Source: Polaromonas sp. | GTDB taxonomy: Bacteria; Pseudomonadota; Gammaproteobacteria; Burkholderiales; Burkholderiaceae_C | Length of the DNA: 32,000 nt | Direction of reading: 5' to 3' | Assembly: GCF_029945895.1 (NCBI RefSeq) | Contig: NZ_JAQSDL010000029.1 | Location: 28,260 to 60,259 of the forward strand | Part shown: positions 1 to 32,000 of the stretch, one piece after another | Position numbering within the stretch: position 1 is the stretch's first letter | How the letters are laid out: each line of letters starts with the position of its first letter | Notes under the pieces: model-generated | Told to the model about the DNA's origin: nothing | The model's database searches: none | What the model saw: the letters and a program-made list of their open reading frames with translations, nothing else | Translations under genes and position numbers: made by a program

Positions 1-1
1 G

Positions 2-544
2 CAGATGCACGCCGGCGACGACCGGCTCACGCCGATTCCGGCCCTGCTACTGCACTCAGGCGGCGCAACGCACGAGGTCCGGTTTGGCGCCGTCTCGCCC
101 GAGCCCGAAGTGACGGTGCAAATCGGCGCCGAGCGGGTTCGCCTGGCGCTGACCGCCATGGCCGGGGGCGATTGGCGTTTGCGCATGGGGGATCGCCATG
201 AGGTGCTGACCATCGTGCGCAGCGACGATACCGTGTTTGTGCAGGGCGGCGGCACCGCCCACGCCATTGGCGTGACCTCCTACCTCAGCCAGGCCGTCAC
301 CGGCCGGCAGGCCAGCGGCCAGTTGCGCACGCCGATGATGGGGATGATCCTGAAAACCCATGTGGCAGTTGGCGAGCGGGTGCGCGCCGGCGATGTGGTG
401 GCGACGATGGAGTCGATGAAGATGGAGCTGCGCATCAATGCCGACCACGATGGGGTGGTGCGCTCGCTGTCGGTGCAGGCCGGACAGATGGTCGAGCGCG
501 GCCTGGTGGTGGCGGTGATCGAATCCGAAGACGCGGTGGAATGA
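2..544 (+). CDS. Biotin-dependent acyl-CoA carboxylase alpha subunit, C-terminal part (5' end lies outside the window)
   Basis: Frame open to window edge. C-terminal biotinyl domain with biotinylation motif ATMESMKMEL. Looks like methylcrotonyl-/geranyl-CoA carboxylase alpha C-termini. Stop TGA 542-544 overlaps ATG 541 (ATGA). Confidence 0.8.
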   Translation, partial: QMHAGDDRLTPIPALLLHSGGATHEVRFGAVSPEPEVTVQIGAERVRLALTAMAGGDWRLRMGDRHEVLTIVRSDDTVFVQGGGTAHAIGVTSYLSQAVTGRQASGQLRTPMMGMILKTHVAVGERVRAGDVVATMESMKMELRINADHDGVVRSLSVQAGQMVERGLVVAVIESEDAVE

Positions 545-768
545 GCGGGTCACCAGATTTCCTGCCAGGAGATAACGACGTGAGCGAGACAGCAACTGTT
601 CCGTGCGAAGTGCGGGATGGCATTGCCACCGTGAAGATCAACCGGCCCGAGATGCCCAGCGCGCTGCTGTCAATGGATGCGGCGCTTATGGTTGCTATTA
701 ATTTGATAGTAGCTTGCGCCCGTAAATCTGGAGTTAAAGGCCGTTTTGATGCAAAAAACCAGTTTTGA
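541..768 (+). pseudogene. Truncated 5' fragment of an enoyl-CoA hydratase, paralogous to the intact gene at 1735-2562
   Basis: First ~40 codons (MSGSPDFLPGDNDVSETATVPCEVRDGIATVKINRPEM) parallel MSRASNFLTGDQDMSEAETVLYEVRDGIATVKINRPEM of the 1735 gene. The 49-nt core 607-655 differs from 1801-1849 at only 2 positions. Homology is lost near 670, where the sequence turns AT-rich and the frame runs into a stop at 768. Confidence 0.6.
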
Positions 769-1681
769 CCGGAAACTTCCGACAGGCGTTCAAGTTTTTG
801 AACGCGGCTGGCTGTCCTCAAATAACATTCTGTTCCTCGGATCGCAGGCCAGCGCACTCGTTGACAGTGGCTACAGCACGCATGCGGAACAAACCACCGA
901 GTTGGTCGGCGCCGCTTTGCAGCGGCGGCCGCTGGATTTACTGCTCAATACGCATTTGCACAGCGACCACTGCGGAGGCAATGCCGCCCTCCAGCGCAGT
1001 TATCCAGAACTTCAAACCCTCATTCCTCCCGGCCATGCATCACTTGTCTCGTCGTGGGACCCCGTCGCCCTGAACTATGTGCCATCCGGGCAACACTGCC
1101 TCCGGTTCAAGTTCGATGGCCTTCTTTTACCGGGCACGGAAATTCAGCTGGCAGATACGGCGTGGCAAATCCATGCGGCACCAGGCCATGATCCCCATTC
1201 AGTCATTCTGTTTGAGCCTCGGTCCCAAACCTTGATTTCGGCAGATGCCTTGTGGGAAAAAGGCTTCGGCGTGGTGTTTCCGGAGCTCGATGGTGAAACC
1301 GCGTTCGACGACGTGGCCGCTACGTTCGACTTGATTGAGCGGCTTGATCCGCGCTGGGTCATTCCCGGCCACGGCTCGGTATTTGGCTACCGTGCCGAAG
1401 TTCTGGCTAACGCGCGTGAGCGCCTGAACGCCTTTGTCAAAAGTCCTGACCGACATGCGCATCATGCCGTCAAGGTTTTGCTGAAATTCAAACTGCTTGA
1501 TCAGCAGCAAATGCCTTTTGCAGATTTTGTCAGATGGGCCGCCAACACCAGCTACTTTCAGCTCATTCACCAGAGGTTTGTTCCTTCGGTTCCCATCGAC
1601 CACTGGATGGAACAGTTGACGCAAGAGCTTGTGCGTTCAGCAGTCGCACGAAGAGAAGGTGACATGGTCTACAACGCGTGA
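749..1681 (+). CDS. MBL-fold metallo-hydrolase
   Basis: HxHxDH zinc motif (NTHLHSDHCGG) plus downstream PGHD and PGHG histidines. ATG 749 directly follows the TTG at 746. Confidence 0.85.
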   Translation: MQKTSFDRKLPTGVQVFERGWLSSNNILFLGSQASALVDSGYSTHAEQTTELVGAALQRRPLDLLLNTHLHSDHCGGNAALQRSYPELQTLIPPGHASLVSSWDPVALNYVPSGQHCLRFKFDGLLLPGTEIQLADTAWQIHAAPGHDPHSVILFEPRSQTLISADALWEKGFGVVFPELDGETAFDDVAATFDLIERLDPRWVIPGHGSVFGYRAEVLANARERLNAFVKSPDRHAHHAVKVLLKFKLLDQQQMPFADFVRWAANTSYFQLIHQRFVPSVPIDHWMEQLTQELVRSAVARREGDMVYNA

Positions 1682-1734
1682 AATCGGTCACGGCGTGAAC
1701 CATGCGACGAAGGCGCTGACGAATCAGCGGCCGT

Positions 1735-2562
1735 ATGAGCAGAGCAAGCAATTTTTTAACAGGAGATCAGGATATGAGTGAAGCAGAAACGGTTCTGTAC
1801 GAAGTGCGCGATGGCATTGCCACCGTGAAGATCAACCGTCCCGAGATGCGCAATGCGTTGTCACCGGCCGCCGCCAACCGGCTGCATGACCTGTGGGGCG
1901 AGGTCGATGCCGATAAAAACGTGCGCGTGGCCATCCTGACCTCGGCCGACTGCGGCACCTTCTGCGCCGGGCTCGACCTGCGCGAGGCCGCGCGTGTCAA
2001 GAAGGAAGAGGGCGTGGACATCCTGACCAAGATGAAGGACCCATTTCACGGCCGCCAGCGCCGCGTGGCCAAACCCATCATCGCCGCCATGACCGGCCAC
2101 CTGATCGCCGGCGGCATGATGCTGAGTCTGAACTCGGATTTGCGCGTGGGCCTGAAGGGCACGCAAGTCGGCATTACCGAGACGCGCATCGCCGGGCGTG
2201 GCAGCCCCTGGGCCATTCCCCTGCTGTGGATGCTGCCGCAGCCGATGCTGATGGAGATGGTGCTGACCGGCGACCTGTATCCGATCGAGACCTTCCATGG
2301 GCTGGGTTTCATCAACTACCTCGAAGACACGCCCGACGCCGTGCGCGTCCGCGCCACCGCGCTGGCCGAACGCATCCGCGACAACGCGCCGCTGTCGGTG
2401 ATGGCGGGCAAGGAATCGATCATGACGGCGATGAGCGCTGGCTGCGAGGCCGGCATGGCGCTGGCGCACAACATTTACCGCGCCGCCTACGCCAGCGAGG
2501 ACGCGCAGGAGGGTCCGCGTGCCTTCGCCGAGAAGCGCAAACCGGTGTGGAAGGGGTGCTGA
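1735..2562 (+). CDS. Enoyl-CoA hydratase/isomerase (crotonase family)
   Basis: Crotonase signature: DGIATVKINRPEMRNAL, AILTSADCGTFCAGLDL, EGPRAFAEKRKP. Alternative start ATG 1774 sits behind AGGAGA. The upstream ATG 1735 is supported by protein-level conservation with the 541 fragment. Confidence 0.88.
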   Translation: MSRASNFLTGDQDMSEAETVLYEVRDGIATVKINRPEMRNALSPAAANRLHDLWGEVDADKNVRVAILTSADCGTFCAGLDLREAARVKKEEGVDILTKMKDPFHGRQRRVAKPIIAAMTGHLIAGGMMLSLNSDLRVGLKGTQVGITETRIAGRGSPWAIPLLWMLPQPMLMEMVLTGDLYPIETFHGLGFINYLEDTPDAVRVRATALAERIRDNAPLSVMAGKESIMTAMSAGCEAGMALAHNIYRAAYASEDAQEGPRAFAEKRKPVWKGC

Positions 2563-2582
2563 AATCGCATCGGGGAGGTACC

Positions 2583-3233
2583 ATGTCCAGCCTGGCCCCT
2601 CTGCTTGAGAACAACCGTGCCTGGTCGGCGCGCTGCGCTGCGGAAGACCCGAAGTACTTCGAGCGGCTGGCGCACCAGCAGATGCCGCGCTACCTGTGGA
2701 TCGGCTGCTCCGACAGCCGGGTGCCGGCCAACGAAATCTTGGGCCTGCGGCCTGGCGAGGTGTTCGTGCACCGCAACGTCGGTAACCTGGTGGTGCACTC
2801 CGACCTGAACTGCCTGACGGTGCTGCAGTATGCGGTCGAGGTGTTGAAGGTCGAGCATGTTCTCGTGGTGGGGCATTACGGCTGCGGCGGGGTGCAGGCG
2901 GTGATAGAACAGCGCCGCACCGGTCTGGCCGACAACTGGTTGCGCCATCTGGAGGATGTGGCGCGCAAACACGCTGATCGGCTCGACGGCCTTTCCGGCA
3001 TTGACGAGCGCGCCGCGCGGCTTTGCGAGATGAATGTGATCGAGCAGGTCAGCAACGTGTGCCGCACCACCACCCTGCGCCGTGCCTGGGAGCGCGGGCA
3101 GCAAGTTGAGGTGCACGGGTTGGTCTACGGCCTGCGCGACGGCTTGCTGCGGCCGGTCGGGGGCAGCGTCAAAGGCGTGCAGGACCGGCAGGAGCAATAC
3201 GCTCAATCGCTTGCCGCCCTTGGCACACTCTGA
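2583..3233 (+). CDS. can: Beta-class carbonic anhydrase (Can type)
   Basis: Collinear with E. coli Can as I recall it: NNRAWS, FLWIGCSDSRVP-type CSDSR motif, VVGHYGCGGV, NVIEQV. GGGGAGG RBS precedes ATG 2583. The longer 2226 ORF overlaps the crotonase gene and is rejected. Confidence 0.9.
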   Translation: MSSLAPLLENNRAWSARCAAEDPKYFERLAHQQMPRYLWIGCSDSRVPANEILGLRPGEVFVHRNVGNLVVHSDLNCLTVLQYAVEVLKVEHVLVVGHYGCGGVQAVIEQRRTGLADNWLRHLEDVARKHADRLDGLSGIDERAARLCEMNVIEQVSNVCRTTTLRRAWERGQQVEVHGLVYGLRDGLLRPVGGSVKGVQDRQEQYAQSLAALGTL

Positions 3234-3426
3234 GTGATACGAAGAACACAAGAAAGGCTATTCCACATGTCAGCCGACACGACAGCCCGCCCGGTTGCCA
3301 GCATCGCTGCCCAACTGGCCGCCTTCGCGCACGGCCTGGAACCTGGCATGGTCAAGCTGTTCGCCAGCCAACTGGTAGAGCGCAGCCCGATCTGATCGGC
3401 GAACCCATTCTACGGAGGAAAATTTC

Positions 3427-4596
3427 TTGAACAACCTGCTGTCCGCTTTTCGGCTCGCAACCCTTCCCGCCGAGACGAATTCATTTCGCGCCGAGGTAAA
3501 GGCCTTTCTCAAATCCAGCCTTGAGCCAATGCCCGCCGACATCCGGGCCCGTTCATGGATGGGCTTCAATGCCGCCTTCAGCAAGAAGCTGGCCGCACGG
3601 GGCTGGGTCGGCGTGACCTTGCCCGCGCGCTACGGCGGTGCCAGCCTGGACGCCTTCTCGCGCTTCGTGCTGGTGGAAGAACTGCTGGCCGCCGGCGCCC
3701 CGGTTTCCGCGCACTGGATTGCCGACCGCCAGAGCGGGCCCTTGATCCTCAAGTTCGGCACGGAGGCGCAACGCCAGTTCTACCTGCCGAAAATCTGCGC
3801 CGCCGAGGCGTTTTTCTGCATCGGCATGAGTGAGCCCAATGCCGGCTCGGATCTGGCCAGCGTCGGTACGCGAGCCACGCGCTGCCAAATTGACAGCTCA
3901 AGCGGCTGGCGTTTGAACGGCCGCAAGATATGGACCACCAATGCGCACCACTGCCATTACATGATCGCCCTGGTGCGCTCGTCGGGCGAGCCGCAGGACC
4001 GGCAAAAGGGCTTGTCGCAGTTCATTGTCGATCTGGCATTGCCCGGCGTGACGGTGCGCCCGATCCGTGACCTGGCGGGTGATGCGCATTTTTCCGAAGT
4101 GTTCTTCGACAACGTGCTGCTGGCTGACGATGCCCTGGTCGGCGATGAGGGCAATGGCTGGGCCCAGGTCAATGCCGAGCTGGCCTTCGAGCGCAGCGGC
4201 CCGGAGCGGGTGTACTCCAGCATCGTGCTGCTTGAGCACTGGATCACCTGCCTGCGCCGCAGTCCGGATGCGTCTGCCCACGCCGCCACCATCGGTCGAT
4301 TCGCCACGCACCTGGCCACGCTGCGCAACATGTCGATCGCCGTCACGGCCAAGCTTGTCAACGGGGAAAGTCCGTTGGTCGAAGCCGCCCTGGTCAAGGA
4401 CATTGGCACCGAATTCGAGCAGAGCATTCCCGCTGTGATCGAAGCCGCCATCGCTATGGATCCGGACGCCCCGGTCGATGCCGAGCTGTACCGCGCCGTG
4501 GCTTATGTGAGCCAGGTGGCGCCCACTTATTCCCTGCGCGGCGGCACGCGCGAGATACTGCGCGGCATGATCGCGCGCGGTCTGGGCCTGCGCTGA
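3427..4596 (+). CDS. Acyl-CoA dehydrogenase (putative catalytic subunit of a tandem pair)
   Basis: ACAD fold motifs: FCIGMSEPNAGSD, KIWTTNA, C-terminal GGTREILRGMIAR. TTG start behind GGAGG. Confidence 0.85.
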   Translation: MNNLLSAFRLATLPAETNSFRAEVKAFLKSSLEPMPADIRARSWMGFNAAFSKKLAARGWVGVTLPARYGGASLDAFSRFVLVEELLAAGAPVSAHWIADRQSGPLILKFGTEAQRQFYLPKICAAEAFFCIGMSEPNAGSDLASVGTRATRCQIDSSSGWRLNGRKIWTTNAHHCHYMIALVRSSGEPQDRQKGLSQFIVDLALPGVTVRPIRDLAGDAHFSEVFFDNVLLADDALVGDEGNGWAQVNAELAFERSGPERVYSSIVLLEHWITCLRRSPDASAHAATIGRFATHLATLRNMSIAVTAKLVNGESPLVEAALVKDIGTEFEQSIPAVIEAAIAMDPDAPVDAELYRAVAYVSQVAPTYSLRGGTREILRGMIARGLGLR

Positions 4597-4622
4597 ATCC
4601 AGGTTGAAAACGAAAGCATTCC

Positions 4623-5603
4623 ATGTTTGCTCAGGCGATTGAAGACATTCTCCAGGACCAATGCACGCCCGCCGTAGTGCGCGCGATTGAAGCGGGCGGC
4701 TCGCCGCTCAAGCTGTGGCAGGCGCTGCAAGGCGCCGGCTTCCTCGAACTGATCGCCCCCGAGGCCGCAGGCGGCGCCGGCCTTGCGCTGGCTGAGCTGT
4801 TCCCGATCCTGAGCAGCTTCGGCCGCTACACGGTGCCGGTGCCCGTGGCCCAGACGATAGTGGCGCGTGCGCTGCTTGGGCCTTCGTGTGCGATGCCCGC
4901 TGGCATGATCACGCTGGCCGCTGCGTTGCGGCGCGAGGCCGGTGGCGCCATCGTTTGCCCATTCACACCTTGCGGTCAGGTGGCCGATTTGGTGCTGGCC
5001 CAGGATGGCGATGCCTTGCTGCTGCTGCCCGCGGCTGCGGCGCAGCGCGAGGCAAGCGGCGTGCATGGGAGCCTTGCGGCCACCCTGCGCTGGCCCGACG
5101 ATGAAAGCGCCGTGACGCACGTGCCCGGCGCGGGCCCGTTGCTGCCGGTGTTCGCGGCGGCCTTGCACGCCGCCCTGCTCAGCGGGGCAATGACCCGTGT
5201 CTTCGAAATGACACTGCAATACTGTAATGACCGTATCCAGTTTGGCAAAACGCTGGGCAAGTTCCAGGCGGTGCAGCACCAGTTGAGCGTCATGGCTGAA
5301 CACGTCGCCGCGGCCTCAATGGCCGCCGAAGCGGCCTTTTACACCGACGCTGCGGCGCCGTCCCTGCTCGCCGCCGCGATGGCCAAGTCCCGCACCAGCG
5401 AGGCGGCGGTGCTGGTTGCCTCCATCGCCCATGCACTGCACGGCGCGATCGGTGTTGCCGAAGAATATGATCTGCAATTGCTGACCCGGCGCCTGCACGA
5501 GTGGCGCATCGCCCACGGCTCGGAAGCGCACTGGAACGTATTGATCGGCAACAGCGTGTTGGCTGCCGACGTGTCCATCGTTGATTTTGTGCGGTCTGTA
5601 TAG
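4623..5603 (+). CDS. Acyl-CoA dehydrogenase family protein, short form (putative non-catalytic partner)
   Basis: ACAD middle/C-terminal motifs (RIQFGKTLGKFQAVQHQLSVMA). About 60 aa shorter than its neighbour. Starts 26 nt after the upstream ACAD stop. Confidence 0.8.
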   Translation: MFAQAIEDILQDQCTPAVVRAIEAGGSPLKLWQALQGAGFLELIAPEAAGGAGLALAELFPILSSFGRYTVPVPVAQTIVARALLGPSCAMPAGMITLAAALRREAGGAIVCPFTPCGQVADLVLAQDGDALLLLPAAAAQREASGVHGSLAATLRWPDDESAVTHVPGAGPLLPVFAAALHAALLSGAMTRVFEMTLQYCNDRIQFGKTLGKFQAVQHQLSVMAEHVAAASMAAEAAFYTDAAAPSLLAAAMAKSRTSEAAVLVASIAHALHGAIGVAEEYDLQLLTRRLHEWRIAHGSEAHWNVLIGNSVLAADVSIVDFVRSV

Positions 5604-5681
5604 GCGCAGTTTTTGTGCGCACGATCAGCGGTGAAGTGATCGACGTCCGGGGCTCACAACAGTCCCCGTTCATTGATCCGG

Positions 5682-6581
5682 CTATTGCGCCACAGACTTG
5701 CCACCACCAAGCGCTTCACTGAAGAAGTCGATGAAGGTCCTTAGCTTGGGTGTCATGTACTGCCGATTCGTGTAAACCGCATACAGCGTGAAAGGGGGCA
5801 CCGTGTAGGTCGGCAGCACGCGCGCGAGGCGGCCCGCGGCCAGATCGTCGTCGACCGTCCATTCGGGGAGGAACGCCATGCCCATGCCGGCGTGCACCGC
5901 GTGATAGGTGAGCGTGCTGTCGTCCGAGCGCATCACAGCATGCAGCTTGATCCGCGCCTTGCCGGCAGGCCCTTGCATTTCGAGGCCATCGACGTTCACG
6001 TAGTTGGGTACCACGGCGCTGTACCTGGCCAGATCGGCGGGTCTGCGCGGAGAGCCTTCACGCTTCAGGTAGGCCGGGCTTGCGACCAGGTGGAACTGCA
6101 CGGGACAAATCGGCCGTGCAATCAGCGCCGGCGACAGTTCGCGCGTGGCACGCAGTGCGAGGTCGTAGCCATCGGCCACCAGGTCGATCTTGCGGTTCTC
6201 CAGTCGCATGTCGACCAGCACCTCGGGATATGTGTTGCGGTAGGCCACCAGTACGTCGGCGAAACGCCGGTTTGCACACCAGACGGGGGCGCTGATCTTG
6301 AGCTGTCCGCGTGGTGCCTGCGCGCTTTGCCGAAGCGCCGCTTCGGCGGCCTGCAGCGTGTCGAGCGCCTCGCAGCATTGTGCGTAGTACACCGCGCCGG
6401 CCTCCGTCAGGCTGAGCTTGCGGCTGGTCCGGTGCAGCAGCCTCGCACCGAGGTCTCGTTCGAGCTGGGCGACATGCTTGCTCGCCATCGGTGCAGACAA
6501 GGTGAGGCGCGCTGCGGCTCGCGCAAAGCTGCCGGCTTCCACGACCTCCCTGAAGACGCGAAGGCTGGTCAGACGATCCAT
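5682..6581 (-). CDS. LysR-family transcriptional regulator
   Basis: N-terminal wHTH (MDRLTSLRVFREVVEAGSFARAAARLTLSAPMASKHVAQLE) plus LysR substrate-binding domain. About 300 aa. Confidence 0.9.
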   Translation of the reverse strand: MDRLTSLRVFREVVEAGSFARAAARLTLSAPMASKHVAQLERDLGARLLHRTSRKLSLTEAGAVYYAQCCEALDTLQAAEAALRQSAQAPRGQLKISAPVWCANRRFADVLVAYRNTYPEVLVDMRLENRKIDLVADGYDLALRATRELSPALIARPICPVQFHLVASPAYLKREGSPRRPADLARYSAVVPNYVNVDGLEMQGPAGKARIKLHAVMRSDDSTLTYHAVHAGMGMAFLPEWTVDDDLAAGRLARVLPTYTVPPFTLYAVYTNRQYMTPKLRTFIDFFSEALGGGKSVAQ

Positions 6582-6609
6582 TTATGGTTTCTTGTGAGGA
6601 AATGATGTG

Positions 6610-6632
6610 TTAATTTTACAGCTATTGATTAA
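6610..6632. promoter_or_regulatory. Interrupted palindrome TTAAT-N13-ATTAA in the LysR/CDGSH divergent intergenic region (candidate LysR box)
   Basis: Read directly from the sequence. Lies 29 bp upstream of the LysR start in an AT-rich spacer. No experimental support. Confidence 0.25.
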
Positions 6633-6770
6633 CCGAAATGAAACATTAAGCTATTCCTCATGGTCAGTCCAGTAGACATCCAGTCTCAAAGAGGCAGCCC
6701 ATAAACCGCGCTTTCGTTGATACCTTCAACCAATGCAGTACCACTTCTTAATCATCCTCAGGAGAGCAAC

Positions 6771-7010
6771 ATGAGCAAGCCGCATACCGCCGCCAGCACC
6801 CCGTTCGCAATTGATGTGGAAAAAGACAAGGATTACTACTGGTGTGCCTGCGGCCTCAGCAAGTCGCAGCCGTTCTGCGACGGCAGCCACAAGGGTGGCG
6901 AGTTCGTGCCGACCAAGTACAGCGCCGACGAAAGCAAGACCGTGTATTTTTGCGGCTGCAAGCAGAGCAAGAACGGCGCGCTTTGCGACGGCACGCATAA
7001 AGGACTGTAA
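6771..7010 (+). CDS. CDGSH iron-sulfur domain protein (two CDGSH-type motifs)
   Basis: CACGLSKSQPFCDGSHK and CGCKQSKNGALCDGTHK. GGAGAG RBS precedes ATG 6771. Confidence 0.85.
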   Translation: MSKPHTAASTPFAIDVEKDKDYYWCACGLSKSQPFCDGSHKGGEFVPTKYSADESKTVYFCGCKQSKNGALCDGTHKGL

Positions 7011-7190
7011 GGCAATGCTGAACAAGTTCTCAGCGCGTTCTGCATCCCCGCAACGGGCGGTCTGCGGCGTTGCAAATCCGCGCCATAGCTTGGGCTATGG
7101 CTGTGGTTTGCGCCTTGCATCCCATCCCGATGCGGGGCGCAGCCCATCGCCAGGACTTATTCAGCATCGCCGTAAAAGCGGGGCGTACCC

Positions 7191-8012
7191 GTGAAAACGG
7201 AACGATTGCCGACCTACTTTATCTCGCACGGCGGCGGGCCCTGGCCGTACATGATGGCGCAGTCCAAGGGCATGTATGACCGTCTGGAGCAGTCCCTGCG
7301 GGATATGCCGCGCCAGCTCGGCGATCGACCGAAGGCCGTGCTCGTGATCTCCGCACATTGGGAGGAGCGCGAGTTCACCGTGATGGCCGCCGCGCGGCCG
7401 CCCATGGTCTACGACTACTTTGGCTTCCCCGAACACACCTACCATGTCCAGTACCCGGCGCCGGGCCTGCCCACACTGGCCGGGCAGGTGCAGCAGCTGA
7501 TCCAGGACGCGGGGTTCGCGGCGCGGCTCGATGCCCGGCGGGGTTTTGACCATGGCACCTTCGCGCCGCTGGTGGTGATGTACCCGCAGGCCGATGTGCC
7601 GGTCGTGCAACTGTCACTGCGCGCGGGCTACGACCCGGCGGCTCATCTGGCCGTCGGCCGTGCCCTGGCGCCGCTGCGCGAGCTGGGCGTGCTGATCGTC
7701 GGCAGCGGCCTGAGCTACCACAACCTGCGCCGCATGGGGCCGTCCGCTGCGGTGCCGTCAAAGCAATTCGACGACTGGCTGCAGCAGACCTTGATCACCA
7801 CCGATTCGCACCAGCGTGCGCAGCGGCTGATCGACTGGCAAGACGCGCCGGTCGCCCGCGTGGCCCATCCGCAAGAAGACCATCTGCTGCCCTTGATGGT
7901 GGCGGTGGGTGCCGCCGGGCATGATGAAGCCGTGTGCGCGTACCACGAGGAAGGCTTCTTTGGCGGCGTGACCGTCTCCAGCTTCAGGTTCGGCCAAGAA
8001 GGCGTGGTCTAA
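7191..8012 (+). CDS. Class III extradiol dioxygenase (LigB family, YgiD / 4,5-DOPA dioxygenase-like)
   Basis: N-terminus LPTYFISHGGGPWPYM, VLVISAHWE, HPQEDHLLPLMVA, all typical of the YgiD group. GTG start. Confidence 0.8.
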   Translation: MKTERLPTYFISHGGGPWPYMMAQSKGMYDRLEQSLRDMPRQLGDRPKAVLVISAHWEEREFTVMAAARPPMVYDYFGFPEHTYHVQYPAPGLPTLAGQVQQLIQDAGFAARLDARRGFDHGTFAPLVVMYPQADVPVVQLSLRAGYDPAAHLAVGRALAPLRELGVLIVGSGLSYHNLRRMGPSAAVPSKQFDDWLQQTLITTDSHQRAQRLIDWQDAPVARVAHPQEDHLLPLMVAVGAAGHDEAVCAYHEEGFFGGVTVSSFRFGQEGVV

Positions 8013-8122
8013 GTGTCGGTGGCTTGCTGGGCCGGTAGGCGCCTGTCGCCGGGGGGTGTTTCCTGTAACCCACGCGGCAGGTGTGCAGCGACAAACGATG
8101 AAGCGCGAAGACGGAGAACCGC

Positions 8123-8590
8123 ATGACAAGTTATCTCAGCCATCAGCGCCGTGGCGCTCGCCCACAAACGACGCCAACCAACCCGCACACGCAGCTTGAC
8201 CAGAATGCGCCGGTGGAACTGCAAGAGCTTGTTTTCGCGAAAGGGCAGTCCCTGGGCGGCGTGGAAATTGGCCCGAGCCAAGTGTCTGTTCCCGGAGCGC
8301 GCGCCTTTTATTTGCCGCGATGCGGATGCCAGTCCTTCGGGGCCTTCATGTTCGGCAAGGAGTTTGCCCACATCCACCCGCCCAGTGACGGCAGCCTGCA
8401 CATGACCTTGCCCCCCGACATGGTTCCCCAGGCCATCGAAAACGGCTGGGCGGAGTTGCATCCGCTGGCGGGTCAATACGGCCTGCCCGGAAACATCGTG
8501 ATGGTCTATGGGCCGCGTGACGACGAGGAGCTGCAGGTGGTTTGCGATTTGCTGACGGCGTCGCATGCTGCGGCGGCGTCAACGGCGTGA
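8123..8590 (+). CDS. Hypothetical protein (possibly luciferase-domain/DUF5519-like)
   Basis: GGAGA RBS and coding-like composition. The EFAHIHPPSDGSLHMTLPPD segment recalls that family from memory only. Confidence 0.55.
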   Translation: MTSYLSHQRRGARPQTTPTNPHTQLDQNAPVELQELVFAKGQSLGGVEIGPSQVSVPGARAFYLPRCGCQSFGAFMFGKEFAHIHPPSDGSLHMTLPPDMVPQAIENGWAELHPLAGQYGLPGNIVMVYGPRDDEELQVVCDLLTASHAAAASTA

Positions 8591-8607
8591 AAAATCCGGT
8601 GACCGAT

Positions 8608-8625
8608 CCTGCCCGTCAGGGCAGG
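8608..8625. terminator. Hairpin CCTGCCC-GTCA-GGGCAGG between convergent genes
   Basis: Perfect 7-bp stem with 4-nt loop between stops at 8590 (+) and 8645 (-). No clear U-tract. Confidence 0.35.
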
Positions 8626-8644
8626 GGGTGGCGCACAACCAGCC

Positions 8645-10615
8645 TCAAACTTTTGCAAGCTTGCCCTGCAACTCGGCCACCGCCTCCGGGTTGACCAGCG
8701 AAGACAGGTCGCCCGGATTGTCGCCCCGGTACACGGCCCGCACGACGCGGCGCATGATTTTCATGTTGCGGGTCTTGGGCAGGTCGCTGACCAGCAGCAC
8801 CTGCCTGGGGCGGTAGGAGGCGCCCATGCCATGGACGACCGCCTGCGACAGTTCGGCCTGCAGCGCCGCGTCCGCCGCCACGCCGGGCATCGGCACGCAG
8901 ACGCAGACGATGGCCGAACCCTTGATCTCGTCGGGCACGCCGATCACCGCGGCCTCCGACACCTTGCCGGTGCCGGTGAGCAGGGTTTCGATCTCCGACG
9001 GGCCGGTGCGCTTGCCCGAGACCTTGATCGTGTCGTCGCTGCGCCCGAGGATGTAGAAAAGGCCGTCCTCGTCGCGCATCGCGAAGTCGCCATGCACCCA
9101 GACGCCGGGAATGGTGCGCCAGTAGCTGTCGAGGTAGCGTTCGTCGTCGCGCCACAGGCTTTTGGTGAAGCCGATGTTGGGGTTGCGCAGCACCAGCTCG
9201 CCGACCTGGCCCGCACCGACCGGCTGGCCGCTGTCATCGACAATGTCGACCCCGACACCGAGCCCGCGCGCGCCGAACGAGCCCGGCCGCAAGGGGTGGT
9301 GCAGGGTGCCGGTGAAATTGCAGCCGCCCACCTCGGTGCCGCCGACAATGTTGAGGAAGGGCAGACGTTCCTTGCAGACGTGCTTGAAGAACCAGCGCCA
9401 GGGCGCCTCGGTCCAGGCCTCGCCGCCGGAGCAGGTGATGCGCAGTGAGGACAGGTCGTAGCGCTCGACCTCTGCGTCGCCGTAGCGCATCAGGCTGCGG
9501 ATCAGCGTGGGCGCGACACCCAGGTAGGTGACTTTGTGGTCCTGCACCAGGCGCCAGAAGCGGCCCGTGTCGGGGTAGTCGGGCGTGCCCTCGGCCACCA
9601 GCAGGCTGCCGCCGAAATAGCTGGGAATGCAGGCGCACATGGCGCCCACCATCCAGCCCATGTCGCTCATGAAAAAGAAGCGGTCGCTCGGTTTGAAGTC
9701 GGCGCAGATGTGCATGTCGCGCGTGACCATCGAGCCCAGGAAGCTGACATGGGTCCAGACACAGCCCTTTGGCTTGCCGGTGGTGCCCGAGGTGTAGAGC
9801 AGCACGGCGGGCGCGTCGGCGGCCATCTCGGCGGTGGGCAGGTCGTCGGCTTGGCCGGCGACCAGGCTGGCCCAGTCGTGGTCGCGTCCCGGCGTCATCG
9901 GGCAGGGGGCCGCGTCGCCCAGGTGGCGCAGCACCACCACGTGCTGCACGCTGGGAACCTCGCGCAATGCTTCGTCCAGCACCGACTTCATGACGCCGGG
10001 GCTGCCGCGCCGCCAGGTGCCGTCCACCGTCAGCACCGCCTTGGCTTCGCCATCGTTCAGGCGGGCCACGATGGGCTGCGGCCCGAAGCCGGAAAACAGC
10101 GGCATCAACACGGCGCCGATCTTCAACACGGCAAAAAACGCGACAAAGGTCTCCGGCAGGTTGGGCAGGTACAGGCCGACCCGGTCGCCCTGGCCGATAC
10201 CCAGCGACTGCAAGGCCCCGGCCAGGCGACACACCTCGGCATCGAACTCGCGGTAGCTCAGGCTCCTGCGGTTTTTCGGGTCTTCGCCTTCCCAGACCAA
10301 AAATGTCTGCTCCCACACCGGCGTGCCGCGGTGCCGGTCCAGGCAGTTCAGCACGATGTTGGTGGTGCCGCCGACACACCAGCGCGCCCACTCGATGCCG
10401 CGCGAGGTGTCGAGCATCTGCGTGTAGGGCTGGTAAAAGCGGAAGTCGCAGAACTCGAAGACTTCCCGCATCAGCCAGGCCGGATCGGCATCGGCACGAG
10501 GGCTCAGGCTCTCGAAGCTGGATTCGCCTACTGTGTGCAGGAATGCCGTGAGGTTTGATTGCGCAATCAGTTCAGGGGTAGGCACCCAATCAAACGGTTG
10601 TTTGGTAGAATTCAT
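8645..10615 (-). CDS. Acetyl-CoA-synthetase-like AMP-forming acyl-CoA synthetase
   Basis: 656 aa. AMP-binding motif LLYTSGTTGKPKG. ACS-like N-terminal extension and C-terminal DLPKTRNMKIMRR. Confidence 0.85.
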   Translation of the reverse strand: MNSTKQPFDWVPTPELIAQSNLTAFLHTVGESSFESLSPRADADPAWLMREVFEFCDFRFYQPYTQMLDTSRGIEWARWCVGGTTNIVLNCLDRHRGTPVWEQTFLVWEGEDPKNRRSLSYREFDAEVCRLAGALQSLGIGQGDRVGLYLPNLPETFVAFFAVLKIGAVLMPLFSGFGPQPIVARLNDGEAKAVLTVDGTWRRGSPGVMKSVLDEALREVPSVQHVVVLRHLGDAAPCPMTPGRDHDWASLVAGQADDLPTAEMAADAPAVLLYTSGTTGKPKGCVWTHVSFLGSMVTRDMHICADFKPSDRFFFMSDMGWMVGAMCACIPSYFGGSLLVAEGTPDYPDTGRFWRLVQDHKVTYLGVAPTLIRSLMRYGDAEVERYDLSSLRITCSGGEAWTEAPWRWFFKHVCKERLPFLNIVGGTEVGGCNFTGTLHHPLRPGSFGARGLGVGVDIVDDSGQPVGAGQVGELVLRNPNIGFTKSLWRDDERYLDSYWRTIPGVWVHGDFAMRDEDGLFYILGRSDDTIKVSGKRTGPSEIETLLTGTGKVSEAAVIGVPDEIKGSAIVCVCVPMPGVAADAALQAELSQAVVHGMGASYRPRQVLLVSDLPKTRNMKIMRRVVRAVYRGDNPGDLSSLVNPEAVAELQGKLAKV

Positions 10616-10724
10616 GCCTGAATCCTATCCGAACGTCGTGTTGGAGTCCAGCGGCCCAGTCTCCGCGCATCGTTTCTTCTCCGTAACGCTACGCAGCCAG
10701 AAAGCACAGAAAGGCGGTCCATCC

Positions 10725-11396
10725 GTGCATGTCGATGAAGCGATCCGCAGCCGGAAATCGGTCAGGCGGTTTCTATCCACGTCAGTACCCACTTCGGTCG
10801 TGCAGCACATCCTGCGCGTGGCGGCGCGGGCTCCGAGTGGCAACAATGTGCAGCCGTGGAAAGTGTATGCGGTGGCGGGTGAGGCCCGGCAGCGCCTGTG
10901 TGATGCCTTCATCGAGGCGGCTACGCACGAACCTGACCGGCATCAGCCCGAGTACGCGTATTACCCCACGACCTGGGTCGAGCCCTATCTGGAGCGCCGG
11001 CGTCGCTGCGGCTTCGGTCTGTATGCAACCCTGGGCATAGCCCGCAATGATGCGGCGGCGCGTGAGCACCAGATGCTGCGCAACTACACGTTCTTCGACG
11101 CGCCAGTGGGCCTGCTCGTCACGCTCGACCGCCGCCTGAACACCGGCAGCTTCATGGATCTGGGCATGTTCATCCAGAACATTCTGGTGGCCGCCCGCGC
11201 GCAGGGCCTGCACACCTGTGCGCAGGCGGCGTTTGCCTGGTACCACAATGTGGCGCGTGCTCAACTGCCTATCAGCGACCATGAAATTCTTGCCTGCGGC
11301 ATCGCCCTCGGGCACGAGGATCTGTCGGCCCCGGAGAACGCTTTCATCACCGAGCGTGCCGAGGTGGAGGCATTCGCCAGCTTTCACGGTTTCTGA
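10725..11396 (+). CDS. Nitroreductase family protein
   Basis: IRSRKSVRRF, RAPSGNNVQPWK. GTG 10725 is preferred because ATG 10614 would overlap the divergent ACS start codon. Confidence 0.75.
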   Translation: MHVDEAIRSRKSVRRFLSTSVPTSVVQHILRVAARAPSGNNVQPWKVYAVAGEARQRLCDAFIEAATHEPDRHQPEYAYYPTTWVEPYLERRRRCGFGLYATLGIARNDAAAREHQMLRNYTFFDAPVGLLVTLDRRLNTGSFMDLGMFIQNILVAARAQGLHTCAQAAFAWYHNVARAQLPISDHEILACGIALGHEDLSAPENAFITERAEVEAFASFHGF

Positions 11397-11473
11397 TTCC
11401 GCTTGCCGGGATTGCGCGCCAGCGGATGCGTCTTCCCTCTGCTCGGCAATACATTAAAAAGAGGAGACTGATC

Positions 11474-13111
11474 ATGATTCTGCACAGCACAGAGGCTTTG
11501 AAGCGCTACACCGAAAGCGGTCACTGGGGACGACGTACCCTGCTCGATTTGCTGCGCGAGACGGCGGCCAAGGCGCCGGAGCGGCCAGCCGTGGTCGACC
11601 CGGCGGATCGGCCGGATCTCACCGGCACAGCGGCACAGAGCCTGAGTTATCGGGAGTTGTCGGCAGCGGTCGAGGCCATCGCGACCGGGCTGCTGGACAT
11701 GGGCTTGCGCAAGGACGAGATCGTCGTCGTGCAATTGCCCAACGTCTGGGAACTGGTGGCCATGTTTCTCGCGGTCAGCCGTGCCGGGGGCGTGCTTTCG
11801 CCGATGCCGATTCAATGGCGCGACAATGAGTTCCAGAACGTCAAGAAACTCACCGAGGCGCGCTTCTTTTTCGGGATGCGCGATTTCAAGGGCGCCGACC
11901 AACTGGCCATCGCCGAGAAAACCGGCTTTGTCGCGCTGCCGATCGAGCGCATCGCCGAGATGGCGCGCGGTGCGGCTGACATCGCCCGGCTCGACGCCAT
12001 CGACGTCGACGCCAACGACATTTTCAGCCTGTGCTGGTCGTCCGGCACCGAAGCCCTTTCCAAGGCTTGCCCGATGTCGCACAATAACTGGCTCTTCCAG
12101 ATGAGCCTGATCCCGCAGACCGCCGGGCTGCACGAAGGGGACCGGGTGCTGGCGACCGCGCCGGTGGTCAACATGACCGGCGTGGCGACCTGGCTGGCCT
12201 CGCTGGCCATCGGGGGCACGACGCTCCTGCATCACCCGCTGAACATGCCGCTGCTGCTCAAGCAGTTGATGCACGACCAGGTCCACTTCACCCTGCTGGT
12301 GCCGGCCCTGCTGAACATGATTCTCAAGCTGCCCAACGTCGACCAGCTCGACTTTTCCGGCGTGCGTTGCATCGCCTCGGGTTCGGCGCAACCCTCGCGC
12401 TGGAGCATGGAGGAGTTCAAGCGGCGCTGGAACATCGAAATCCTGCATGCCTGGGGGCAGACCGAAGGCACCGCGGTGTTTGCTGGCGCGCGGGACGTGC
12501 CCGACTTCGCCAAGCGGGCCGATCACTTTCCGTGGTGGGGTCTTCCGGACGTTGCGTGGCCCTCGGGCATACGCGGTGTCGAGATGAAGCTGCTCGACGA
12601 GGCCGACGCCGAATGCACGCAGCCGGGCCAGGTGGGCGAGCTGGTCTACCGCGGGCCCAACGTGTTTGCCGGCTACTACCGGCGGCCGGACCTGGCGAAA
12701 AGCACGTTCACGCCTGACGGTTTTTGCCGCACCGGGGACTTCTTCATCGTGCGCGACGCGCACCACATCGGGTTTTTCGACCGCAAGAAGGACATCATCA
12801 TTCGCGGTGGCTACAACGTCAGCGCCGCCGAGGTCGAGAACCTGGTGCTGACCCATCCCGGCGTGCAGGAGGTGGCGGCGGTGGCGGTGCCCGACGAGAT
12901 CATGGGCGAAAAGACCTGTATCTACGTCGTGCCCAAGGACAAGGCGCAGCCGCCGACGCTGGAGGATATTGTCGGCCACCTGAAGCAGATCGGCGTGGCG
13001 GCCTACAAGTTGCCCGAACACATCGAGTACCTTGACACCATCCCGCGCAACCCGGTGGGAAAGATTTTGAAGGCGCAGCTGCGACAACGTGTGCGTTCAG
13101 CGGCCGCCTGA
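11474..13111 (+). CDS. AMP-dependent acyl-CoA synthetase/ligase
   Basis: GAGGAG RBS precedes ATG 11474. AMP-binding family motifs (WSSGTEA, GQTEG, YRTGD-like CRTGD, KDIIIRGGYNV). Confidence 0.85.
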   Translation: MILHSTEALKRYTESGHWGRRTLLDLLRETAAKAPERPAVVDPADRPDLTGTAAQSLSYRELSAAVEAIATGLLDMGLRKDEIVVVQLPNVWELVAMFLAVSRAGGVLSPMPIQWRDNEFQNVKKLTEARFFFGMRDFKGADQLAIAEKTGFVALPIERIAEMARGAADIARLDAIDVDANDIFSLCWSSGTEALSKACPMSHNNWLFQMSLIPQTAGLHEGDRVLATAPVVNMTGVATWLASLAIGGTTLLHHPLNMPLLLKQLMHDQVHFTLLVPALLNMILKLPNVDQLDFSGVRCIASGSAQPSRWSMEEFKRRWNIEILHAWGQTEGTAVFAGARDVPDFAKRADHFPWWGLPDVAWPSGIRGVEMKLLDEADAECTQPGQVGELVYRGPNVFAGYYRRPDLAKSTFTPDGFCRTGDFFIVRDAHHIGFFDRKKDIIIRGGYNVSAAEVENLVLTHPGVQEVAAVAVPDEIMGEKTCIYVVPKDKAQPPTLEDIVGHLKQIGVAAYKLPEHIEYLDTIPRNPVGKILKAQLRQRVRSAAA

Positions 13112-13137
13112 ACCAACCCCAACCCCTGAACCCTGTT

Positions 13138-14340
13138 ATGGCAAACATCAAATCCGCCCCCTCGACACATACGCTTCGGGGTAAAACAGCGATCATCGGC
13201 GCAGGCATTTCGGCCGTCGGCCGCGTGCCGGGCAAGAGCGCGCTCGCACTGGCCGCCGACGCGGCAGGCAAGGCGCTGGCCGACGCCGGCATCGGCAAGC
13301 ACCAGATCGATGGCGTGCTCTCAAGCTCCGCCTTTGCCTCTCCGTTCCACCGCTTCAGCGTGGCCTTCAGCGAGTACCTGGGCATCGAGCCCACGTTCTC
13401 CAACACGCTGCAGGTCTCGGGCGCCACCGCGGCGACCCTGTTCAACATCGCCGCCGCGGCCATCGCCGGCGGCCTGGCCGAGACCATTCTGGTGGTGGGC
13501 GGCGACAGCCTGCTGACCGGCCTGTCGCCCGACCTGGCCCTGCGCTCGATGACCGAAAGCCGGGATCAGCAATACGAAATGCCCTTCGGCATTCCGGTGG
13601 CCAACACCTTCGCCATGACCGCGCATCGGCACATGAAAGAGTTCGGCACCACGGCTGAGCAGTTCGCCCAGGTGGCGGTGATCCACCGCGACCATGCGCG
13701 GCGCACGCCGGGCGCGCAGATGACCGCGCCACTCACGGTCGACGACGTGCTGAACTCCGGCCTGGTGACAACCCCTTACCACAAGCTCGACTGCTCGCTC
13801 ATCTCCGACGGCGGCGCGGCCTTCATCGTCACCTCGTCCGAGCGCGCCAGGGCACTGGGCATTGCCAAGCCGATCTACATCCTGGGCGGCGGCGAATGCT
13901 ACACGCACGAGCACATCTTCCTGATGCCTTCGCTGACCACCACCGGCGCGGTGCAGTCGAGTGCCAAGGCCTACGCCATGGCCGGTTGCGGGCCGAAGGA
14001 CATCGATGTGGCCGGGGTCTATGACTGCTTCACCGGCACGGTGATCATGATGCTGGAGGACCTGGGCTTTTGCCCCAAGGGGGAAGGCGGGCGCTTCGTC
14101 CAGGACGGCCAGATCACCTACGGCGGCGCCATTCCCTGCAACACCCATGGCGGCCTGCTGTCGTTCGCGCACTCGGGCATGCCGGGGGCGCTGTTTCATT
14201 TCTACGAGGTCGTCAACCAGTTGCGCGGAAGCTGCGGTGAACGCCAGGTTGCGGGCGCTGAACTCGGCCTGGTGCACAGCCTGGGTGCGGGCTTCGCGAC
14301 CAACGCCACCACCATCCTGGGAACGGAGGCCGCGCTGTGA
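13138..14340 (+). CDS. Thiolase-superfamily protein, SCP-x/lipid-transfer type, lacking the nucleophilic Cys
   Basis: SCP2-thiolase-like motifs YDCFT and NTHGGLLSFAHSG. No Cys anywhere in the N-terminal ~200 aa; QVSGATAATLF occupies the position of the N-x-x-C-A-T-G nucleophile motif. Confidence 0.8.
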   Translation: MANIKSAPSTHTLRGKTAIIGAGISAVGRVPGKSALALAADAAGKALADAGIGKHQIDGVLSSSAFASPFHRFSVAFSEYLGIEPTFSNTLQVSGATAATLFNIAAAAIAGGLAETILVVGGDSLLTGLSPDLALRSMTESRDQQYEMPFGIPVANTFAMTAHRHMKEFGTTAEQFAQVAVIHRDHARRTPGAQMTAPLTVDDVLNSGLVTTPYHKLDCSLISDGGAAFIVTSSERARALGIAKPIYILGGGECYTHEHIFLMPSLTTTGAVQSSAKAYAMAGCGPKDIDVAGVYDCFTGTVIMMLEDLGFCPKGEGGRFVQDGQITYGGAIPCNTHGGLLSFAHSGMPGALFHFYEVVNQLRGSCGERQVAGAELGLVHSLGAGFATNATTILGTEAAL

Positions 14341-14768
14341 TCAACCCGAAAGACGCTCACCTCAAGCCGCAGCCCATGCCGGATGCGGATTCGGAAGTTT
14401 ATTGGCGCGGCATTCAGGAAGGCAAGTTGCTGCTGCAGCACTGCCTCGATTGCGGCCATGTGCAGCTCTACCAGCAGGCGATCTGCCGCGCGTGCGGCAG
14501 CGAACAGCTGGAGCACCGCGCCGCCAGCGGTCGCGCCAAGGTGCATTCGTTCAGCGTGGTGCATCGGGCGCCCGGCCCGGCCTTCAAGCAGGACACGCCT
14601 TATGCCGTGCTGCTGGTTGAGCTCGAAGAAGGCCCGCGGATGATCAGCTCCTTCGTCGGCGCGGACCCTGCGGTGGTCACCTTCGACATGGCGGTCGAGC
14701 TGGTTTGCGAGCCTGTCGGTGGCGGTGTGTCGCTGCCGCGATTCCGGGCGGCCGGACTTCAAGCGTGA
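14337..14768 (+). CDS. DUF35 OB-fold / zinc-ribbon protein (thiolase partner)
   Basis: Zn-ribbon CLDCGHVQLYQQAICRACGS followed by an OB-fold-like segment. GTG start overlaps the upstream stop (GTGA). Confidence 0.8.
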   Translation: MINPKDAHLKPQPMPDADSEVYWRGIQEGKLLLQHCLDCGHVQLYQQAICRACGSEQLEHRAASGRAKVHSFSVVHRAPGPAFKQDTPYAVLLVELEEGPRMISSFVGADPAVVTFDMAVELVCEPVGGGVSLPRFRAAGLQA

Positions 14769-14805
14769 AACAGCGTCTTCGTGCGCCTTCTGAGTGTCTG
14801 AAGGC

Positions 14806-17481
14806 ATGACCCAACCCAAAGCGAGATTTCGTTGGCCCCATTTCGCTGCGTCGTCCTCCCAGGCGGTAGTCGAGGGGGGCCCCCCTGACCTGACGACGGC
14901 CACGGTTGCGCGGCGGGCGATTGCGCCCTTGTCCATGCGTGATCGGATCGTGGCCATCGTTGCGCCGGCCGGCTATGGCAAGACGACATTGATGGGAGGA
15001 TGGTTTCGCGCTTGCAAAGACGCCGACCCCGTGTGGGTGGGGCTCGACGCTTCCTGGCGCGACCAGGTGTTCTTTGTGCGCTCTTTGTTGAATGCAGTCG
15101 GAGGTCCGTCGGAGCCTGTCGCGATGGGTGCCATCGACGCGACGGCGGCGGTCGAGAGCGGCTTGCTGGCGTTGTTGCAGGCCCTTGGCCAACGTCGTCG
15201 TCCCATGGTGCTGTTCTTCGACGATGTGCATGTGTTGCGTGGCAGCGAGAGCGCTCACACCCTGAGCCGTCTGTTGGTGGCGGCACCCGACTACTTGAGG
15301 TTCGTCGTTTGCGGCCGCGAAGGGATGGATTTCGATCTGGCCGTGCTGACCGCGCGCGGGCTGGTACGCTGGGTGACACAGCACGAGCTGAAGCTCGACG
15401 CGCAGGATGTGCGGGAACTGGTGCGGCGGCGCCGCCTGTCGGCCGGTGACGAAGAGGTTGAGCATATCGTCGGGATCACCGAGGGTTGGCCGGCATTGGT
15501 ACAGCTTGCCCTCGCCAGCGGCGAGGGCGTACAGGAGGCCGCCGGGGGCAGCAGTAACTTGCTAATGGACAGCTTCGTTTACGAGAGCTTCTTCAAGGGC
15601 CTCGCGCCGGCCCGACGGCAGGCGCTGTTCGTGATGGCCGCCATTGGCGACTTCACGCTGCCGCTGCTGGTCGCGCTCGATGCGCCCGAGGGGGCGGAGG
15701 CGATCGCCGAAGGCGAGCAACTGGGCATCGTGCAGCGTCGGGGACGCGTGGCTGGCGAGCCGTTCTACGCCTTGCATGCGCTGGTGGCGGAGCGCGCACT
15801 GACGCGATTGGCCGACATGGGGCTGAGGCCTGTGTTTGTGCGCATACTGCGAACGCGTTGTGCGCAATGGTGGCATGCCCGGGGCGAGGTCTACCGTGCG
15901 ATCCGCGTGGCCCTGGAAGGTGATGACGCAAGGCTGGCGTCGGCTTATCTGACCGGCTACGCGCGTCAACTGGTGCAGGGCGAGGGCCGGCACGAGACCT
16001 TCCTGGACCTGCTCGCGCAATTGGAATCACGCGGCGTGGAGCCAGACTGCGCGCTGATGTTGCAAGCGGTGTGGGCGCTGGTGTTTTTGCGCCGCTATGC
16101 CGAGGCGGCAGCGTGGCTGACGCGCATTGAGCGGGCTTGTGGCAAGGGACAATCAGCCGGCGTTCGCTTGATCCTGCATACGACCGTCCTTCAGCGCGGC
16201 GTGATCGCCGGCCTGCGTGATAACGAGGCCGATGCCGAGGTCTTTGTGCGCCGGTGGCTGGCAGGGCCACCCGATCCGGACCCATTCCACTATGGAGCCG
16301 CACAAACGGTGCTGGCCTATGCGCACAAATGCAATGGACGCTTCGCCGAGGCTGCCCAGTCCTTGCGCGAGGCGCAAGTGAAGTTCGAGGAGGCTCCTTC
16401 ACCTTACGGCCACATGTGGGTGCGGGTGATCTCGGCCGCCTCGCTGCTCAAGGCGGGGCGGCATCGTGATGCCCTGGCAGACAGCGCCTCGGCGCTGGCC
16501 GAAGAGCCAGCTTTCGCTCCCGGCGCCGCGGGCCTGGCGGCCATGCTGCGCGCGATCCGCGCGTTGCTGCTGTATGAACGCAACCAGTGCACTGACGCGA
16601 TGGTGGAAGTGGAAGCGGCACTGCCACTGCTGCCGCACCAGGGCATTGTCGATGCGATGGTCGCGGGCTACGTGGCGGCGTCACGTCTGCAGGCGGCGCG
16701 GGGCGACATATCCGGTGCGCTCGATGCGGCGGCGGAGGGCGAGCGCGTGGGACTGGCGCGCGGCTTCGTGCGCCTGCAGCTCACGATGGTGGCCGAACGT
16801 GCGCTGCTGCTGTTGCGCGCCGGCGACGTCGAGGCGGCGCGACAAATGGCCAACGATAATGGGTTGCTGCCGCAAGGACCGCAGACCAATCTGCACAGAG
16901 ACAAGGCCGAGCGCCTCTGGGCCCGCCTCGATCTCGCGCAGGGGCGGCCCGATCTCGCTCTGCAATGGGTCGATTCCGGCATCGCCAGGGCGCGACGCAG
17001 CCACCAGCAGCACAAGCTGGCCGAGTTGTTGATGCTGCGCTCACTGGCGTTGGTGCGAACAGGAGATGCCGAGGGTGGGCACGACGCGGTGATGGAAAGC
17101 CTTCGCATCGCGGCATCGAACGGCTACGTGCGCCTGTACCTTGACGAAGGCCCCGAGTTGGAGAGCCTTTTGCGCCGCGTGGCTGACAAGCCGCAGAGTC
17201 CCACGCCGGCGTTTTTATACGCGCGAACGCTGCTGCTTGCCGCGGGCGCTGCATCTGCACGTCAGGATGCGGCGCCCGCGGACCAGGAGCGACCAACCGA
17301 GCGCGAACTGCAGATCCTTCGCCTGCTGGCAGATGGCCTGTCCAATGGCGAAGTGGCGGGTCGGCTTGTGTTGACCGAGGGCACGGTGAAATGGCATCTT
17401 CACAACATCTACGCGAAGCTGGGCGTGAAAAATCGCACGGGTGCTTTGCGCGAAGCTCGCACTCGGGCCTGGCTAGTTTGA
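14806..17481 (+). CDS. Large ATP-binding LuxR-family regulator (MalT/AlkS-like, LAL class)
   Basis: Walker A GYGKTTL (14971-14988), long helical-repeat middle region, C-terminal LuxR HTH (ERELQILRLLADGLSNGEVAGRLVLTEGTVKWHLHNIYAKLGV). Confidence 0.88.
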   Translation: MTQPKARFRWPHFAASSSQAVVEGGPPDLTTATVARRAIAPLSMRDRIVAIVAPAGYGKTTLMGGWFRACKDADPVWVGLDASWRDQVFFVRSLLNAVGGPSEPVAMGAIDATAAVESGLLALLQALGQRRRPMVLFFDDVHVLRGSESAHTLSRLLVAAPDYLRFVVCGREGMDFDLAVLTARGLVRWVTQHELKLDAQDVRELVRRRRLSAGDEEVEHIVGITEGWPALVQLALASGEGVQEAAGGSSNLLMDSFVYESFFKGLAPARRQALFVMAAIGDFTLPLLVALDAPEGAEAIAEGEQLGIVQRRGRVAGEPFYALHALVAERALTRLADMGLRPVFVRILRTRCAQWWHARGEVYRAIRVALEGDDARLASAYLTGYARQLVQGEGRHETFLDLLAQLESRGVEPDCALMLQAVWALVFLRRYAEAAAWLTRIERACGKGQSAGVRLILHTTVLQRGVIAGLRDNEADAEVFVRRWLAGPPDPDPFHYGAAQTVLAYAHKCNGRFAEAAQSLREAQVKFEEAPSPYGHMWVRVISAASLLKAGRHRDALADSASALAEEPAFAPGAAGLAAMLRAIRALLLYERNQCTDAMVEVEAALPLLPHQGIVDAMVAGYVAASRLQAARGDISGALDAAAEGERVGLARGFVRLQLTMVAERALLLLRAGDVEAARQMANDNGLLPQGPQTNLHRDKAERLWARLDLAQGRPDLALQWVDSGIARARRSHQQHKLAELLMLRSLALVRTGDAEGGHDAVMESLRIAASNGYVRLYLDEGPELESLLRRVADKPQSPTPAFLYARTLLLAAGAASARQDAAPADQERPTERELQILRLLADGLSNGEVAGRLVLTEGTVKWHLHNIYAKLGVKNRTGALREARTRAWLV

Positions 17482-17492
17482 TGGGGCTTGCT

Positions 17493-17525
17493 TTTGCGGC
17501 ATTCATTGAATATGTTTACCGCAAA
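17493..17525. terminator. Weak hairpin TTTGCGG-N19-CCGCAAA between convergent regulator and ligase genes
   Basis: 7-bp inverted repeat read from the sequence. The large loop makes it a poor intrinsic terminator. Confidence 0.2.
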
Positions 17526-17529
17526 TCTT

Positions 17530-19170
17530 TTAGACCCCCGGCAGCCGGTGGTCCTTGAACTGCTCACGCAACTGGTTCTTCAGCATCTTGCCAGTGGCGC
17601 CGATGGGGATGGCCTCGACGAACACCACGTCGTCAGGCACCCACCAGGAGGCGACCTTGCCTTTGTAGTGTTCAATCAGCGCTTCGCGGGTGACCTCCGC
17701 GCCCGGCTTGCGCACTACCACCAGCAAGGGCCGTTCATCCCATTTCGGGTGCGGCACGGCGATGGCCGCTGCCATCGCCACCGCCGGGTGCGCCATGGCG
17801 ACGTTTTCCAGGTCGATCGAGCCGATCCACTCGCCGCCGGACTTGATCACGTCCTTGCTGCGATCCGTGATCTGCATGTAGCCGTCGGCGTCGATCGTGG
17901 CCACGTCGCCGGTGGGGAACCACTGCGCGCCGGTCGTGTCGCTCACCAGGGGTTTGGCGCCATCAGGGCCGAAGTAGCTCTGGACTACCCAAGGGCCACG
18001 CACCAGCAGATCGCCCGGCGTCTTGCCGTCCCAGGGGACGTCGGCCCCCTGCGGATCGACGATGCGCATGTCCACGCCGAACACGACCTTGCCTTGCTTG
18101 GCGAGCAGCGCATGCTGTTCGTCCAGTGGCAGGGACAGGTGTTTCTGCTTCAGCCGGCTGACCGTGCCCAGGGGCGACATCTCCGTCATGCCCCAGGCGT
18201 GGATGACTTCAATGCCATGGTTATCTTCAAAGGCTCGCATCATGCTTGGCGGCACGGCCGAGCCACCGATGATGGTGCGCTTCAAGGGGGCGAGGCTGAG
18301 CGCGTTCTGCTCGGCGTGCTGGAGCATGCCGAGCCAGATCGTGGGCACGCCGGCCGCAAACGACACCTGCTCGGTGGTAATCAGCTCGTGCAGCGACTTG
18401 CCGTCCAGCGCGGCCCCCGGCAGCACCAGCTTGGCGCCGACCATCGCGCAACTGTAGGGCAGGCCCCAGGCATTGGCGTGAAACATCGGCACCACCGGCA
18501 TCACGCAGTCGCGCGATGAGATGGAGATCGCGTCCGGCATGAGCGAGGCATAGGTGTGCAGCATCGTCGAGCGATGGCTGTAGAGAACGCCCTTGGGGTT
18601 GCCGGTGGTACCCGAGGTGTAGCACAGCGACGAGGCGGTGTTCTCGTCGAAAGTGGGCCATGCGAAGTCGGGCTTGTGCGCCGAGATCAGGTCTTCGTAG
18701 CACAGCAGATTGGACAACTTGCTCGCCGGCATCTTGTCCTTGTCGATCATCGCGACAAAGTGACGTACCGTCTTGCAGCGCCCCGCCACGGCCTCGACCA
18801 GGGGCAGGAAGGTCAGGTCAAAGAACAGCACCTGATCCTCGGCATGGTCGAGGATGTAGAGCAACTGGTCCGGGTGCAGGCGCGGGTTGAGGGTGTGCAG
18901 CACCGAACCGCTGCCGGAGGCGGCGAAATACAGTTCCAGGTGCCGGTAGCCGTTCCAGGCCAGCGTGGCGACGCGCTGCGAAGCTTTCACACCGAGATTG
19001 CCGAGCGCATGGGCCATCTGGCGCGCGCGGTCGTGCAATTGCGCATAGGTGATGCGGTGGATGTCGCCTTCGACGCGGCGCGAGACGATGGGCACATCGC
19101 CGCTATGGCGTGCCGCATGGGTGATGAGTGAGGAAATGAGCAGGGGGGCGCTCATCATTTGACCGTTCAT
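17530..19170 (-). CDS. Medium/long-chain fatty-acid--CoA ligase (AlkK-like)
   Basis: AAGGAG RBS precedes ATG 19170. [39 protein letters not shown]. Last gene of the minus-strand ALDH-GMC-ligase operon. Confidence 0.88.
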
Positions 19171-19279
19171 GAAGTCTCCTTGGATTTTTTGGTTAAGGCT
19201 AAATCCGGCCACTGGCCGGGTATCGTGATGAGAGGTGCCATAGCGCCTCTGCGGGGTGGTGACTTTTATGCGAATGAAT

Positions 19280-20878
19280 CTACTGAAGTTTGTGGCTTGA
19301 CAGGATGGCCCGCGCACACTTCTCGCCGATCACCATGCAAGGGGCATTGGTGTTGCCGCCGATAACCGTAGGCATGATCGATGCGTCGGCGACACGCAGG
19401 CCCGAAAGCCCGTGCACCCGCAACTGCGCATCGACCACGGCCATGTCGTCATTGCCCATCTTGCAACTGCCGACCGGGTGGTAAATGGTTTCCGCACTGC
19501 GCCGGATGTAGGCCCGCAGATCCTTGTCGCTGCGCACGCCGGCACCCGGCGCCACTTCGCCGCCATTGATGTCGTGGAAGGCCTTGGCCTCAAAGATGCG
19601 TCGTGCAAGTTTCAGGCCACGCAGCATCTCGTCCCAGTCGTCGGCATGGCTCAGGTAGTTGGGCTGAATCATCGGTGCGGCCAGCGGATCGGCGCTTTTG
19701 AGGCCGATGAAACCACGGCTTTGGGGGCGCAACTGGCACATGTGCAAGGTGGCGCCGTAGCCGGGGGCCAGGTCACGGCCATGGTTTCGCAGGTAGGTCG
19801 GCAGGAAGTGAAATTGCACCTCTGGCAGCGCCGATTGTGGCGAGAGCCTGGCGAAACCCCCTGTCTCGGCCACGTTGCTGGACAGGAAGCCTTCGCGCTT
19901 GCGCCAGTATTGCCAGAGCCCGGCAAGTGCTTTCGGCAGGAAACCAGGCGCGACACCAATCGCCTGCTTGCTGCGGTCGCGGATCATCACCGTCACGTCG
20001 AGATGGTCCTGCAGGTTCTGGCCCACGCCCTGCAGGTCGGCGACCAGGTCGATGCCCAGGCCCGTCAATTGCTGCCTGGGTCCGACACCCGACAGCAGCA
20101 GCAGCTGCGGTGAATTGATGGCGCCGCCGCTCAGCACGATTTCACGTTCGGCCTCGATGCGCTGGCGTTCGCCTTTGCGTTCGATCTCGACCCCCACGGC
20201 CTGTTTGCCCGAGAAGAGGATGCGTGTGACATGGGCACCGGTGAGCACGGTCAGGTTCGGCCGGTCCATGACAGGGTGCAGGAAGGCCCGAGCGCTGCTC
20301 CAGCGTTCCCCGTTCTTCTGGGTCACCTGGTGAGGCCCCGCACCTTCCTGTTGCGCGCCGTTGAAGTCCATGTTGCGCGGAATGCCGCATTGCACGGCGG
20401 CGTCGATGAAGCGGCTCGACAACGGGTTGGGCGAGCGTACATCGGCAACGTTCAGTGGTCCATTTGTTCTGTGGTAGGTCGAGACACCGCGCTCGTTATT
20501 CTCATGTTCCATAAAGATCGGCAGCAGATCCTTGTAGGCCCATCCGGCGTTTCCCGCTGCTGCCCATGCGTCGTAATCAGCCTGTTGCCCGCGCATGTAG
20601 ACCATGGCATTGATCGAGCTGCTACCCCCGATTGTTTTTCCCCGTGGCCAGTACAGGCGACGACCTTCGAGTTCGGCTTGTGGTTCGGTGTCGAAATACC
20701 AGTTGTACTTGCGGGTGGCGAGCAAGCCCACGAGGCCCATGGGCGTGCGGATCAGCGGTGAGTCGTCGGACCGTCCCGCTTCGAGCAGGCACACGCGGTT
20801 CGACGGATCCGCGCTCAATCGGTTGGCCAAGACACAGCCGGCCGAACCGGCGCCCACGATGATGTAATCGAATTTCAA
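19280..20878 (-). CDS. GMC-family FAD oxidoreductase (AlkJ / choline-dehydrogenase-like alcohol dehydrogenase)
   Basis: N-terminal FAD fold FDYIIVGAGSAGCVLANRLS, GMC signature GGSSSINAMVYMRG, C-terminal HPVGSCKMG. Confidence 0.9.
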   Translation of the reverse strand: MKFDYIIVGAGSAGCVLANRLSADPSNRVCLLEAGRSDDSPLIRTPMGLVGLLATRKYNWYFDTEPQAELEGRRLYWPRGKTIGGSSSINAMVYMRGQQADYDAWAAAGNAGWAYKDLLPIFMEHENNERGVSTYHRTNGPLNVADVRSPNPLSSRFIDAAVQCGIPRNMDFNGAQQEGAGPHQVTQKNGERWSSARAFLHPVMDRPNLTVLTGAHVTRILFSGKQAVGVEIERKGERQRIEAEREIVLSGGAINSPQLLLLSGVGPRQQLTGLGIDLVADLQGVGQNLQDHLDVTVMIRDRSKQAIGVAPGFLPKALAGLWQYWRKREGFLSSNVAETGGFARLSPQSALPEVQFHFLPTYLRNHGRDLAPGYGATLHMCQLRPQSRGFIGLKSADPLAAPMIQPNYLSHADDWDEMLRGLKLARRIFEAKAFHDINGGEVAPGAGVRSDKDLRAYIRRSAETIYHPVGSCKMGNDDMAVVDAQLRVHGLSGLRVADASIMPTVIGGNTNAPCMVIGEKCARAILSSHKLQ

Positions 20879-20944
20879 GATTTGTCCCTATGCGATTCAG
20901 AGAAAAAAGAAATGCACCAGGCTAGCTCGGTGCAACCGAGGCCA

Positions 20945-22396
20945 TCAGACCAGACGCAGCGTCCAGTTGATCAGCCGTCGCGACAGATGGGTGTAGGGCG
21001 GGTAGAAGGTGGAGGCCAGCAACAGCCAGGTCTTGACGACCGCGCGCTCATGGCTGAAGGCCTTGAACCCGTAGATCCCGTGTGCGCTGCCCAAGCCGGA
21101 GTTGTTGACACCGCCAAAGGGCAGGCGGCCATGCAGGAACTGCACGACGCTGTGGTTGACGCAGGCACCGCCCGAACTCGTCTCGCGCAGCACCTTGTCG
21201 GCGACCTTGTGGTTCTTCGTCCAGATGTACAGCGCGAGCGGCTTGGGCTGGTCGTTGATCTTGGTTATGACTTCGTCGAGATCGCGGTAAGCAATGACGG
21301 GCAGCAACGGGCCGAAAATTTCCTCCTGCATGATCTTTGCATCCGGGCTGACGTTGTCGATCAAGGAGGGCGCGACGAACTGGCGATCTGTCTGGTGCTG
21401 GCCACCGGCCAGCAGTCTGGCACCTTTTTCAAGTGCGTCATCCAGCAGTCCGACGATGCGCTTGGCATGGCGCTCATTGACGATGTGCGCCAGGTGAGGG
21501 CTGGTGCGCACGGCATCTCCTTCACCGTAGGCTTTGGCCAGGGCTTGGCGGCAGTGCTCTACAAAAACATCCTTGACCGATTCGTGGACGTAGACGTGAT
21601 CCGGCGCAATACAGGTCTGGCCGCTGTTGGTGCATTTGGACCACATCAGGTTGGCCGCCGCGGCCTTCAGGTCCGCCGTGGCGTCAACGATGGTGGGGCT
21701 CTTGCCGCCCAGCTCCAGGGTCACGCTGGTCAGGTGCTTGGCCGCCGCGGCCATCACCACGCGGCCAATCGCCGGCGAGCCGGTAAAGAAGATGTGATCG
21801 AAGGGCAGATCCAGCAGCGCCTGCGAGACCGACGCGTCGCCCTGGAACAGGGCCACCTCGTCTTCGGGAAACACCTCGCGCACGATCTCCGCCATCAGCG
21901 CCGACAGGTGGGGTGTCATCTCCGAGGGTTTGAGAATGGCCGTGTTGCCGGCGGCGATGGCCGAGATCAGTGGGCCGAAGGTCAGGTTGACGGGATAGTT
22001 CCACGGCGAGATGATCAGGCAGCGGCCCTTGGGCTCGCACTGCACGTAGCTTGACGTGCCAAACATCAGCAGGGTCGGGAAAACCTTGTTCGGCTTCATC
22101 CAGCGGCGCAGATGGCGACGCGCATCGTTGGCTTCGGCCACGATGGGTAAAATTTCGGTCAGGTCGACCTCGGCGGCCGGTTTGCCGAAGTCCAGTGCGC
22201 CAGCGCGCTGAATGTCGGCCTGGCGCGCCAGGACGGCCCGCTTCAGGCGGTCGATCTTGTCGAGCCGCTGCGCGGCGGTTGATTGACGAAGCCGTAAGGC
22301 CGTCTCACGCTGCGCGGCGAAGATGCGGTCTATTTCCGGTTGTCCCGCCGGTTCGTCGGGGTTGACAAGCCGCATGGCATTGGAAGTCACCTTCAT
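20945..22396 (-). CDS. Aldehyde dehydrogenase, class-3/AlkH/CalB-like
   Basis: AGGAGA RBS precedes ATG 22396. Catalytic motifs ELGGKSP and NSGQTCIAPDHVYV. Confidence 0.88.
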   Translation of the reverse strand: MKVTSNAMRLVNPDEPAGQPEIDRIFAAQRETALRLRQSTAAQRLDKIDRLKRAVLARQADIQRAGALDFGKPAAEVDLTEILPIVAEANDARRHLRRWMKPNKVFPTLLMFGTSSYVQCEPKGRCLIISPWNYPVNLTFGPLISAIAAGNTAILKPSEMTPHLSALMAEIVREVFPEDEVALFQGDASVSQALLDLPFDHIFFTGSPAIGRVVMAAAAKHLTSVTLELGGKSPTIVDATADLKAAAANLMWSKCTNSGQTCIAPDHVYVHESVKDVFVEHCRQALAKAYGEGDAVRTSPHLAHIVNERHAKRIVGLLDDALEKGARLLAGGQHQTDRQFVAPSLIDNVSPDAKIMQEEIFGPLLPVIAYRDLDEVITKINDQPKPLALYIWTKNHKVADKVLRETSSGGACVNHSVVQFLHGRLPFGGVNNSGLGSAHGIYGFKAFSHERAVVKTWLLLASTFYPPYTHLSRRLINWTLRLV

Positions 22397-22481
22397 TTCT
22401 GTCTCCTGCATTTTATTTTGGTCTCGTATCACGTCGATTCGAGGTCGAAGTAAGTCTATTGAGATGCGCCATGGAAATCAC

Positions 22482-22497
22482 CCTAACGAAAGTTAGG
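22482..22497. promoter_or_regulatory. Perfect palindrome CCTAAC-GAAA-GTTAGG in the divergent control region
   Basis: Read directly from the sequence. Sits between the ALDH start (22396) and the pmoC start. Candidate operator or RNA hairpin. Confidence 0.25.
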
Positions 22498-22536
22498 TGC
22501 AACGTCGTGTGCTTCGATCTACCATTCTTCGAGTGT

Positions 22537-22551
22537 TGGCGCAAAGCTGGC
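22537..22551 (+). promoter_or_regulatory. Sigma-54-like -24/-12 element TGGCGC-N5-TGGC upstream of pmoC
   Basis: Matches TGGCAC-N5-TTGC at the GG/GC core with correct spacing and 2 flanking mismatches. No enhancer-binding protein gene in the window, so this is weak. Confidence 0.2.
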
Positions 22552-22598
22552 CGAGCCTCTTTCTTGCAAGTGGGTGGAGGCTAAGTGATTACCCTTAA

Positions 22599-22616
22599 TT
22601 CACACGATTCACACGA
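22599..22616 (+). repeat. Tandem direct repeat TTCACACGA x2 abutting the pmoC ribosome-binding site
   Basis: Two exact 9-nt copies, followed directly by AGGAGA (22618-22623). Confidence 0.6.
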
Positions 22617-22630
22617 CAGGAGACATGACA

Positions 22631-23440
22631 ATGAAAACAGTTTCAATTCAAGGTGCCGGGGGCATGCGGGTAGCCGGCGGCGAGGGAAAATCCTCCCGGG
22701 AGAAAATAGGTGCTCCGTGGGCCAAATTCTTTTTGGCGCTGCTTGCGTTCGCGGTGCTCTATACCGGCTATCGCATCTACTCCGAGGCGTCGGCGTTCAC
22801 ATACGGGCTCGACTATTTCAGCCACGAGTTCGATGTTTACTGGATGCGTCTGCTGTACGGACAGTTGCTGCTGATTGGCGCGCTGGGAACCGGGGCTCTG
22901 GTGTATCTATGGCGTACCCGTGAGCGGGATTTTTCCCGGATCGGGCCACGAGAGGAGGTGCGGCGCCTGTTCGTGCTGATGGCGCTCATTTTGCTGTTCG
23001 CCATCATGTTTTATGTGACCGGTTCGATCTACACGGAGGCCGATGCAGCCTGGCACCAGGTGACGATCCGGGATACTGATTTCACCCCCACCCACATTGG
23101 TCTGTTTTATTTCTGCGTGCCCTTGCTGGTGTTTTGGGGCTTCATCTCGTTCGCCTACGCTCACACGCGCATCCCGCTCTTTGGCAATCGCATTTCGCTG
23201 CCGTTCGCGATCATCGTCGCCGGCGCTTTCATGATCATGCCCAATGTGGGATTCAACGAGTGGGGTCACACTTTCTTCTATGCAGAGGAGTTGTTCGCCG
23301 CGCCGATTCACTATGGCTTTGTGTTGCTGGGCTGGTCTACGTTTGCGGCTGGTGGATTGCTCCTGCAGATACTGGGTCGCGTGGCCGAGCTGACGAAGCA
23401 GTCGGTGTCGCCGCAAGCCGAGCTTCAAGCGGCTCACTGA
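22631..23440 (+). CDS. pmoC: Copper membrane monooxygenase subunit C (PmoC/AmoC family)
   Basis: EADAAWHQVTIRDTDFTPTH and NEWGHTFFYAEELFAAPIHYGF reproduce PmoC metal-ligand spacing (D-x3-H-x12-H and N-x3-H-x13-H). Multi-TM protein. ATG 22631 is 7 nt after AGGAGA; ATG 22625 is an alternative. Confidence 0.92.
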   Translation: MKTVSIQGAGGMRVAGGEGKSSREKIGAPWAKFFLALLAFAVLYTGYRIYSEASAFTYGLDYFSHEFDVYWMRLLYGQLLLIGALGTGALVYLWRTRERDFSRIGPREEVRRLFVLMALILLFAIMFYVTGSIYTEADAAWHQVTIRDTDFTPTHIGLFYFCVPLLVFWGFISFAYAHTRIPLFGNRISLPFAIIVAGAFMIMPNVGFNEWGHTFFYAEELFAAPIHYGFVLLGWSTFAAGGLLLQILGRVAELTKQSVSPQAELQAAH

Positions 23441-23526
23441 TACGCCTTTCCGGGTAAATGCATCGGGGCTAGGTCTCGATGACAAGCTGTGCGCTTGACC
23501 TCCCAATTTATTTCTGGAGACTTTGA

Positions 23527-24279
23527 ATGTCCGTTTTGACTCCGGCTGAGGCCGCCTTTAGCCCGCAGGAAGCGGCCCGCGTTGATGCCCAGGTTGACTG
23601 GGTGGTCATTCCGCTCTTTGTGGTGCTTCTGGGGTCCGTATTCGCCTTCCAGTTTGCCTTGCTGGTGGGGGACTGGGATTACTGGATCGATTGGCGGGAC
23701 CGCCGTTATTGGCCGCTGGTCACGCCCTTGGTGCTGGTTATTCTGCCCGGCGTATTTGGATATGCCTTTTGGCATTTGCTGCGCATACCTCTGGGTGCGA
23801 CGCTGAGCATTATCGGGTTGACGCTGACGGGCTGGTTGAGCCGGTACTTGAACTTTCATGAGTTCGCGGGTTTTCCGATGAACATGGTGCTGCCGTCGAC
23901 TTTCATTGGCGTGGGTCTACTGATCGATTGCACCTTGCTGCTTACGCGCAGCTGGTTTTTCACGGGGATTTTTGCTGGCTTTCTTTCGGGGCTGCTTCTG
24001 TACCCAATGAACTGGCCACTGCTGGCTCCGTTCATGGTGCCGGTCGAAATGCACGGCACGCTGATGACGGTGGCGGACGTGATGGGTTTTGAGTACATCC
24101 GCACTGCCATGCCCGAATATGTGCGCATCATCGAGCAGAGTACTTTGAGGACATTCGGCGATGCAGTCACACCGCTGACGGCGGTTTTTGCTGGCTTCCT
24201 GACCATATTGAGCCTCTGGTTCTGGGCCTGGGTTGGCTCACTCGGTGTCAAGGCCGTGTGGCTGCGAAAAGTTGTTTAA
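23527..24279 (+). CDS. pmoA: Copper membrane monooxygenase subunit A (PmoA/AmoA family)
   Basis: Hallmark strings GDWDYWIDWRDRRYWP, PMNMVLPSTFIG, YIRTAMPEYVRIIEQSTLRTFGD. GGAGA RBS. Confidence 0.93.
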   Translation: MSVLTPAEAAFSPQEAARVDAQVDWVVIPLFVVLLGSVFAFQFALLVGDWDYWIDWRDRRYWPLVTPLVLVILPGVFGYAFWHLLRIPLGATLSIIGLTLTGWLSRYLNFHEFAGFPMNMVLPSTFIGVGLLIDCTLLLTRSWFFTGIFAGFLSGLLLYPMNWPLLAPFMVPVEMHGTLMTVADVMGFEYIRTAMPEYVRIIEQSTLRTFGDAVTPLTAVFAGFLTILSLWFWAWVGSLGVKAVWLRKVV

Positions 24280-24289
24280 GGAAGAGGTC

Positions 24290-25531
24290 ATGAATTTCAT
24301 TGCAAAATTGTTCGCAGTCATTCAAGGCCTGATCGTCGTCCTGGTCACGTTTTCGGCAACGCCGACGTATGCCCATGGTGAAAAGGCTCAGCAACCCGCT
24401 TTGCGCATGCGCACCGTGCATTGGTTTGACGTGGATTTGTCGACGCGCAAGCTCGATGTCAACCAGATTCTGGTCGTCAAGGGAACTTTTGTTCCTTCCC
24501 TGTCCTGGCCGGAGCATGTCGCGTCCATCGAGGACACCGCCTATCTCAATGTGGGCGTACCCGGGCCTTCTTTTGTGCGCCTGGACAGCCGCGTCAACGG
24601 TGTGCCCACCATACGCAGTAGTTCGTATAAGCGCGGTGAGCAGTACAACTTCGAGATCACGCTGAAGGCCCGCACACCCGGCCGCTATCACCTGCATCCC
24701 ATCATCAACGTCCAGGATGCCGGGCCGATGATTGGGCCCGGCATCTGGGTCGAGGTCGGGGGCGACCCGGCGGCATTTGACAACAGCATCAAAACCTTGT
24801 TCGGCCAAACCCTTGATTTGGAAACGCACGGCTTTGCCAATGCGGCTTCCTGGTCAGCGGTGTGGGTTGTGCTTGGTTTGGTCTGGTTTGGCTATTGGCT
24901 GACCAAGGTGCCTTTGATCTTGCCGAGGTTCCGGCGTGCCAGCGCGCTGGGTGAGAACGCCGACGACATGATCACCACGCGCGACCGTCAGGCGGCACTG
25001 GTTATCCTGGTGGCTACGCTGATGCTTATCGCTGGCGGGTTTTTCTATGCCACCGAGCGCTGGCCGGTCACGACGCCGCTACAGACCGGCAAGATCAAGA
25101 CGCCGCCCCTGAAGATGGCGCCTTCGCCGGTGTTGGTCACGATGGATGATGCACGCTACCGCATCCCGGGCCGGAGCTTCCGTATCGAGCTCACGGTAAC
25201 CAACAGCGGGAAGAGTCCCGTGAGCGTTGGTGAGTTTGCCTCAGGCGGCCTGCGCTTTATCAATTCCGCGGTGCTGAAGGTCACACCAAAAGACCAGGAC
25301 GATCTGGTCGCGACAGACGCGTTGCGCGTGGAGGGCGGCTCGATCAATCCAGGAGAAACGAAGAAGATCGTGGTCTATGCGGACGATGCGATGTGGGAGA
25401 CGCAGCGCATGACGACGATGATCTCCTCCCCGGATGCGGTGGTGGCCGGCATGCTGTTCTTCTTCGATGCGCAGGGCCGTCGCTATCCAGTAGAGATCAG
25501 CGGACCGATGATCCCTTTGTTCGGGGGGTAA
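24290..25531 (+). CDS. pmoB: Copper membrane monooxygenase subunit B (PmoB/AmoB family)
   Basis: Signal peptide ending TYA|HGEKAQQPALRMRTVHWFD (N-terminal His after cleavage), GRYHLHPIINV HxH motif, two central TM helices, C-terminal cupredoxin-like domain. Confidence 0.92.
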   Translation: MNFIAKLFAVIQGLIVVLVTFSATPTYAHGEKAQQPALRMRTVHWFDVDLSTRKLDVNQILVVKGTFVPSLSWPEHVASIEDTAYLNVGVPGPSFVRLDSRVNGVPTIRSSSYKRGEQYNFEITLKARTPGRYHLHPIINVQDAGPMIGPGIWVEVGGDPAAFDNSIKTLFGQTLDLETHGFANAASWSAVWVVLGLVWFGYWLTKVPLILPRFRRASALGENADDMITTRDRQAALVILVATLMLIAGGFFYATERWPVTTPLQTGKIKTPPLKMAPSPVLVTMDDARYRIPGRSFRIELTVTNSGKSPVSVGEFASGGLRFINSAVLKVTPKDQDDLVATDALRVEGGSINPGETKKIVVYADDAMWETQRMTTMISSPDAVVAGMLFFFDAQGRRYPVEISGPMIPLFGG

Positions 25532-26142
25532 TGGAGATGCGACTGATCCGAACGTTGAGTTCCGCGCTGCTGGCCGTGGCTGCGGTATCGGCATGGGCCC
25601 ATGGCGGGGTCGGCATTGAAGACGACAAGTGCATCCTGCGCATCGGCAGCGACCGGGCCCATTTCGCCGGCTACCAGCCCGAGCACCGTGCCAGTCAGGA
25701 GTTCTGCGAGGACATCCCCGAAGTCGGACGGGCAGTGATCGTGATTGACTTCATCCAGCCCGCGCTGCGCGAACGCGTGGTCGAGTTCCGCATCCTGCGT
25801 GACGCGGACGGGCTGGGTGCCAAGGCGCGCTACGAGGATCTTGGTGACACGGACCAAATCGCGCAGCGGACGATGGTGGCGCTGCCGGCCAAGGTTTATC
25901 CGCGCGGCACGGTCACCCTGGACCACAAGTTCAGCGAGCCCGGCTGGTACATCGGCCTGCTCAGCGCGACCGACCCGGCCAGCGGGAAGACGGAGACCTC
26001 GGTCTTTCCGTTCCGCGTCGGCGTGCGCAACTATTGGAAATACCTGCCATTGCCCTTGTTCTTTATCGGCATGGCCTGGCTCTTGTACCGGCTTACCAGA
26101 CAGCGGCGAAAACCCCCGATCACCGACGTACCTCAAAAGTAG
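25531..26142 (+). CDS. Exported, C-terminally membrane-anchored protein coupled to pmoB (candidate PmoD/AmoD-like accessory protein)
   Basis: ATG overlaps the pmoB stop (TAATG). Signal peptide ...AVSAWA|HGG. About 150-aa periplasmic domain with C34/H44/H52/C59. TM helix YLPLPLFFIGMAWLLY followed by RQRRK. Family assignment not verified. Confidence 0.7.
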   Translation: MEMRLIRTLSSALLAVAAVSAWAHGGVGIEDDKCILRIGSDRAHFAGYQPEHRASQEFCEDIPEVGRAVIVIDFIQPALRERVVEFRILRDADGLGAKARYEDLGDTDQIAQRTMVALPAKVYPRGTVTLDHKFSEPGWYIGLLSATDPASGKTETSVFPFRVGVRNYWKYLPLPLFFIGMAWLLYRLTRQRRKPPITDVPQK

Positions 26143-26165
26143 ACAGCATGAAAAAAGGAGACAAG

Positions 26166-28331
26166 ATGAAAATTTGGATGAACATGGCGGGTAACGCGCG
26201 TCAAGAAAAAACCGCCAACCGACCTGCAATGGCCCTGACATTGGCGGTGGTTTCGCTGCTGGTGATGGCCGCGCCGCCCGTCATGGCCGAGGAGGCCAAG
26301 GGCTCGAAGGCGCACATTGCGGCCGTGACCAGGAAAGTCGACGGCGCCTTCATCCGTGCCAATGAGGCGCGAACGAACGACTGGCCCAGCCACGGCCTGG
26401 ACTATGCCGAGACCCGCTTCAGCAAGCTCCAGCAGATCCATACCGCCAACGTCAAGGATCTCGGCTTGGTCTGGTCCTACAACCTCGAGTCGACGCGCGG
26501 CGTCGAGGCCACGCCGCTGGTGGTGGACGGCGTCATGTATGTCAGCGCCTCCTGGAGCATCGTCCATGCCATTGACGTGCGCAGCGGCAAGAAGATCTGG
26601 ACCTTCGATCCCAAGGTGCCGCGCGAGGCCGCTTACAAGGGCTGCTGTGACGTGGTCAACCGCGGCGTGGCGCTGTATCAGGGCAAGGTCTTCGTCGCCT
26701 CCTACGACGGCCGGCTGATCGCGCTCGATGCGGCCACCGGCAACAAGGTCTGGGAAAAAGACACCATCATCGACCGCAAGTTCAGCTACACGATCACCGG
26801 GGCGCCACGCGTGTTCAAGGGCAAGGTGATCATCGGCAACGGCGGCGCCGAGTACGGCGTGCGCGGCTACATCACGGCCTATGATGCCGCCACCGGCGAC
26901 CAGAAATGGCGCTGGTTCACGGTACCCGGCGACCCGAGCAAACCGTTCGAGGACGAGTCCATGGCCAAGGCCGCCAAGACCTGGGACCCCGCGGGCAAGT
27001 ACTGGGAAGCCGGCGGTGGTGGCACCGCCTGGGACACGCTGACCTTCGATCCCAAACTGAACCTGATGTACGTGGGCGTCGGCAACGGTTCACCCTGGGC
27101 GGCAGCCAAGCGCAGCCCCGCGGGCGGCGATAACCTGTACCTGGGGTCCATCGTCGCGCTCAACCCCGACACCGGCAAGTACGTCTGGCACTACCAGGAA
27201 ACACCCGGCGACAACTGGGACTACACCTCGACCCAGCCGATGATCCTGGCCGACCTGAAGATAGCGGGCAAGCCACGCAAGGTGATCCTGCATGCGCCGA
27301 AGAACGGTTTCTTCTTCGTGATCGACCGCACCAACGGCAAGTTCATCTCGGCGAAGAACTTCGTCGACGTGAACTGGGCCAGCGGCTACGACGCGACGGG
27401 TCGCCCCATCGAGACTGCCGATGCGCGTCCCACGGATCGACCGTACGATGCCATTCCAGGCCCCTACGGCGCGCACAACTGGCACTCCATGTCGTTCAAT
27501 CCACGGACCGGGCTGGTCTACTTGCCTGCGCAAAACATACCCGTCAACATGATGGATGACAAGAACTGGAGCTTCAACTCCAACAAGCCAGGTCAGCCAG
27601 GCTCCGGTACCGGTTGGAATACCGGCAATTACATCAATGCAGTCCCACCAAAAAGCAAGCCGTTTGGCCGACTGATTGCCTGGGATCCGGTACAGCAAAA
27701 AGAAGCATGGCGCCAGGAACAGGTCTCACCGTGGAATGGTGGCACGCTGACCACGGCCGGTAACCTCGTGTTTCAGGGCACGGCGGACGGGCGTTTCATC
27801 GCCTACAACGCCCAAAATGGCGAGAAACTCTGGGAGTCGCCCACGGGGACCGGCGTGGTGGCTGCGCCTATCACCTATCTGGTGGATGGCAAGCAGTACG
27901 TGTCGATTGCCGTGGGATGGGGCGGCAGTTACGGTCAGGATAAGCGGGCCACCGAGCGGCAAGGTCCGGGCACGGTCTACACCTTTGCCGTTGGCGGCAA
28001 AGCGCCCATGCCGGACTTCGTCGCTTACCGGATGGGCGAACTGGTGGCAGGGGTGAAATACGACCCGGCTCACTACGAGGCCGGCACCTTGCTGTATGTC
28101 AGCAATTGCGTTCTCTGCCATGGTGTTCCCGGCGTGGACCGTGGCGGCAACATCCCCAACCTCGGTTACATGAACGCGGCCTTCATCGAAAACCTCGACA
28201 AGTTCATCTTCAAAGGTCCCGCCATGAGCCGGGGCATGCCTGACTTCACGGGCAAGCTGAGCGTGGACGATGTGGAGAAGATCAAGGCCTTCATCCAGGG
28301 AACGGCAGACGCGATACGTCCCAAGAAATGA
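26166..28331 (+). CDS. Quinohemoprotein PQQ-dependent alcohol dehydrogenase (type II ADH with C-terminal cytochrome c)
   Basis: AAGGAG RBS 5 nt before ATG 26166. Signal peptide, vicinal disulfide GCCDVVNRG, propeller W-motifs, WDYT active-site segment, heme motif CVLCH (28107-28121). Starts at most 23 nt after the preceding stop. Confidence 0.9.
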   Translation: MKIWMNMAGNARQEKTANRPAMALTLAVVSLLVMAAPPVMAEEAKGSKAHIAAVTRKVDGAFIRANEARTNDWPSHGLDYAETRFSKLQQIHTANVKDLGLVWSYNLESTRGVEATPLVVDGVMYVSASWSIVHAIDVRSGKKIWTFDPKVPREAAYKGCCDVVNRGVALYQGKVFVASYDGRLIALDAATGNKVWEKDTIIDRKFSYTITGAPRVFKGKVIIGNGGAEYGVRGYITAYDAATGDQKWRWFTVPGDPSKPFEDESMAKAAKTWDPAGKYWEAGGGGTAWDTLTFDPKLNLMYVGVGNGSPWAAAKRSPAGGDNLYLGSIVALNPDTGKYVWHYQETPGDNWDYTSTQPMILADLKIAGKPRKVILHAPKNGFFFVIDRTNGKFISAKNFVDVNWASGYDATGRPIETADARPTDRPYDAIPGPYGAHNWHSMSFNPRTGLVYLPAQNIPVNMMDDKNWSFNSNKPGQPGSGTGWNTGNYINAVPPKSKPFGRLIAWDPVQQKEAWRQEQVSPWNGGTLTTAGNLVFQGTADGRFIAYNAQNGEKLWESPTGTGVVAAPITYLVDGKQYVSIAVGWGGSYGQDKRATERQGPGTVYTFAVGGKAPMPDFVAYRMGELVAGVKYDPAHYEAGTLLYVSNCVLCHGVPGVDRGGNIPNLGYMNAAFIENLDKFIFKGPAMSRGMPDFTGKLSVDDVEKIKAFIQGTADAIRPKK

Positions 28332-28477
28332 CCGATATATGACCGATGGCGCGAAGGAGTGCGCCGGGGAGTTGTGCGCGGCTGCCTGCCGTGCAGCCGG
28401 CGACGGGCCGACGGTTCTTGCAGGGCTTCGCGCCCGGTCGGCCAGATTCTATGGCTTACGGATATGAGGAAAAAACC

Positions 28478-28951
28478 ATGCAATCGAAAAAAGTTTCCGC
28501 TGTCTGTATCGCGGTCCTGATGGGTGCGCTGGCGGGACCCGTCGCCTTGGCGACCGAGCACGCGCACGCCGCATCCAAGAGCGGCGCGGCGAAGGACATG
28601 AAGGTACTGCCGCCGCTGCGCATCGTGTCGCCGCTTGCCGGGGCGCAGGTCGGGCCCAACATTGAGGTCGAGTTCGAGACCGATGCGGAGCTGGCGAACA
28701 TGACGATGAGCGCCAAGTCCATTGGCGTTCATCTGCATGTCGGTATCGACGGTACGTCTCTGATGCCGATGATGGCGGACTTGGTCCGCGTGGGCAAGAA
28801 TCGTTACCGCTACGCCTTTGACCTGCCCGCAGCCCCTGGGCCGCGCGTCATTAGCGTGTACTGGTCCGATGCATCCCACAAGACCATCGAATTTTCGGTA
28901 CAGAAGGTGAGTGTGGTGGTCGTTTCGAATCAGGGTAAGGTCAAACCTTGA
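28478..28951 (+). CDS. Exported His/Met-rich protein (DUF4399-like; candidate periplasmic copper binder)
   Basis: Signal peptide ...PVALA|TEHAHAAS. LRIVSPLAGAQVGPNIEVEF...IGVHLHVGIDGTSLMPMM resembles the DUF4399 pattern from memory. Function unproven. Confidence 0.65.
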   Translation: MQSKKVSAVCIAVLMGALAGPVALATEHAHAASKSGAAKDMKVLPPLRIVSPLAGAQVGPNIEVEFETDAELANMTMSAKSIGVHLHVGIDGTSLMPMMADLVRVGKNRYRYAFDLPAAPGPRVISVYWSDASHKTIEFSVQKVSVVVVSNQGKVKP

Positions 28952-28998
28952 ACGTACAGTCAAGTCGTCCTTGATGCCAATGAATAGAAGTGCAAGCA

Positions 28999-29015
28999 GC
29001 TATTGAAGTAATAGC
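28999..29015. promoter_or_regulatory. Inverted repeat GCTATT-N5-AATAGC upstream of the DUF2147/copCD genes
   Basis: Read from the sequence, about 50 bp upstream of ATG 29068 in an AT-richer spacer. Confidence 0.15.
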
Positions 29016-29067
29016 ATCATCGGCCCATGAAGTCGTTGCTCGCCTACCCACAACGAAGGAAAGTCTC

Positions 29068-29523
29068 ATGACAATCGGAAAGACATTGAAACACGTACTC
29101 GCCATCGCCTCCTTTGCCTGGGCAGCCGGTCCTGCTTTTGCGCAGGACACGCCCGTCGGGCTCTGGAAGACGATTGACGACGACGGCAAGACGGTGAAAA
29201 CCTTGATTCGCATCAGCGAATCGGCTGGCGTGCTCAGTGGCGTGATCGAGAAACTCCTCGATCCCAAGGCGGCGACCGTCTGCACGAAATGCACCGACGA
29301 CCGCAAGGACAAGCCGGTGGTCGGGATGACGATTATTCGCGGCATCAAACACAATACCGCTGACGCTGCGCTGTGGGACGGCGGCGAGGTGCTCGATCCG
29401 GAGAATGGGTCGACCTACCGGCTGCGTCTGCGGCCCGCCGACGGGGGCAAGAAACTCGAGGTTCGAGGTTTCATCGGCGTGCCGATGATAGGGCGCTCGC
29501 AAACCTGGGTGCGCGCCGAGTGA
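29068..29523 (+). CDS. DUF2147 domain exported protein
   Basis: Signal peptide ...GPAFA|QDTPVGLWKTIDDDGK, CTKC pair, KDKPVVGM, W-GG-VLDPENGSTY, LEVRGF...GRSQTWVR. This is the typical DUF2147 layout. Confidence 0.8.
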   Translation: MTIGKTLKHVLAIASFAWAAGPAFAQDTPVGLWKTIDDDGKTVKTLIRISESAGVLSGVIEKLLDPKAATVCTKCTDDRKDKPVVGMTIIRGIKHNTADAALWDGGEVLDPENGSTYRLRLRPADGGKKLEVRGFIGVPMIGRSQTWVRAE

Positions 29524-29537
29524 ACGCCCGGCGCAAG

Positions 29538-29906
29538 ATGGTTTCGTGGCTCGTCGCGCTGCTGGCCATGGCCGCCACTGGCACGGCGCTGGCGCATGCC
29601 GCGCTGGTCAAGTCCGAACCGGCACGGCGGGCGACGCTGTCCAAACCGCCGCCGCAGGTCAGGCTGTGGTTCAACGAGCGGCTGGAGCCCGAGTACGCGA
29701 CGATCAGCGTGATCAGGGAAGGTGCCGGCCCGGTCACGACCCAGAAGGCCCGGGTTGACAAGGACGACCCCAAACTGCTGGCGCTGGAATTGCCCATGCT
29801 CAGCCCGGGTACCTATACCGTGAAATACCGGGTGCTCTCGGTCGATGGCCATACGGTCGATTACGGTTATACCTTCACCGTGAAGGCCGAGGGCGCCGGG
29901 AAGTAA
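29538..29906 (+). CDS. copC: CopC periplasmic copper-binding protein, Cu(II)-site-only type
   Basis: Signal peptide ...GTALA|HAALVKSEP (mature N-terminal His), D-x-H (SVDGHTV) near the C-terminus, no Met-rich Cu(I) loop. Confidence 0.88.
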   Translation: MVSWLVALLAMAATGTALAHAALVKSEPARRATLSKPPPQVRLWFNERLEPEYATISVIREGAGPVTTQKARVDKDDPKLLALELPMLSPGTYTVKYRVLSVDGHTVDYGYTFTVKAEGAGK

Positions 29907-32000
29907 ATGGAATTCCTCGGCACGGCGCTGCGCTGGCTGCAATTGACCAGCGGCCTGGTGCTGTTGGGCAGCTTTGCCCTGCTGCTGCTCGCGGGTCCTG
30001 GCCGAAGCCCGGATGCCGCGCGCTGGCGTGGCGCGGTCTTTGCCGCCGCGCCATGGCTGGTGGCACTGCTGCTGGCCACGGCGGCAGGTCTGTTGATGTT
30101 GCAGGCGGCTTCGGTCAGCGGCCGCGGCGAGGCGGCCTTTGAGTGGTCCGAATGGGTCAGGCTGCTGGAGCGAACGCGCTACGGCGCGGTCTGGCAGGTG
30201 CGGCAGGCGGCAGCGCTGGTTCTGCTGCTGTTGTTGCTGAGCCGAGGGCCTCTGAGCGCGCGGTTCGGCGAGCGCGTCGTCTGTGTGGCGCTGCTCACCC
30301 TGGCGCTGGGAATCAACGCGGCCTCGGTATTTACCGGGCACGGCGCTGCCACAGAACCGCTTTGGCTCGCAGGTGCCGGCCATGCGGTGCATTTGCTGGC
30401 GGCGGGCGCTTGGGCCGGAGGGTTGCCGGCGCTGGCCTACGGACTTCACCTGGCGGCAAGAGGCCGGGATCCGCCGTTCCGGCAGATGTTCCTCGGCGTG
30501 TTGCGCCGCTTCTCTGTGCTTGCGACGGTTTGCGTTGCTCTCATCGCTGCATCCGGCACCCTCATCGCGTACCTGCAGTTCGGCGCGCCGATCCGCTGGC
30601 CCGCACGGACAGACGACATCTTCGGCGGTCTGATGACGGTGCTCGAACGCAGCCTGGCCCCGCTGCTCAGTACATCGTTCGGTCTGCAGGTGTTGGCCAA
30701 AATGGTTCTGCTGGTGCCGGTGCTGCTTGTTGCAGCGCGGGTTCGCTGGGTCTGGATGCCGCGTATGGGCAAGGTGGCATTTGAGCAGGGTCTTGCGTGG
30801 CAAGGCGCGGCCGGTCTGGTCCGGGTGGAACTGGGCGTTGTGCTGCTGATCCTGCTCTTCGCAGCCGGTCTGACAGGTACGCTGCCCGCGGCCCATGCGC
30901 AGATGGTGTGGCCGCTGCCGTTTCGTCTGTCGCTCGCGGCCACCTGGGACAAACCGGGGGGGGTGAACACGGTCGTGGGTGCGTCGTTGCTGGCTATGGG
31001 CGGACTGGCTTGGCTGGTGCATGCCCTTGTGTCAGGGCCCCGCGCCGACGCGGCGCAGGGCGGGCGCCGGATCCGTTTGGGTGCTGCCGTGCTGATGACC
31101 CTCTCGGGGCTGGTCATCGTTCTATACGCGCTCTCGGTGGACGCCTATCCCGACACCTATCGGCGCACGGATGTCAGTTACAACGCGGTGTCGGTCACGC
31201 GCGGGGCGGCGCTGTATTCCCAGCACTGCGTGTCCTGTCACGGTCCGGGTGGCAAGGGGGACGGTCCGCTGGCCACCCGCTTGCCCACCAGGCCCGCCGA
31301 CCTCACCGAGCCGCATACCGCGTTGCACACGGCGGGCGATCTCTTTTGGTGGCTCACCCACGGCAAGCCGAACACCGCCATGCCCGGCTTTGCGCAGGAA
31401 ATGACCGAGGAGGAACGCTGGGACATGGTGAACTTCCTGCGCGCCTTCTCCGCCGGTTTTCAGGCCCGCATCCTGACACCGCAGGTGGTGCCCGGGCGGC
31501 CCTGGCTCGGTCCGCCCGATTTCGATTTTGTGACCCGGTCGGGACTGGCCGCGGCGCTCAAGGCGTACAGGGAGCGCAAGTCCGTGCTGCTGGTCTTCTA
31601 CTCGCAGCCCTTCTCGGCGCAACGCCTGGCCGAACTGGCGCGTGTCTATCCGCGCCTGAAATCCAGCGGCGCCGAGGTGATCGCCATTGCGTTGCCAGGC
31701 ACCCCGCCCTTGCAATCGCAGCCGTTCCCCGTTGTCACCGATGGGGCGCAGGAGGCGGCGACCGCCTACCTGCTGTTGCGGCGCACCTTGAGCGACCCCG
31801 GCAAGACCATCCTGGGGGAAGCTCCGTCTCACATGGAATTCCTGCTCGACCGGTTCGGCTATGTGCGAGCGCGCTGGCTGCCGCAGGACGAGGAGGGCGC
31901 CGGTGAAGGTTGGCGCGACACGCAGTTTCTGCTCGACCAAATCGAACGCATCCACCGCGAGCCGCGCATCCTGCCGCCGCCCGATGATCATGTGCATTGA
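29907..32000 (+). CDS. copD: CopD-family membrane protein fused to a cytochrome c domain and a Cys-less peroxiredoxin/thioredoxin-like domain
   Basis: ATG immediately follows the copC TAA. N-terminal multi-TM CopD region, CVSCH heme motif (31227-31241) with AMPGF Met ligand, C-terminal AhpC/TSA-like pattern KSVLLVFYSQPFSAQR...GAEVIAIAL with no Cys. Stop at 31998-32000. Confidence 0.85.
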   Translation: MEFLGTALRWLQLTSGLVLLGSFALLLLAGPGRSPDAARWRGAVFAAAPWLVALLLATAAGLLMLQAASVSGRGEAAFEWSEWVRLLERTRYGAVWQVRQAAALVLLLLLLSRGPLSARFGERVVCVALLTLALGINAASVFTGHGAATEPLWLAGAGHAVHLLAAGAWAGGLPALAYGLHLAARGRDPPFRQMFLGVLRRFSVLATVCVALIAASGTLIAYLQFGAPIRWPARTDDIFGGLMTVLERSLAPLLSTSFGLQVLAKMVLLVPVLLVAARVRWVWMPRMGKVAFEQGLAWQGAAGLVRVELGVVLLILLFAAGLTGTLPAAHAQMVWPLPFRLSLAATWDKPGGVNTVVGASLLAMGGLAWLVHALVSGPRADAAQGGRRIRLGAAVLMTLSGLVIVLYALSVDAYPDTYRRTDVSYNAVSVTRGAALYSQHCVSCHGPGGKGDGPLATRLPTRPADLTEPHTALHTAGDLFWWLTHGKPNTAMPGFAQEMTEEERWDMVNFLRAFSAGFQARILTPQVVPGRPWLGPPDFDFVTRSGLAAALKAYRERKSVLLVFYSQPFSAQRLAELARVYPRLKSSGAEVIAIALPGTPPLQSQPFPVVTDGAQEAATAYLLLRRTLSDPGKTILGEAPSHMEFLLDRFGYVRARWLPQDEEGAGEGWRDTQFLLDQIERIHREPRILPPPDDHVH

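Follow-up and report, generated by a model that had tools for sequence, protein, structure and literature searches.

A Polaromonas copper monooxygenase locus with AlkH- and AlkJ-like enzymes as a platform for hydroxylase exchange

In the alkane pathway of Pseudomonas putida GPo1, encoded by alkBFGHJKL/alkST on the OCT plasmid, hydroxylase and downstream enzymes share one operon. But what about a locus in which the downstream enzymes face a hydroxylase of a different kind? In the 32,000-nucleotide stretch of Polaromonas sp. DNA analysed here (the window), genes for an aldehyde dehydrogenase (ALDH), a GMC flavoprotein alcohol dehydrogenase and an acyl-CoA ligase diverge from pmoC, the first gene of a copper membrane monooxygenase (CuMMO). 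The original prediction saw in this an alkH-alkJ-alkK module in which a copper enzyme had replaced the di-iron hydroxylase. We asked whether the module is related to the alk genes, whether it belongs to the CuMMO, and which hydroxylase replaced which.

Gene content of the window

Full-length, high-scoring domain matches confirmed the predicted gene content (Table 1). The window shares 97.7-99.2% identity with the cultured Polaromonas eurypsychrophila AER18D-145. ORF calls and domain matches place the ALDH, GMC and ligase genes divergent from pmoCAB, and their order of transcription on the minus strand (ALDH, GMC, ligase; 17530-22396) is that of alkH-alkJ-alkK, as proposed. The ALDH and GMC genes are separated by a terminator-like hairpin, so transcription as a single operon is not assured. 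The catalytic motifs are intact: ELGGK and GQTC in the ALDH, GxGxxG and HPVGSCKMG in the GMC enzyme, TSGTTGNPK in the ligase. In the monooxygenase, PmoB H29, H134 and H136 are invariant in the alignment, and the D..H..H and N..H..H metal-site motifs of PmoC align with those of solved pMMOs. With families assigned and active-site motifs intact at every step, the window appears to encode a complete enzyme set from hydrocarbon to acyl-CoA.

Some details had to be revised. The gene list had overlooked pmoD, which sits between pmoB and the PQQ-dependent alcohol dehydrogenase (PQQ-ADH) gene, and the copper-handling block downstream of the latter (28346-32000), which comprises a secreted protein, a DUF2147 protein, CopC and a CopD-cytochrome c-thioredoxin-like fusion with a CVSCH motif. 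The ligase had been read as a 595-aa ORF with too early a start, and the PQQ-ADH had been started at 26034, likewise upstream of its true start. pmoD is kept 3' of pmoB in almost all related loci, and its C-terminal helix is also conserved in Nevskiales, where a copC-copD pair follows pmoD. The small secreted protein yielded no match in Pfam or NCBIfam, and is kept at the same position in sister loci. Searching the window with tblastn (E<=1) detected no alkB, rubredoxin, rubredoxin reductase, OmpW/alkL, CYP153, FdR or Fdx. The predicted lack of alkB, rubredoxin and alkL therefore holds within the window, but many sister loci carry an alkL-like OmpW gene 3' of the ligase gene.

Table 1. Features of the locus, with positions in the window
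Feature	Position	Strand	Evidence
MalT/LuxR-type STAND regulator (AAA_16 + TPR_MalT + GerE HTH), convergent with ligase gene	14806..17481	+	TPR_MalT 119 bits, GerE 59 bits
Acyl-CoA ligase, AlkK/DmdB family, 546 aa, third gene of unit	17530..19170	-	AMP-binding domains
AlkJ-like GMC flavoprotein alcohol dehydrogenase, 532 aa	19280..20878	-	GMC_oxred_N + GMC_oxred_C
AlkH-like class-3 aldehyde dehydrogenase, 483 aa, first gene of unit	20945..22396	-	Aldedh 348 bits (Pfam)
Conserved 21-nt imperfect palindrome CACCCTAACGAAAGTTAGGTG, divergent promoter region, candidate operator	22479..22499	+	
pmoC/xmoC, CuMMO subunit C	22625..23440	+	AmoC 246 bits
pmoA/xmoA, CuMMO subunit A	23527..24279	+	AMO 256 bits
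pmoB/xmoB, CuMMO subunit B, 413 aa	24290..25531	+	Monooxygenase_B 413 bits
pmoD/xmoD, periplasmic cupredoxin-like, signal peptide + C-terminal TM helix	25537..26142	+	PDB 6cpd PmoD, E=1.3e-19
Type II quinohemoprotein PQQ-ADH, 721 aa, signal peptide	26166..28331	+	TIGR03075 682 vs cutoff 480
Small secreted protein, no assigned family, probable start M36 or M45	28346..28951	+	Signal-peptide-like N-terminus
DUF2147 periplasmic protein	29068..29523	+	PF09917 100 bits; kept in sister loci
CopC periplasmic copper-binding protein	29538..29906	+	PF04234 84 bits
CopD-cytochrome c-thioredoxin-like (AhpC/TSA) fusion, 697 aa	29907..32000	+	Pfam CopD, Cytochrom_C, AhpC-TSA

Relation to the alk pathway

We compared the unit with the alk pathways of pCP7-41 (NZ_CP089552), Marinobacter NP-4 (NZ_CP034143), Phaeobacter G2 (CP104101) and Sphingopyxis pSfKp5.2 (NZ_CP009123). 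All three enzymes score in NCBIfam in the same pattern as canonical AlkH, AlkJ and AlkK, and the chemical logic, from alcohol to acyl-CoA, is the same. The ALDH, whose best PDB matches are class-3 enzymes (6k0z, 4qgk, 1ad3), is 50-56% identical to AlkH, and in a neighbour-joining tree the ALDHs next to CuMMOs and the AlkH genes grouped in 80% of bootstrap replicates. The GMC enzyme shares 53-56% identity with the AlkJ proteins of four alkB operons; its tree support is weak (55-56% bootstrap), and relatives of 60-67% identity also occur without any hydroxylase nearby. Outside Polaromonas, its best plasmid matches are alkJ genes inside alkB-rubredoxin-alkH-alkJ-alkK-alkL operons, and those of the ALDH are the alkH genes of such operons, except for one Burkholderia ALDH in an unrelated context. 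Both enzymes are AlkH/AlkJ-type and form sister lineages of their alk counterparts. The third assignment stood at the level of the family but not of the orthologue. The ligase shares its NCBIfam family with AlkK (52-54% identity), but it passes the DmdB-type equivalog model for 3-(methylthio)propionyl-CoA ligase (PRK07008, 972 vs cutoff 822), has DmdB (6ihk, 692 bits) as its best PDB match and is closer to betaproteobacterial ligases from unrelated contexts (57-65%), while an exclusive clade of module ligases and AlkK has 0% bootstrap support; it is therefore no specific AlkK orthologue.

Could the two dehydrogenases instead be BetA and BetB, converting choline to glycine-betaine? PGAP and JGI name the copy in Polaromonas JS666 and other homologues 'choline dehydrogenase', and the GMC enzyme of the window passes the subfamily model behind that name (PRK02106). 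However, canonical AlkJ receives the same label, the betA equivalog score of 554 falls short of the cutoff of 732, identity to E. coli BetA is 42%, and the ALDH belongs to class 3 and is 29% identical to BetB; betI and betT are absent from the window. The sequences refute this identity, which the original prediction had named as a possible objection, and we consider choline catabolism wildly improbable.

What sets the window apart from alkBFGHJKL/alkST is its hydroxylase: AlkB, rubredoxins and rubredoxin reductase are missing, and the hydroxylase, a copper enzyme with no encoded reductase partner, does not stand first in the operon of the downstream enzymes but is transcribed away from it. The periplasmic PQQ-ADH is a further addition. 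It carries a C-terminal haem c domain with a CVLCH motif, and its best PDB match is the quinohemoprotein qhEDH of Comamonas testosteroni (1kb0, 1257 bits). It had been taken as part of the pmo operon, but it belongs to the scaffold, since JS666 keeps it without pmo genes and a relative with 75% PmoB identity has pmo genes without it.

Both systems also have a large LuxR/MalT-class regulator. The predicted AlkS-class regulator does adjoin the unit; its likeness to AlkS, however, is one of architecture (22% identity over the full length, E 1e-21), its score on the MalT model is 178 bits against a cutoff of 537, and many sister strains have OmpW and ABC transporter genes in its place. In two loci (L018/L019), homologues of 52-53% identity lie directly upstream of pmoC. 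Between the divergent units, the 21-nt element is exact in 14 Comamonadaceae CuMMO loci (L001-L008, L012-L016, L091), with two mismatches in L017 and one in JS666. It is kept in L018/L019 and L093/L094 although the flanks are unalignable, and in the latter pair one copy precedes pmoC and a second lies upstream of a relocated ligase gene. Both divergent units are served by one control region, and the element is presumably read by the adjacent MalT/LuxR-type activator.

Conservation of the locus and the JS666 plasmid

The gene-neighbourhood search showed that the divergent arrangement recurs and is no chance juxtaposition. In the index of the assembly collection, the identical PmoA protein appears in 100 blocks. 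The arrangement was present in eight of eight places with this protein, as well as in six species-level Comamonadaceae genomes in GTDB. In full, it occurs in genomes of Polaromonas, Rhodoferax, Hydrogenophaga and Acidovorax, and many metagenome contigs have it too. Orthologues of the ALDH and/or GMC enzyme (60-80%) flank related CuMMOs of Nevskiales, Aquabacterium and L093/L094; Nevskiales also hold the closest named PmoB relatives outside Burkholderiales (59-67%), and in many of their xmoCABD-copCD clusters an ALDH of the same lineage diverges from pmoC. The divergent ALDH/pmoC layout holds at PmoB identities from about 60% to 100%, across two orders. This CuMMO clade has long been accompanied by the ALDH-GMC pair. 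Of the 60+ loci examined outside the Comamonadaceae, however, not one carries the whole ALDH-GMC-ligase unit or an interposed PQQ-ADH.

The most informative relative is Polaromonas JS666, whose plasmid (NC_007950.1) carries the same ALDH (94% protein identity), ligase (92%), GMC enzyme (91%), regulator (91%) and PQQ-ADH (87%), and a matching control region with the 21-nt element; the far-side flank, a thioesterase and two SDR genes, is likewise shared. Where the window has pmoCABD, the secreted protein, DUF2147 and copCD, JS666 has CYP153-FdR-Fdx. The P450 is the structurally solved CYP153A of PDB 7ant (also 7ao7), with CYP153A7 as next best match, and the title of Scheps et al. 2011 presents it as an enzyme that omega-hydroxylates medium-chain n-alkanes. 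Left over in JS666 are the leader and first codons of pmoC, a frameshifted pmoD end of ~30 codons, and decayed fragments of copC and copD. These remnants show that JS666 lost a CuMMO, so the documented swap runs from CuMMO to P450, not from AlkB to CuMMO. The hydroxylase slot is thus modular, as predicted, but the direction in the documented case is reversed, and the locus bears no sign of a prior AlkB.

IS6 copies flank the JS666 locus, whose regulator is truncated by IS6. Together with the ligase score above the DmdB cutoff, the unrelated contexts of the nearest plasmid-borne ligases and related GMC-ALDH-OmpW sets without a hydroxylase (L096), this could point to a general salvage module for fatty alcohols, aldehydes and acids, or for short acids of the DmdB type, on a mobile catabolic island and uncoupled from the CuMMO. 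The conserved divergent layout, the shared control region with an element that recurs before the relocated ligase gene, and the presence of another alkane hydroxylase at the same locus in JS666 after the loss of the CuMMO all speak against such uncoupling, which we regard as quite improbable.

A proposed pathway from n-alkanes to acyl-CoA

We propose that the locus probably encodes a self-contained terminal-oxidation pathway for n-alkanes. XmoCAB, assisted by PmoD and the CopC/CopD-cytochrome c copper-supply block, would convert the alkane to a primary alcohol. This could be oxidized by the quinohemoprotein PQQ-ADH in the periplasm or by the AlkJ-like flavoprotein on the membrane's inner face, which would pass electrons to the quinone pool. 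The AlkH-like ALDH would then form the acid and the AlkK/DmdB-family ligase the acyl-CoA for beta-oxidation.

CuMMOs are promiscuous, and a verrucomicrobial homologue oxidizes acetone (PMC8630023); in NCBIfam, moreover, the subunits are nearest to bacterial Amo models, and the AmoB cutoff is exceeded. The enzyme might accordingly act on ammonia or methane, on alkenes (ethene, for example) or on ketones (for instance acetone), leaving the dehydrogenases another product or an unrelated role. We think this unlikely: AmoA and AmoC stay below their equivalog cutoffs, the window has no hydroxylamine oxidoreductase, methanol dehydrogenase/XoxF, epoxide or CoM pathway or acetone-related gene, all neighbours fit the route from primary alcohol through aldehyde and acid to acyl-CoA, and the same scaffold in JS666 serves a bona fide alkane omega-hydroxylase. 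The n-alkanes concerned are most probably of short to medium chain length. Known CuMMO substrates are mostly C1-C5 and the JS666 CYP153 takes medium chains, which argues against fixing one chain-length range for the downstream enzymes that both loci share.

Finally, we would like to place the locus among other hydrocarbon oxidation systems. The C-A-B(-D) gene order is shared with other hydrocarbon CuMMOs, which include hmoCAB of Mycolicibacterium chubuense NBB4 and Nocardioides CF8 and emoCAB of Haliea. The short-chain alkane oxidizer Thauera butanivorans, with its two PQQ 1-butanol dehydrogenases BDH and BOH, resembles the window in its periplasmic quinohemoprotein dehydrogenase and redundant alcohol routes, but has a soluble di-iron hydroxylase and no AlkJ-type flavoprotein module. 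Earlier work has already reported xmoCABD CuMMOs from Polaromonas and Rhodoferax that use alkanes: Rochman et al. 2020 (ISME J 14:714) is cited for novel CuMMOs in alkane-utilizing Betaproteobacteria. The window shares genera, enzyme family and inferred alkane-oxidation role with them, and it very probably belongs to one of those lineages. The searchable literature contains no link between a CuMMO and alkJ. In JS666, with pmoCABD and copCD deleted, the CYP153-FdR-Fdx cassette would feed the same downstream enzymes. The P450 stands in place of the lost copper enzyme, and hydroxylases have therefore been swapped on one fixed downstream pathway: the scaffold is a platform for hydroxylase exchange.

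Gene content of the locus and families of its enzymes

Three minus-strand genes, encoding an aldehyde dehydrogenase (ALDH), a GMC flavoprotein and an AMP-forming acyl-CoA ligase, lie divergent from a plus-strand operon for a copper membrane monooxygenase (CuMMO), pmoCABD, also written xmoCABD. The original prediction took this arrangement for an alkH-alkJ-alkK/alkS-type module joined to a CuMMO in place of AlkB. The gene set it described is present, including the H-J-K order on one strand, with gaps of 66 bp between the ALDH and GMC genes and 109 bp between the GMC and ligase genes; starts have been corrected and further genes added, among them pmoD, which had been overlooked and which its match to PDB 6cpd identifies as a true PmoD. 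By motif inspection and alignment, the active-site signatures are intact in all enzymes of the locus.

Features of the locus and its surroundings, in window coordinates
Feature	Position	Strand	Basis or remark
Two adjacent acyl-CoA dehydrogenase genes	3427-5603		
SCP-x-type thiolase-like gene, then ChsH2-like OB-fold/zinc-ribbon gene	13138-14768		
MalT/LuxR STAND regulator	14806-17481	+	convergent with ligase gene
AMP-forming acyl-CoA ligase, 546 aa	17530-19170	-	ORF listing and profile scans
GMC flavoprotein, 532 aa	19280-20878	-	ORF listing and profile scans
Terminator-like hairpin with T-run	20913-20934	-	inside the ALDH-GMC gap
ALDH, 483 aa	20945-22396	-	ORF listing and profile scans
21-nt imperfect palindrome	22479-22499		divergent promoter region
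Two-allele region: pmoC upstream region and 5' end	22527-22624		
pmoC	22625-23440	+	divergent from ALDH
pmoA	23527-24279	+	divergent from ALDH
pmoB	24290-25531	+	divergent from ALDH
pmoD, 201 aa	25537-26142	+	PDB 6cpd PmoD, E 1.3e-19
Quinohemoprotein PQQ-ADH, 721 aa	26166-28331	+	TIGR03075, PDB 1kb0
Small secreted protein, no family match	28346-28951	+	after PQQ-ADH
DUF2147, CopC, CopD-cytochrome c-thioredoxin-like fusion	after small secreted protein; fusion ends at exactly 32000	+	

The predicted absence of alkB, rubredoxin and alkL from the window was borne out by tblastn. AlkB of pCP7-41 found no match at E<=1, the rubredoxins AlkF and AlkG and the reductase AlkT gave only trivial 20-residue matches (E 0.3), and neither AlkL/OmpW nor CYP153, an FAD reductase (FdR) or a 2Fe-2S ferredoxin (Fdx) was found; no window ORF contained a rubredoxin or rubredoxin reductase Pfam domain. 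The hairpin between the ALDH and GMC genes could attenuate read-through, so that the three genes may differ in expression level. Scans for consensus promoters and terminators showed no enrichment over shuffled sequence and were excluded from the evidence.

The CuMMO subunits follow the order C-A-B, with Pfam scores of 246 bits (AmoC), 256 bits (AMO) and 413 bits (Monooxygenase_B). His29, His134 and His136 of PmoB are invariant in our PmoB alignment (A1), and the D/H/H and N/H/H motifs of PmoC align with chain C of 3rfr; following the pMMO structures, we take the PmoB N-terminal His and HxH and these PmoC motifs to be metal ligands. Accessory PmoD, CopC and CopD (the latter two by Pfam) accompany the enzyme. 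The PQQ-ADH exceeds the TIGR03075 cutoff (682 against 480), combines a Cytochrome_CBB3 domain and a CVLCH motif with a signal-like N-terminus, and matches the Comamonas testosteroni quinohemoprotein qhEDH (PDB 1kb0) with 1257 bits; its sequence is that expected of an exported type II quinohemoprotein alcohol dehydrogenase with a PQQ beta-propeller and a C-terminal haem c. If the signal peptide of the small secreted protein that follows is cut after ...PVALA, the mature N-terminus would be T-E-H-A-H, an ATCUN-like X-X-His. Given this motif and its copper-handling neighbours, the protein may bind copper in the periplasm. Comparison of the window with L013, L014, L015 and JS666 shows that, among otherwise 90-96% identical strains, two alleles exist for the pmoC upstream region and 5' end: one, which includes the direct repeat TTCACACGATTCACACGA, is found in the window, L012, L016 and L017, the other in L014, L015 and JS666. 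In such strains PmoC is just 83-95% identical where PmoA is 97-100% identical, and in L012 the pmoC-pmoA spacer is longer by about 116 bp.

How close are the three minus-strand enzymes to their supposed alk counterparts? Reference operons were taken from the plasmid collection: pCP7-41 of Pseudomonas sp. 7-41, which carries alkB, two rubredoxin genes, alkH, alkJ, alkK and OmpW/alkL with a divergent LuxR gene, and plasmids of Marinobacter, Phaeobacter and Sphingopyxis. The window ALDH is 50-56% identical to the four AlkH and 29% to E. coli BetB, and the GMC protein is 53-56% identical to the four AlkJ and 42% to E. coli BetA, while the canonical AlkH, AlkJ and AlkK proteins share 61-77% among themselves. 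Among non-Polaromonas plasmid matches of the ALDH, one Burkholderia ALDH (56%) is followed by six alkH products before identity falls to 45%; the top GMC matches inspected (H2, H4, H5 and H8) are alkJ products within four alkB operons. The NCBIfam score pattern of the window ALDH, GMC and ligase is the same as that of canonical AlkH, AlkJ and AlkK. In neighbour-joining trees with 200 bootstraps, the ALDHs neighbouring CuMMOs are united with 85% support and joined to AlkH with 80%; the corresponding GMC nodes reach only 55-56%. Together, these comparisons identify the ALDH, by sequence, as an AlkH-type class-3 enzyme and the GMC protein as AlkJ-type, as had been predicted. Choline catabolism of the BetA/BetB kind, which the original prediction had named as a refuting outcome, is ruled out: besides the low identities, the GMC protein scores 554 against the betA equivalog TIGR01810 (cutoff 732), the ALDH about 215 against BADH models with cutoffs of about 600, and betI and betT are absent from the window.

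The ligase is a different case. It is 52-54% identical to AlkK and scores 972 bits, against 798 for AlkK itself, on PRK07008, AlkK's top NCBIfam model. However, the plasmid-encoded proteins closest to it (57-65%) are betaproteobacterial ligases whose surroundings are unrelated, and bootstrap support was 0% (neighbour-joining, 200 replicates) for a clade made up of module ligases and AlkK alone. Of the proposed AlkK identity, membership of the same enzyme family holds, and AlkK orthology is no more than possible. The protein also exceeds the equivalog cutoff for DmdB-type 3-(methylthio)propionyl-CoA ligases (NF005426; 972 against 822), and its best PDB match is DmdB (6ihk, 692 bits). The context of a DmdB pathway (dmdA, dmdC, dmdD) is not found around it: no GcvT-family DmdA was detected among the window ORFs scanned with Pfam, and the acyl-CoA dehydrogenase and enoyl-CoA hydratase genes lie about 12 kb and 15 kb away, in another gene block. 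That upstream block contains, besides the genes in the table, two more acyl-CoA ligases, the enoyl-CoA hydratase, a carbonic anhydrase and the end of a biotin carboxylase, and its content suggests branched or side-chain acyl-CoA degradation. In seven sister loci (L001, L004, L005, L007 and L014-L016), an OmpW protein 30-33% identical to AlkL is encoded directly after the ligase, giving the order H-J-K-L. A DmdB-type ligase 59% identical to that of the window occurs on the Pseudomonas aeruginosa H15 plasmid NZ_CP093017.1 (L089), surrounded by a flavin monooxygenase-like oxidoreductase, an alpha/beta hydrolase, a GMC protein and a coniferyl-type ALDH, a cluster reminiscent of gene sets for subterminal (Baeyer-Villiger) oxidation of alkanes or ketones.

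Hydroxylase exchange on the JS666 plasmid

The original prediction proposed a modular replacement of AlkB by a CuMMO. Modularity itself is supported by the Polaromonas JS666 plasmid NC_007950.1 (locus L009), but both the partners and the direction of the exchange differ from those proposed. JS666 shares with the window the ALDH (94% protein identity), the GMC protein (91%), the ligase (92%), the PQQ-ADH (87%), a regulator 91% identical and truncated by IS6, and a far-side flank of thioesterase, SDR and SDR genes. Between the shared parts it has no pmo or cop genes and instead encodes a P450, an FAD reductase and a 2Fe-2S ferredoxin. The P450 is the crystallised CYP153A (PDB 7ant; same length, 965 bits; next best match CYP153A7), which the title of Scheps et al. 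2011 names as an omega-hydroxylase of medium-chain n-alkanes.

The nucleotide alignment preserves a record of the exchange. Identity to JS666 is 89% over window 17535-22526 and 82% over 26053-28368. The JS666 ALDH/ADH intergenic region keeps the 21-nt palindrome and, in the Rhodoferax allele, the pmoC leader with its ribosome-binding site and the first codons of the gene; it continues directly with the final ~30 codons of pmoD, which have a 5-nt indel and no stop codon. The 660-bp spacer between the ADH and P450 genes holds three further fragments of 70-84% identity: the copC 3' end, the copC/copD junction and the 3' domain of copD-cytochrome c. These decayed remnants are located at L009 13046-13503 and 10440-10785. 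The reverse course, insertion of pmoCABD into a JS666-like ancestor, was rejected in view of the non-coding pmoC, pmoD, copC and copD fragments in JS666. It is further opposed by the C-terminal helix of PmoD, which is ancestral to the family: its conservation in distant PmoD homologues indicates that the JS666 fragment derives from the gene, and not the gene from the fragment. The scaffold match and the pmo and cop remnants indicate that the JS666 locus descends from a CuMMO-type locus, from which, as read from these scars, pmoCABD and copCD were deleted and in which CYP153 is now the hydroxylase. AlkB, the hydroxylase supposed to have been replaced, has no part in the record of these loci. 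With the intervening genes deleted, what was once the pmoC promoter now points towards the genes for PQQ-ADH and CYP153.

Distribution and a shared candidate control element

A scan of species-representative genomes with the PmoB alignment found an identical PmoB (100%) in Polaromonas sp. AER18D-145, whose contig matches the window at 97.7-99.2% nucleotide identity. This strain is a cultured P. eurypsychrophila isolate from uranium tailings, and its genome announcement leaves these genes unmentioned (PMC9022503). In the public assembly collection, 100 blocks contain a PmoA identical to the window's; among the eight places shown for it, a groundwater metagenome is one named source.

The survey covered the surroundings of related PmoB genes at 73 genome loci. 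Only Comamonadaceae whose PmoB is at least 83% identical have the divergent ALDH-GMC-ligase unit in full, namely Polaromonas, Rhodoferax, and Hydrogenophaga and Acidovorax MAGs. Parts of it reach further. Several Nevskiales have the same ALDH lineage (~60%) divergent from and immediately upstream of pmoC, and in Sinimarinibacterium, Oceanococcus and Aquabacterium a GMC protein of the same lineage (65-75%) is encoded at most a few kb away. At nearly all loci surveyed pmoD comes after pmoB, with copCD next in Nevskiales. Because these ALDH and GMC lineages sit beside related CuMMOs, their association with this CuMMO clade is old. L093 and L094, from JGI metagenomes 3300056623 and 3300056625 (PmoB 75%), have an ALDH-GMC-OmpW set divergent from pmoCABD, an unknown gene, DUF2147, copC and copD. 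They lack the PQQ-ADH, no ligase lies between GMC and OmpW, and the ligase forms a separate unit nearby with a MalT homologue. This arrangement shows that the positions of PQQ-ADH and ligase are lineage-specific, and both genes were added, or retained, in particular lineages. GMC relatives of 60-67% identity are also found with no hydroxylase nearby, so the GMC lineage is not exclusive to CuMMO loci. In a Glaciimonas MAG (L096, 7199-11074), an OmpW-GMC-ALDH set (GMC lineage, 64%) lies among housekeeping genes with no hydroxylase nearby, so the alcohol/aldehyde module exists as a stand-alone set too. A much more distant CuMMO (PmoB 38%), in a Burkholderiaceae MAG (L081, CAZZVB010000128.1), has as neighbours OmpW, a LysR regulator, a CopD-cytochrome c fusion and an AlkK-like ligase (53%); here a CuMMO and alk-like accessory genes may have come together independently.

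The adjacent regulator was predicted to be of the AlkS class. It is a MalT/LuxR protein of similar size that aligns with AlkS over its full length (E 1e-21), but identity is only 22%, and its position is not conserved among sister loci. The 21-nt imperfect palindrome CACCCTAACGAAAGTTAGGTG precedes the ALDH start by 83 nt and pmoC by 146 nt. Fourteen of the Comamonadaceae CuMMO loci examined carry it unchanged; it has two mismatches in a fifteenth (L017) and one in JS666 (L009 13371-13391), and recurs with two mismatches between a malT homologue and pmoC in two Burkholderiales MAGs (L018 at 7664, L019 at 8250) in which PmoB is 68% identical and the flanks of the element are unalignable. L093 and L094 contain the 19-mer CCGAACGAAAGTTAGGTGC twice in the same orientation (L094 at 7410 and 16161), one copy about 105 nt ahead of pmoC and the other about 135 nt ahead of the relocated ligase-malT unit. 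Allowing up to three mismatches, the window holds one copy against 0.24 expected. The palindrome could act as DNA or as part of the pmoC leader transcript. In favour of a leader hairpin, its two variant positions would pair as G-U wobbles if the pmoC-sense RNA folded into a hairpin with a GAAA loop. The predicted leader fold is no better than that of shuffled sequence (z -1.47) and Rfam has no family match in the whole window; on these grounds a known RNA element in the leader was rejected and a DNA operator favoured. As an operator, the element would be a candidate site for the MalT-type activator, which would place hydroxylase, dehydrogenases and ligase in one regulon.

A proposed alkane pathway and its implications

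The locus lends itself to a pathway proposal. XmoCAB is predicted to hydroxylate the alkane, assisted by PmoD and by copper supply through CopC and CopD. The resulting 1-alkanol would be oxidised in the periplasm by the quinohemoprotein PQQ-ADH or, alternatively, by the AlkJ-like flavoprotein on the cytoplasmic face of the membrane; the class-3 ALDH would then form the acid and the ligase the acyl-CoA. In alk operons AlkB comes with rubredoxin and a reductase, and the JS666 CYP153 cassette includes FdR and Fdx, whereas the window cluster encodes no reductase for its CuMMO. This fits a quinol-driven enzyme and prompts a speculative loop, in which the AlkJ-like dehydrogenase would not be merely redundant with the PQQ-ADH: it would reduce ubiquinone, the quinol would serve as CuMMO reductant, and the product alcohol would thus prime the next round of hydroxylation. 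We join this loop to a second idea, a platform indifferent to its hydroxylase, in a combined reading that we think unlikely to be right as a whole. Under the platform idea, the control region with its 21-nt element, the MalT-type activator, the PQQ-ADH, the AlkH/AlkJ-like genes and the ligase gene would form a scaffold into which mechanistically unrelated hydroxylases, CuMMO or CYP153, could be plugged with the regulatory wiring unchanged, and the old pmoC promoter and leader would drive the PQQ-ADH-CYP153 unit of JS666. The coupling of MDH and pMMO in methanotrophs has long been debated, and the quinol loop, if true, would be its counterpart in an alkane oxidiser.

Functional knowledge of CuMMOs comes almost entirely from methanotrophs and nitrifiers. 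To our knowledge, hydrocarbon-oxidising CuMMOs are poorly understood, with their downstream pathways, reductants and regulators largely unassigned. The locus is not a new kind of system: CuMMOs of alkane-using Polaromonas and Rhodoferax are already in print (Rochman et al. 2020). A later paper still lists these CuMMOs as of unknown function (PMC8630023), and a review of hydrocarbon biosensors, which draws no link between CuMMO and alkJ, calls CuMMO-associated regulatory systems a neglected area (PMC8784404). In the accessible literature we found no account of a CuMMO linked to an AlkH/AlkJ-like module, of the JS666 CYP153 locus as a descendant of a CuMMO locus, or of the shared cis-element; an earlier description of the neighbourhood itself is possible.

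The locus offers a pathway proposal that is complete and open to testing, for a betaproteobacterial CuMMO probably widespread in groundwater and with a cultured carrier strain in P. eurypsychrophila AER18D-145, and a candidate regulator-operator pair for short-alkane biosensors. With JS666 it forms a natural experiment, in which two loci whose shared proteins are 87-94% identical differ only in the hydroxylase cassette, CuMMO or CYP153, and the scars give the direction of change. It is a tractable system in which to study how hydroxylases are exchanged and how CuMMOs work beyond methanotrophs and nitrifiers.

Follow-up and report, generated by a model that had tools for sequence, protein, structure and literature searches.

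An xmoCABD copper membrane monooxygenase operon in Polaromonas as the probable core of an alkane-oxidation gene cluster

What does a complete copper membrane monooxygenase (CuMMO) do in a bacterium that, by its taxonomy, is neither a methanotroph nor a nitrifier? The question is raised by an intact xmoCABD operon, on the + strand, in a Polaromonas-type heterotroph. The window analyzed, 32,000 nucleotides of contig NZ_JAQSDL010000029.1, was 97.7–99.2% identical at the nucleotide level to P. eurypsychrophila AER18D-145, and exact matches to the proteins of the window are named "unclassified Polaromonas", which together identify the host as Polaromonas. For XmoA, the NCBI proteins that matched at 100% identity carry the names Hydrogenophaga sp. 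MAG or unclassified Polaromonas. Polaromonas is a heterotrophic genus, and the taxonomy agrees with the preliminary description of this DNA, which had placed the operon outside methanotrophs and nitrifiers. Strain AER18D-145 was isolated on R2A from uranium tailings; its genome announcement reports no hydrocarbon phenotype and omits the operon. Around the xmo genes lie others that serve copper handling and the oxidation of alcohols, aldehydes and fatty acids. The region is probably the central part of a gene cluster for alkane oxidation on a Polaromonas (Comamonadaceae) chromosome, working by the mechanism proposed below, and the oxidation of short-chain (C2–C4) alkanes is its most likely function.

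The genes xmoC (22625–23440, +), xmoA (23527–24279, +) and xmoB (24290–25531, +), encoding CuMMO subunits C, A and B, are adjacent in C-A-B order. Their products matched the Pfam models AmoC (3.5e-73), AMO (6e-76) and Monooxygenase_B (1.6e-123) with 246, 256 and 413 bits, where the gathering scores are 26.7, 27.5 and 22.7, and the PDB chains of PmoC (∼1e-61), PmoA (2e-62) and PmoB (3.9e-105). All three subunits thus belong to the CuMMO superfamily, in keeping with the complete C-A-B operon described earlier from the sequence, whose ORF positions were confirmed and whose two quoted XmoA strings are present in the translation. An xmoB ORF extended to a TTG begins at 24233.

The copper ligands named in the preliminary description aligned as it had proposed. 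In the phmmer alignment, XmoC D140/H144/H157 corresponded to the CuC ligands D156/H160/H173 of Methylococcus capsulatus pMMO (1yew_C numbering), and N211/H215/H229 shared columns with the N/H/H of the M. capsulatus CuD site; this DHH plus NHH pattern occurred in 64/64 aligned XmoC sequences, M. capsulatus included. The numbering counts from the ATG at 22625, a codon that is AAG in two related loci (L002 and L004). The ATG at 22631 follows a conserved AGGAGA by 7 nt, and an independent gene call gave an XmoC of 269 aa. The true start of xmoC is therefore probably 22631, so that the numbering would be two lower (D138/H142/H155 and N209/H213/H227). In XmoB, H29/H134/H136 aligned with CuB H33/H137/H139 of M. 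capsulatus PmoB and were present in 65/65 aligned sequences, and H44 aligned with H48; its bis-His partner H72 was absent, as had been noted before, with Val at the aligned position. The solved mature PmoB chain starts HGEK and its aligned start is XmoB H29, and this homology suggests that the XmoB signal peptide is cleaved to expose H29.

The fourth gene, xmoD (25531–26142, +), has its first nucleotide in common with the end of the xmoB stop, an overlap of 1 nt, and its product matched PmoD of PDB 6cpd (phmmer, 1.3e-19). XmoD has a signal peptide or hydrophobic N-terminus, conserved C34 and C59, as well as a transmembrane helix segment at the C-terminus, YLPLPLFFIGMAWLLYRL, features that place it in the PmoD/AmoD family as defined by Fisher (2018). 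Its motif is Cx7RxHxnC instead of the CuA-forming Cx7MxHxnC, so the CuA-forming Met is absent; that position was R, K, T, Q or S in every homologue recovered from related loci, in nearly all of which xmoD follows xmoB.

Downstream of xmoD, after a gap of 23 bp, lies a gene for a type II quinohaemoprotein (PQQ plus haem c) alcohol dehydrogenase, a member of the methanol/ethanol family (qhADH; 26166–28331, +). It carried the Pfam PQQ and Cytochrome_CBB3 domains, exceeded the cut-off of NCBIfam TIGR03075 (682 against 480), matched 1kv9 and 1yiq, and was ∼80% identical over its full length (residues 46–720, 1257 bits) to the qhEDH of Comamonas testosteroni, 1kb0. The alignment shows a CxxCH motif (CVLCH), and the full-length similarity, which takes in the C-terminal haem c domain, places the enzyme in the type II qhADH group. 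No terminator-like site was found in the intergenic gaps. Further on are orf157 (28478–28951, +), a DUF2147 protein gene (29068–29523, +; Pfam DUF2147, 2e-28; gene call of 151 aa), copC (29520–29906, +; Pfam CopC, 1.9e-23), which encodes a periplasmic copper-binding protein and is conserved next to xmoCABD in Burkholderiales and Nevskiales loci, and a copD-cytochrome c-AhpC/TSA thioredoxin-like fusion (29907–32000, +; CopD 1.1e-08, Cytochrom_C 1.5e-14, AhpC-TSA 2.8e-05). The fusion product of 697 aa agreed with an independent gene call, and its 40–51% identical homologues adjoin xmoCABD in other lineages. The unannotated orf157 product, a periplasmic Ig-like protein, had zero matches in Pfam, NCBIfam or PDB sequences. 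It belongs to a rare family that accompanies copCD beside xmoCABD in several orders and was seen once fused to CopC; its AF2 model was predicted to be a β-sandwich, and, with invariant His/Met motifs (columns MTM, HLH, D, MP and H), it is a candidate copper-handling accessory.

Upstream, three genes on the opposite strand run away from xmoC. Nearest is an NAD(P)-dependent aldehyde dehydrogenase (20945–22432, -; Aldedh 7.1e-104; gene call of 483 aa). Several loci of the Nevskiales carry 60% identical homologues in the same divergent arrangement with xmoC, and Aquabacterium has a homologue of 72% identity. The aldehyde dehydrogenase gene is followed by that for a GMC flavoprotein oxidoreductase of the choline/alcohol dehydrogenase subfamily (19280–20878, -; GMC_oxred_N 1.3e-58, GMC_oxred_C 3.9e-42; NCBIfam PRK02106, 643 against a cut-off of 605). 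AlkJ is a member of the same subfamily. The GMC gene was syntenic in the six Comamonadaceae-type loci recovered (L001–L006) and 75% identical in Aquabacterium (L018). The third gene encodes an acyl-CoA ligase of the DmdB, or 3-(methylthio)propionyl-CoA ligase, type for short or medium chains (17530–19317, -; AMP-binding 7.1e-77; NCBIfam PRK07008, 971.9 bits where the cut-off is 822). It was 89–99% conserved at the same position in these six loci, and its true start probably lies downstream of 19280. Beyond it, a MalT/LuxR-family protein (14794–17481, +) combines a STAND ATPase (AAA_16), MalT TPR (TPR_MalT, 3.3e-34) and GerE HTH (4.1e-16), and matched NCBIfam MalT at 2.8e-52, under the cut-off of that model. 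In two Burkholderiales MAGs (L007 and L008), the position immediately before xmoC is taken by a 52–53% identical homologue. The protein is a candidate regulator of the cluster. The aldehyde dehydrogenase/xmoC intergenic region holds the palindrome CCTAAC-GAAA-GTTAGG (22482–22497) as a single copy in the window, with 0 expected by chance. It formed an invariant block between variable flanks in an alignment of six Comamonadaceae loci, occurred exactly in 6/65 loci, all of Comamonadaceae type, and is a candidate operator. The preliminary description had regarded the setting as ordinary heterotroph acyl-CoA metabolism, a view that overlooked xmoD, the qhADH gene, copC/copD and the divergent set of aldehyde dehydrogenase, GMC alcohol dehydrogenase, acyl-CoA ligase and MalT/LuxR genes.

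A true particulate methane or ammonia monooxygenase, with methane or ammonia as the physiological substrate, would share much with these proteins. The best solved-structure matches were pMMO and AMO, the copper ligands are all identical, CuMMOs are promiscuous, and XmoB, which NCBI names "bacterial ammonia monooxygenase subunit AmoB", was the only subunit above an NCBIfam equivalog cut-off (AmoB_BACT, 527 against 336). XmoC and XmoA, however, fell below theirs (XmoC 276.7 against 319 for AmoC_BACT and 236.4 against 280.6 for TIGR03078; XmoA 262.1 against 290 and 256.9 against 318), identity to pMMO/Pxm was 40–44%, and the concatenated CAB tree placed pMMO/Pxm apart; assignment to canonical pMMO or bacterial AMO was rejected on these grounds. 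The dehydrogenase linked to the operon is a quinohaemoprotein of the ethanol type, the host belongs to a genus of heterotrophs, and the 32-kb window contained neither an mxaF/xoxF-type methanol dehydrogenase nor hao or cycAB, as had been noted before. In the 2020 work of Rochman and colleagues, bacteria with such an xmoA reportedly assimilated ethane and propane, not methane, and propane is said to have raised xmoA transcripts. Methane or ammonia is thus a very improbable physiological substrate.

The entire layout was kept in the six Comamonadaceae-type loci, apart from qhADH, for which synteny was recorded in five (L001–L005). Burkholderiales MAGs, Aquabacterium and Nevskiales, with Xmo proteins 60–76% identical, shared parts of the layout, drawn from xmoD, copCD, orf157, the aldehyde dehydrogenase, a PQQ-dependent alcohol dehydrogenase and the MalT/LuxR gene. 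Judged from this gene content, the divergent set together with qhADH, copC/copD and xmoD appears to be a conserved alkane-to-acyl-CoA module. All four xmo genes were under strong purifying selection, with dN/dS of 0.05–0.19 against orthologues from Rhodoferax, Acidovorax, Hydrogenophaga and Polaromonas. Close relatives in another order, the Nevskiales, imply lateral transfer, the GC3 of xmoCAB was 0.71–0.75 against 0.76–0.88 in the neighboring genes, and comparison with L003 revealed mosaic segments (xmoA and xmoB 97–98% identical, qhADH 84% only). These features would suit an operon carried as a laterally acquired passenger, capable of fortuitous co-oxidation only and without a catabolic role. 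The strength of selection on all four genes and the conservation of the multi-gene context and the upstream palindrome, the context extending across genera, argue against it, and we consider such a passenger highly unlikely.

In the catabolic role that we favor, XmoC, XmoA and XmoB would form a pMMO-like membrane CuMMO with CuB in XmoB and CuC and CuD in XmoC, and would hydroxylate a small hydrophobic substrate with O2 and reductant drawn from the membrane; this substrate is most probably a C2–C4 n-alkane. XmoD, CopC and the CopD-cytochrome c-thioredoxin fusion, perhaps together with the orf157 product, would supply or maintain copper. The resulting alcohol may be oxidized in the periplasm by the putatively co-transcribed qhADH, by the divergently encoded GMC flavoprotein, or by both; the aldehyde would then pass to the aldehyde dehydrogenase and the acid would be activated by the DmdB-type ligase. 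The adjacent MalT/LuxR protein probably controls expression.

The sequence itself cannot reveal the substrate. The qhADH, GMC, aldehyde dehydrogenase and ligase families have broad substrate ranges, so the neighboring genes do not fix the chain length, and the broad-range alcohol and aldehyde dehydrogenases fit several products. Since the CuMMO family has ethylene-linked (Haliea) and acetone-linked (Methylacidiphilum PMO3) members, the native substrate might be an alkene, a ketone or another small hydrophobic compound in place of an n-alkane. This is improbable, as genes for handling epoxides, whether of the coenzyme M pathway or for an epoxide hydrolase, were not found in the window, the conserved alcohol dehydrogenase, aldehyde dehydrogenase and acyl-CoA ligase are the partners expected after terminal alkane hydroxylation, and a literature title and citations connect the betaproteobacterial clade with alkane users. 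A broader proposal is that the accessory genes form a distinct copper-loading or electron-delivery module of non-methanotroph CuMMOs, with the orf157 product as a new periplasmic copper protein, or else that the native substrate is not a C2–C4 alkane. The first part of it draws on an XmoD lacking the CuA Met, a rare orf157 beside copCD and the CopD-cytochrome c-thioredoxin fusion, a conserved set unlike the one in methanotrophs; taken jointly, the proposal is possible, if rather unlikely. The questions of accessory module and substrate would be directly testable in cultured CuMMO carriers, among them Polaromonas AER18D-145, Hydrogenophaga T4, Solimonas aquatica and Panacagrimonas perspica.

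The operon had also been put forward as a possible uncharacterized hydrocarbon-oxidizing lineage. Hydrocarbon oxidation remains the best reading; novelty does not hold, because the lineage appears largely to be one that was described in 2020 from members of the Comamonadaceae that use alkanes. In the concatenated CAB phylogeny called for by the preliminary description, the operon belonged to a clade of Comamonadaceae that lies within the CuMMOs of Burkholderiales and Nevskiales. XmoB was 87% identical to the copy in a Rhodoferax genome and shared a cluster of at least 90% identity with EWS66134 of Hydrogenophaga sp. T4; for a gaseous-hydrocarbon monooxygenase, PMC9213486 cites both this strain and Rochman et al. 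(2020), and in PMC8630023 the CuMMOs of Polaromonas, Rhodoferax and Solimonas aquatica are given as of "unknown function". On this cluster, citation and listing, the clade and its host family were for the most part already known. The connection of the present operon to the lineages of Rochman et al. (2020) is indirect, through the XmoB cluster with T4 and the co-citation of that strain. In gas-seep work, Hydrogenophaga was the dominant 13C-propane-labelled genus, and its MAGs were discussed for SDIMOs, without demonstrated use of a CuMMO.

Among known systems, the alk genes of Pseudomonas putida GPo1 comprise AlkB with AlkJ, AlkH, AlkK and AlkS. Like the window, they place a GMC alcohol dehydrogenase, an aldehyde dehydrogenase, an acyl-CoA synthetase and a MalT/LuxR regulator beside a hydroxylase. 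Their hydroxylase is a membrane enzyme with a di-iron centre and is unrelated to the CuMMO; "Alk-like" would describe an analogy that extends only to the families of the genes and their order. The actinobacterial hmoCAB genes of Mycolicibacterium chubuense NBB4 and Rhodococcus sp. ZPP are non-methanotroph CuMMOs linked to C2–C4 alkanes, with C-A-B order, conserved PmoC ligands and an AMP-binding ligase nearby. They are nevertheless plasmid-borne, lack the H48 equivalent (A or L), gave no PmoD homologue by tblastn at either locus, and were 27–38% identical and an outgroup in the tree, so that membership of the actinobacterial HMO/BMO group was rejected.

The pMMO of M. capsulatus Bath (PDB 1yew, 3rgb and 7s4h) has the same three-subunit architecture, identical CuB, CuC and CuD ligands and an N-terminal His after signal-peptide cleavage, as in XmoB, and pmo operons are also known with a PmoD/CopCD-type copper accessory neighborhood (Fisher, 2018). 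The window differs in its 41–44% identity, in the Val at H72, in an XmoD without the CuA Met, and in having an ethanol-type quinohaemoprotein alcohol dehydrogenase nearby instead of methanol dehydrogenase and C1 genes. Much closer is the sister group (96% bootstrap, 60–70% identity) formed by the Nevskiales (Solimonas aquatica DSM 25927, Panacagrimonas perspica, Nevskia and Stagnimonas) and Aquabacterium CECT 9606, whose CuMMOs the literature places under unknown function. These loci share xmoD, copC, copD and orf157 downstream and often the divergent aldehyde dehydrogenase, but have no qhADH within the operon, no DmdB-type ligase and no palindrome upstream, carry the GMC gene only in Aquabacterium, and belong, in the Nevskiales, to another bacterial order. 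The nearest genome, that of AER18D-145, comes from a cultured isolate. The xmoCABD of alkane-utilizing Betaproteobacteria (Polaromonas, Rhodoferax; Hydrogenophaga sp. T4) associated with Rochman et al. (2020, ISME J 14:714) shares with the present operon the C-A-B-D gene order, a Comamonadaceae host and even the genus Polaromonas, and C2–C3 alkane oxidation is proposed for both.

The window carries xmoC (22625–23440), xmoA (23527–24279) and xmoB (24290–25531), all on the forward strand, where the preliminary description had placed an intact pmoCAB-type operon (22625–25531). The ORF coordinates bore out this reading, and by their sequences the three ORFs were unambiguously subunits of a copper membrane monooxygenase (CuMMO), with matches to the Pfam models AmoC (3.5e-73), AMO (6e-76) and Monooxygenase_B (1.6e-123). 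In a phmmer search against solved structures, each of the three matched chains of pMMO and AMO, and both motifs previously quoted for XmoA were present. The metal ligands were also as described. Residue alignment placed XmoC D140/H144/H157 opposite the CuC ligands D156/H160/H173 of Methylococcus capsulatus (1yew_C numbering) and N211/H215/H229 in the CuD columns, while XmoB H29/H134/H136 corresponded to the CuB ligands H33/H137/H139. H44 of XmoB matched H48 of the bis-His site, with Val at the position of its partner, H72, which is therefore absent as claimed. Neither the DHH and NHH triads of XmoC nor the three CuB histidines of XmoB varied in an alignment of 64–65 relatives. The dN/dS of the xmo genes was 0.05–0.19 against four Comamonadaceae orthologues, and they are therefore under purifying selection. 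The ATG at 22625 was not conserved, and a second ATG at 22631, together with a conserved AGGAGA, agreed with an independent 269-aa gene call; the XmoC residue numbers are therefore probably two lower than those used here.

The genes downstream were on the same strand as xmoCAB and tightly spaced. The first, xmoD (25531–26142, +), encoded a PmoD homologue (6cpd match, E = 1.3e-19), and its ATG overlapped the xmoB stop codon by one base. The next, qhADH (26166–28331, +), lay 23 bp past xmoD and encoded a type II quinohaemoprotein (PQQ/haem c) alcohol dehydrogenase of 721 aa, which scored over the TIGR03075 methanol/ethanol-family cut-off and, across its whole length, shared ∼80% identity with the quinohaemoprotein ethanol dehydrogenase of Comamonas testosteroni (1kb0). 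The earlier statement that the window holds no mxaF/xoxF-type methanol dehydrogenase is thus literally correct, yet a PQQ alcohol dehydrogenase adjoins xmoD and appears to belong to one transcription unit with xmoCABD. Farther along the forward strand were orf157 (28478–28951), encoding an unannotated secreted protein of 157 aa, genes for a DUF2147 protein and CopC, and a gene for a CopD–cytochrome c–AhpC/TSA (thioredoxin-like) fusion (29907–32000). Homologues of the fusion, 40–51% identical, adjoined xmoCABD in Burkholderiales and Nevskiales loci, and the domain fusion suggests redox-coupled copper import.

Upstream and divergent from xmoC were genes on the reverse strand for an aldehyde dehydrogenase (ALDH, 20945–22432), a GMC flavoprotein of the choline/alcohol dehydrogenase subfamily (19280–20878) and a DmdB-type short/medium-chain acyl-CoA ligase that passed the PRK07008 cut-off (17530–19317), beyond which lay an 895-aa MalT/LuxR regulator (14794–17481, +). 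The operon had been described as surrounded by ordinary acyl-CoA metabolism; given the genes on both sides, this reading was rejected for the immediate neighbours but holds for positions 1–14340, where enoyl-CoA hydratase, acyl-CoA dehydrogenase, thiolase and AMP-binding ligase genes occurred. In order, that region encoded an acyl-CoA carboxylase alpha subunit, present only as its biotinyl C-terminus, then a protein with a metallo-beta-lactamase fold, the enoyl-CoA hydratase and a beta-carbonic anhydrase. After two acyl-CoA dehydrogenase-like ORFs, the first without a C-terminal domain hit, came genes for a regulator of the LysR type and a LigB-type extradiol dioxygenase, as well as two AMP-binding ligases, a nitroreductase and a thiolase-like protein.

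A tblastn survey of the window proteins against 65 related loci resolved three tiers of synteny. The full layout (ligase, GMC and ALDH divergent from xmoCABD and qhADH) occurred in genomes labelled Polaromonas, Rhodoferax, Hydrogenophaga and Acidovorax, with orf157, the DUF2147 gene, copC and copD also present where the contig reached far enough. The second tier comprised two Burkholderiales MAGs with Xmo proteins 68–76% identical, a MalT/LuxR gene immediately 5′ of xmoC, a 50% identical PQQ alcohol dehydrogenase downstream, and orf157-copC-copD close by. Nevskiales and Aquabacterium loci (60–70% identical) formed the third tier, retaining xmoD-copC-copD-orf157 and often a divergent aldehyde dehydrogenase (60–72%). 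In nearly all of the 65 loci, down to 38% identity, xmoB was followed by xmoD. The betaproteobacterial xmoCABD lineage is thus part of a full set of conserved, clustered genes with predicted roles in alkane-to-acyl-CoA conversion and copper handling. Similarity was mosaic when positions 23527–28331 were compared with two other Comamonadaceae-type loci, L003 (a Polaromonas MAG) and L002. The DNA of xmoA and xmoB was 97–98% identical to that of L003, whereas the adjoining qhADH was only 84% identical; the qhADH protein was 100% identical (tblastn) to that of Polaromonas sp. AER18D-145. The pattern suggests that members of the Comamonadaceae have exchanged parts of the cluster by recombination.

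The divergent ALDH/xmoC intergenic region contained a perfect palindrome, CCTAAC-GAAA-GTTAGG (22482–22497), which was invariant among the Comamonadaceae loci although the rest of the region varied. It occurred once in the window and was absent from Nevskiales and other loci. We infer a candidate operator, possibly for the MalT/LuxR regulator; alternatively, the palindrome may form a GAAA-looped RNA hairpin. Sigma-70 promoter-like and terminator-like sites were no more frequent in 22300–29000 than after shuffling of the sequence, and none lay between genes; Rfam and tRNA scans of the window gave no matches. Around 22545 a sigma-54-like GG-N10-GC spacing was apparent on visual inspection, although the regulator linked to the cluster is no enhancer-binding protein. 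The xmoC–xmoA spacer (23441–23526) was variable when compared with those of two further Comamonadaceae-type loci, L001 (9060–9176) and L005. Polaromonas AER18D-145 had an insertion of ∼116 bp with a TCCGGGTAAATGCATCGGGGCT-like repeat at its flanks, and Hydrogenophaga MAG_35 an unrelated one of ∼160 bp; the window had neither. A mobile element or repeat of small size may be involved.

A neighbour-joining tree of concatenated C, A and B subunits (850 columns, Kimura distances, 100 bootstraps), built without AMO, alphaproteobacterial pMMO, Haliea emoCAB and Nocardioides bmoCAB sequences, placed the operon inside a Comamonadaceae clade (100% support) that was sister to the two Burkholderiales MAGs (100%). 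Both fell within a 96%-supported group with Nevskiales, including Solimonas aquatica, and Aquabacterium; Pseudomonadales MAGs joined next, and a large Porticoccaceae/Cellvibrionales clade lay further out. Identity to the window operon was 40–44% for the M. capsulatus pMMO and the Methylomagnum pxmABC copy, and 27–38% for Mycolicibacterium NBB4 hmoCAB and Rhodococcus ZPP. XmoC and XmoA fell under the NCBIfam AmoC/AmoA and CH4_NH3mon_ox equivalog cut-offs. The GC3 of xmoCAB was somewhat lower than that of its neighbours (0.71–0.75 versus 0.76–0.88), which, as close relatives also occur in a different order, suggests that the genes were laterally transferred at some time.

The 2020 work of Rochman et al. 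reportedly recovered xmoCABD from single-cell genomes of Polaromonas and Rhodoferax obtained at an oil-sands tailings pond; in that study ethane and propane, but not methane, were said to be assimilated and xmoA transcription to be induced by propane. The XmoB 90%-identity cluster includes EWS66134 of Hydrogenophaga sp. T4, a strain that a passage of PMC9213486, citing Rochman et al. (ref 43), lists as having a monooxygenase known or predicted for gaseous hydrocarbons. The lineage is therefore not new. The preliminary description, which had suggested that it may be uncharacterised, pointed the right way with a hydrocarbon CuMMO in a heterotroph but erred on context and novelty. Judged through the link to strain T4, the operon is probably a further member of the described betaproteobacterial alkane-associated CuMMO lineage and nothing new in kind. 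To our knowledge, CuMMOs outside methanotrophs and nitrifiers are biochemically still uncharacterised, and they are relevant to natural-gas alkane turnover and cometabolic bioremediation. A literature search for later characterisation of Polaromonas/Burkholderiales CuMMOs gave lists and surveys only, among them a 2026 survey tabulating pmo/amo-type operons in Burkholderiales, Pseudomonadales and Nevskiales groundwater MAGs.

At the DNA level the window matched scaffold_7 of Polaromonas (eurypsychrophila) sp. AER18D-145 with 97.7–99.2% identity. According to its genome note, this strain was isolated on R2A from uranium tailings; the note leaves the operon unmentioned. RefSeq lists identical XmoB and qhADH sequences under 'unclassified Polaromonas', and the XmoA sequence additionally occurs among deposits from MAGs labelled Hydrogenophaga sp. 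On sequence identity, then, nearly identical copies are carried by cultured isolates such as P. eurypsychrophila AER18D-145, which would make growth, inhibition, induction and knockout tests possible. The single-cell genomes on which the 2020 study reportedly rested do not lend themselves to such tests.

Only features of XmoD and orf157, peripheral to the main finding, are potentially new. Relative to methanotroph PmoD, XmoD retained both invariant cysteines and the histidine but had Arg at the CuA-forming Met49 position (Cx7RxHxnC versus Cx7MxHxnC), which was R, K, T, Q or S in all XmoD homologues recovered from related non-methanotroph loci. Fisher et al. (2018) observed CuA formation with Cx7MxHxnC alone, and the XmoD of this clade probably does not assemble into the purple CuA dimer known from Methylocystis PmoD. 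The orf157 product had no sequence match in Pfam, NCBIfam or PDB. Its family is rare, with 176 representatives out of 1.84 billion, of which 72 scored E ≤ 1e-10. It had a signal peptide; the mature N-terminus was His-rich in relatives, and the MTM, HLH, D, MP and H columns were invariant. The gene accompanied copC/copD at the xmoCABD loci of Comamonadaceae, Burkholderiales MAGs, Nevskiales and Pseudomonadales MAGs, and one relative, P0220, was a CopC-orf157 fusion. The AF2 model was an Ig-like sandwich (core pLDDT > 90); the matches of a structure search with it were all generic, either Ig-like sandwiches or those of the sulfite-oxidase C-terminus, and CopC ranked 35th, so that no specific fold was assigned. 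The protein is a candidate new periplasmic copper protein.

The sequences themselves show gene identity, metal ligands, synteny and selection. For substrate, electron route and regulation, we infer a scheme in which a pMMO-like (XmoCAB)3 complex would hydroxylate C2–C4 alkanes, the alcohol would be oxidised by periplasmic qhADH and/or the GMC enzyme, the aldehyde by ALDH, and the acid activated by the DmdB-type ligase. CopC, CopD and XmoD would supply copper, and the MalT/LuxR protein would control expression. As described in the literature, the architecture would parallel that of the alk system, with its AlkJ/H/K/S families and an unrelated hydroxylase, and that of butane oxidation in Thauera butanivorans, which uses PQQ alcohol dehydrogenases.

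Follow-up and report, generated by a model that had tools for sequence, protein, structure and literature searches.

A Polaromonas copper membrane monooxygenase gene cluster with a probably inserted quinohemoprotein dehydrogenase and a probably separable copper cassette

Genes of the locus

The window (the whole stretch of DNA analysed here, 32,000 nucleotides from a Polaromonas strain) carries between positions 22625 and 32000 nine genes, all on the + strand, in the order xmoC, xmoA, xmoB, xmoD, dehydrogenase, unk157, DUF2147, copC and copD fusion. Pfam and NCBIfam searches found them where a preliminary description, made from the letters alone, had placed a CAB-orf4-...-copCD backbone, and this backbone proved to be real.

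The first three genes encode the subunits of a copper membrane monooxygenase (CuMMO). The product of xmoC (22625..23440, 271 aa; Pfam AmoC, E 3.5e-73), whose ATG is preceded by AGGAG, displays in translation the CuC ligands D-x3-H-x12-H and the CuD ligands N-x3-H-x13-H. Subunit A (xmoA, 23527..24279, 250 aa) was recognised by Pfam AMO (AMO/AmoA family, E 6e-76), and subunit B (xmoB, 24290..25531, 413 aa) by Monooxygenase_B (E 1.3e-123). XmoB has a signal peptide, and reading of the translation showed a His at the mature N-terminus (HGEK, preceded by YA) and an H-x-H motif in RYHLHP.

The TAA stop codon of xmoB shares one base with the ATG of xmoD (TAATG). For xmoD (25531..26142), the 'orf4' of the preliminary description, no match was found in Pfam; a phmmer search against PDB identified PmoD (6CPD, E 1.3e-19). 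A signal peptide leads into a periplasmic domain, and a membrane helix closes the protein at its C-terminus, in agreement with its earlier characterization as coupled, exported and anchored. It contains the motif C34-x9-H44...C59 without Met, and H24-G-G-V, C34, H44 and C59 were invariant in alignment A1. Because the Met ligand of the CuA-forming PmoDs is absent, the redox role of XmoD is uncertain. Judged by its sequence, XmoD is a true PmoD/AmoD homologue; the label 'orf4' needs correction in that, of the nitrifier proteins, XmoD resembles AmoD/orf5 (33-37% identity) more than AmoE/orf4 (23-28%). XmoB and XmoD were 100% identical to proteins of Polaromonas sp. AER18D-145, and an 'unclassified Polaromonas' protein likewise matched XmoD at 100% identity.

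A type II quinohemoprotein alcohol dehydrogenase gene (about 26166..28331; Pfam PQQ 5.5e-81, Cytochrome_CBB3 4e-10; 682 bits against NCBIfam TIGR03075) starts 23 nt 3' of the xmoD stop, with AGGAG ahead of its start. A PQQ beta-propeller is followed by a cytochrome c domain (CVLCH) at the C-terminus, and the translation contains a D-Y-T motif, which we take to be the mark of a Ca-type rather than a lanthanide-type enzyme. The same architecture is found in the quinohemoprotein ethanol dehydrogenase of Comamonas testosteroni (PDB 1KB0), to which the similarity is near-full-length (1257 bits, residues 47-721). Unlike the 1KB0 enzyme, the dehydrogenase of the window is encoded inside a CuMMO operon.

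Two exported proteins are encoded between the dehydrogenase and copC, as had been noted before. The first, unk157 (28478..28951), had neither a Pfam nor an NCBIfam match; alignment, an AF2 model and a profile search characterize it as an Ig-fold protein of divergent DUF4399 type. Its N-terminus is rich in His, and alignment A3 shows M-T-M, H-L-H, D, M and H to be invariant. The model is a beta-sandwich with core pLDDT >90, which matched only generic Ig-like structures in PDB, with CopC at rank 31. The profile collected 179 clusters from 1.84 billion proteins, among them DUF4399 repeat proteins and CopC fusions. We regard unk157 as a candidate for a periplasmic copper-binding partner of CopC. 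The second protein (29068..29523) belongs to Pfam DUF2147 (E 1.3e-28), and tblastn detected its gene, an accessory one, among the 80 related loci (see below) only in the Polaromonas-type loci L001, L003 and L004.

The copC gene (29538..29906; Pfam CopC, E 7.3e-24) encodes a predicted periplasmic Cu(II)-binding protein with a His at the mature N-terminus and a D-G-H site. The top PDB match was 5ICU (E 9e-16), the CopC of Methylosinus trichosporium, with His1 and SxDGH aligned. Reading of the sequence revealed no Met-rich Cu(I) loop, and by these features CopC looks to be of the Cu(II)-only type. The last gene (29907..32000) begins at the base right after the copC stop and ends with the last base of the window. 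The preliminary description had named it copD, which holds for only one part of its product: this single ORF encodes a 697 aa fusion (Pfam CopD, Cytochrom_C, AhpC-TSA), in which the CopD membrane domain and two additional helices precede a class I cytochrome c (C441xxCH), followed by a thioredoxin-fold domain that has no Cys and by an invariant H-V-H at the C-terminus. Residues H145, H162, C441, C444, H445, H642, E644, D648, H695 and H697 were invariant in alignment A2. The AF2 model (pLDDT 84.8) matched cytochrome c552 and ResA/TlpA/peroxiredoxin folds in Foldseek.

The GC content was 56-58% in xmoCAB vs 67-68% in copD. Scanning the locus for promoters and terminators gave nothing above chance, so it is only the packing of the genes that suggests co-transcription. 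On the other side of xmoC, the - strand carries genes for an aldehyde dehydrogenase (20945..22432; Pfam Aldedh, E 7e-104), a GMC oxidoreductase (19280..20878; GMC_oxred_N, GMC_oxred_C) and an acyl-CoA synthetase (17530..19317; AMP-binding, E 7e-77). A MalT/LuxR-type regulator encoded on the + strand (14794..17481; TPR_MalT, GerE, AAA_16) is a candidate for the regulator of the cluster; in one related locus (L006) a 53% identical homologue is encoded between copD and xmoC.

The nitrifier-like layout might indicate a cryptic nitrifier with a true ammonia monooxygenase, and XmoB does clear the equivalog cut-off of NCBIfam AmoB_BACT (527 vs 336 bits). We nevertheless regard this as extremely improbable. 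XmoC and XmoA stayed below the cut-offs of AmoC_BACT (277 vs 319 bits) and AmoA_BACT (262 vs 290 bits), and the top PDB matches of XmoB were slightly better with Methylococcus PmoB (356 bits) than with AmoB (9LEG, 329 bits), contrary to a real nitrifier AmoB, which prefers AmoB to PmoB by 534 against 367 bits. The neighbouring genes encode dehydrogenases for alcohol and for aldehyde as well as acyl-CoA enzymes, and neither hao nor cytochrome c554 genes were found within the window. Moreover, the alkane-using Polaromonas and Rhodoferax in which Rochman et al. 2020 (ISME J 14:714) reportedly described xmoCABD clusters are said to grow on ethane and propane, and not on methane or ammonia.

Conservation and probable modularity of the gene order

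Eighty genome loci were collected through xmoD. The xmoAB genes are directly upstream of xmoD in all of them, and xmoC is present in 67. Directly after xmoD, 21 of the 80 loci carry copC and a fused copD; in L001, L003 and L004 the two genes come after the dehydrogenase gene, and in L006 and L007 they are located upstream of xmoC. The cassette is thus linked to CuMMO genes in 26 of the 80 loci and in at least five CuMMO lineages; three further lineages among these are represented by L164, by L165/L169 and by the nitrifier contigs L081 and L166. With the linkage found again in dozens of independent genomes, the gene arrangement is not due to chance, nor is it unique to one genome.

The dehydrogenase gene occurs between the PmoD-type gene and copC in Comamonadaceae-type loci only. 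The PmoD gene is directly followed by copC in the Nevskiales-type loci, in L165/L169, in Nitrosospira (L081) and in the Nitrosomonas-like L166 and L167, while L164, which represents a second Comamonadaceae CuMMO lineage, has other genes inserted at the position of the dehydrogenase. Taking into account the 21 loci with copC and fused copD directly after orf4, the dehydrogenase is best interpreted as a Comamonadaceae-specific insertion, and the earlier suggestion of an inserted alcohol dehydrogenase is the parsimonious one.

The preliminary description had also proposed a shared ancestral copper-supply cassette. In its strict form, this would mean that CAB-orf4-copCD was inherited whole from an ancestor shared with the betaproteobacterial nitrifiers, the insertion of the dehydrogenase being the sole change. 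Nitrosospira has the same kinds of genes in the same order and the same unusual three-domain CopD, and the Nevskiales-type loci, including Aquabacterium L022, look co-inherited or co-transferred (the CopD proteins of Solimonas and Aquabacterium are 51% identical). Identities to the A/B/C/D proteins of the window changed in step, from 76/69/67/62% in L006 through about 65/62/55/52% in Nevskiales to 37/35/39/32% in L164. CopC identities were 65% for L164, 56% for L165, 48-50% for the nitrifiers and 43% for Solimonas, with inversions relative to the rank order of XmoB (Solimonas 64%, L165 39%, nitrifier 37%, L164 34%). The nearest relatives of CopC, CopD and unk157 adjoin CuMMO genes whose products are only about 35% identical to those of the window. 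These pairwise identities and rank-order inversions indicate that orf4 tracks CAB, whereas CopC, CopD and the DUF4399-like unk157 do not.

The distribution of the cassette points in the same direction. In the Rhodoferax locus L002, otherwise very similar (xmoA 97%, TetR 92%), it is absent via a clean 3.6 kb indel, and it is also missing from the majority of the distant xmoCABD loci of the 80-locus set; it is thus not indispensable in cis. In L006 and L007 it is relocated, and in L082/L083, L085 and L168 a fused copD was found without CuMMO genes in the available flanks, with an adjacent copC in L082/L083 only. The decoupled identities, the losses and relocations and the CuMMO-free occurrences suggest a recurrent and modular association instead of one co-inherited block. 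With the CAB proteins just 34-40% identical to those of nitrifier L166, inheritance as a whole appears unlikely: of the ancestral proposal the part concerning orf4 found support, and that concerning CopC and CopD did not.

The CuMMO-free fused copD genes, the Rhodoferax locus that does without the cassette, and the scores of CopC and CopD, which fell short of the NCBIfam equivalog cut-offs, would also fit a general copper-resistance or homeostasis determinant that merely adjoins the monooxygenase genes and is functionally unlinked to them. This explanation seems quite improbable to us, considering the recurrence of the CuMMO linkage, the apparent Cu(II)-only type of CopC with 5ICU as its best PDB match, and the lack of copA and copB resistance genes in the window. 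In addition, copCD and pmoD genes located in such operons have been tied to copper-dependent CuMMO function (PMC6189053).

Comparison with known systems

The resemblance to the nitrifiers Nitrosomonas and Nitrosospira noted in the preliminary description is genuine: the CAB order, a PmoD-family gene straight after B, then copC and copD are common to both. In Nitrosospira L081 the order is amoB(3' end)-amoE-amoD-copC-copD, and its CopD (P0197, 692 aa) is the same fusion of CopD, cytochrome c and thioredoxin-like domains with a terminal HVH, and shows 37% identity along its whole length. The PmoD proteins of both also share their two Cys and begin, once mature, with HGG. Unlike the nitrifiers with their AmoE and AmoD pair, the window has one PmoD gene of AmoD type, whose product has a Cx9H motif without Met in place of the Cx7MxH of AmoE and the Cx8MH of AmoD (PMC6189053). 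The dehydrogenase, unk157 and DUF2147 genes separate xmoD from copC in the window, and the 163-aa gene after nitrifier copD is unrelated to unk157. The genomic context is alkane catabolism in the window and hydroxylamine oxidation in the nitrifiers.

Methanotroph operons have an equal functional set of genes in equal order, with a small periplasmic copper-type protein encoded before or after copCD. This protein is PCuAC in the methanotrophs vs the DUF4399-like protein in the window, and the methanotroph in-operon PmoD has the CuA-forming Cx7MxHxnC motif, which XmoD lacks.

The closest relatives of the CAB proteins (48-67%) and XmoD (47-55%) are encoded in the xmoCABD-copC-copD-unk157 clusters of the Nevskiales Solimonas, Panacagrimonas, Nevskia and Sinimarinibacterium, and of Aquabacterium. 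Like the window, these clusters encode a fused CopD and unk157, and their XmoD carries the same insertion of 12 residues. In contrast to the window, copC is right after xmoD, unk157 follows copD, DUF2147 is absent, and the dehydrogenase (about 50% identical) is missing or encoded nearby on the opposite strand. Their CopC and CopD proteins are 35-48% identical to those of the window, no closer than those of nitrifiers or of CuMMO-free loci.

A CopC-type Cu(II) site with its N-terminal His brace, a CopD membrane domain and an extracytoplasmic accessory protein that binds copper also occur together in YcnJ-YcnI of B. subtilis and YobA-YebZ-YebY of E. coli. CopCD-type proteins have been proposed to be copper importers (PMC12362106), and import is the role proposed for these two systems (PMC12362106; PMC8689200). 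They differ from the window in having YtkA instead of the c-type haem and Cys-less thioredoxin-fold domains, and DUF1775 or DUF2511 instead of the DUF4399-like accessory protein.

The clusters of alkane-using Polaromonas and Rhodoferax mentioned above share the genera and the CABD core with this locus. Rochman et al. 2020 is cited by PMC8630023 and PMC11283641, and the former lists Polaromonas, Rhodoferax and Solimonas with CuMMO genes of unknown function. Extended amo/pmo operons encoding PmoD/AmoD, CopC and CopD have also been described, and loss of PmoD led to a copper-dependent growth defect (PMC6189053). Thus, both the xmoCABD clusters of Polaromonas and the extended operons with copCD were known already, and the cluster of the window is an ordinary variant of the latter.

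A probable modular operon for short-chain alkanes

We think it likely that the locus is a modular operon for the oxidation of short-chain alkanes, composed of xmoCABD, the dehydrogenase and a separable copper-acquisition cassette. Short alkanes are probably the substrate of the monooxygenase, judging from the gene context and from what Rochman et al. 2020 reportedly found. XmoCAB would hydroxylate the alkane. XmoD, translationally coupled to XmoB, would be a membrane-anchored cupredoxin of the PmoD/AmoD family, and it always accompanies CAB. The PQQ dehydrogenase would then oxidise the alcohol in the periplasm, and the divergent aldehyde dehydrogenase and the acyl-CoA synthetase may take the product into central metabolism.

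The last four genes would constitute the copper-acquisition cassette. Periplasmic Cu(II) would be captured by CopC, probably in partnership with the DUF4399-like protein, and moved by the CopD membrane domain; the c-type haem fused to it, together with the thioredoxin-fold domain that lacks Cys and bears the terminal H-V-H, could plausibly reduce the copper and pass it on to metallate the monooxygenase. The cassette appears to have its own history of gain, loss, relocation and exchange, independent of that of xmoCABD, and the dehydrogenase would be a Comamonadaceae-lineage gene inserted between the catalytic and the copper modules. The resemblance of the layout to the amoCABED-copCD of the nitrifiers would then stem from the recurrence, in proteobacterial CuMMO operons, of a PmoD gene and of this particular CopC/CopD-cytochrome cassette.

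Gene content of the locus and its predicted substrate

Searches against Pfam and NCBIfam resolved nine genes at 22625-32000 of the window, tightly packed and all on the forward strand. The preliminary description had listed CAB, orf4, a dehydrogenase, two exported proteins, copC and copD in this stretch, and all of them were identified. For two of the nine, orf4 (25531-26142, hereafter xmoD) and the exported-protein gene unk157 (28478-28951), no family match was obtained in Pfam or NCBIfam. The second exported protein falls in the DUF2147 family. The xmoB TAA and the xmoD ATG overlap by one base, the dehydrogenase gene starts 23 nt past the xmoD stop codon with AGGAG ahead of it, the first base of copD adjoins the copC stop codon, and the copD stop codon ends on the final base of the window. 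In a promoter and terminator scan of 22000-32000 the counts were no higher than in shuffled sequence. A protein listed under 'unclassified Polaromonas' matches XmoD at 100% identity, and scaffold 7 of Polaromonas sp. AER18D-145 encodes identical XmoD and XmoB (both 100%) and a 97-99% identical CopD.

The three CAB products belong to the CuMMO (AmoCAB/PmoCAB) superfamily, each matching its own Pfam family far above the cut-off: XmoC to AmoC (246 bits, E 3.5e-73), XmoA to AMO (256 bits, E 6e-76) and XmoB to Monooxygenase_B (413 bits, E 1.3e-123). The copper ligands of the superfamily can be read in the translations. XmoB has the N-terminal His (cleavage between YA and HGEK) and HxH (in RYHLHP), and XmoC has D/H/H (DAAWH...TH) and N/H/H (NEWGH...IH); we take these positions to be the ligands seen in pMMO structures. 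Of the three NCBIfam equivalog models that together define a functional AMO, AmoB_BACT was exceeded by XmoB (527 vs 336 bits), and the other two subunits fell below their cut-offs (XmoA, 262 vs 290 bits for AmoA_BACT; XmoC, 277 vs 319 bits for AmoC_BACT). XmoB scored about equally against Methylococcus PmoB and the solved AmoB chains in a PDB search. Because XmoB passes the AmoB equivalog threshold, loci of this type can wrongly be annotated or counted as ammonia monooxygenase genes, a practical caution for metagenome surveys of nitrification.

Genes for an aldehyde dehydrogenase, a GMC oxidoreductase and an acyl-CoA synthetase lie upstream of xmoC in divergent orientation, and beyond them is a MalT/LuxR-type regulator with a 53%-identical homologue beside xmoC in a Burkholderiales MAG. 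Hydroxylamine-oxidation machinery (hao, c554, cM552) was absent from the Pfam annotation of the 32-kb window. This gene context suggests that a short alkane is oxidised terminally, by way of alcohol and aldehyde, to acyl-CoA; it gives no pointer to nitrification. Such an alkane-oxidation reading agrees with what Rochman and colleagues reportedly found in 2020. The listing of Polaromonas, Rhodoferax and Solimonas aquatica as carriers of CuMMO genes of unknown function (Awala et al. 2021, PMC8630023) also agrees with alkane oxidation rather than nitrification.

The first part of the window (1-14400) carries genes of fatty-acid and aromatic catabolism, among them those for a metallo-beta-lactamase-fold protein, an enoyl-CoA hydratase, a beta-carbonic anhydrase, acyl-CoA dehydrogenases, a LysR regulator, a LigB-type dioxygenase, two AMP-binding ligases, a nitroreductase and a thiolase-like protein. 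Past the window's end, the Polaromonas-type locus L001 continues after copD (16510-19995) with a 4HBT thioesterase gene on the minus strand, a TetR regulator, a B12-binding subunit and a large subunit of the methylmalonyl-CoA-mutase family; the last two may form an acyl-CoA mutase tied to C4 metabolism.

XmoD, the dehydrogenase and the likeness to nitrifier operons

In beta-nitrifiers amoCAB is followed by amoE and amoD and then by copC and copD, and alpha-methanotroph operons have the order pmoCAB-pmoD-copC-copD-pCuAC (Fisher et al. 2018, PMC6189053). An echo of the nitrifier loci, noted earlier from the window itself, was recovered in a Nitrosospira contig (L081), which carries the final 30 codons of amoB, then amoE, amoD, copC, a 692-aa copD and a 163-aa gene. 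The Nitrosospira CopD is the same three-domain fusion as that of the window and is 37% identical to it over the full length. In the window, too, copC-copD lies downstream on the same strand and CopD is a cytochrome c/thioredoxin-like fusion, but three genes set the pair apart from xmoD, and instead of tandem amoE and amoD after amoB there is a single xmoD. The number of PmoD genes is two in Nitrosospira L081 and three in the Nitrosomonas-like contigs L166 and L167. In L166 (5760-14615) the three tandem PmoD paralogues are followed by copC, copD, an IS1595 transposase and amoCAB, with an AmoB that is of AMO type by PDB score. In L167 (7631-12016) the three paralogues also precede copC-copD, and no amoCAB is found within 7.6 kb upstream.

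The homology of orf4 to the nitrifier orf4/orf5-type genes, proposed in the preliminary description, is confirmed by a phmmer match over residues 33-164 to the PmoD crystal-structure sequence 6CPD (E 1.3e-19) and by 33-37% identity to nitrifier AmoD (23-28% to AmoE). The translation opens with a signal peptide and closes with a C-terminal hydrophobic membrane helix, and the part between them is a cupredoxin-like periplasmic domain. Cysteines C34 and C59 are invariant in the alignment, as expected of the PmoD/AmoD family, and both are shared with nitrifier AmoD and AmoE, as is the mature HGG N-terminus. The conservation of H-G-G through AmoD/E hints at a possible N-terminal His copper site. XmoD falls outside the CuA-forming PmoD subclass (Cx7MxHxnC), in which a Met (Met49 in 6CPD) stands two residues ahead of the His: its motif C-ILRIGSDRA-H reads Cx9H, the Met positions being occupied by Arg and Ala, whereas AmoE has Cx7MxH and AmoD Cx8MH. 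The Met-less Cx9H places XmoD in the Cx9HxnC class, which took up copper and gave no CuA signal (Fisher et al. 2018, PMC6189053). XmoD proteins of the Polaromonas/Nevskiales clade carry a 12-residue insertion (GLGAKARYEDLG) that is missing from nitrifier AmoD/E and from the XmoD proteins of two further lineages (L164 and L165).

The gene next to xmoD encodes a type II quinohemoprotein alcohol dehydrogenase, with a PQQ propeller and a C-terminal c-type cytochrome in one polypeptide (NCBIfam TIGR03075, 682 bits; haem motif CVLCH). Its PDB matches were 1KB0 (1257 bits), the Comamonas testosteroni quinohemoprotein alcohol dehydrogenase, to which it is very close, 1KV9 (709) and 1YIQ (663). The Nevskiales dehydrogenases are about 50% identical to it and lie on the other strand. 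The earlier suggestion that the dehydrogenase was inserted held up. Since copC directly follows the PmoD gene in Nitrosospira, in the Nitrosomonas-like loci, in L165/L169 and in Nevskiales-type loci, the dehydrogenase between xmoD and the cassette genes of Polaromonas is best read as an insertion, as are the other genes that occupy this position in L164.

CopC, the CopD fusion and unk157

CopC is of the Cu(II)-only class, reportedly named C0-1 by Lawton and co-workers in 2016. The mature protein begins with His (cleavage between LA and HAALV), its D-x-H lies in VDGH, aligned to SDGH of the PDB match 5ICU, and inspection of the sequence by eye revealed no Met-rich loop of a Cu(I) site. Residues H20, D103 and H105 were invariant in the CopC alignment.

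The copD product (697 aa) consists of CopD, cytochrome c and AhpC/TSA-like domains (Pfam). The membrane domain passes the Pfam CopD cut-off (35.8 vs 32.1) and remains below the NCBIfam CopD equivalog cut-off (84.8 vs 195), as expected of a divergent fusion. In an alignment of 13 such fusions, including those of Nitrosospira and a Methylomirabilota protein, H145 and H162 of the CopD domain, the C441xxCH haem motif, H642, E644, D648 and a C-terminal H-V-H were invariant, and the thioredoxin-fold domain contained no Cys. In the AF2 model (pLDDT 84.8) a helical membrane domain leads into a class I cytochrome c, and a fold resembling ResA, TlpA and peroxiredoxins comes last. A Sco-like copper chaperone was rejected as the identity of the C-terminal domain, whose fold is of the ResA/TlpA/peroxiredoxin type and lacks Cys; the domain is left as a predicted Cys-less thioredoxin fold with conserved His.

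The unk157 family is small, with only 35 word-index homologues and a profile that found just 179 clusters among 1.84 billion representative proteins. Past the signal peptide the N-terminus is His-rich, and M-T-M, H-L-H, D, M and H positions are invariant in the alignment. The confident core of the AF2 model is an Ig-like sandwich with only generic PDB matches, CopC being at rank 31. Pfam gave no match, DUF4399 (PF14347) at its curated cut-off included, but a profile built from unk157 reaches multi-repeat DUF4399 proteins, and some remote relatives match DUF4399 weakly. Judged from these profile relationships, unk157 is a distant DUF4399 relative and not a member by the curated threshold. PCuAC identity was ruled out by the lack of a DUF461 match in Pfam, and hhalign found no homology to the products of the small genes next to copCD in Nitrosospira (163 aa), in an organism with Sox genes (162 aa) and in L165 (133 aa). 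Among the remote relatives are four proteins (P0306, P0311, P0314 and P0323; P0300 is a partial case) of about 240-260 aa, fusions with CopC at the N-terminus and an unk157-like, DUF4399-related domain at the C-terminus. This domain-fusion evidence makes unk157 a candidate functional partner of CopC.

Linkage, probable separate histories and possible roles of the two modules

Linkage was surveyed in one genome per species by a scan with the XmoD alignment, which yielded 80 loci, and with the window proteins as tblastn queries. All 80 loci had xmoA and xmoB immediately ahead of xmoD, and 67 of them had xmoC. In 21 loci (Solimonas, Panacagrimonas, Nevskia, Sinimarinibacterium, Stagnimonas, Polycyclovorans, Aquabacterium and three further MAGs) xmoD is followed at once by copC and the fused copD, usually with unk157 as well. 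The Polaromonas-type order CABD-dehydrogenase-unk157-DUF2147-copC-copD occurs in L001 and L003 and, without unk157, in L004. Two Burkholderiales MAGs (L006 and L007) have unk157-copC-copD, a MalT-type regulator, xmoCABD and the dehydrogenase, with the cassette thus on the opposite side of xmoCABD, and xmoCABD stands alone in the more distant loci, which are gammaproteobacterial and mostly marine. Two Nevskiales-type loci (L009, 5869-7603; L011, 3028-4802) carry two tandem xmoC genes ahead of xmoAB. In nine loci (L038, L039, L045, L049, L052, L055, L064, L067 and L074), several of them in Candidatus Macondimonas MAGs, tblastn found xmoAB-D and no xmoC match upstream of xmoA; six of these have a distant PQQ-propeller match (24-25% identity) about 2.4 kb upstream.

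When CopD homologues were traced to their loci, another three CuMMO lineages proved to have the same linkage: L164, L165/L169 and the nitrifier L166. L165 and L169 have the order xmoCAB-D-copC-copD. L164 (1-17991) is a second Comamonadaceae lineage, with CAB about 35-39% identical to those of the window; its copC, copD and unk157 are the nearest relatives of those in the window. The order is a MimR-like regulator, xmoCAB, a PmoD-like gene, a hydrolase, an aldehyde dehydrogenase, an acetyl-CoA hydrolase, an unk157-like gene, copC and copD, followed by an esterase, a Baeyer-Villiger monooxygenase and dehydrogenases (SDR, Zn-ADH). The downstream gene set suggests subterminal propane or acetone metabolism.

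The preliminary description had suggested a shared ancestral copper-supply cassette. Judged by rank-order inversions in pairwise identity tables, this holds in part: XmoD co-diverges with CAB, and CopC, CopD and unk157 form a second co-diverging set. The following identities to the Polaromonas locus were obtained (in per cent, for XmoA, XmoB, XmoC and XmoD, then for CopC, CopD and unk157): 76, 69, 67 and 62, then 70, 52 and 50 (L006); 64-67, 60-64, 48-57 and 47-55, then 35-48, 35-43 and 37-45 (Nevskiales); 37, 35, 39 and 32, then 66, 62 and 54 (L164). For L165 (34, 39, 38 and 34, then 55 and 45) and L166 (40, 37, 34 and 34, then 48 and 39) there is no value for unk157, and for Nitrosospira L081 values are restricted to XmoD (36), CopC (51) and CopD (39). 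The rank inversion was repeated in independent alignments to the window proteins, in which XmoB was 64% identical in Solimonas, 34% in L164 and 37% in a nitrifier, and CopC 43% in Solimonas, 65% in L164 and 48-50% in nitrifiers. The Solimonas CopD is 51% identical to that of Aquabacterium; its identity is 39-41% with CopD of L165 and the Comamonadaceae types, and 34-36% with CopD of nitrifiers and of loci without a CuMMO nearby. The size of these inversions argues that the CopC/CopD/unk157 set has had a history different from that of CABD.

Three further observations agree with a separate history of the cassette. In Rhodoferax ferrireducens OTU1, where XmoA is 97% and the downstream TetR 92% identical to the Polaromonas proteins, DNA alignment (L002 11841-13040 vs L001 12779-17204) showed the loci to be collinear save for a clean indel of about 3.6 kb that removes exactly unk157-DUF2147-copC-copD. 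The second is the relocated cassette of L006/L007. The third is the fused copD in contigs whose available flanks hold no CuMMO gene: it has a copC partner in the Sox-gene organism and no adjacent copC in the Methylomirabilota MAG, and no copC was detected on the metagenome contig L085. Such cassettes are 44% (CopC; L082/L083) and 39-41% (CopD; L082/L083 and L085) identical to the Polaromonas proteins. A metagenome scan with the CopD alignment was dominated by a generic cytochrome c motif, CHGxxG[RKH]GDG; the relevant contigs in it were L084-L087, all short and without a CuMMO gene. The Rhodoferax locus also carries some 480 nt of additional sequence in the thioesterase gene region; its 154-aa minus-strand ORF was rejected as a counterpart of the L001 thioesterase, and the DNA alignment accounts for the region.

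The GC content is 56-58% over xmoCAB (22001-25000) vs 67-68% over copD (30001-32000), the window being at about 63%. This contrast fits different histories of the two modules, although membrane-protein composition may contribute. The AT skew is strongly negative over xmoA. Taken at the level of gene order and identity, the PmoD gene appears welded to CAB, beside xmoAB in all 80 loci and diverging in step, and the CopC/CopD-cytochrome cassette appears to be a plug-in module, present in nitrifiers too and exchanged independently of CAB.

In the mechanism that we propose, XmoCAB would hydroxylate a short alkane. XmoD, adjacent and translationally coupled, would support the enzyme in a copper-dependent manner by analogy with PmoD in Methylosinus (Fisher et al. 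2018, PMC6189053), even though the CuA Met is missing. The periplasmic quinohemoprotein dehydrogenase would oxidise the alcohol, and the aldehyde dehydrogenase and acyl-CoA synthetase would complete the pathway. CopC would take up Cu(II), perhaps swapping it with the DUF4399-like protein, for which the exchange between Bacillus YcnI and YcnJ(CopC) is a parallel (PMC12362106). CopD would move copper, with the fused haem as a plausible reductant and the HVH-terminated thioredoxin-fold domain, rich in His and devoid of Cys, as a plausible hand-off site.

It is possible, if rather unlikely, that CopC, the DUF4399-like protein and the fusion of CopD, cytochrome c and thioredoxin fold that ends in the invariant H-V-H make up a dedicated portable copper-metallation unit for membrane monooxygenases. 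If they do, the fused haem would be the missing cupric reductase and would settle where Cu(II) is reduced during CopCD import, a stated open question (PMC12362106). The DUF4399-like protein would then be a new periplasmic copper chaperone working with CopC, a role toward which the CopC-domain fusions among its relatives point. In a bolder extension, the dehydrogenase encoded right after XmoD could feed electrons from alcohol oxidation back to the monooxygenase through XmoD; if true, the 'direct coupling' debated for pMMO would here be hard-wired.

The xmoCABD genes of Polaromonas and Rhodoferax, reportedly described by Rochman and colleagues in 2020, are already known (also from citing papers), as are extended amo/pmo operons with pmoD and copCD. 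Within a limited literature search, four features are possibly unreported: the quinohemoprotein dehydrogenase set within the locus, the broad occurrence of a CopD-cytochrome c-thioredoxin-fold fusion with terminal HVH, the DUF4399-like CopC partner and the evidence for exchange of the cassette independently of CABD.

Copper and electron supply to CuMMOs is still unsettled, and so is the function of PmoD/AmoD. The locus and its relatives show two separate dependencies, that of CAB with the PmoD gene and that on an exchangeable copper cassette. They indicate tractable heterotrophs, Polaromonas and Solimonas, and they offer the conserved CopD fusion and the small unannotated unk157 family as candidates for copper reduction and chaperoning.

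Follow-up and report, generated by a model that had tools for sequence, protein, structure and literature searches.

A pmoD/amoD-family gene in a CuMMO operon, probably of neither methane nor ammonia type, of Polaromonas eurypsychrophila AER18D-145

PmoD and AmoD proteins and their copper sites

[quoted passage not shown] The PmoD of Methylocystis sp. Rockwell (Met49242_1452; PDB 6CPD) is encoded in the operon directly after pmoB and forms a CuA centre. The Cx9HxnC class of the family binds copper without forming CuA, and its representative showed 1.40 Cu per protein and type-2 EPR signals (Fisher 2018). The proposals still standing for the role of PmoD are electron transfer, copper loading, and structural stabilisation (Fisher 2018; review), and disruption of pmoD in Methylosinus trichosporium OB3b leads to a copper-dependent growth defect (PMC6189053).

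Ammonia-oxidising bacteria carry members of the same family in the same place after amoB, namely AmoD (orf5, Cx8MHxnC) and AmoE (orf4, Cx7MxHxnC), which differ from the protein described here in the position of the motif methionine. The beta-proteobacterial ammonia oxidisers have two tandem copies, whereas the window considered here, a stretch of 32,000 nucleotides of Polaromonas eurypsychrophila AER18D-145, contains one, a search of it for a second PmoD copy having found none. A histidine named H1, corresponding to the predicted first mature residue of the Polaromonas protein, is present in NE0941, NE0942, and Noc_2500 and is tracked as a column of its own in Supplementary Data 2 of Fisher 2018. 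The same data set holds an ortholog of the window protein with 54% identity, Ga0070002_104146 of Solimonas aquatica DSM 25927 (L027), placed in the group 'other' and described as lying in a CuMMO operon with the neighbourhood 'cabdcd', H1 being present and the motif being Cx9HxnC. The Polaromonas protein is thus a further member of a known family, in which both the Solimonas ortholog and H1 had already been recorded.

Family membership and architecture of the Polaromonas protein

The open reading frame at 25531-26142 of the + strand, from an ATG at 25531-25533 to a TAG stop at 26140-26142, encodes a product of 203 aa and is a real gene. Its GC3 of 0.82 is similar to that of the adjoining genes, and 184 homologs are found at E<=1e-3; the orthologs discussed below are the relatives encoded at 80 species-level loci. 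Pfam and NCBIfam scans of the product returned no family model, with one chance 11-bit match only, and the sources name it 'hypothetical protein', a label that such genes receive for want of a model even as the conserved fourth gene of an operon. The name pmoD/xmoD would correct the annotation in Polaromonas, Rhodoferax, Nevskiales, and many marine hydrocarbon degraders.

The relationship to PmoD is evident at the level of both sequence and predicted fold. The sole phmmer match in the PDB is PmoD 6CPD (E 1.3e-19, 35% identity), BLASTP against the full-length Methylocystis PmoD gives 35% identity over 155 residues (E 6e-27), and a reverse search with the latter recovers proteins of the HGGVS...AHFTGYQP...QEFCED type, similar to the window product. 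The AlphaFold model (pLDDT 91) has 6CPD_A as its best Foldseek match, with E 1.7e-13, TMt 0.87, and rmsd 2.5 A, and a loop around residues 92-101 is 8 residues longer than in the Methylocystis protein. In the phmmer alignment with 6CPD, Cys34, His44, and Cys59 fall exactly on PmoD Cys41, His51, and Cys65, and the two family cysteines (C1 and C2, here Cys34 and Cys59) are invariant in all 80 orthologs and throughout alignment A1, which comprises 77 sequences, Methylocystis-type PmoDs included. The signal peptide, the two invariant cysteines, and the C-terminal helix are all found in the product by sequence, hydropathy, and AlphaFold.

Membership of a new family, with no more than an outward similarity of architecture to PmoD, could be suspected from the empty Pfam and NCBIfam scans and the 'hypothetical protein' label; it is rejected on the highly significant phmmer, BLASTP, and Foldseek matches to PmoD and on the presence of the Solimonas ortholog in the published PmoD data set, and its probability is negligible. 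The gene is therefore regarded as coding for a clear homolog of PmoD/AmoD, predicted from sequence and model to be a membrane-tethered periplasmic copper protein, and the fourth operon gene is consequently no new kind of subunit. The sequence-only reading had hesitated between a divergent PmoD/AmoD-type protein and a new accessory subunit: the former is borne out, with the qualification that the divergence is not great, and the latter falls because an in-operon PmoD orthologous to the window protein was already listed in 2018. Of the checks that it had proposed, the profile search was empty in Pfam and NCBIfam and positive with phmmer, and structure prediction of the protein alone gave the fold of 6CPD.

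[quoted passage not shown] Residues M1-A23 (25531..25599, +) form a predicted Sec signal peptide that contains Arg4 and Arg7, has a hydrophobic core, and ends in AWA, and the favoured cut AWA|HGG, already recognized before, would leave His24 (codon 25600..25602, +; H1 of Fisher et al.) as the first mature residue. The prediction is consistent with the orthologs, in which sequence is variable upstream of this histidine and invariant downstream, His occupies +1 in 80/80, and the residue at -1 is A, G, S, or T in every case (A 51, G 24, S 3, and T 1 in the 79 tabulated, which at -3 have A 51, V 10, L 5, S 5, G 4, T 2, and C 2). The putative metal-binding segment Cys34-x9-His44-x14-Cys59, of class Cx9HxnC, spans 25630..25707 (+), with codons at 25630-25632, 25660-25662, and 25705-25707, respectively.

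The periplasmic domain, residues 24-171 (25600..26043, +), is predicted to be a cupredoxin-like beta-sandwich, as indicated by the 6CPD match and by a model with strands at 35-38, 41-49, 53-58, 67-74, 83-90, 114-117, 127-133, 138-147, and 154-163; residues 24-26 are the least confident part of this model (pLDDT below 50). The C-terminal helix and tail (26044..26139, +) comprise a hydrophobic segment at about residues 172-188, whose best 15-residue Kyte-Doolittle window is 1.8 and which the model places at 173-189, and the tail RLTRQRRKPPITDVPQK with 6 K/R and 1 D/E. The product would be exported via Sec, cut by signal peptidase I before His24, and anchored by its C-terminal helix, so that the cupredoxin-like domain would remain on the periplasmic side of the inner membrane and the basic tail would lie in the cytoplasm.

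Gene order, coupling to pmoB, and role

Immediately upstream of the gene lie the homologs of pmoC, pmoA, and pmoB, all on the + strand. The pmoC/xmoC homolog (22625..23440, with a putative start codon; Pfam AmoC PF04896, E 3.5e-73) and the pmoA/xmoA homolog (23527..24279; Pfam AMO PF02461, E 6e-76) score below the NCBIfam AmoC equivalog and AmoA cut-offs, respectively, and the pmoB/xmoB homolog is at 24290..25531 (Pfam Monooxygenase_B PF04744, E 1.3e-123). The neighbouring genes suggest a host that, unlike Methylocystis, is neither a methane nor an ammonia oxidiser, and we consider it fairly probable that the gene is the pmoD/amoD-family member of a CuMMO operon of neither type; the enzyme encoded by this operon is probably a short-chain-alkane monooxygenase. 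Rochman et al., in their 2020 ISME J work on CuMMOs in alkane-utilising Betaproteobacteria, reportedly wrote the clusters as 'xmoCAB(D)'. A search of the open literature for 'xmoCABD' found no paper, and the genome announcement of AER18D-145 leaves the operon unmentioned.

The pmoB stop TAA (25529-25531) and the ATG of the downstream gene have one base in common (TAATG), from which coupled translation had been proposed on first inspection. A further in-frame ATG is located at 25537, and the RefSeq protein model of 201 aa is consistent with it, so that the overlapping ATG is one of two candidate start codons. Overlaps of -1 or -4 with the pmoB stop recur in 33 of the 80 loci (the overlap in L007, counted among the 80, was taken from a frame translation) and in several loci the overlapping start is the sole candidate; this recurrence supports translational coupling and sustains the earlier claim. 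A simple terminator scan of 22000-29500 on the + strand gave no site downstream of 24419, and so none between pmoB, pmoD, and the following dehydrogenase gene, a weak piece of evidence given that terminator-like sites in the scanned stretch were no more numerous than in shuffled sequence. The gene would share a transcript with pmoCAB, its translation keeping pace with that of pmoB.

Translation in step with PmoB also suits a structural subunit that attaches to PmoC by its C-terminal helix to stabilise the complex or its arrays, copper binding being incidental, and PmoD was once suggested for an unassigned helix seen on pMMO/AMO structures (review). The same review sees no strong case for PmoD there and notes the assignment of that helix to small separate ORFs, and the invariant columns of A1, as well as the residues invariant within the 80 orthologs, all belong to the periplasmic domain, the C-terminal helix having no such position; such a structural role is very improbable.

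The ortholog directly follows pmoB, with pmoC and pmoA further upstream, in 79 of the 80 species-level genomes, an outcome in favour of the co-occurrence with CuMMO genes that the sequence-only reading had predicted. Its stronger statement, that PmoD/AmoD-type proteins are found only beside CuMMO genes, is at variance with one locus (L080), in which the ortholog adjoins SURF1 and a gene resembling, by eye, cytochrome oxidase subunit III, and the 2.4 kb upstream of it contain no pmoB; the family is hence not strictly tied to CuMMO operons.

In the window, the gene is followed 5 nt past its stop by a PQQ-dependent quinohemoprotein alcohol dehydrogenase (ADH) with a cytochrome c domain (26148..28331, +; TIGR03075, E 5.6e-205), and then by a predicted conserved exported protein (28478..28951, +), copC (29538..29906, +; Pfam CopC PF04234, E 7.3e-24, domain from residue 20), and a CopD-cytochrome c fusion (29907..32000, +; Pfam CopD PF05425 and Cytochrom_C) that runs past the window end. 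In Solimonas, copC and copD come directly next, whereas here the ADH is inserted and copC/copD follow about 3.4 kb later; the CopD-cytochrome c architecture after copC recurs in related loci. The exported protein has no Pfam or PDB match, and its homologs stand near copC/copD or ADH in related loci (after copC and copD in 16 Nevskiales-type loci, after ADH in 3 Polaromonas-type loci), so that it possibly belongs to the copper gene set. Across the ortholog set, the gene after pmoD is a multicopper oxidase in 42/80 loci and CopC with CopD-cytochrome c in 23/80, and an ADH adjoins in 7/80.

These neighbours, with a multicopper oxidase or CopC/CopD next in 65/80 loci, could also indicate general periplasmic copper homeostasis, the adjacency to CuMMO genes reflecting only the high copper demand of the cells. 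The SURF1-linked copy in L080 points the same way, as do the many methanotroph PmoD paralogs whose published loci are away from pmo operons and close to copC, PCuAC, or multicopper oxidase genes. Against it stand the direct succession of pmoB and this gene in 79/80 loci, in many of which the stop and start codons overlap, and the restriction of PmoD to CuMMO-bearing genomes, a tighter link than that of other copper proteins (Fisher 2018), and we judge it rather unlikely. The protein would most likely serve the adjoining monooxygenase by acquiring, inserting, or maintaining its copper, in conjunction with CopC and CopD-cytochrome c. P. eurypsychrophila AER18D-145 is a cultured isolate, hence genetics should be possible.

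Copper ligands and the predicted N-terminal histidine

The residues invariant in 80/80 orthologs are H24, G25, G26, D32, C34, H44, C59, and the QEFCED motif; besides His24, His44 is the only other invariant histidine. Cys34, His44, and Cys59 of the motif noticed at first sight are thereby retained, while His52, included with them, is clade-specific: position 52 is variable, R, K, and Q being commonest, and this residue is rejected as a ligand. The periplasmic domain would bind copper at a cluster near its N-terminus.

A homodimeric mixed-valent CuA centre such as that of Methylocystis PmoD, through which the protein would exchange electrons with the monooxygenase, agrees with the alignment of Cys34 and His44 with the CuA ligands Cys41 and His51, with the location of the gene in the operon, as for CuA-forming PmoDs, and with the heme c-containing ADH encoded 5 nt downstream. 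Against it, an ADH adjoins the gene in only 7 of the 80 loci. The CuA subclass has the motif Cx7MxHxnC, with Met at C1+8 and His at C1+10; in the segment C34-ILRIGSDRA-H44...C59, His44 is at C1+10 and C2 is present, but C1+8 is Arg42, with Met at neither C1+8 nor C1+9. In comparison with Methylocystis, Met49, the third CuA ligand, is replaced by Arg42, Met42 by Ile35, and Met44 by Arg37, hence the motif is Cx9H and not Cx7MxH. Position 42 is R in 46 and K in 26 of the 80 orthologs, Met being outside the three commonest residues, and this substitution assigns the protein to the published Cx9HxnC class.

Since the Met49Ala mutation abolishes CuA in PmoD, and the tested Cx9HxnC, Cx8MxnC, and CxnC homologs bind copper without it (published), a CuA site is rejected for the window protein and that reading as a whole is quite improbable. 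With Arg in place of the CuA methionine, mononuclear type-2 sites are expected instead of a CuA dimer, as in the published Cx9HxnC homolog. The class includes MettrDRAFT_0370 of Methylosinus trichosporium OB3b, which has the same motif and H1, and its copper biochemistry is expected by analogy to carry over to the Polaromonas protein; other Cx9HxnC genes are usually near copC and off pmo operons, whereas the window gene is an in-operon copy. In-operon PmoDs of CuMMOs of neither methane nor ammonia type that lack the CuA methionine imply that CuA chemistry is not the general reason for pmoD in CuMMO operons.

As the invariant residue predicted to begin the mature protein, His24 is a concrete candidate ligand in a PmoD-family protein. 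The mature sequence would begin with His-Gly-Gly, in comparison to Glu-Gly-Gly in Methylocystis, and the arrangement is alike in the predicted N-termini of PmoB (TYA|H29-GEK) and CopC (ALA|H20-AALV) of the same window. It recalls, by functional analogy and not by homology, the N-terminal histidine left by signal-peptide removal in PmoB CuB, CopC, and LPMO AA10 braces; the classic histidine braces have no cysteines, in contrast to the putative site described here. LPMO AA10 and CopC do follow PmoD among the Foldseek matches, weakly (E about 1e-3, TM-scores 0.3-0.6), and these matches may reflect only a generic beta-sandwich.

We tentatively propose, as a possibility that we would put below even chances, that H1, through its free amino terminus, takes part in a copper site of histidine-brace-like or His/Cys hybrid kind, and that this site is the functional centre conserved in PmoD/AmoD. 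Such a site may have been missed in one published characterisation, given that its constructs carried an extra N-terminal Ser-Met and so had no free His1, and that the crystallised PmoD is without this histidine and truncated three residues before C1 (Fisher 2018). In the open literature, no paper joining 'PmoD' with 'histidine brace' was found. If the proposal is true, the CuA centre would be a specialisation of one PmoD subclass, and the N-terminal-His copper sites of PmoB, PmoD, and CopC in this cluster would make up a relay. H1 is situated at the predicted +1 position, exactly ten residues before C1, in most PmoD/AmoD proteins. Of 123 classifiable family representatives, 91 have a comparable histidine; it occurs in 67/78 of those with H2 and in 24/45 of those without H2, in a sample taken without phylogenetic correction.

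Identity of the gene downstream of pmoB

The ORF at 25531-26142 (+) encodes a protein of 203 aa and its ATG (25531-25533) shares one base with the TAA stop codon of pmoB (25529-25531), as the sequence-only reading had described; an alternative ATG is located two codons downstream and the RefSeq model of 201 aa is consistent with a start at this second ATG, the signal peptide being unchanged in either case. The architecture described in that reading is also seen in the product: a signal peptide-like N-terminus, with an n-region MEMRLIR and a hydrophobic core ending in AWA, is followed by His24, Cys34, His44, His52, and Cys59, by a hydrophobic helix at about residues 172-188 and by the C-terminal tail RLTRQRRKPPITDVPQK. 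The GC3 of the ORF is 0.82, typical for adjacent genes.

No Pfam or NCBIfam model matches the ORF. When all PDB sequences were searched with phmmer, the sole match was 6CPD, the PmoD structure of Methylocystis sp. Rockwell (E 1.3e-19, residues 33-164), and the identity to full-length Methylocystis PmoD is 35% across 155 residues. 6CPD is also the top PDB structural match of an AlphaFold2 model built on a 77-sequence alignment (mean pLDDT 91; Foldseek E 1.7e-13, target TM-score 0.87, rmsd 2.5 Å), and Cys34, His44, and Cys59 align residue by residue with PmoD Cys41, His51, and Cys65, which upholds the motif Cys34-x9-His44 plus Cys59 pointed out from sequence. Therefore, the ORF product is a PmoD/AmoD-family protein, as had been suspected, and the alternative of a new accessory subunit falls, a new protein family being excluded. 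The next Foldseek matches, AA10 LPMOs and CopC, match only weakly (E about 1e-3), perhaps through nothing more than the common beta-sandwich.

In Fisher et al. 2018 (PMC6189053), members of the PmoD family carry a signal peptide ahead of a periplasmic domain in which two cysteines are invariant, end in a C-terminal helix, and were found only in CuMMO-bearing genomes. Family, architecture, and motif classes are already published, as are the N-terminal His column H1 and non-methanotroph orthologs. At the protein level the window matches contig NZ_NBZV01000008.1 of Polaromonas sp. AER18D-145 with 100% identity. This isolate, obtained from a uranium tailings facility, carries the published name Polaromonas eurypsychrophila AER18D-145, and its genome announcement (PMC9022503) makes no mention of the operon; in this strain the gene is annotated as "hypothetical protein".

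Conserved residues, the N-terminal histidine and proposed copper binding

One genome was scanned per species, and the relatives of the ORF found in 80 loci share the consensus [signal peptide]-[A/G/S/T] | H-G-G-[V/M]-x-x-[E/D/K/A/Q]-x-D-x-C (80/80). Residue -1 to His is A in 51, G in 24, S in 3, and T in 1 of the 79 orthologs counted, with A, V, L, or S predominating at residue -3; the sequence upstream of His is variable and hydrophobic, and strong conservation begins at His, a pattern that would be expected if signal peptidase I cleaved immediately before this residue. H24, G25, G26, D32, C34, H44, F45, G47, Y48, P50, Q56-D61, and P63 are invariant in all 80 orthologs. His52, which had been listed among the ligand-type residues, is instead variable, with R, K, and Q the most frequent residues at this position.

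In the wider family, 446 members were recovered (E<=1e-3) when 1.84 billion cluster representatives were scanned by phmmer with Methylocystis PmoD as the query; among the 123 best classifiable representatives of these, 91 carry [A/G/S/T]-H-[G/A/S], usually exactly 10 residues N-terminal to the first cysteine (C1), and include most Cx8MH (AmoD-like) and Cx9H types. The structurally characterised in-operon PmoD of Methylocystis is an exception, its mature N-terminus being Glu-Gly-Gly and not His. The feature is already in the literature, tracked by Fisher as H1: Supplementary Data 2 (PMC6189053) has the columns H1, C1, M, H2, and C2, scores H1 as present in NE0941, NE0942, Noc_2500, MCA2130, and others, and lists the Solimonas aquatica ortholog, 54% identical to the ORF product, in the group "other" (CuMMO operon, H1 present, Cx9HxnC, "cabdcd"). 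H1 as a ligand is not discussed in the main-text passages of Fisher 2018 that match term searches. According to the paper, all its constructs had an additional Ser-Met, derived from the vector, at their N-terminus (PMC6189053). The crystallised construct (6CPD) begins three residues ahead of Cys41; because of the extension and the truncation, a site requiring the free amino group of His1 would presumably not have formed in those experiments. The N-terminal His of the ORF product is the one aspect that could repay work. Three exported proteins of the cluster have His as predicted mature residue 1, namely PmoB (TYA|HGEK), PmoD (AWA|HGGV), and CopC (ALA|HAAL).

At position 42, equivalent to Met49 of PmoD, the ORF product has Arg and the orthologs mainly R or K, so that the CuA methionine is absent. 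In passages of Fisher et al. 2018 (PMC6189053), Met49Ala abolishes CuA in PmoD, and MettrDRAFT_0370 (Cx9HxnC, H1 present) takes up 1.40 +/- 0.18 Cu and shows two type-2 EPR species but no CuA. A CuA electron-transfer dimer is therefore unlikely, because the required Met is missing. A purely structural helix subunit is not supported, either by current cryo-EM accounts or by the location of the conserved residues. Fisher et al. 2018 also report that M. trichosporium OB3b shows a copper-dependent growth defect when its in-operon pmoD is disrupted, and that proteomics detected PmoD soluble domains and C-terminal helices and not signal peptides (PMC6189053). In the proposed mechanism the ORF product would be synthesised in step with PmoB, exported and cleaved before His24; the mature protein, tethered at the periplasmic face, would hold one or two mononuclear copper ions close to its N-terminus and help to supply the monooxygenase with copper or to maintain it, probably in concert with CopC and CopD-cytochrome c.

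Genomic context in the window and across species

The pmoC-like (22625-23440, +), pmoA-like (23527-24279, +), and pmoB-like (24290-25531, +) genes precede the ORF, and a PQQ quinohemoprotein alcohol dehydrogenase (ADH) gene (26148-28331, +) starts 5 nt past the pmoD stop; a simple scan found no terminator between the two, and the alcohol-oxidising step may therefore be co-transcribed with the monooxygenase. Aldehyde dehydrogenase and GMC oxidoreductase genes lie divergently upstream and, farther out on that side, acyl-CoA synthetases, acyl-CoA dehydrogenases, a thiolase, and a MalT/LuxR-type regulator are encoded. This gene content would fit a route from alkane to alcohol, aldehyde, acid and beta-oxidation, and the monooxygenase (22625-25531) is probably an alkane monooxygenase. 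Clusters like these were reportedly termed xmoCAB(D) in Rhodoferax and Polaromonas by Rochman et al. in 2020. PmoA and PmoC score under the NCBIfam equivalog cut-offs for ammonia/methane monooxygenase and PmoB clears that of "bacterial ammonia monooxygenase AmoB" (527 vs 336 bits), so automated annotation may mislabel the operon as ammonia monooxygenase. The regulator (14794-17481, +; AAA_16, TPR_MalT, and GerE domains), among the acyl-CoA synthetase genes, is a candidate alkane-pathway regulator.

The 80 loci derive from Polaromonas, Rhodoferax, and Hydrogenophaga, from Porticoccaceae, Macondimonas, and Thiotrichaceae, from some Alphaproteobacteria and from many Nevskiales (Solimonas, Nevskia, Panacagrimonas, Sinimarinibacterium, Polycyclovorans); no names of canonical methanotrophs or nitrifiers are among them. 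Co-occurrence with CuMMO loci, on which the earlier proposal had been made to depend, is nearly complete: a same-strand pmoB is directly 5' of the PmoD homolog in 79/80 loci, mostly with pmoA and pmoC before it. In 33/80 loci (L007 from frame translation) a start codon shares 1 or 4 nt with the pmoB stop, and in several of them it is the sole possible start; in the remaining loci the gap is from tens to about 130 nt.

The PmoD-homolog neighbourhood has a consistent copper theme. The next gene encodes a multicopper oxidase in 42 of the 80 loci (L012, L016, L023, L026, plus others within L029-L080), CopC followed by a CopD-cytochrome c fusion in 23, and the ADH in 7 (Polaromonas-type loci). In the window, copC (29538-29906, +; predicted mature N-terminal His, ALA|HAALV) and, directly after it, the large CopD-cytochrome c fusion (29907-32000, +), which continues beyond the window end, come farther downstream, beyond the ADH and two small genes. 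A general role in copper homeostasis, not tied to CuMMO, is possible given the multicopper oxidase and CopCD neighbours and L080, the only locus without pmoB upstream; against it stands the near-universal placement after pmoB. In L080 (1-3981), the PmoD homolog follows SURF1 and a gene that by eye is cytochrome oxidase subunit III-like, and precedes a multicopper oxidase; this locus sits on a short contig whose bin label, Enterobacteriaceae, appears wrong.

The multicopper oxidase (~560 aa, with an N-terminal membrane/signal segment) is the commonest pmoD-following gene in marine and gammaproteobacterial loci, and the pmoD-ADH adjacency (7/80) is limited to Polaromonas, Rhodoferax, Hydrogenophaga, and two other Burkholderiales-labelled loci. 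The small genes after the ADH encode an exported protein of ~157 aa (28478-28951, +; predicted N-terminal cleavage ALA|TEHAHAAS...) and, between it and copC, a DUF2147 protein (28990-29523, +) of uncertain start codon. The exported protein has no PDB or Pfam matches and may be an uncharacterised member of the copper gene set; in 16 Nevskiales-type loci its homologs come after copC and copD-cytochrome c, and in 3 Polaromonas-type loci after the ADH.
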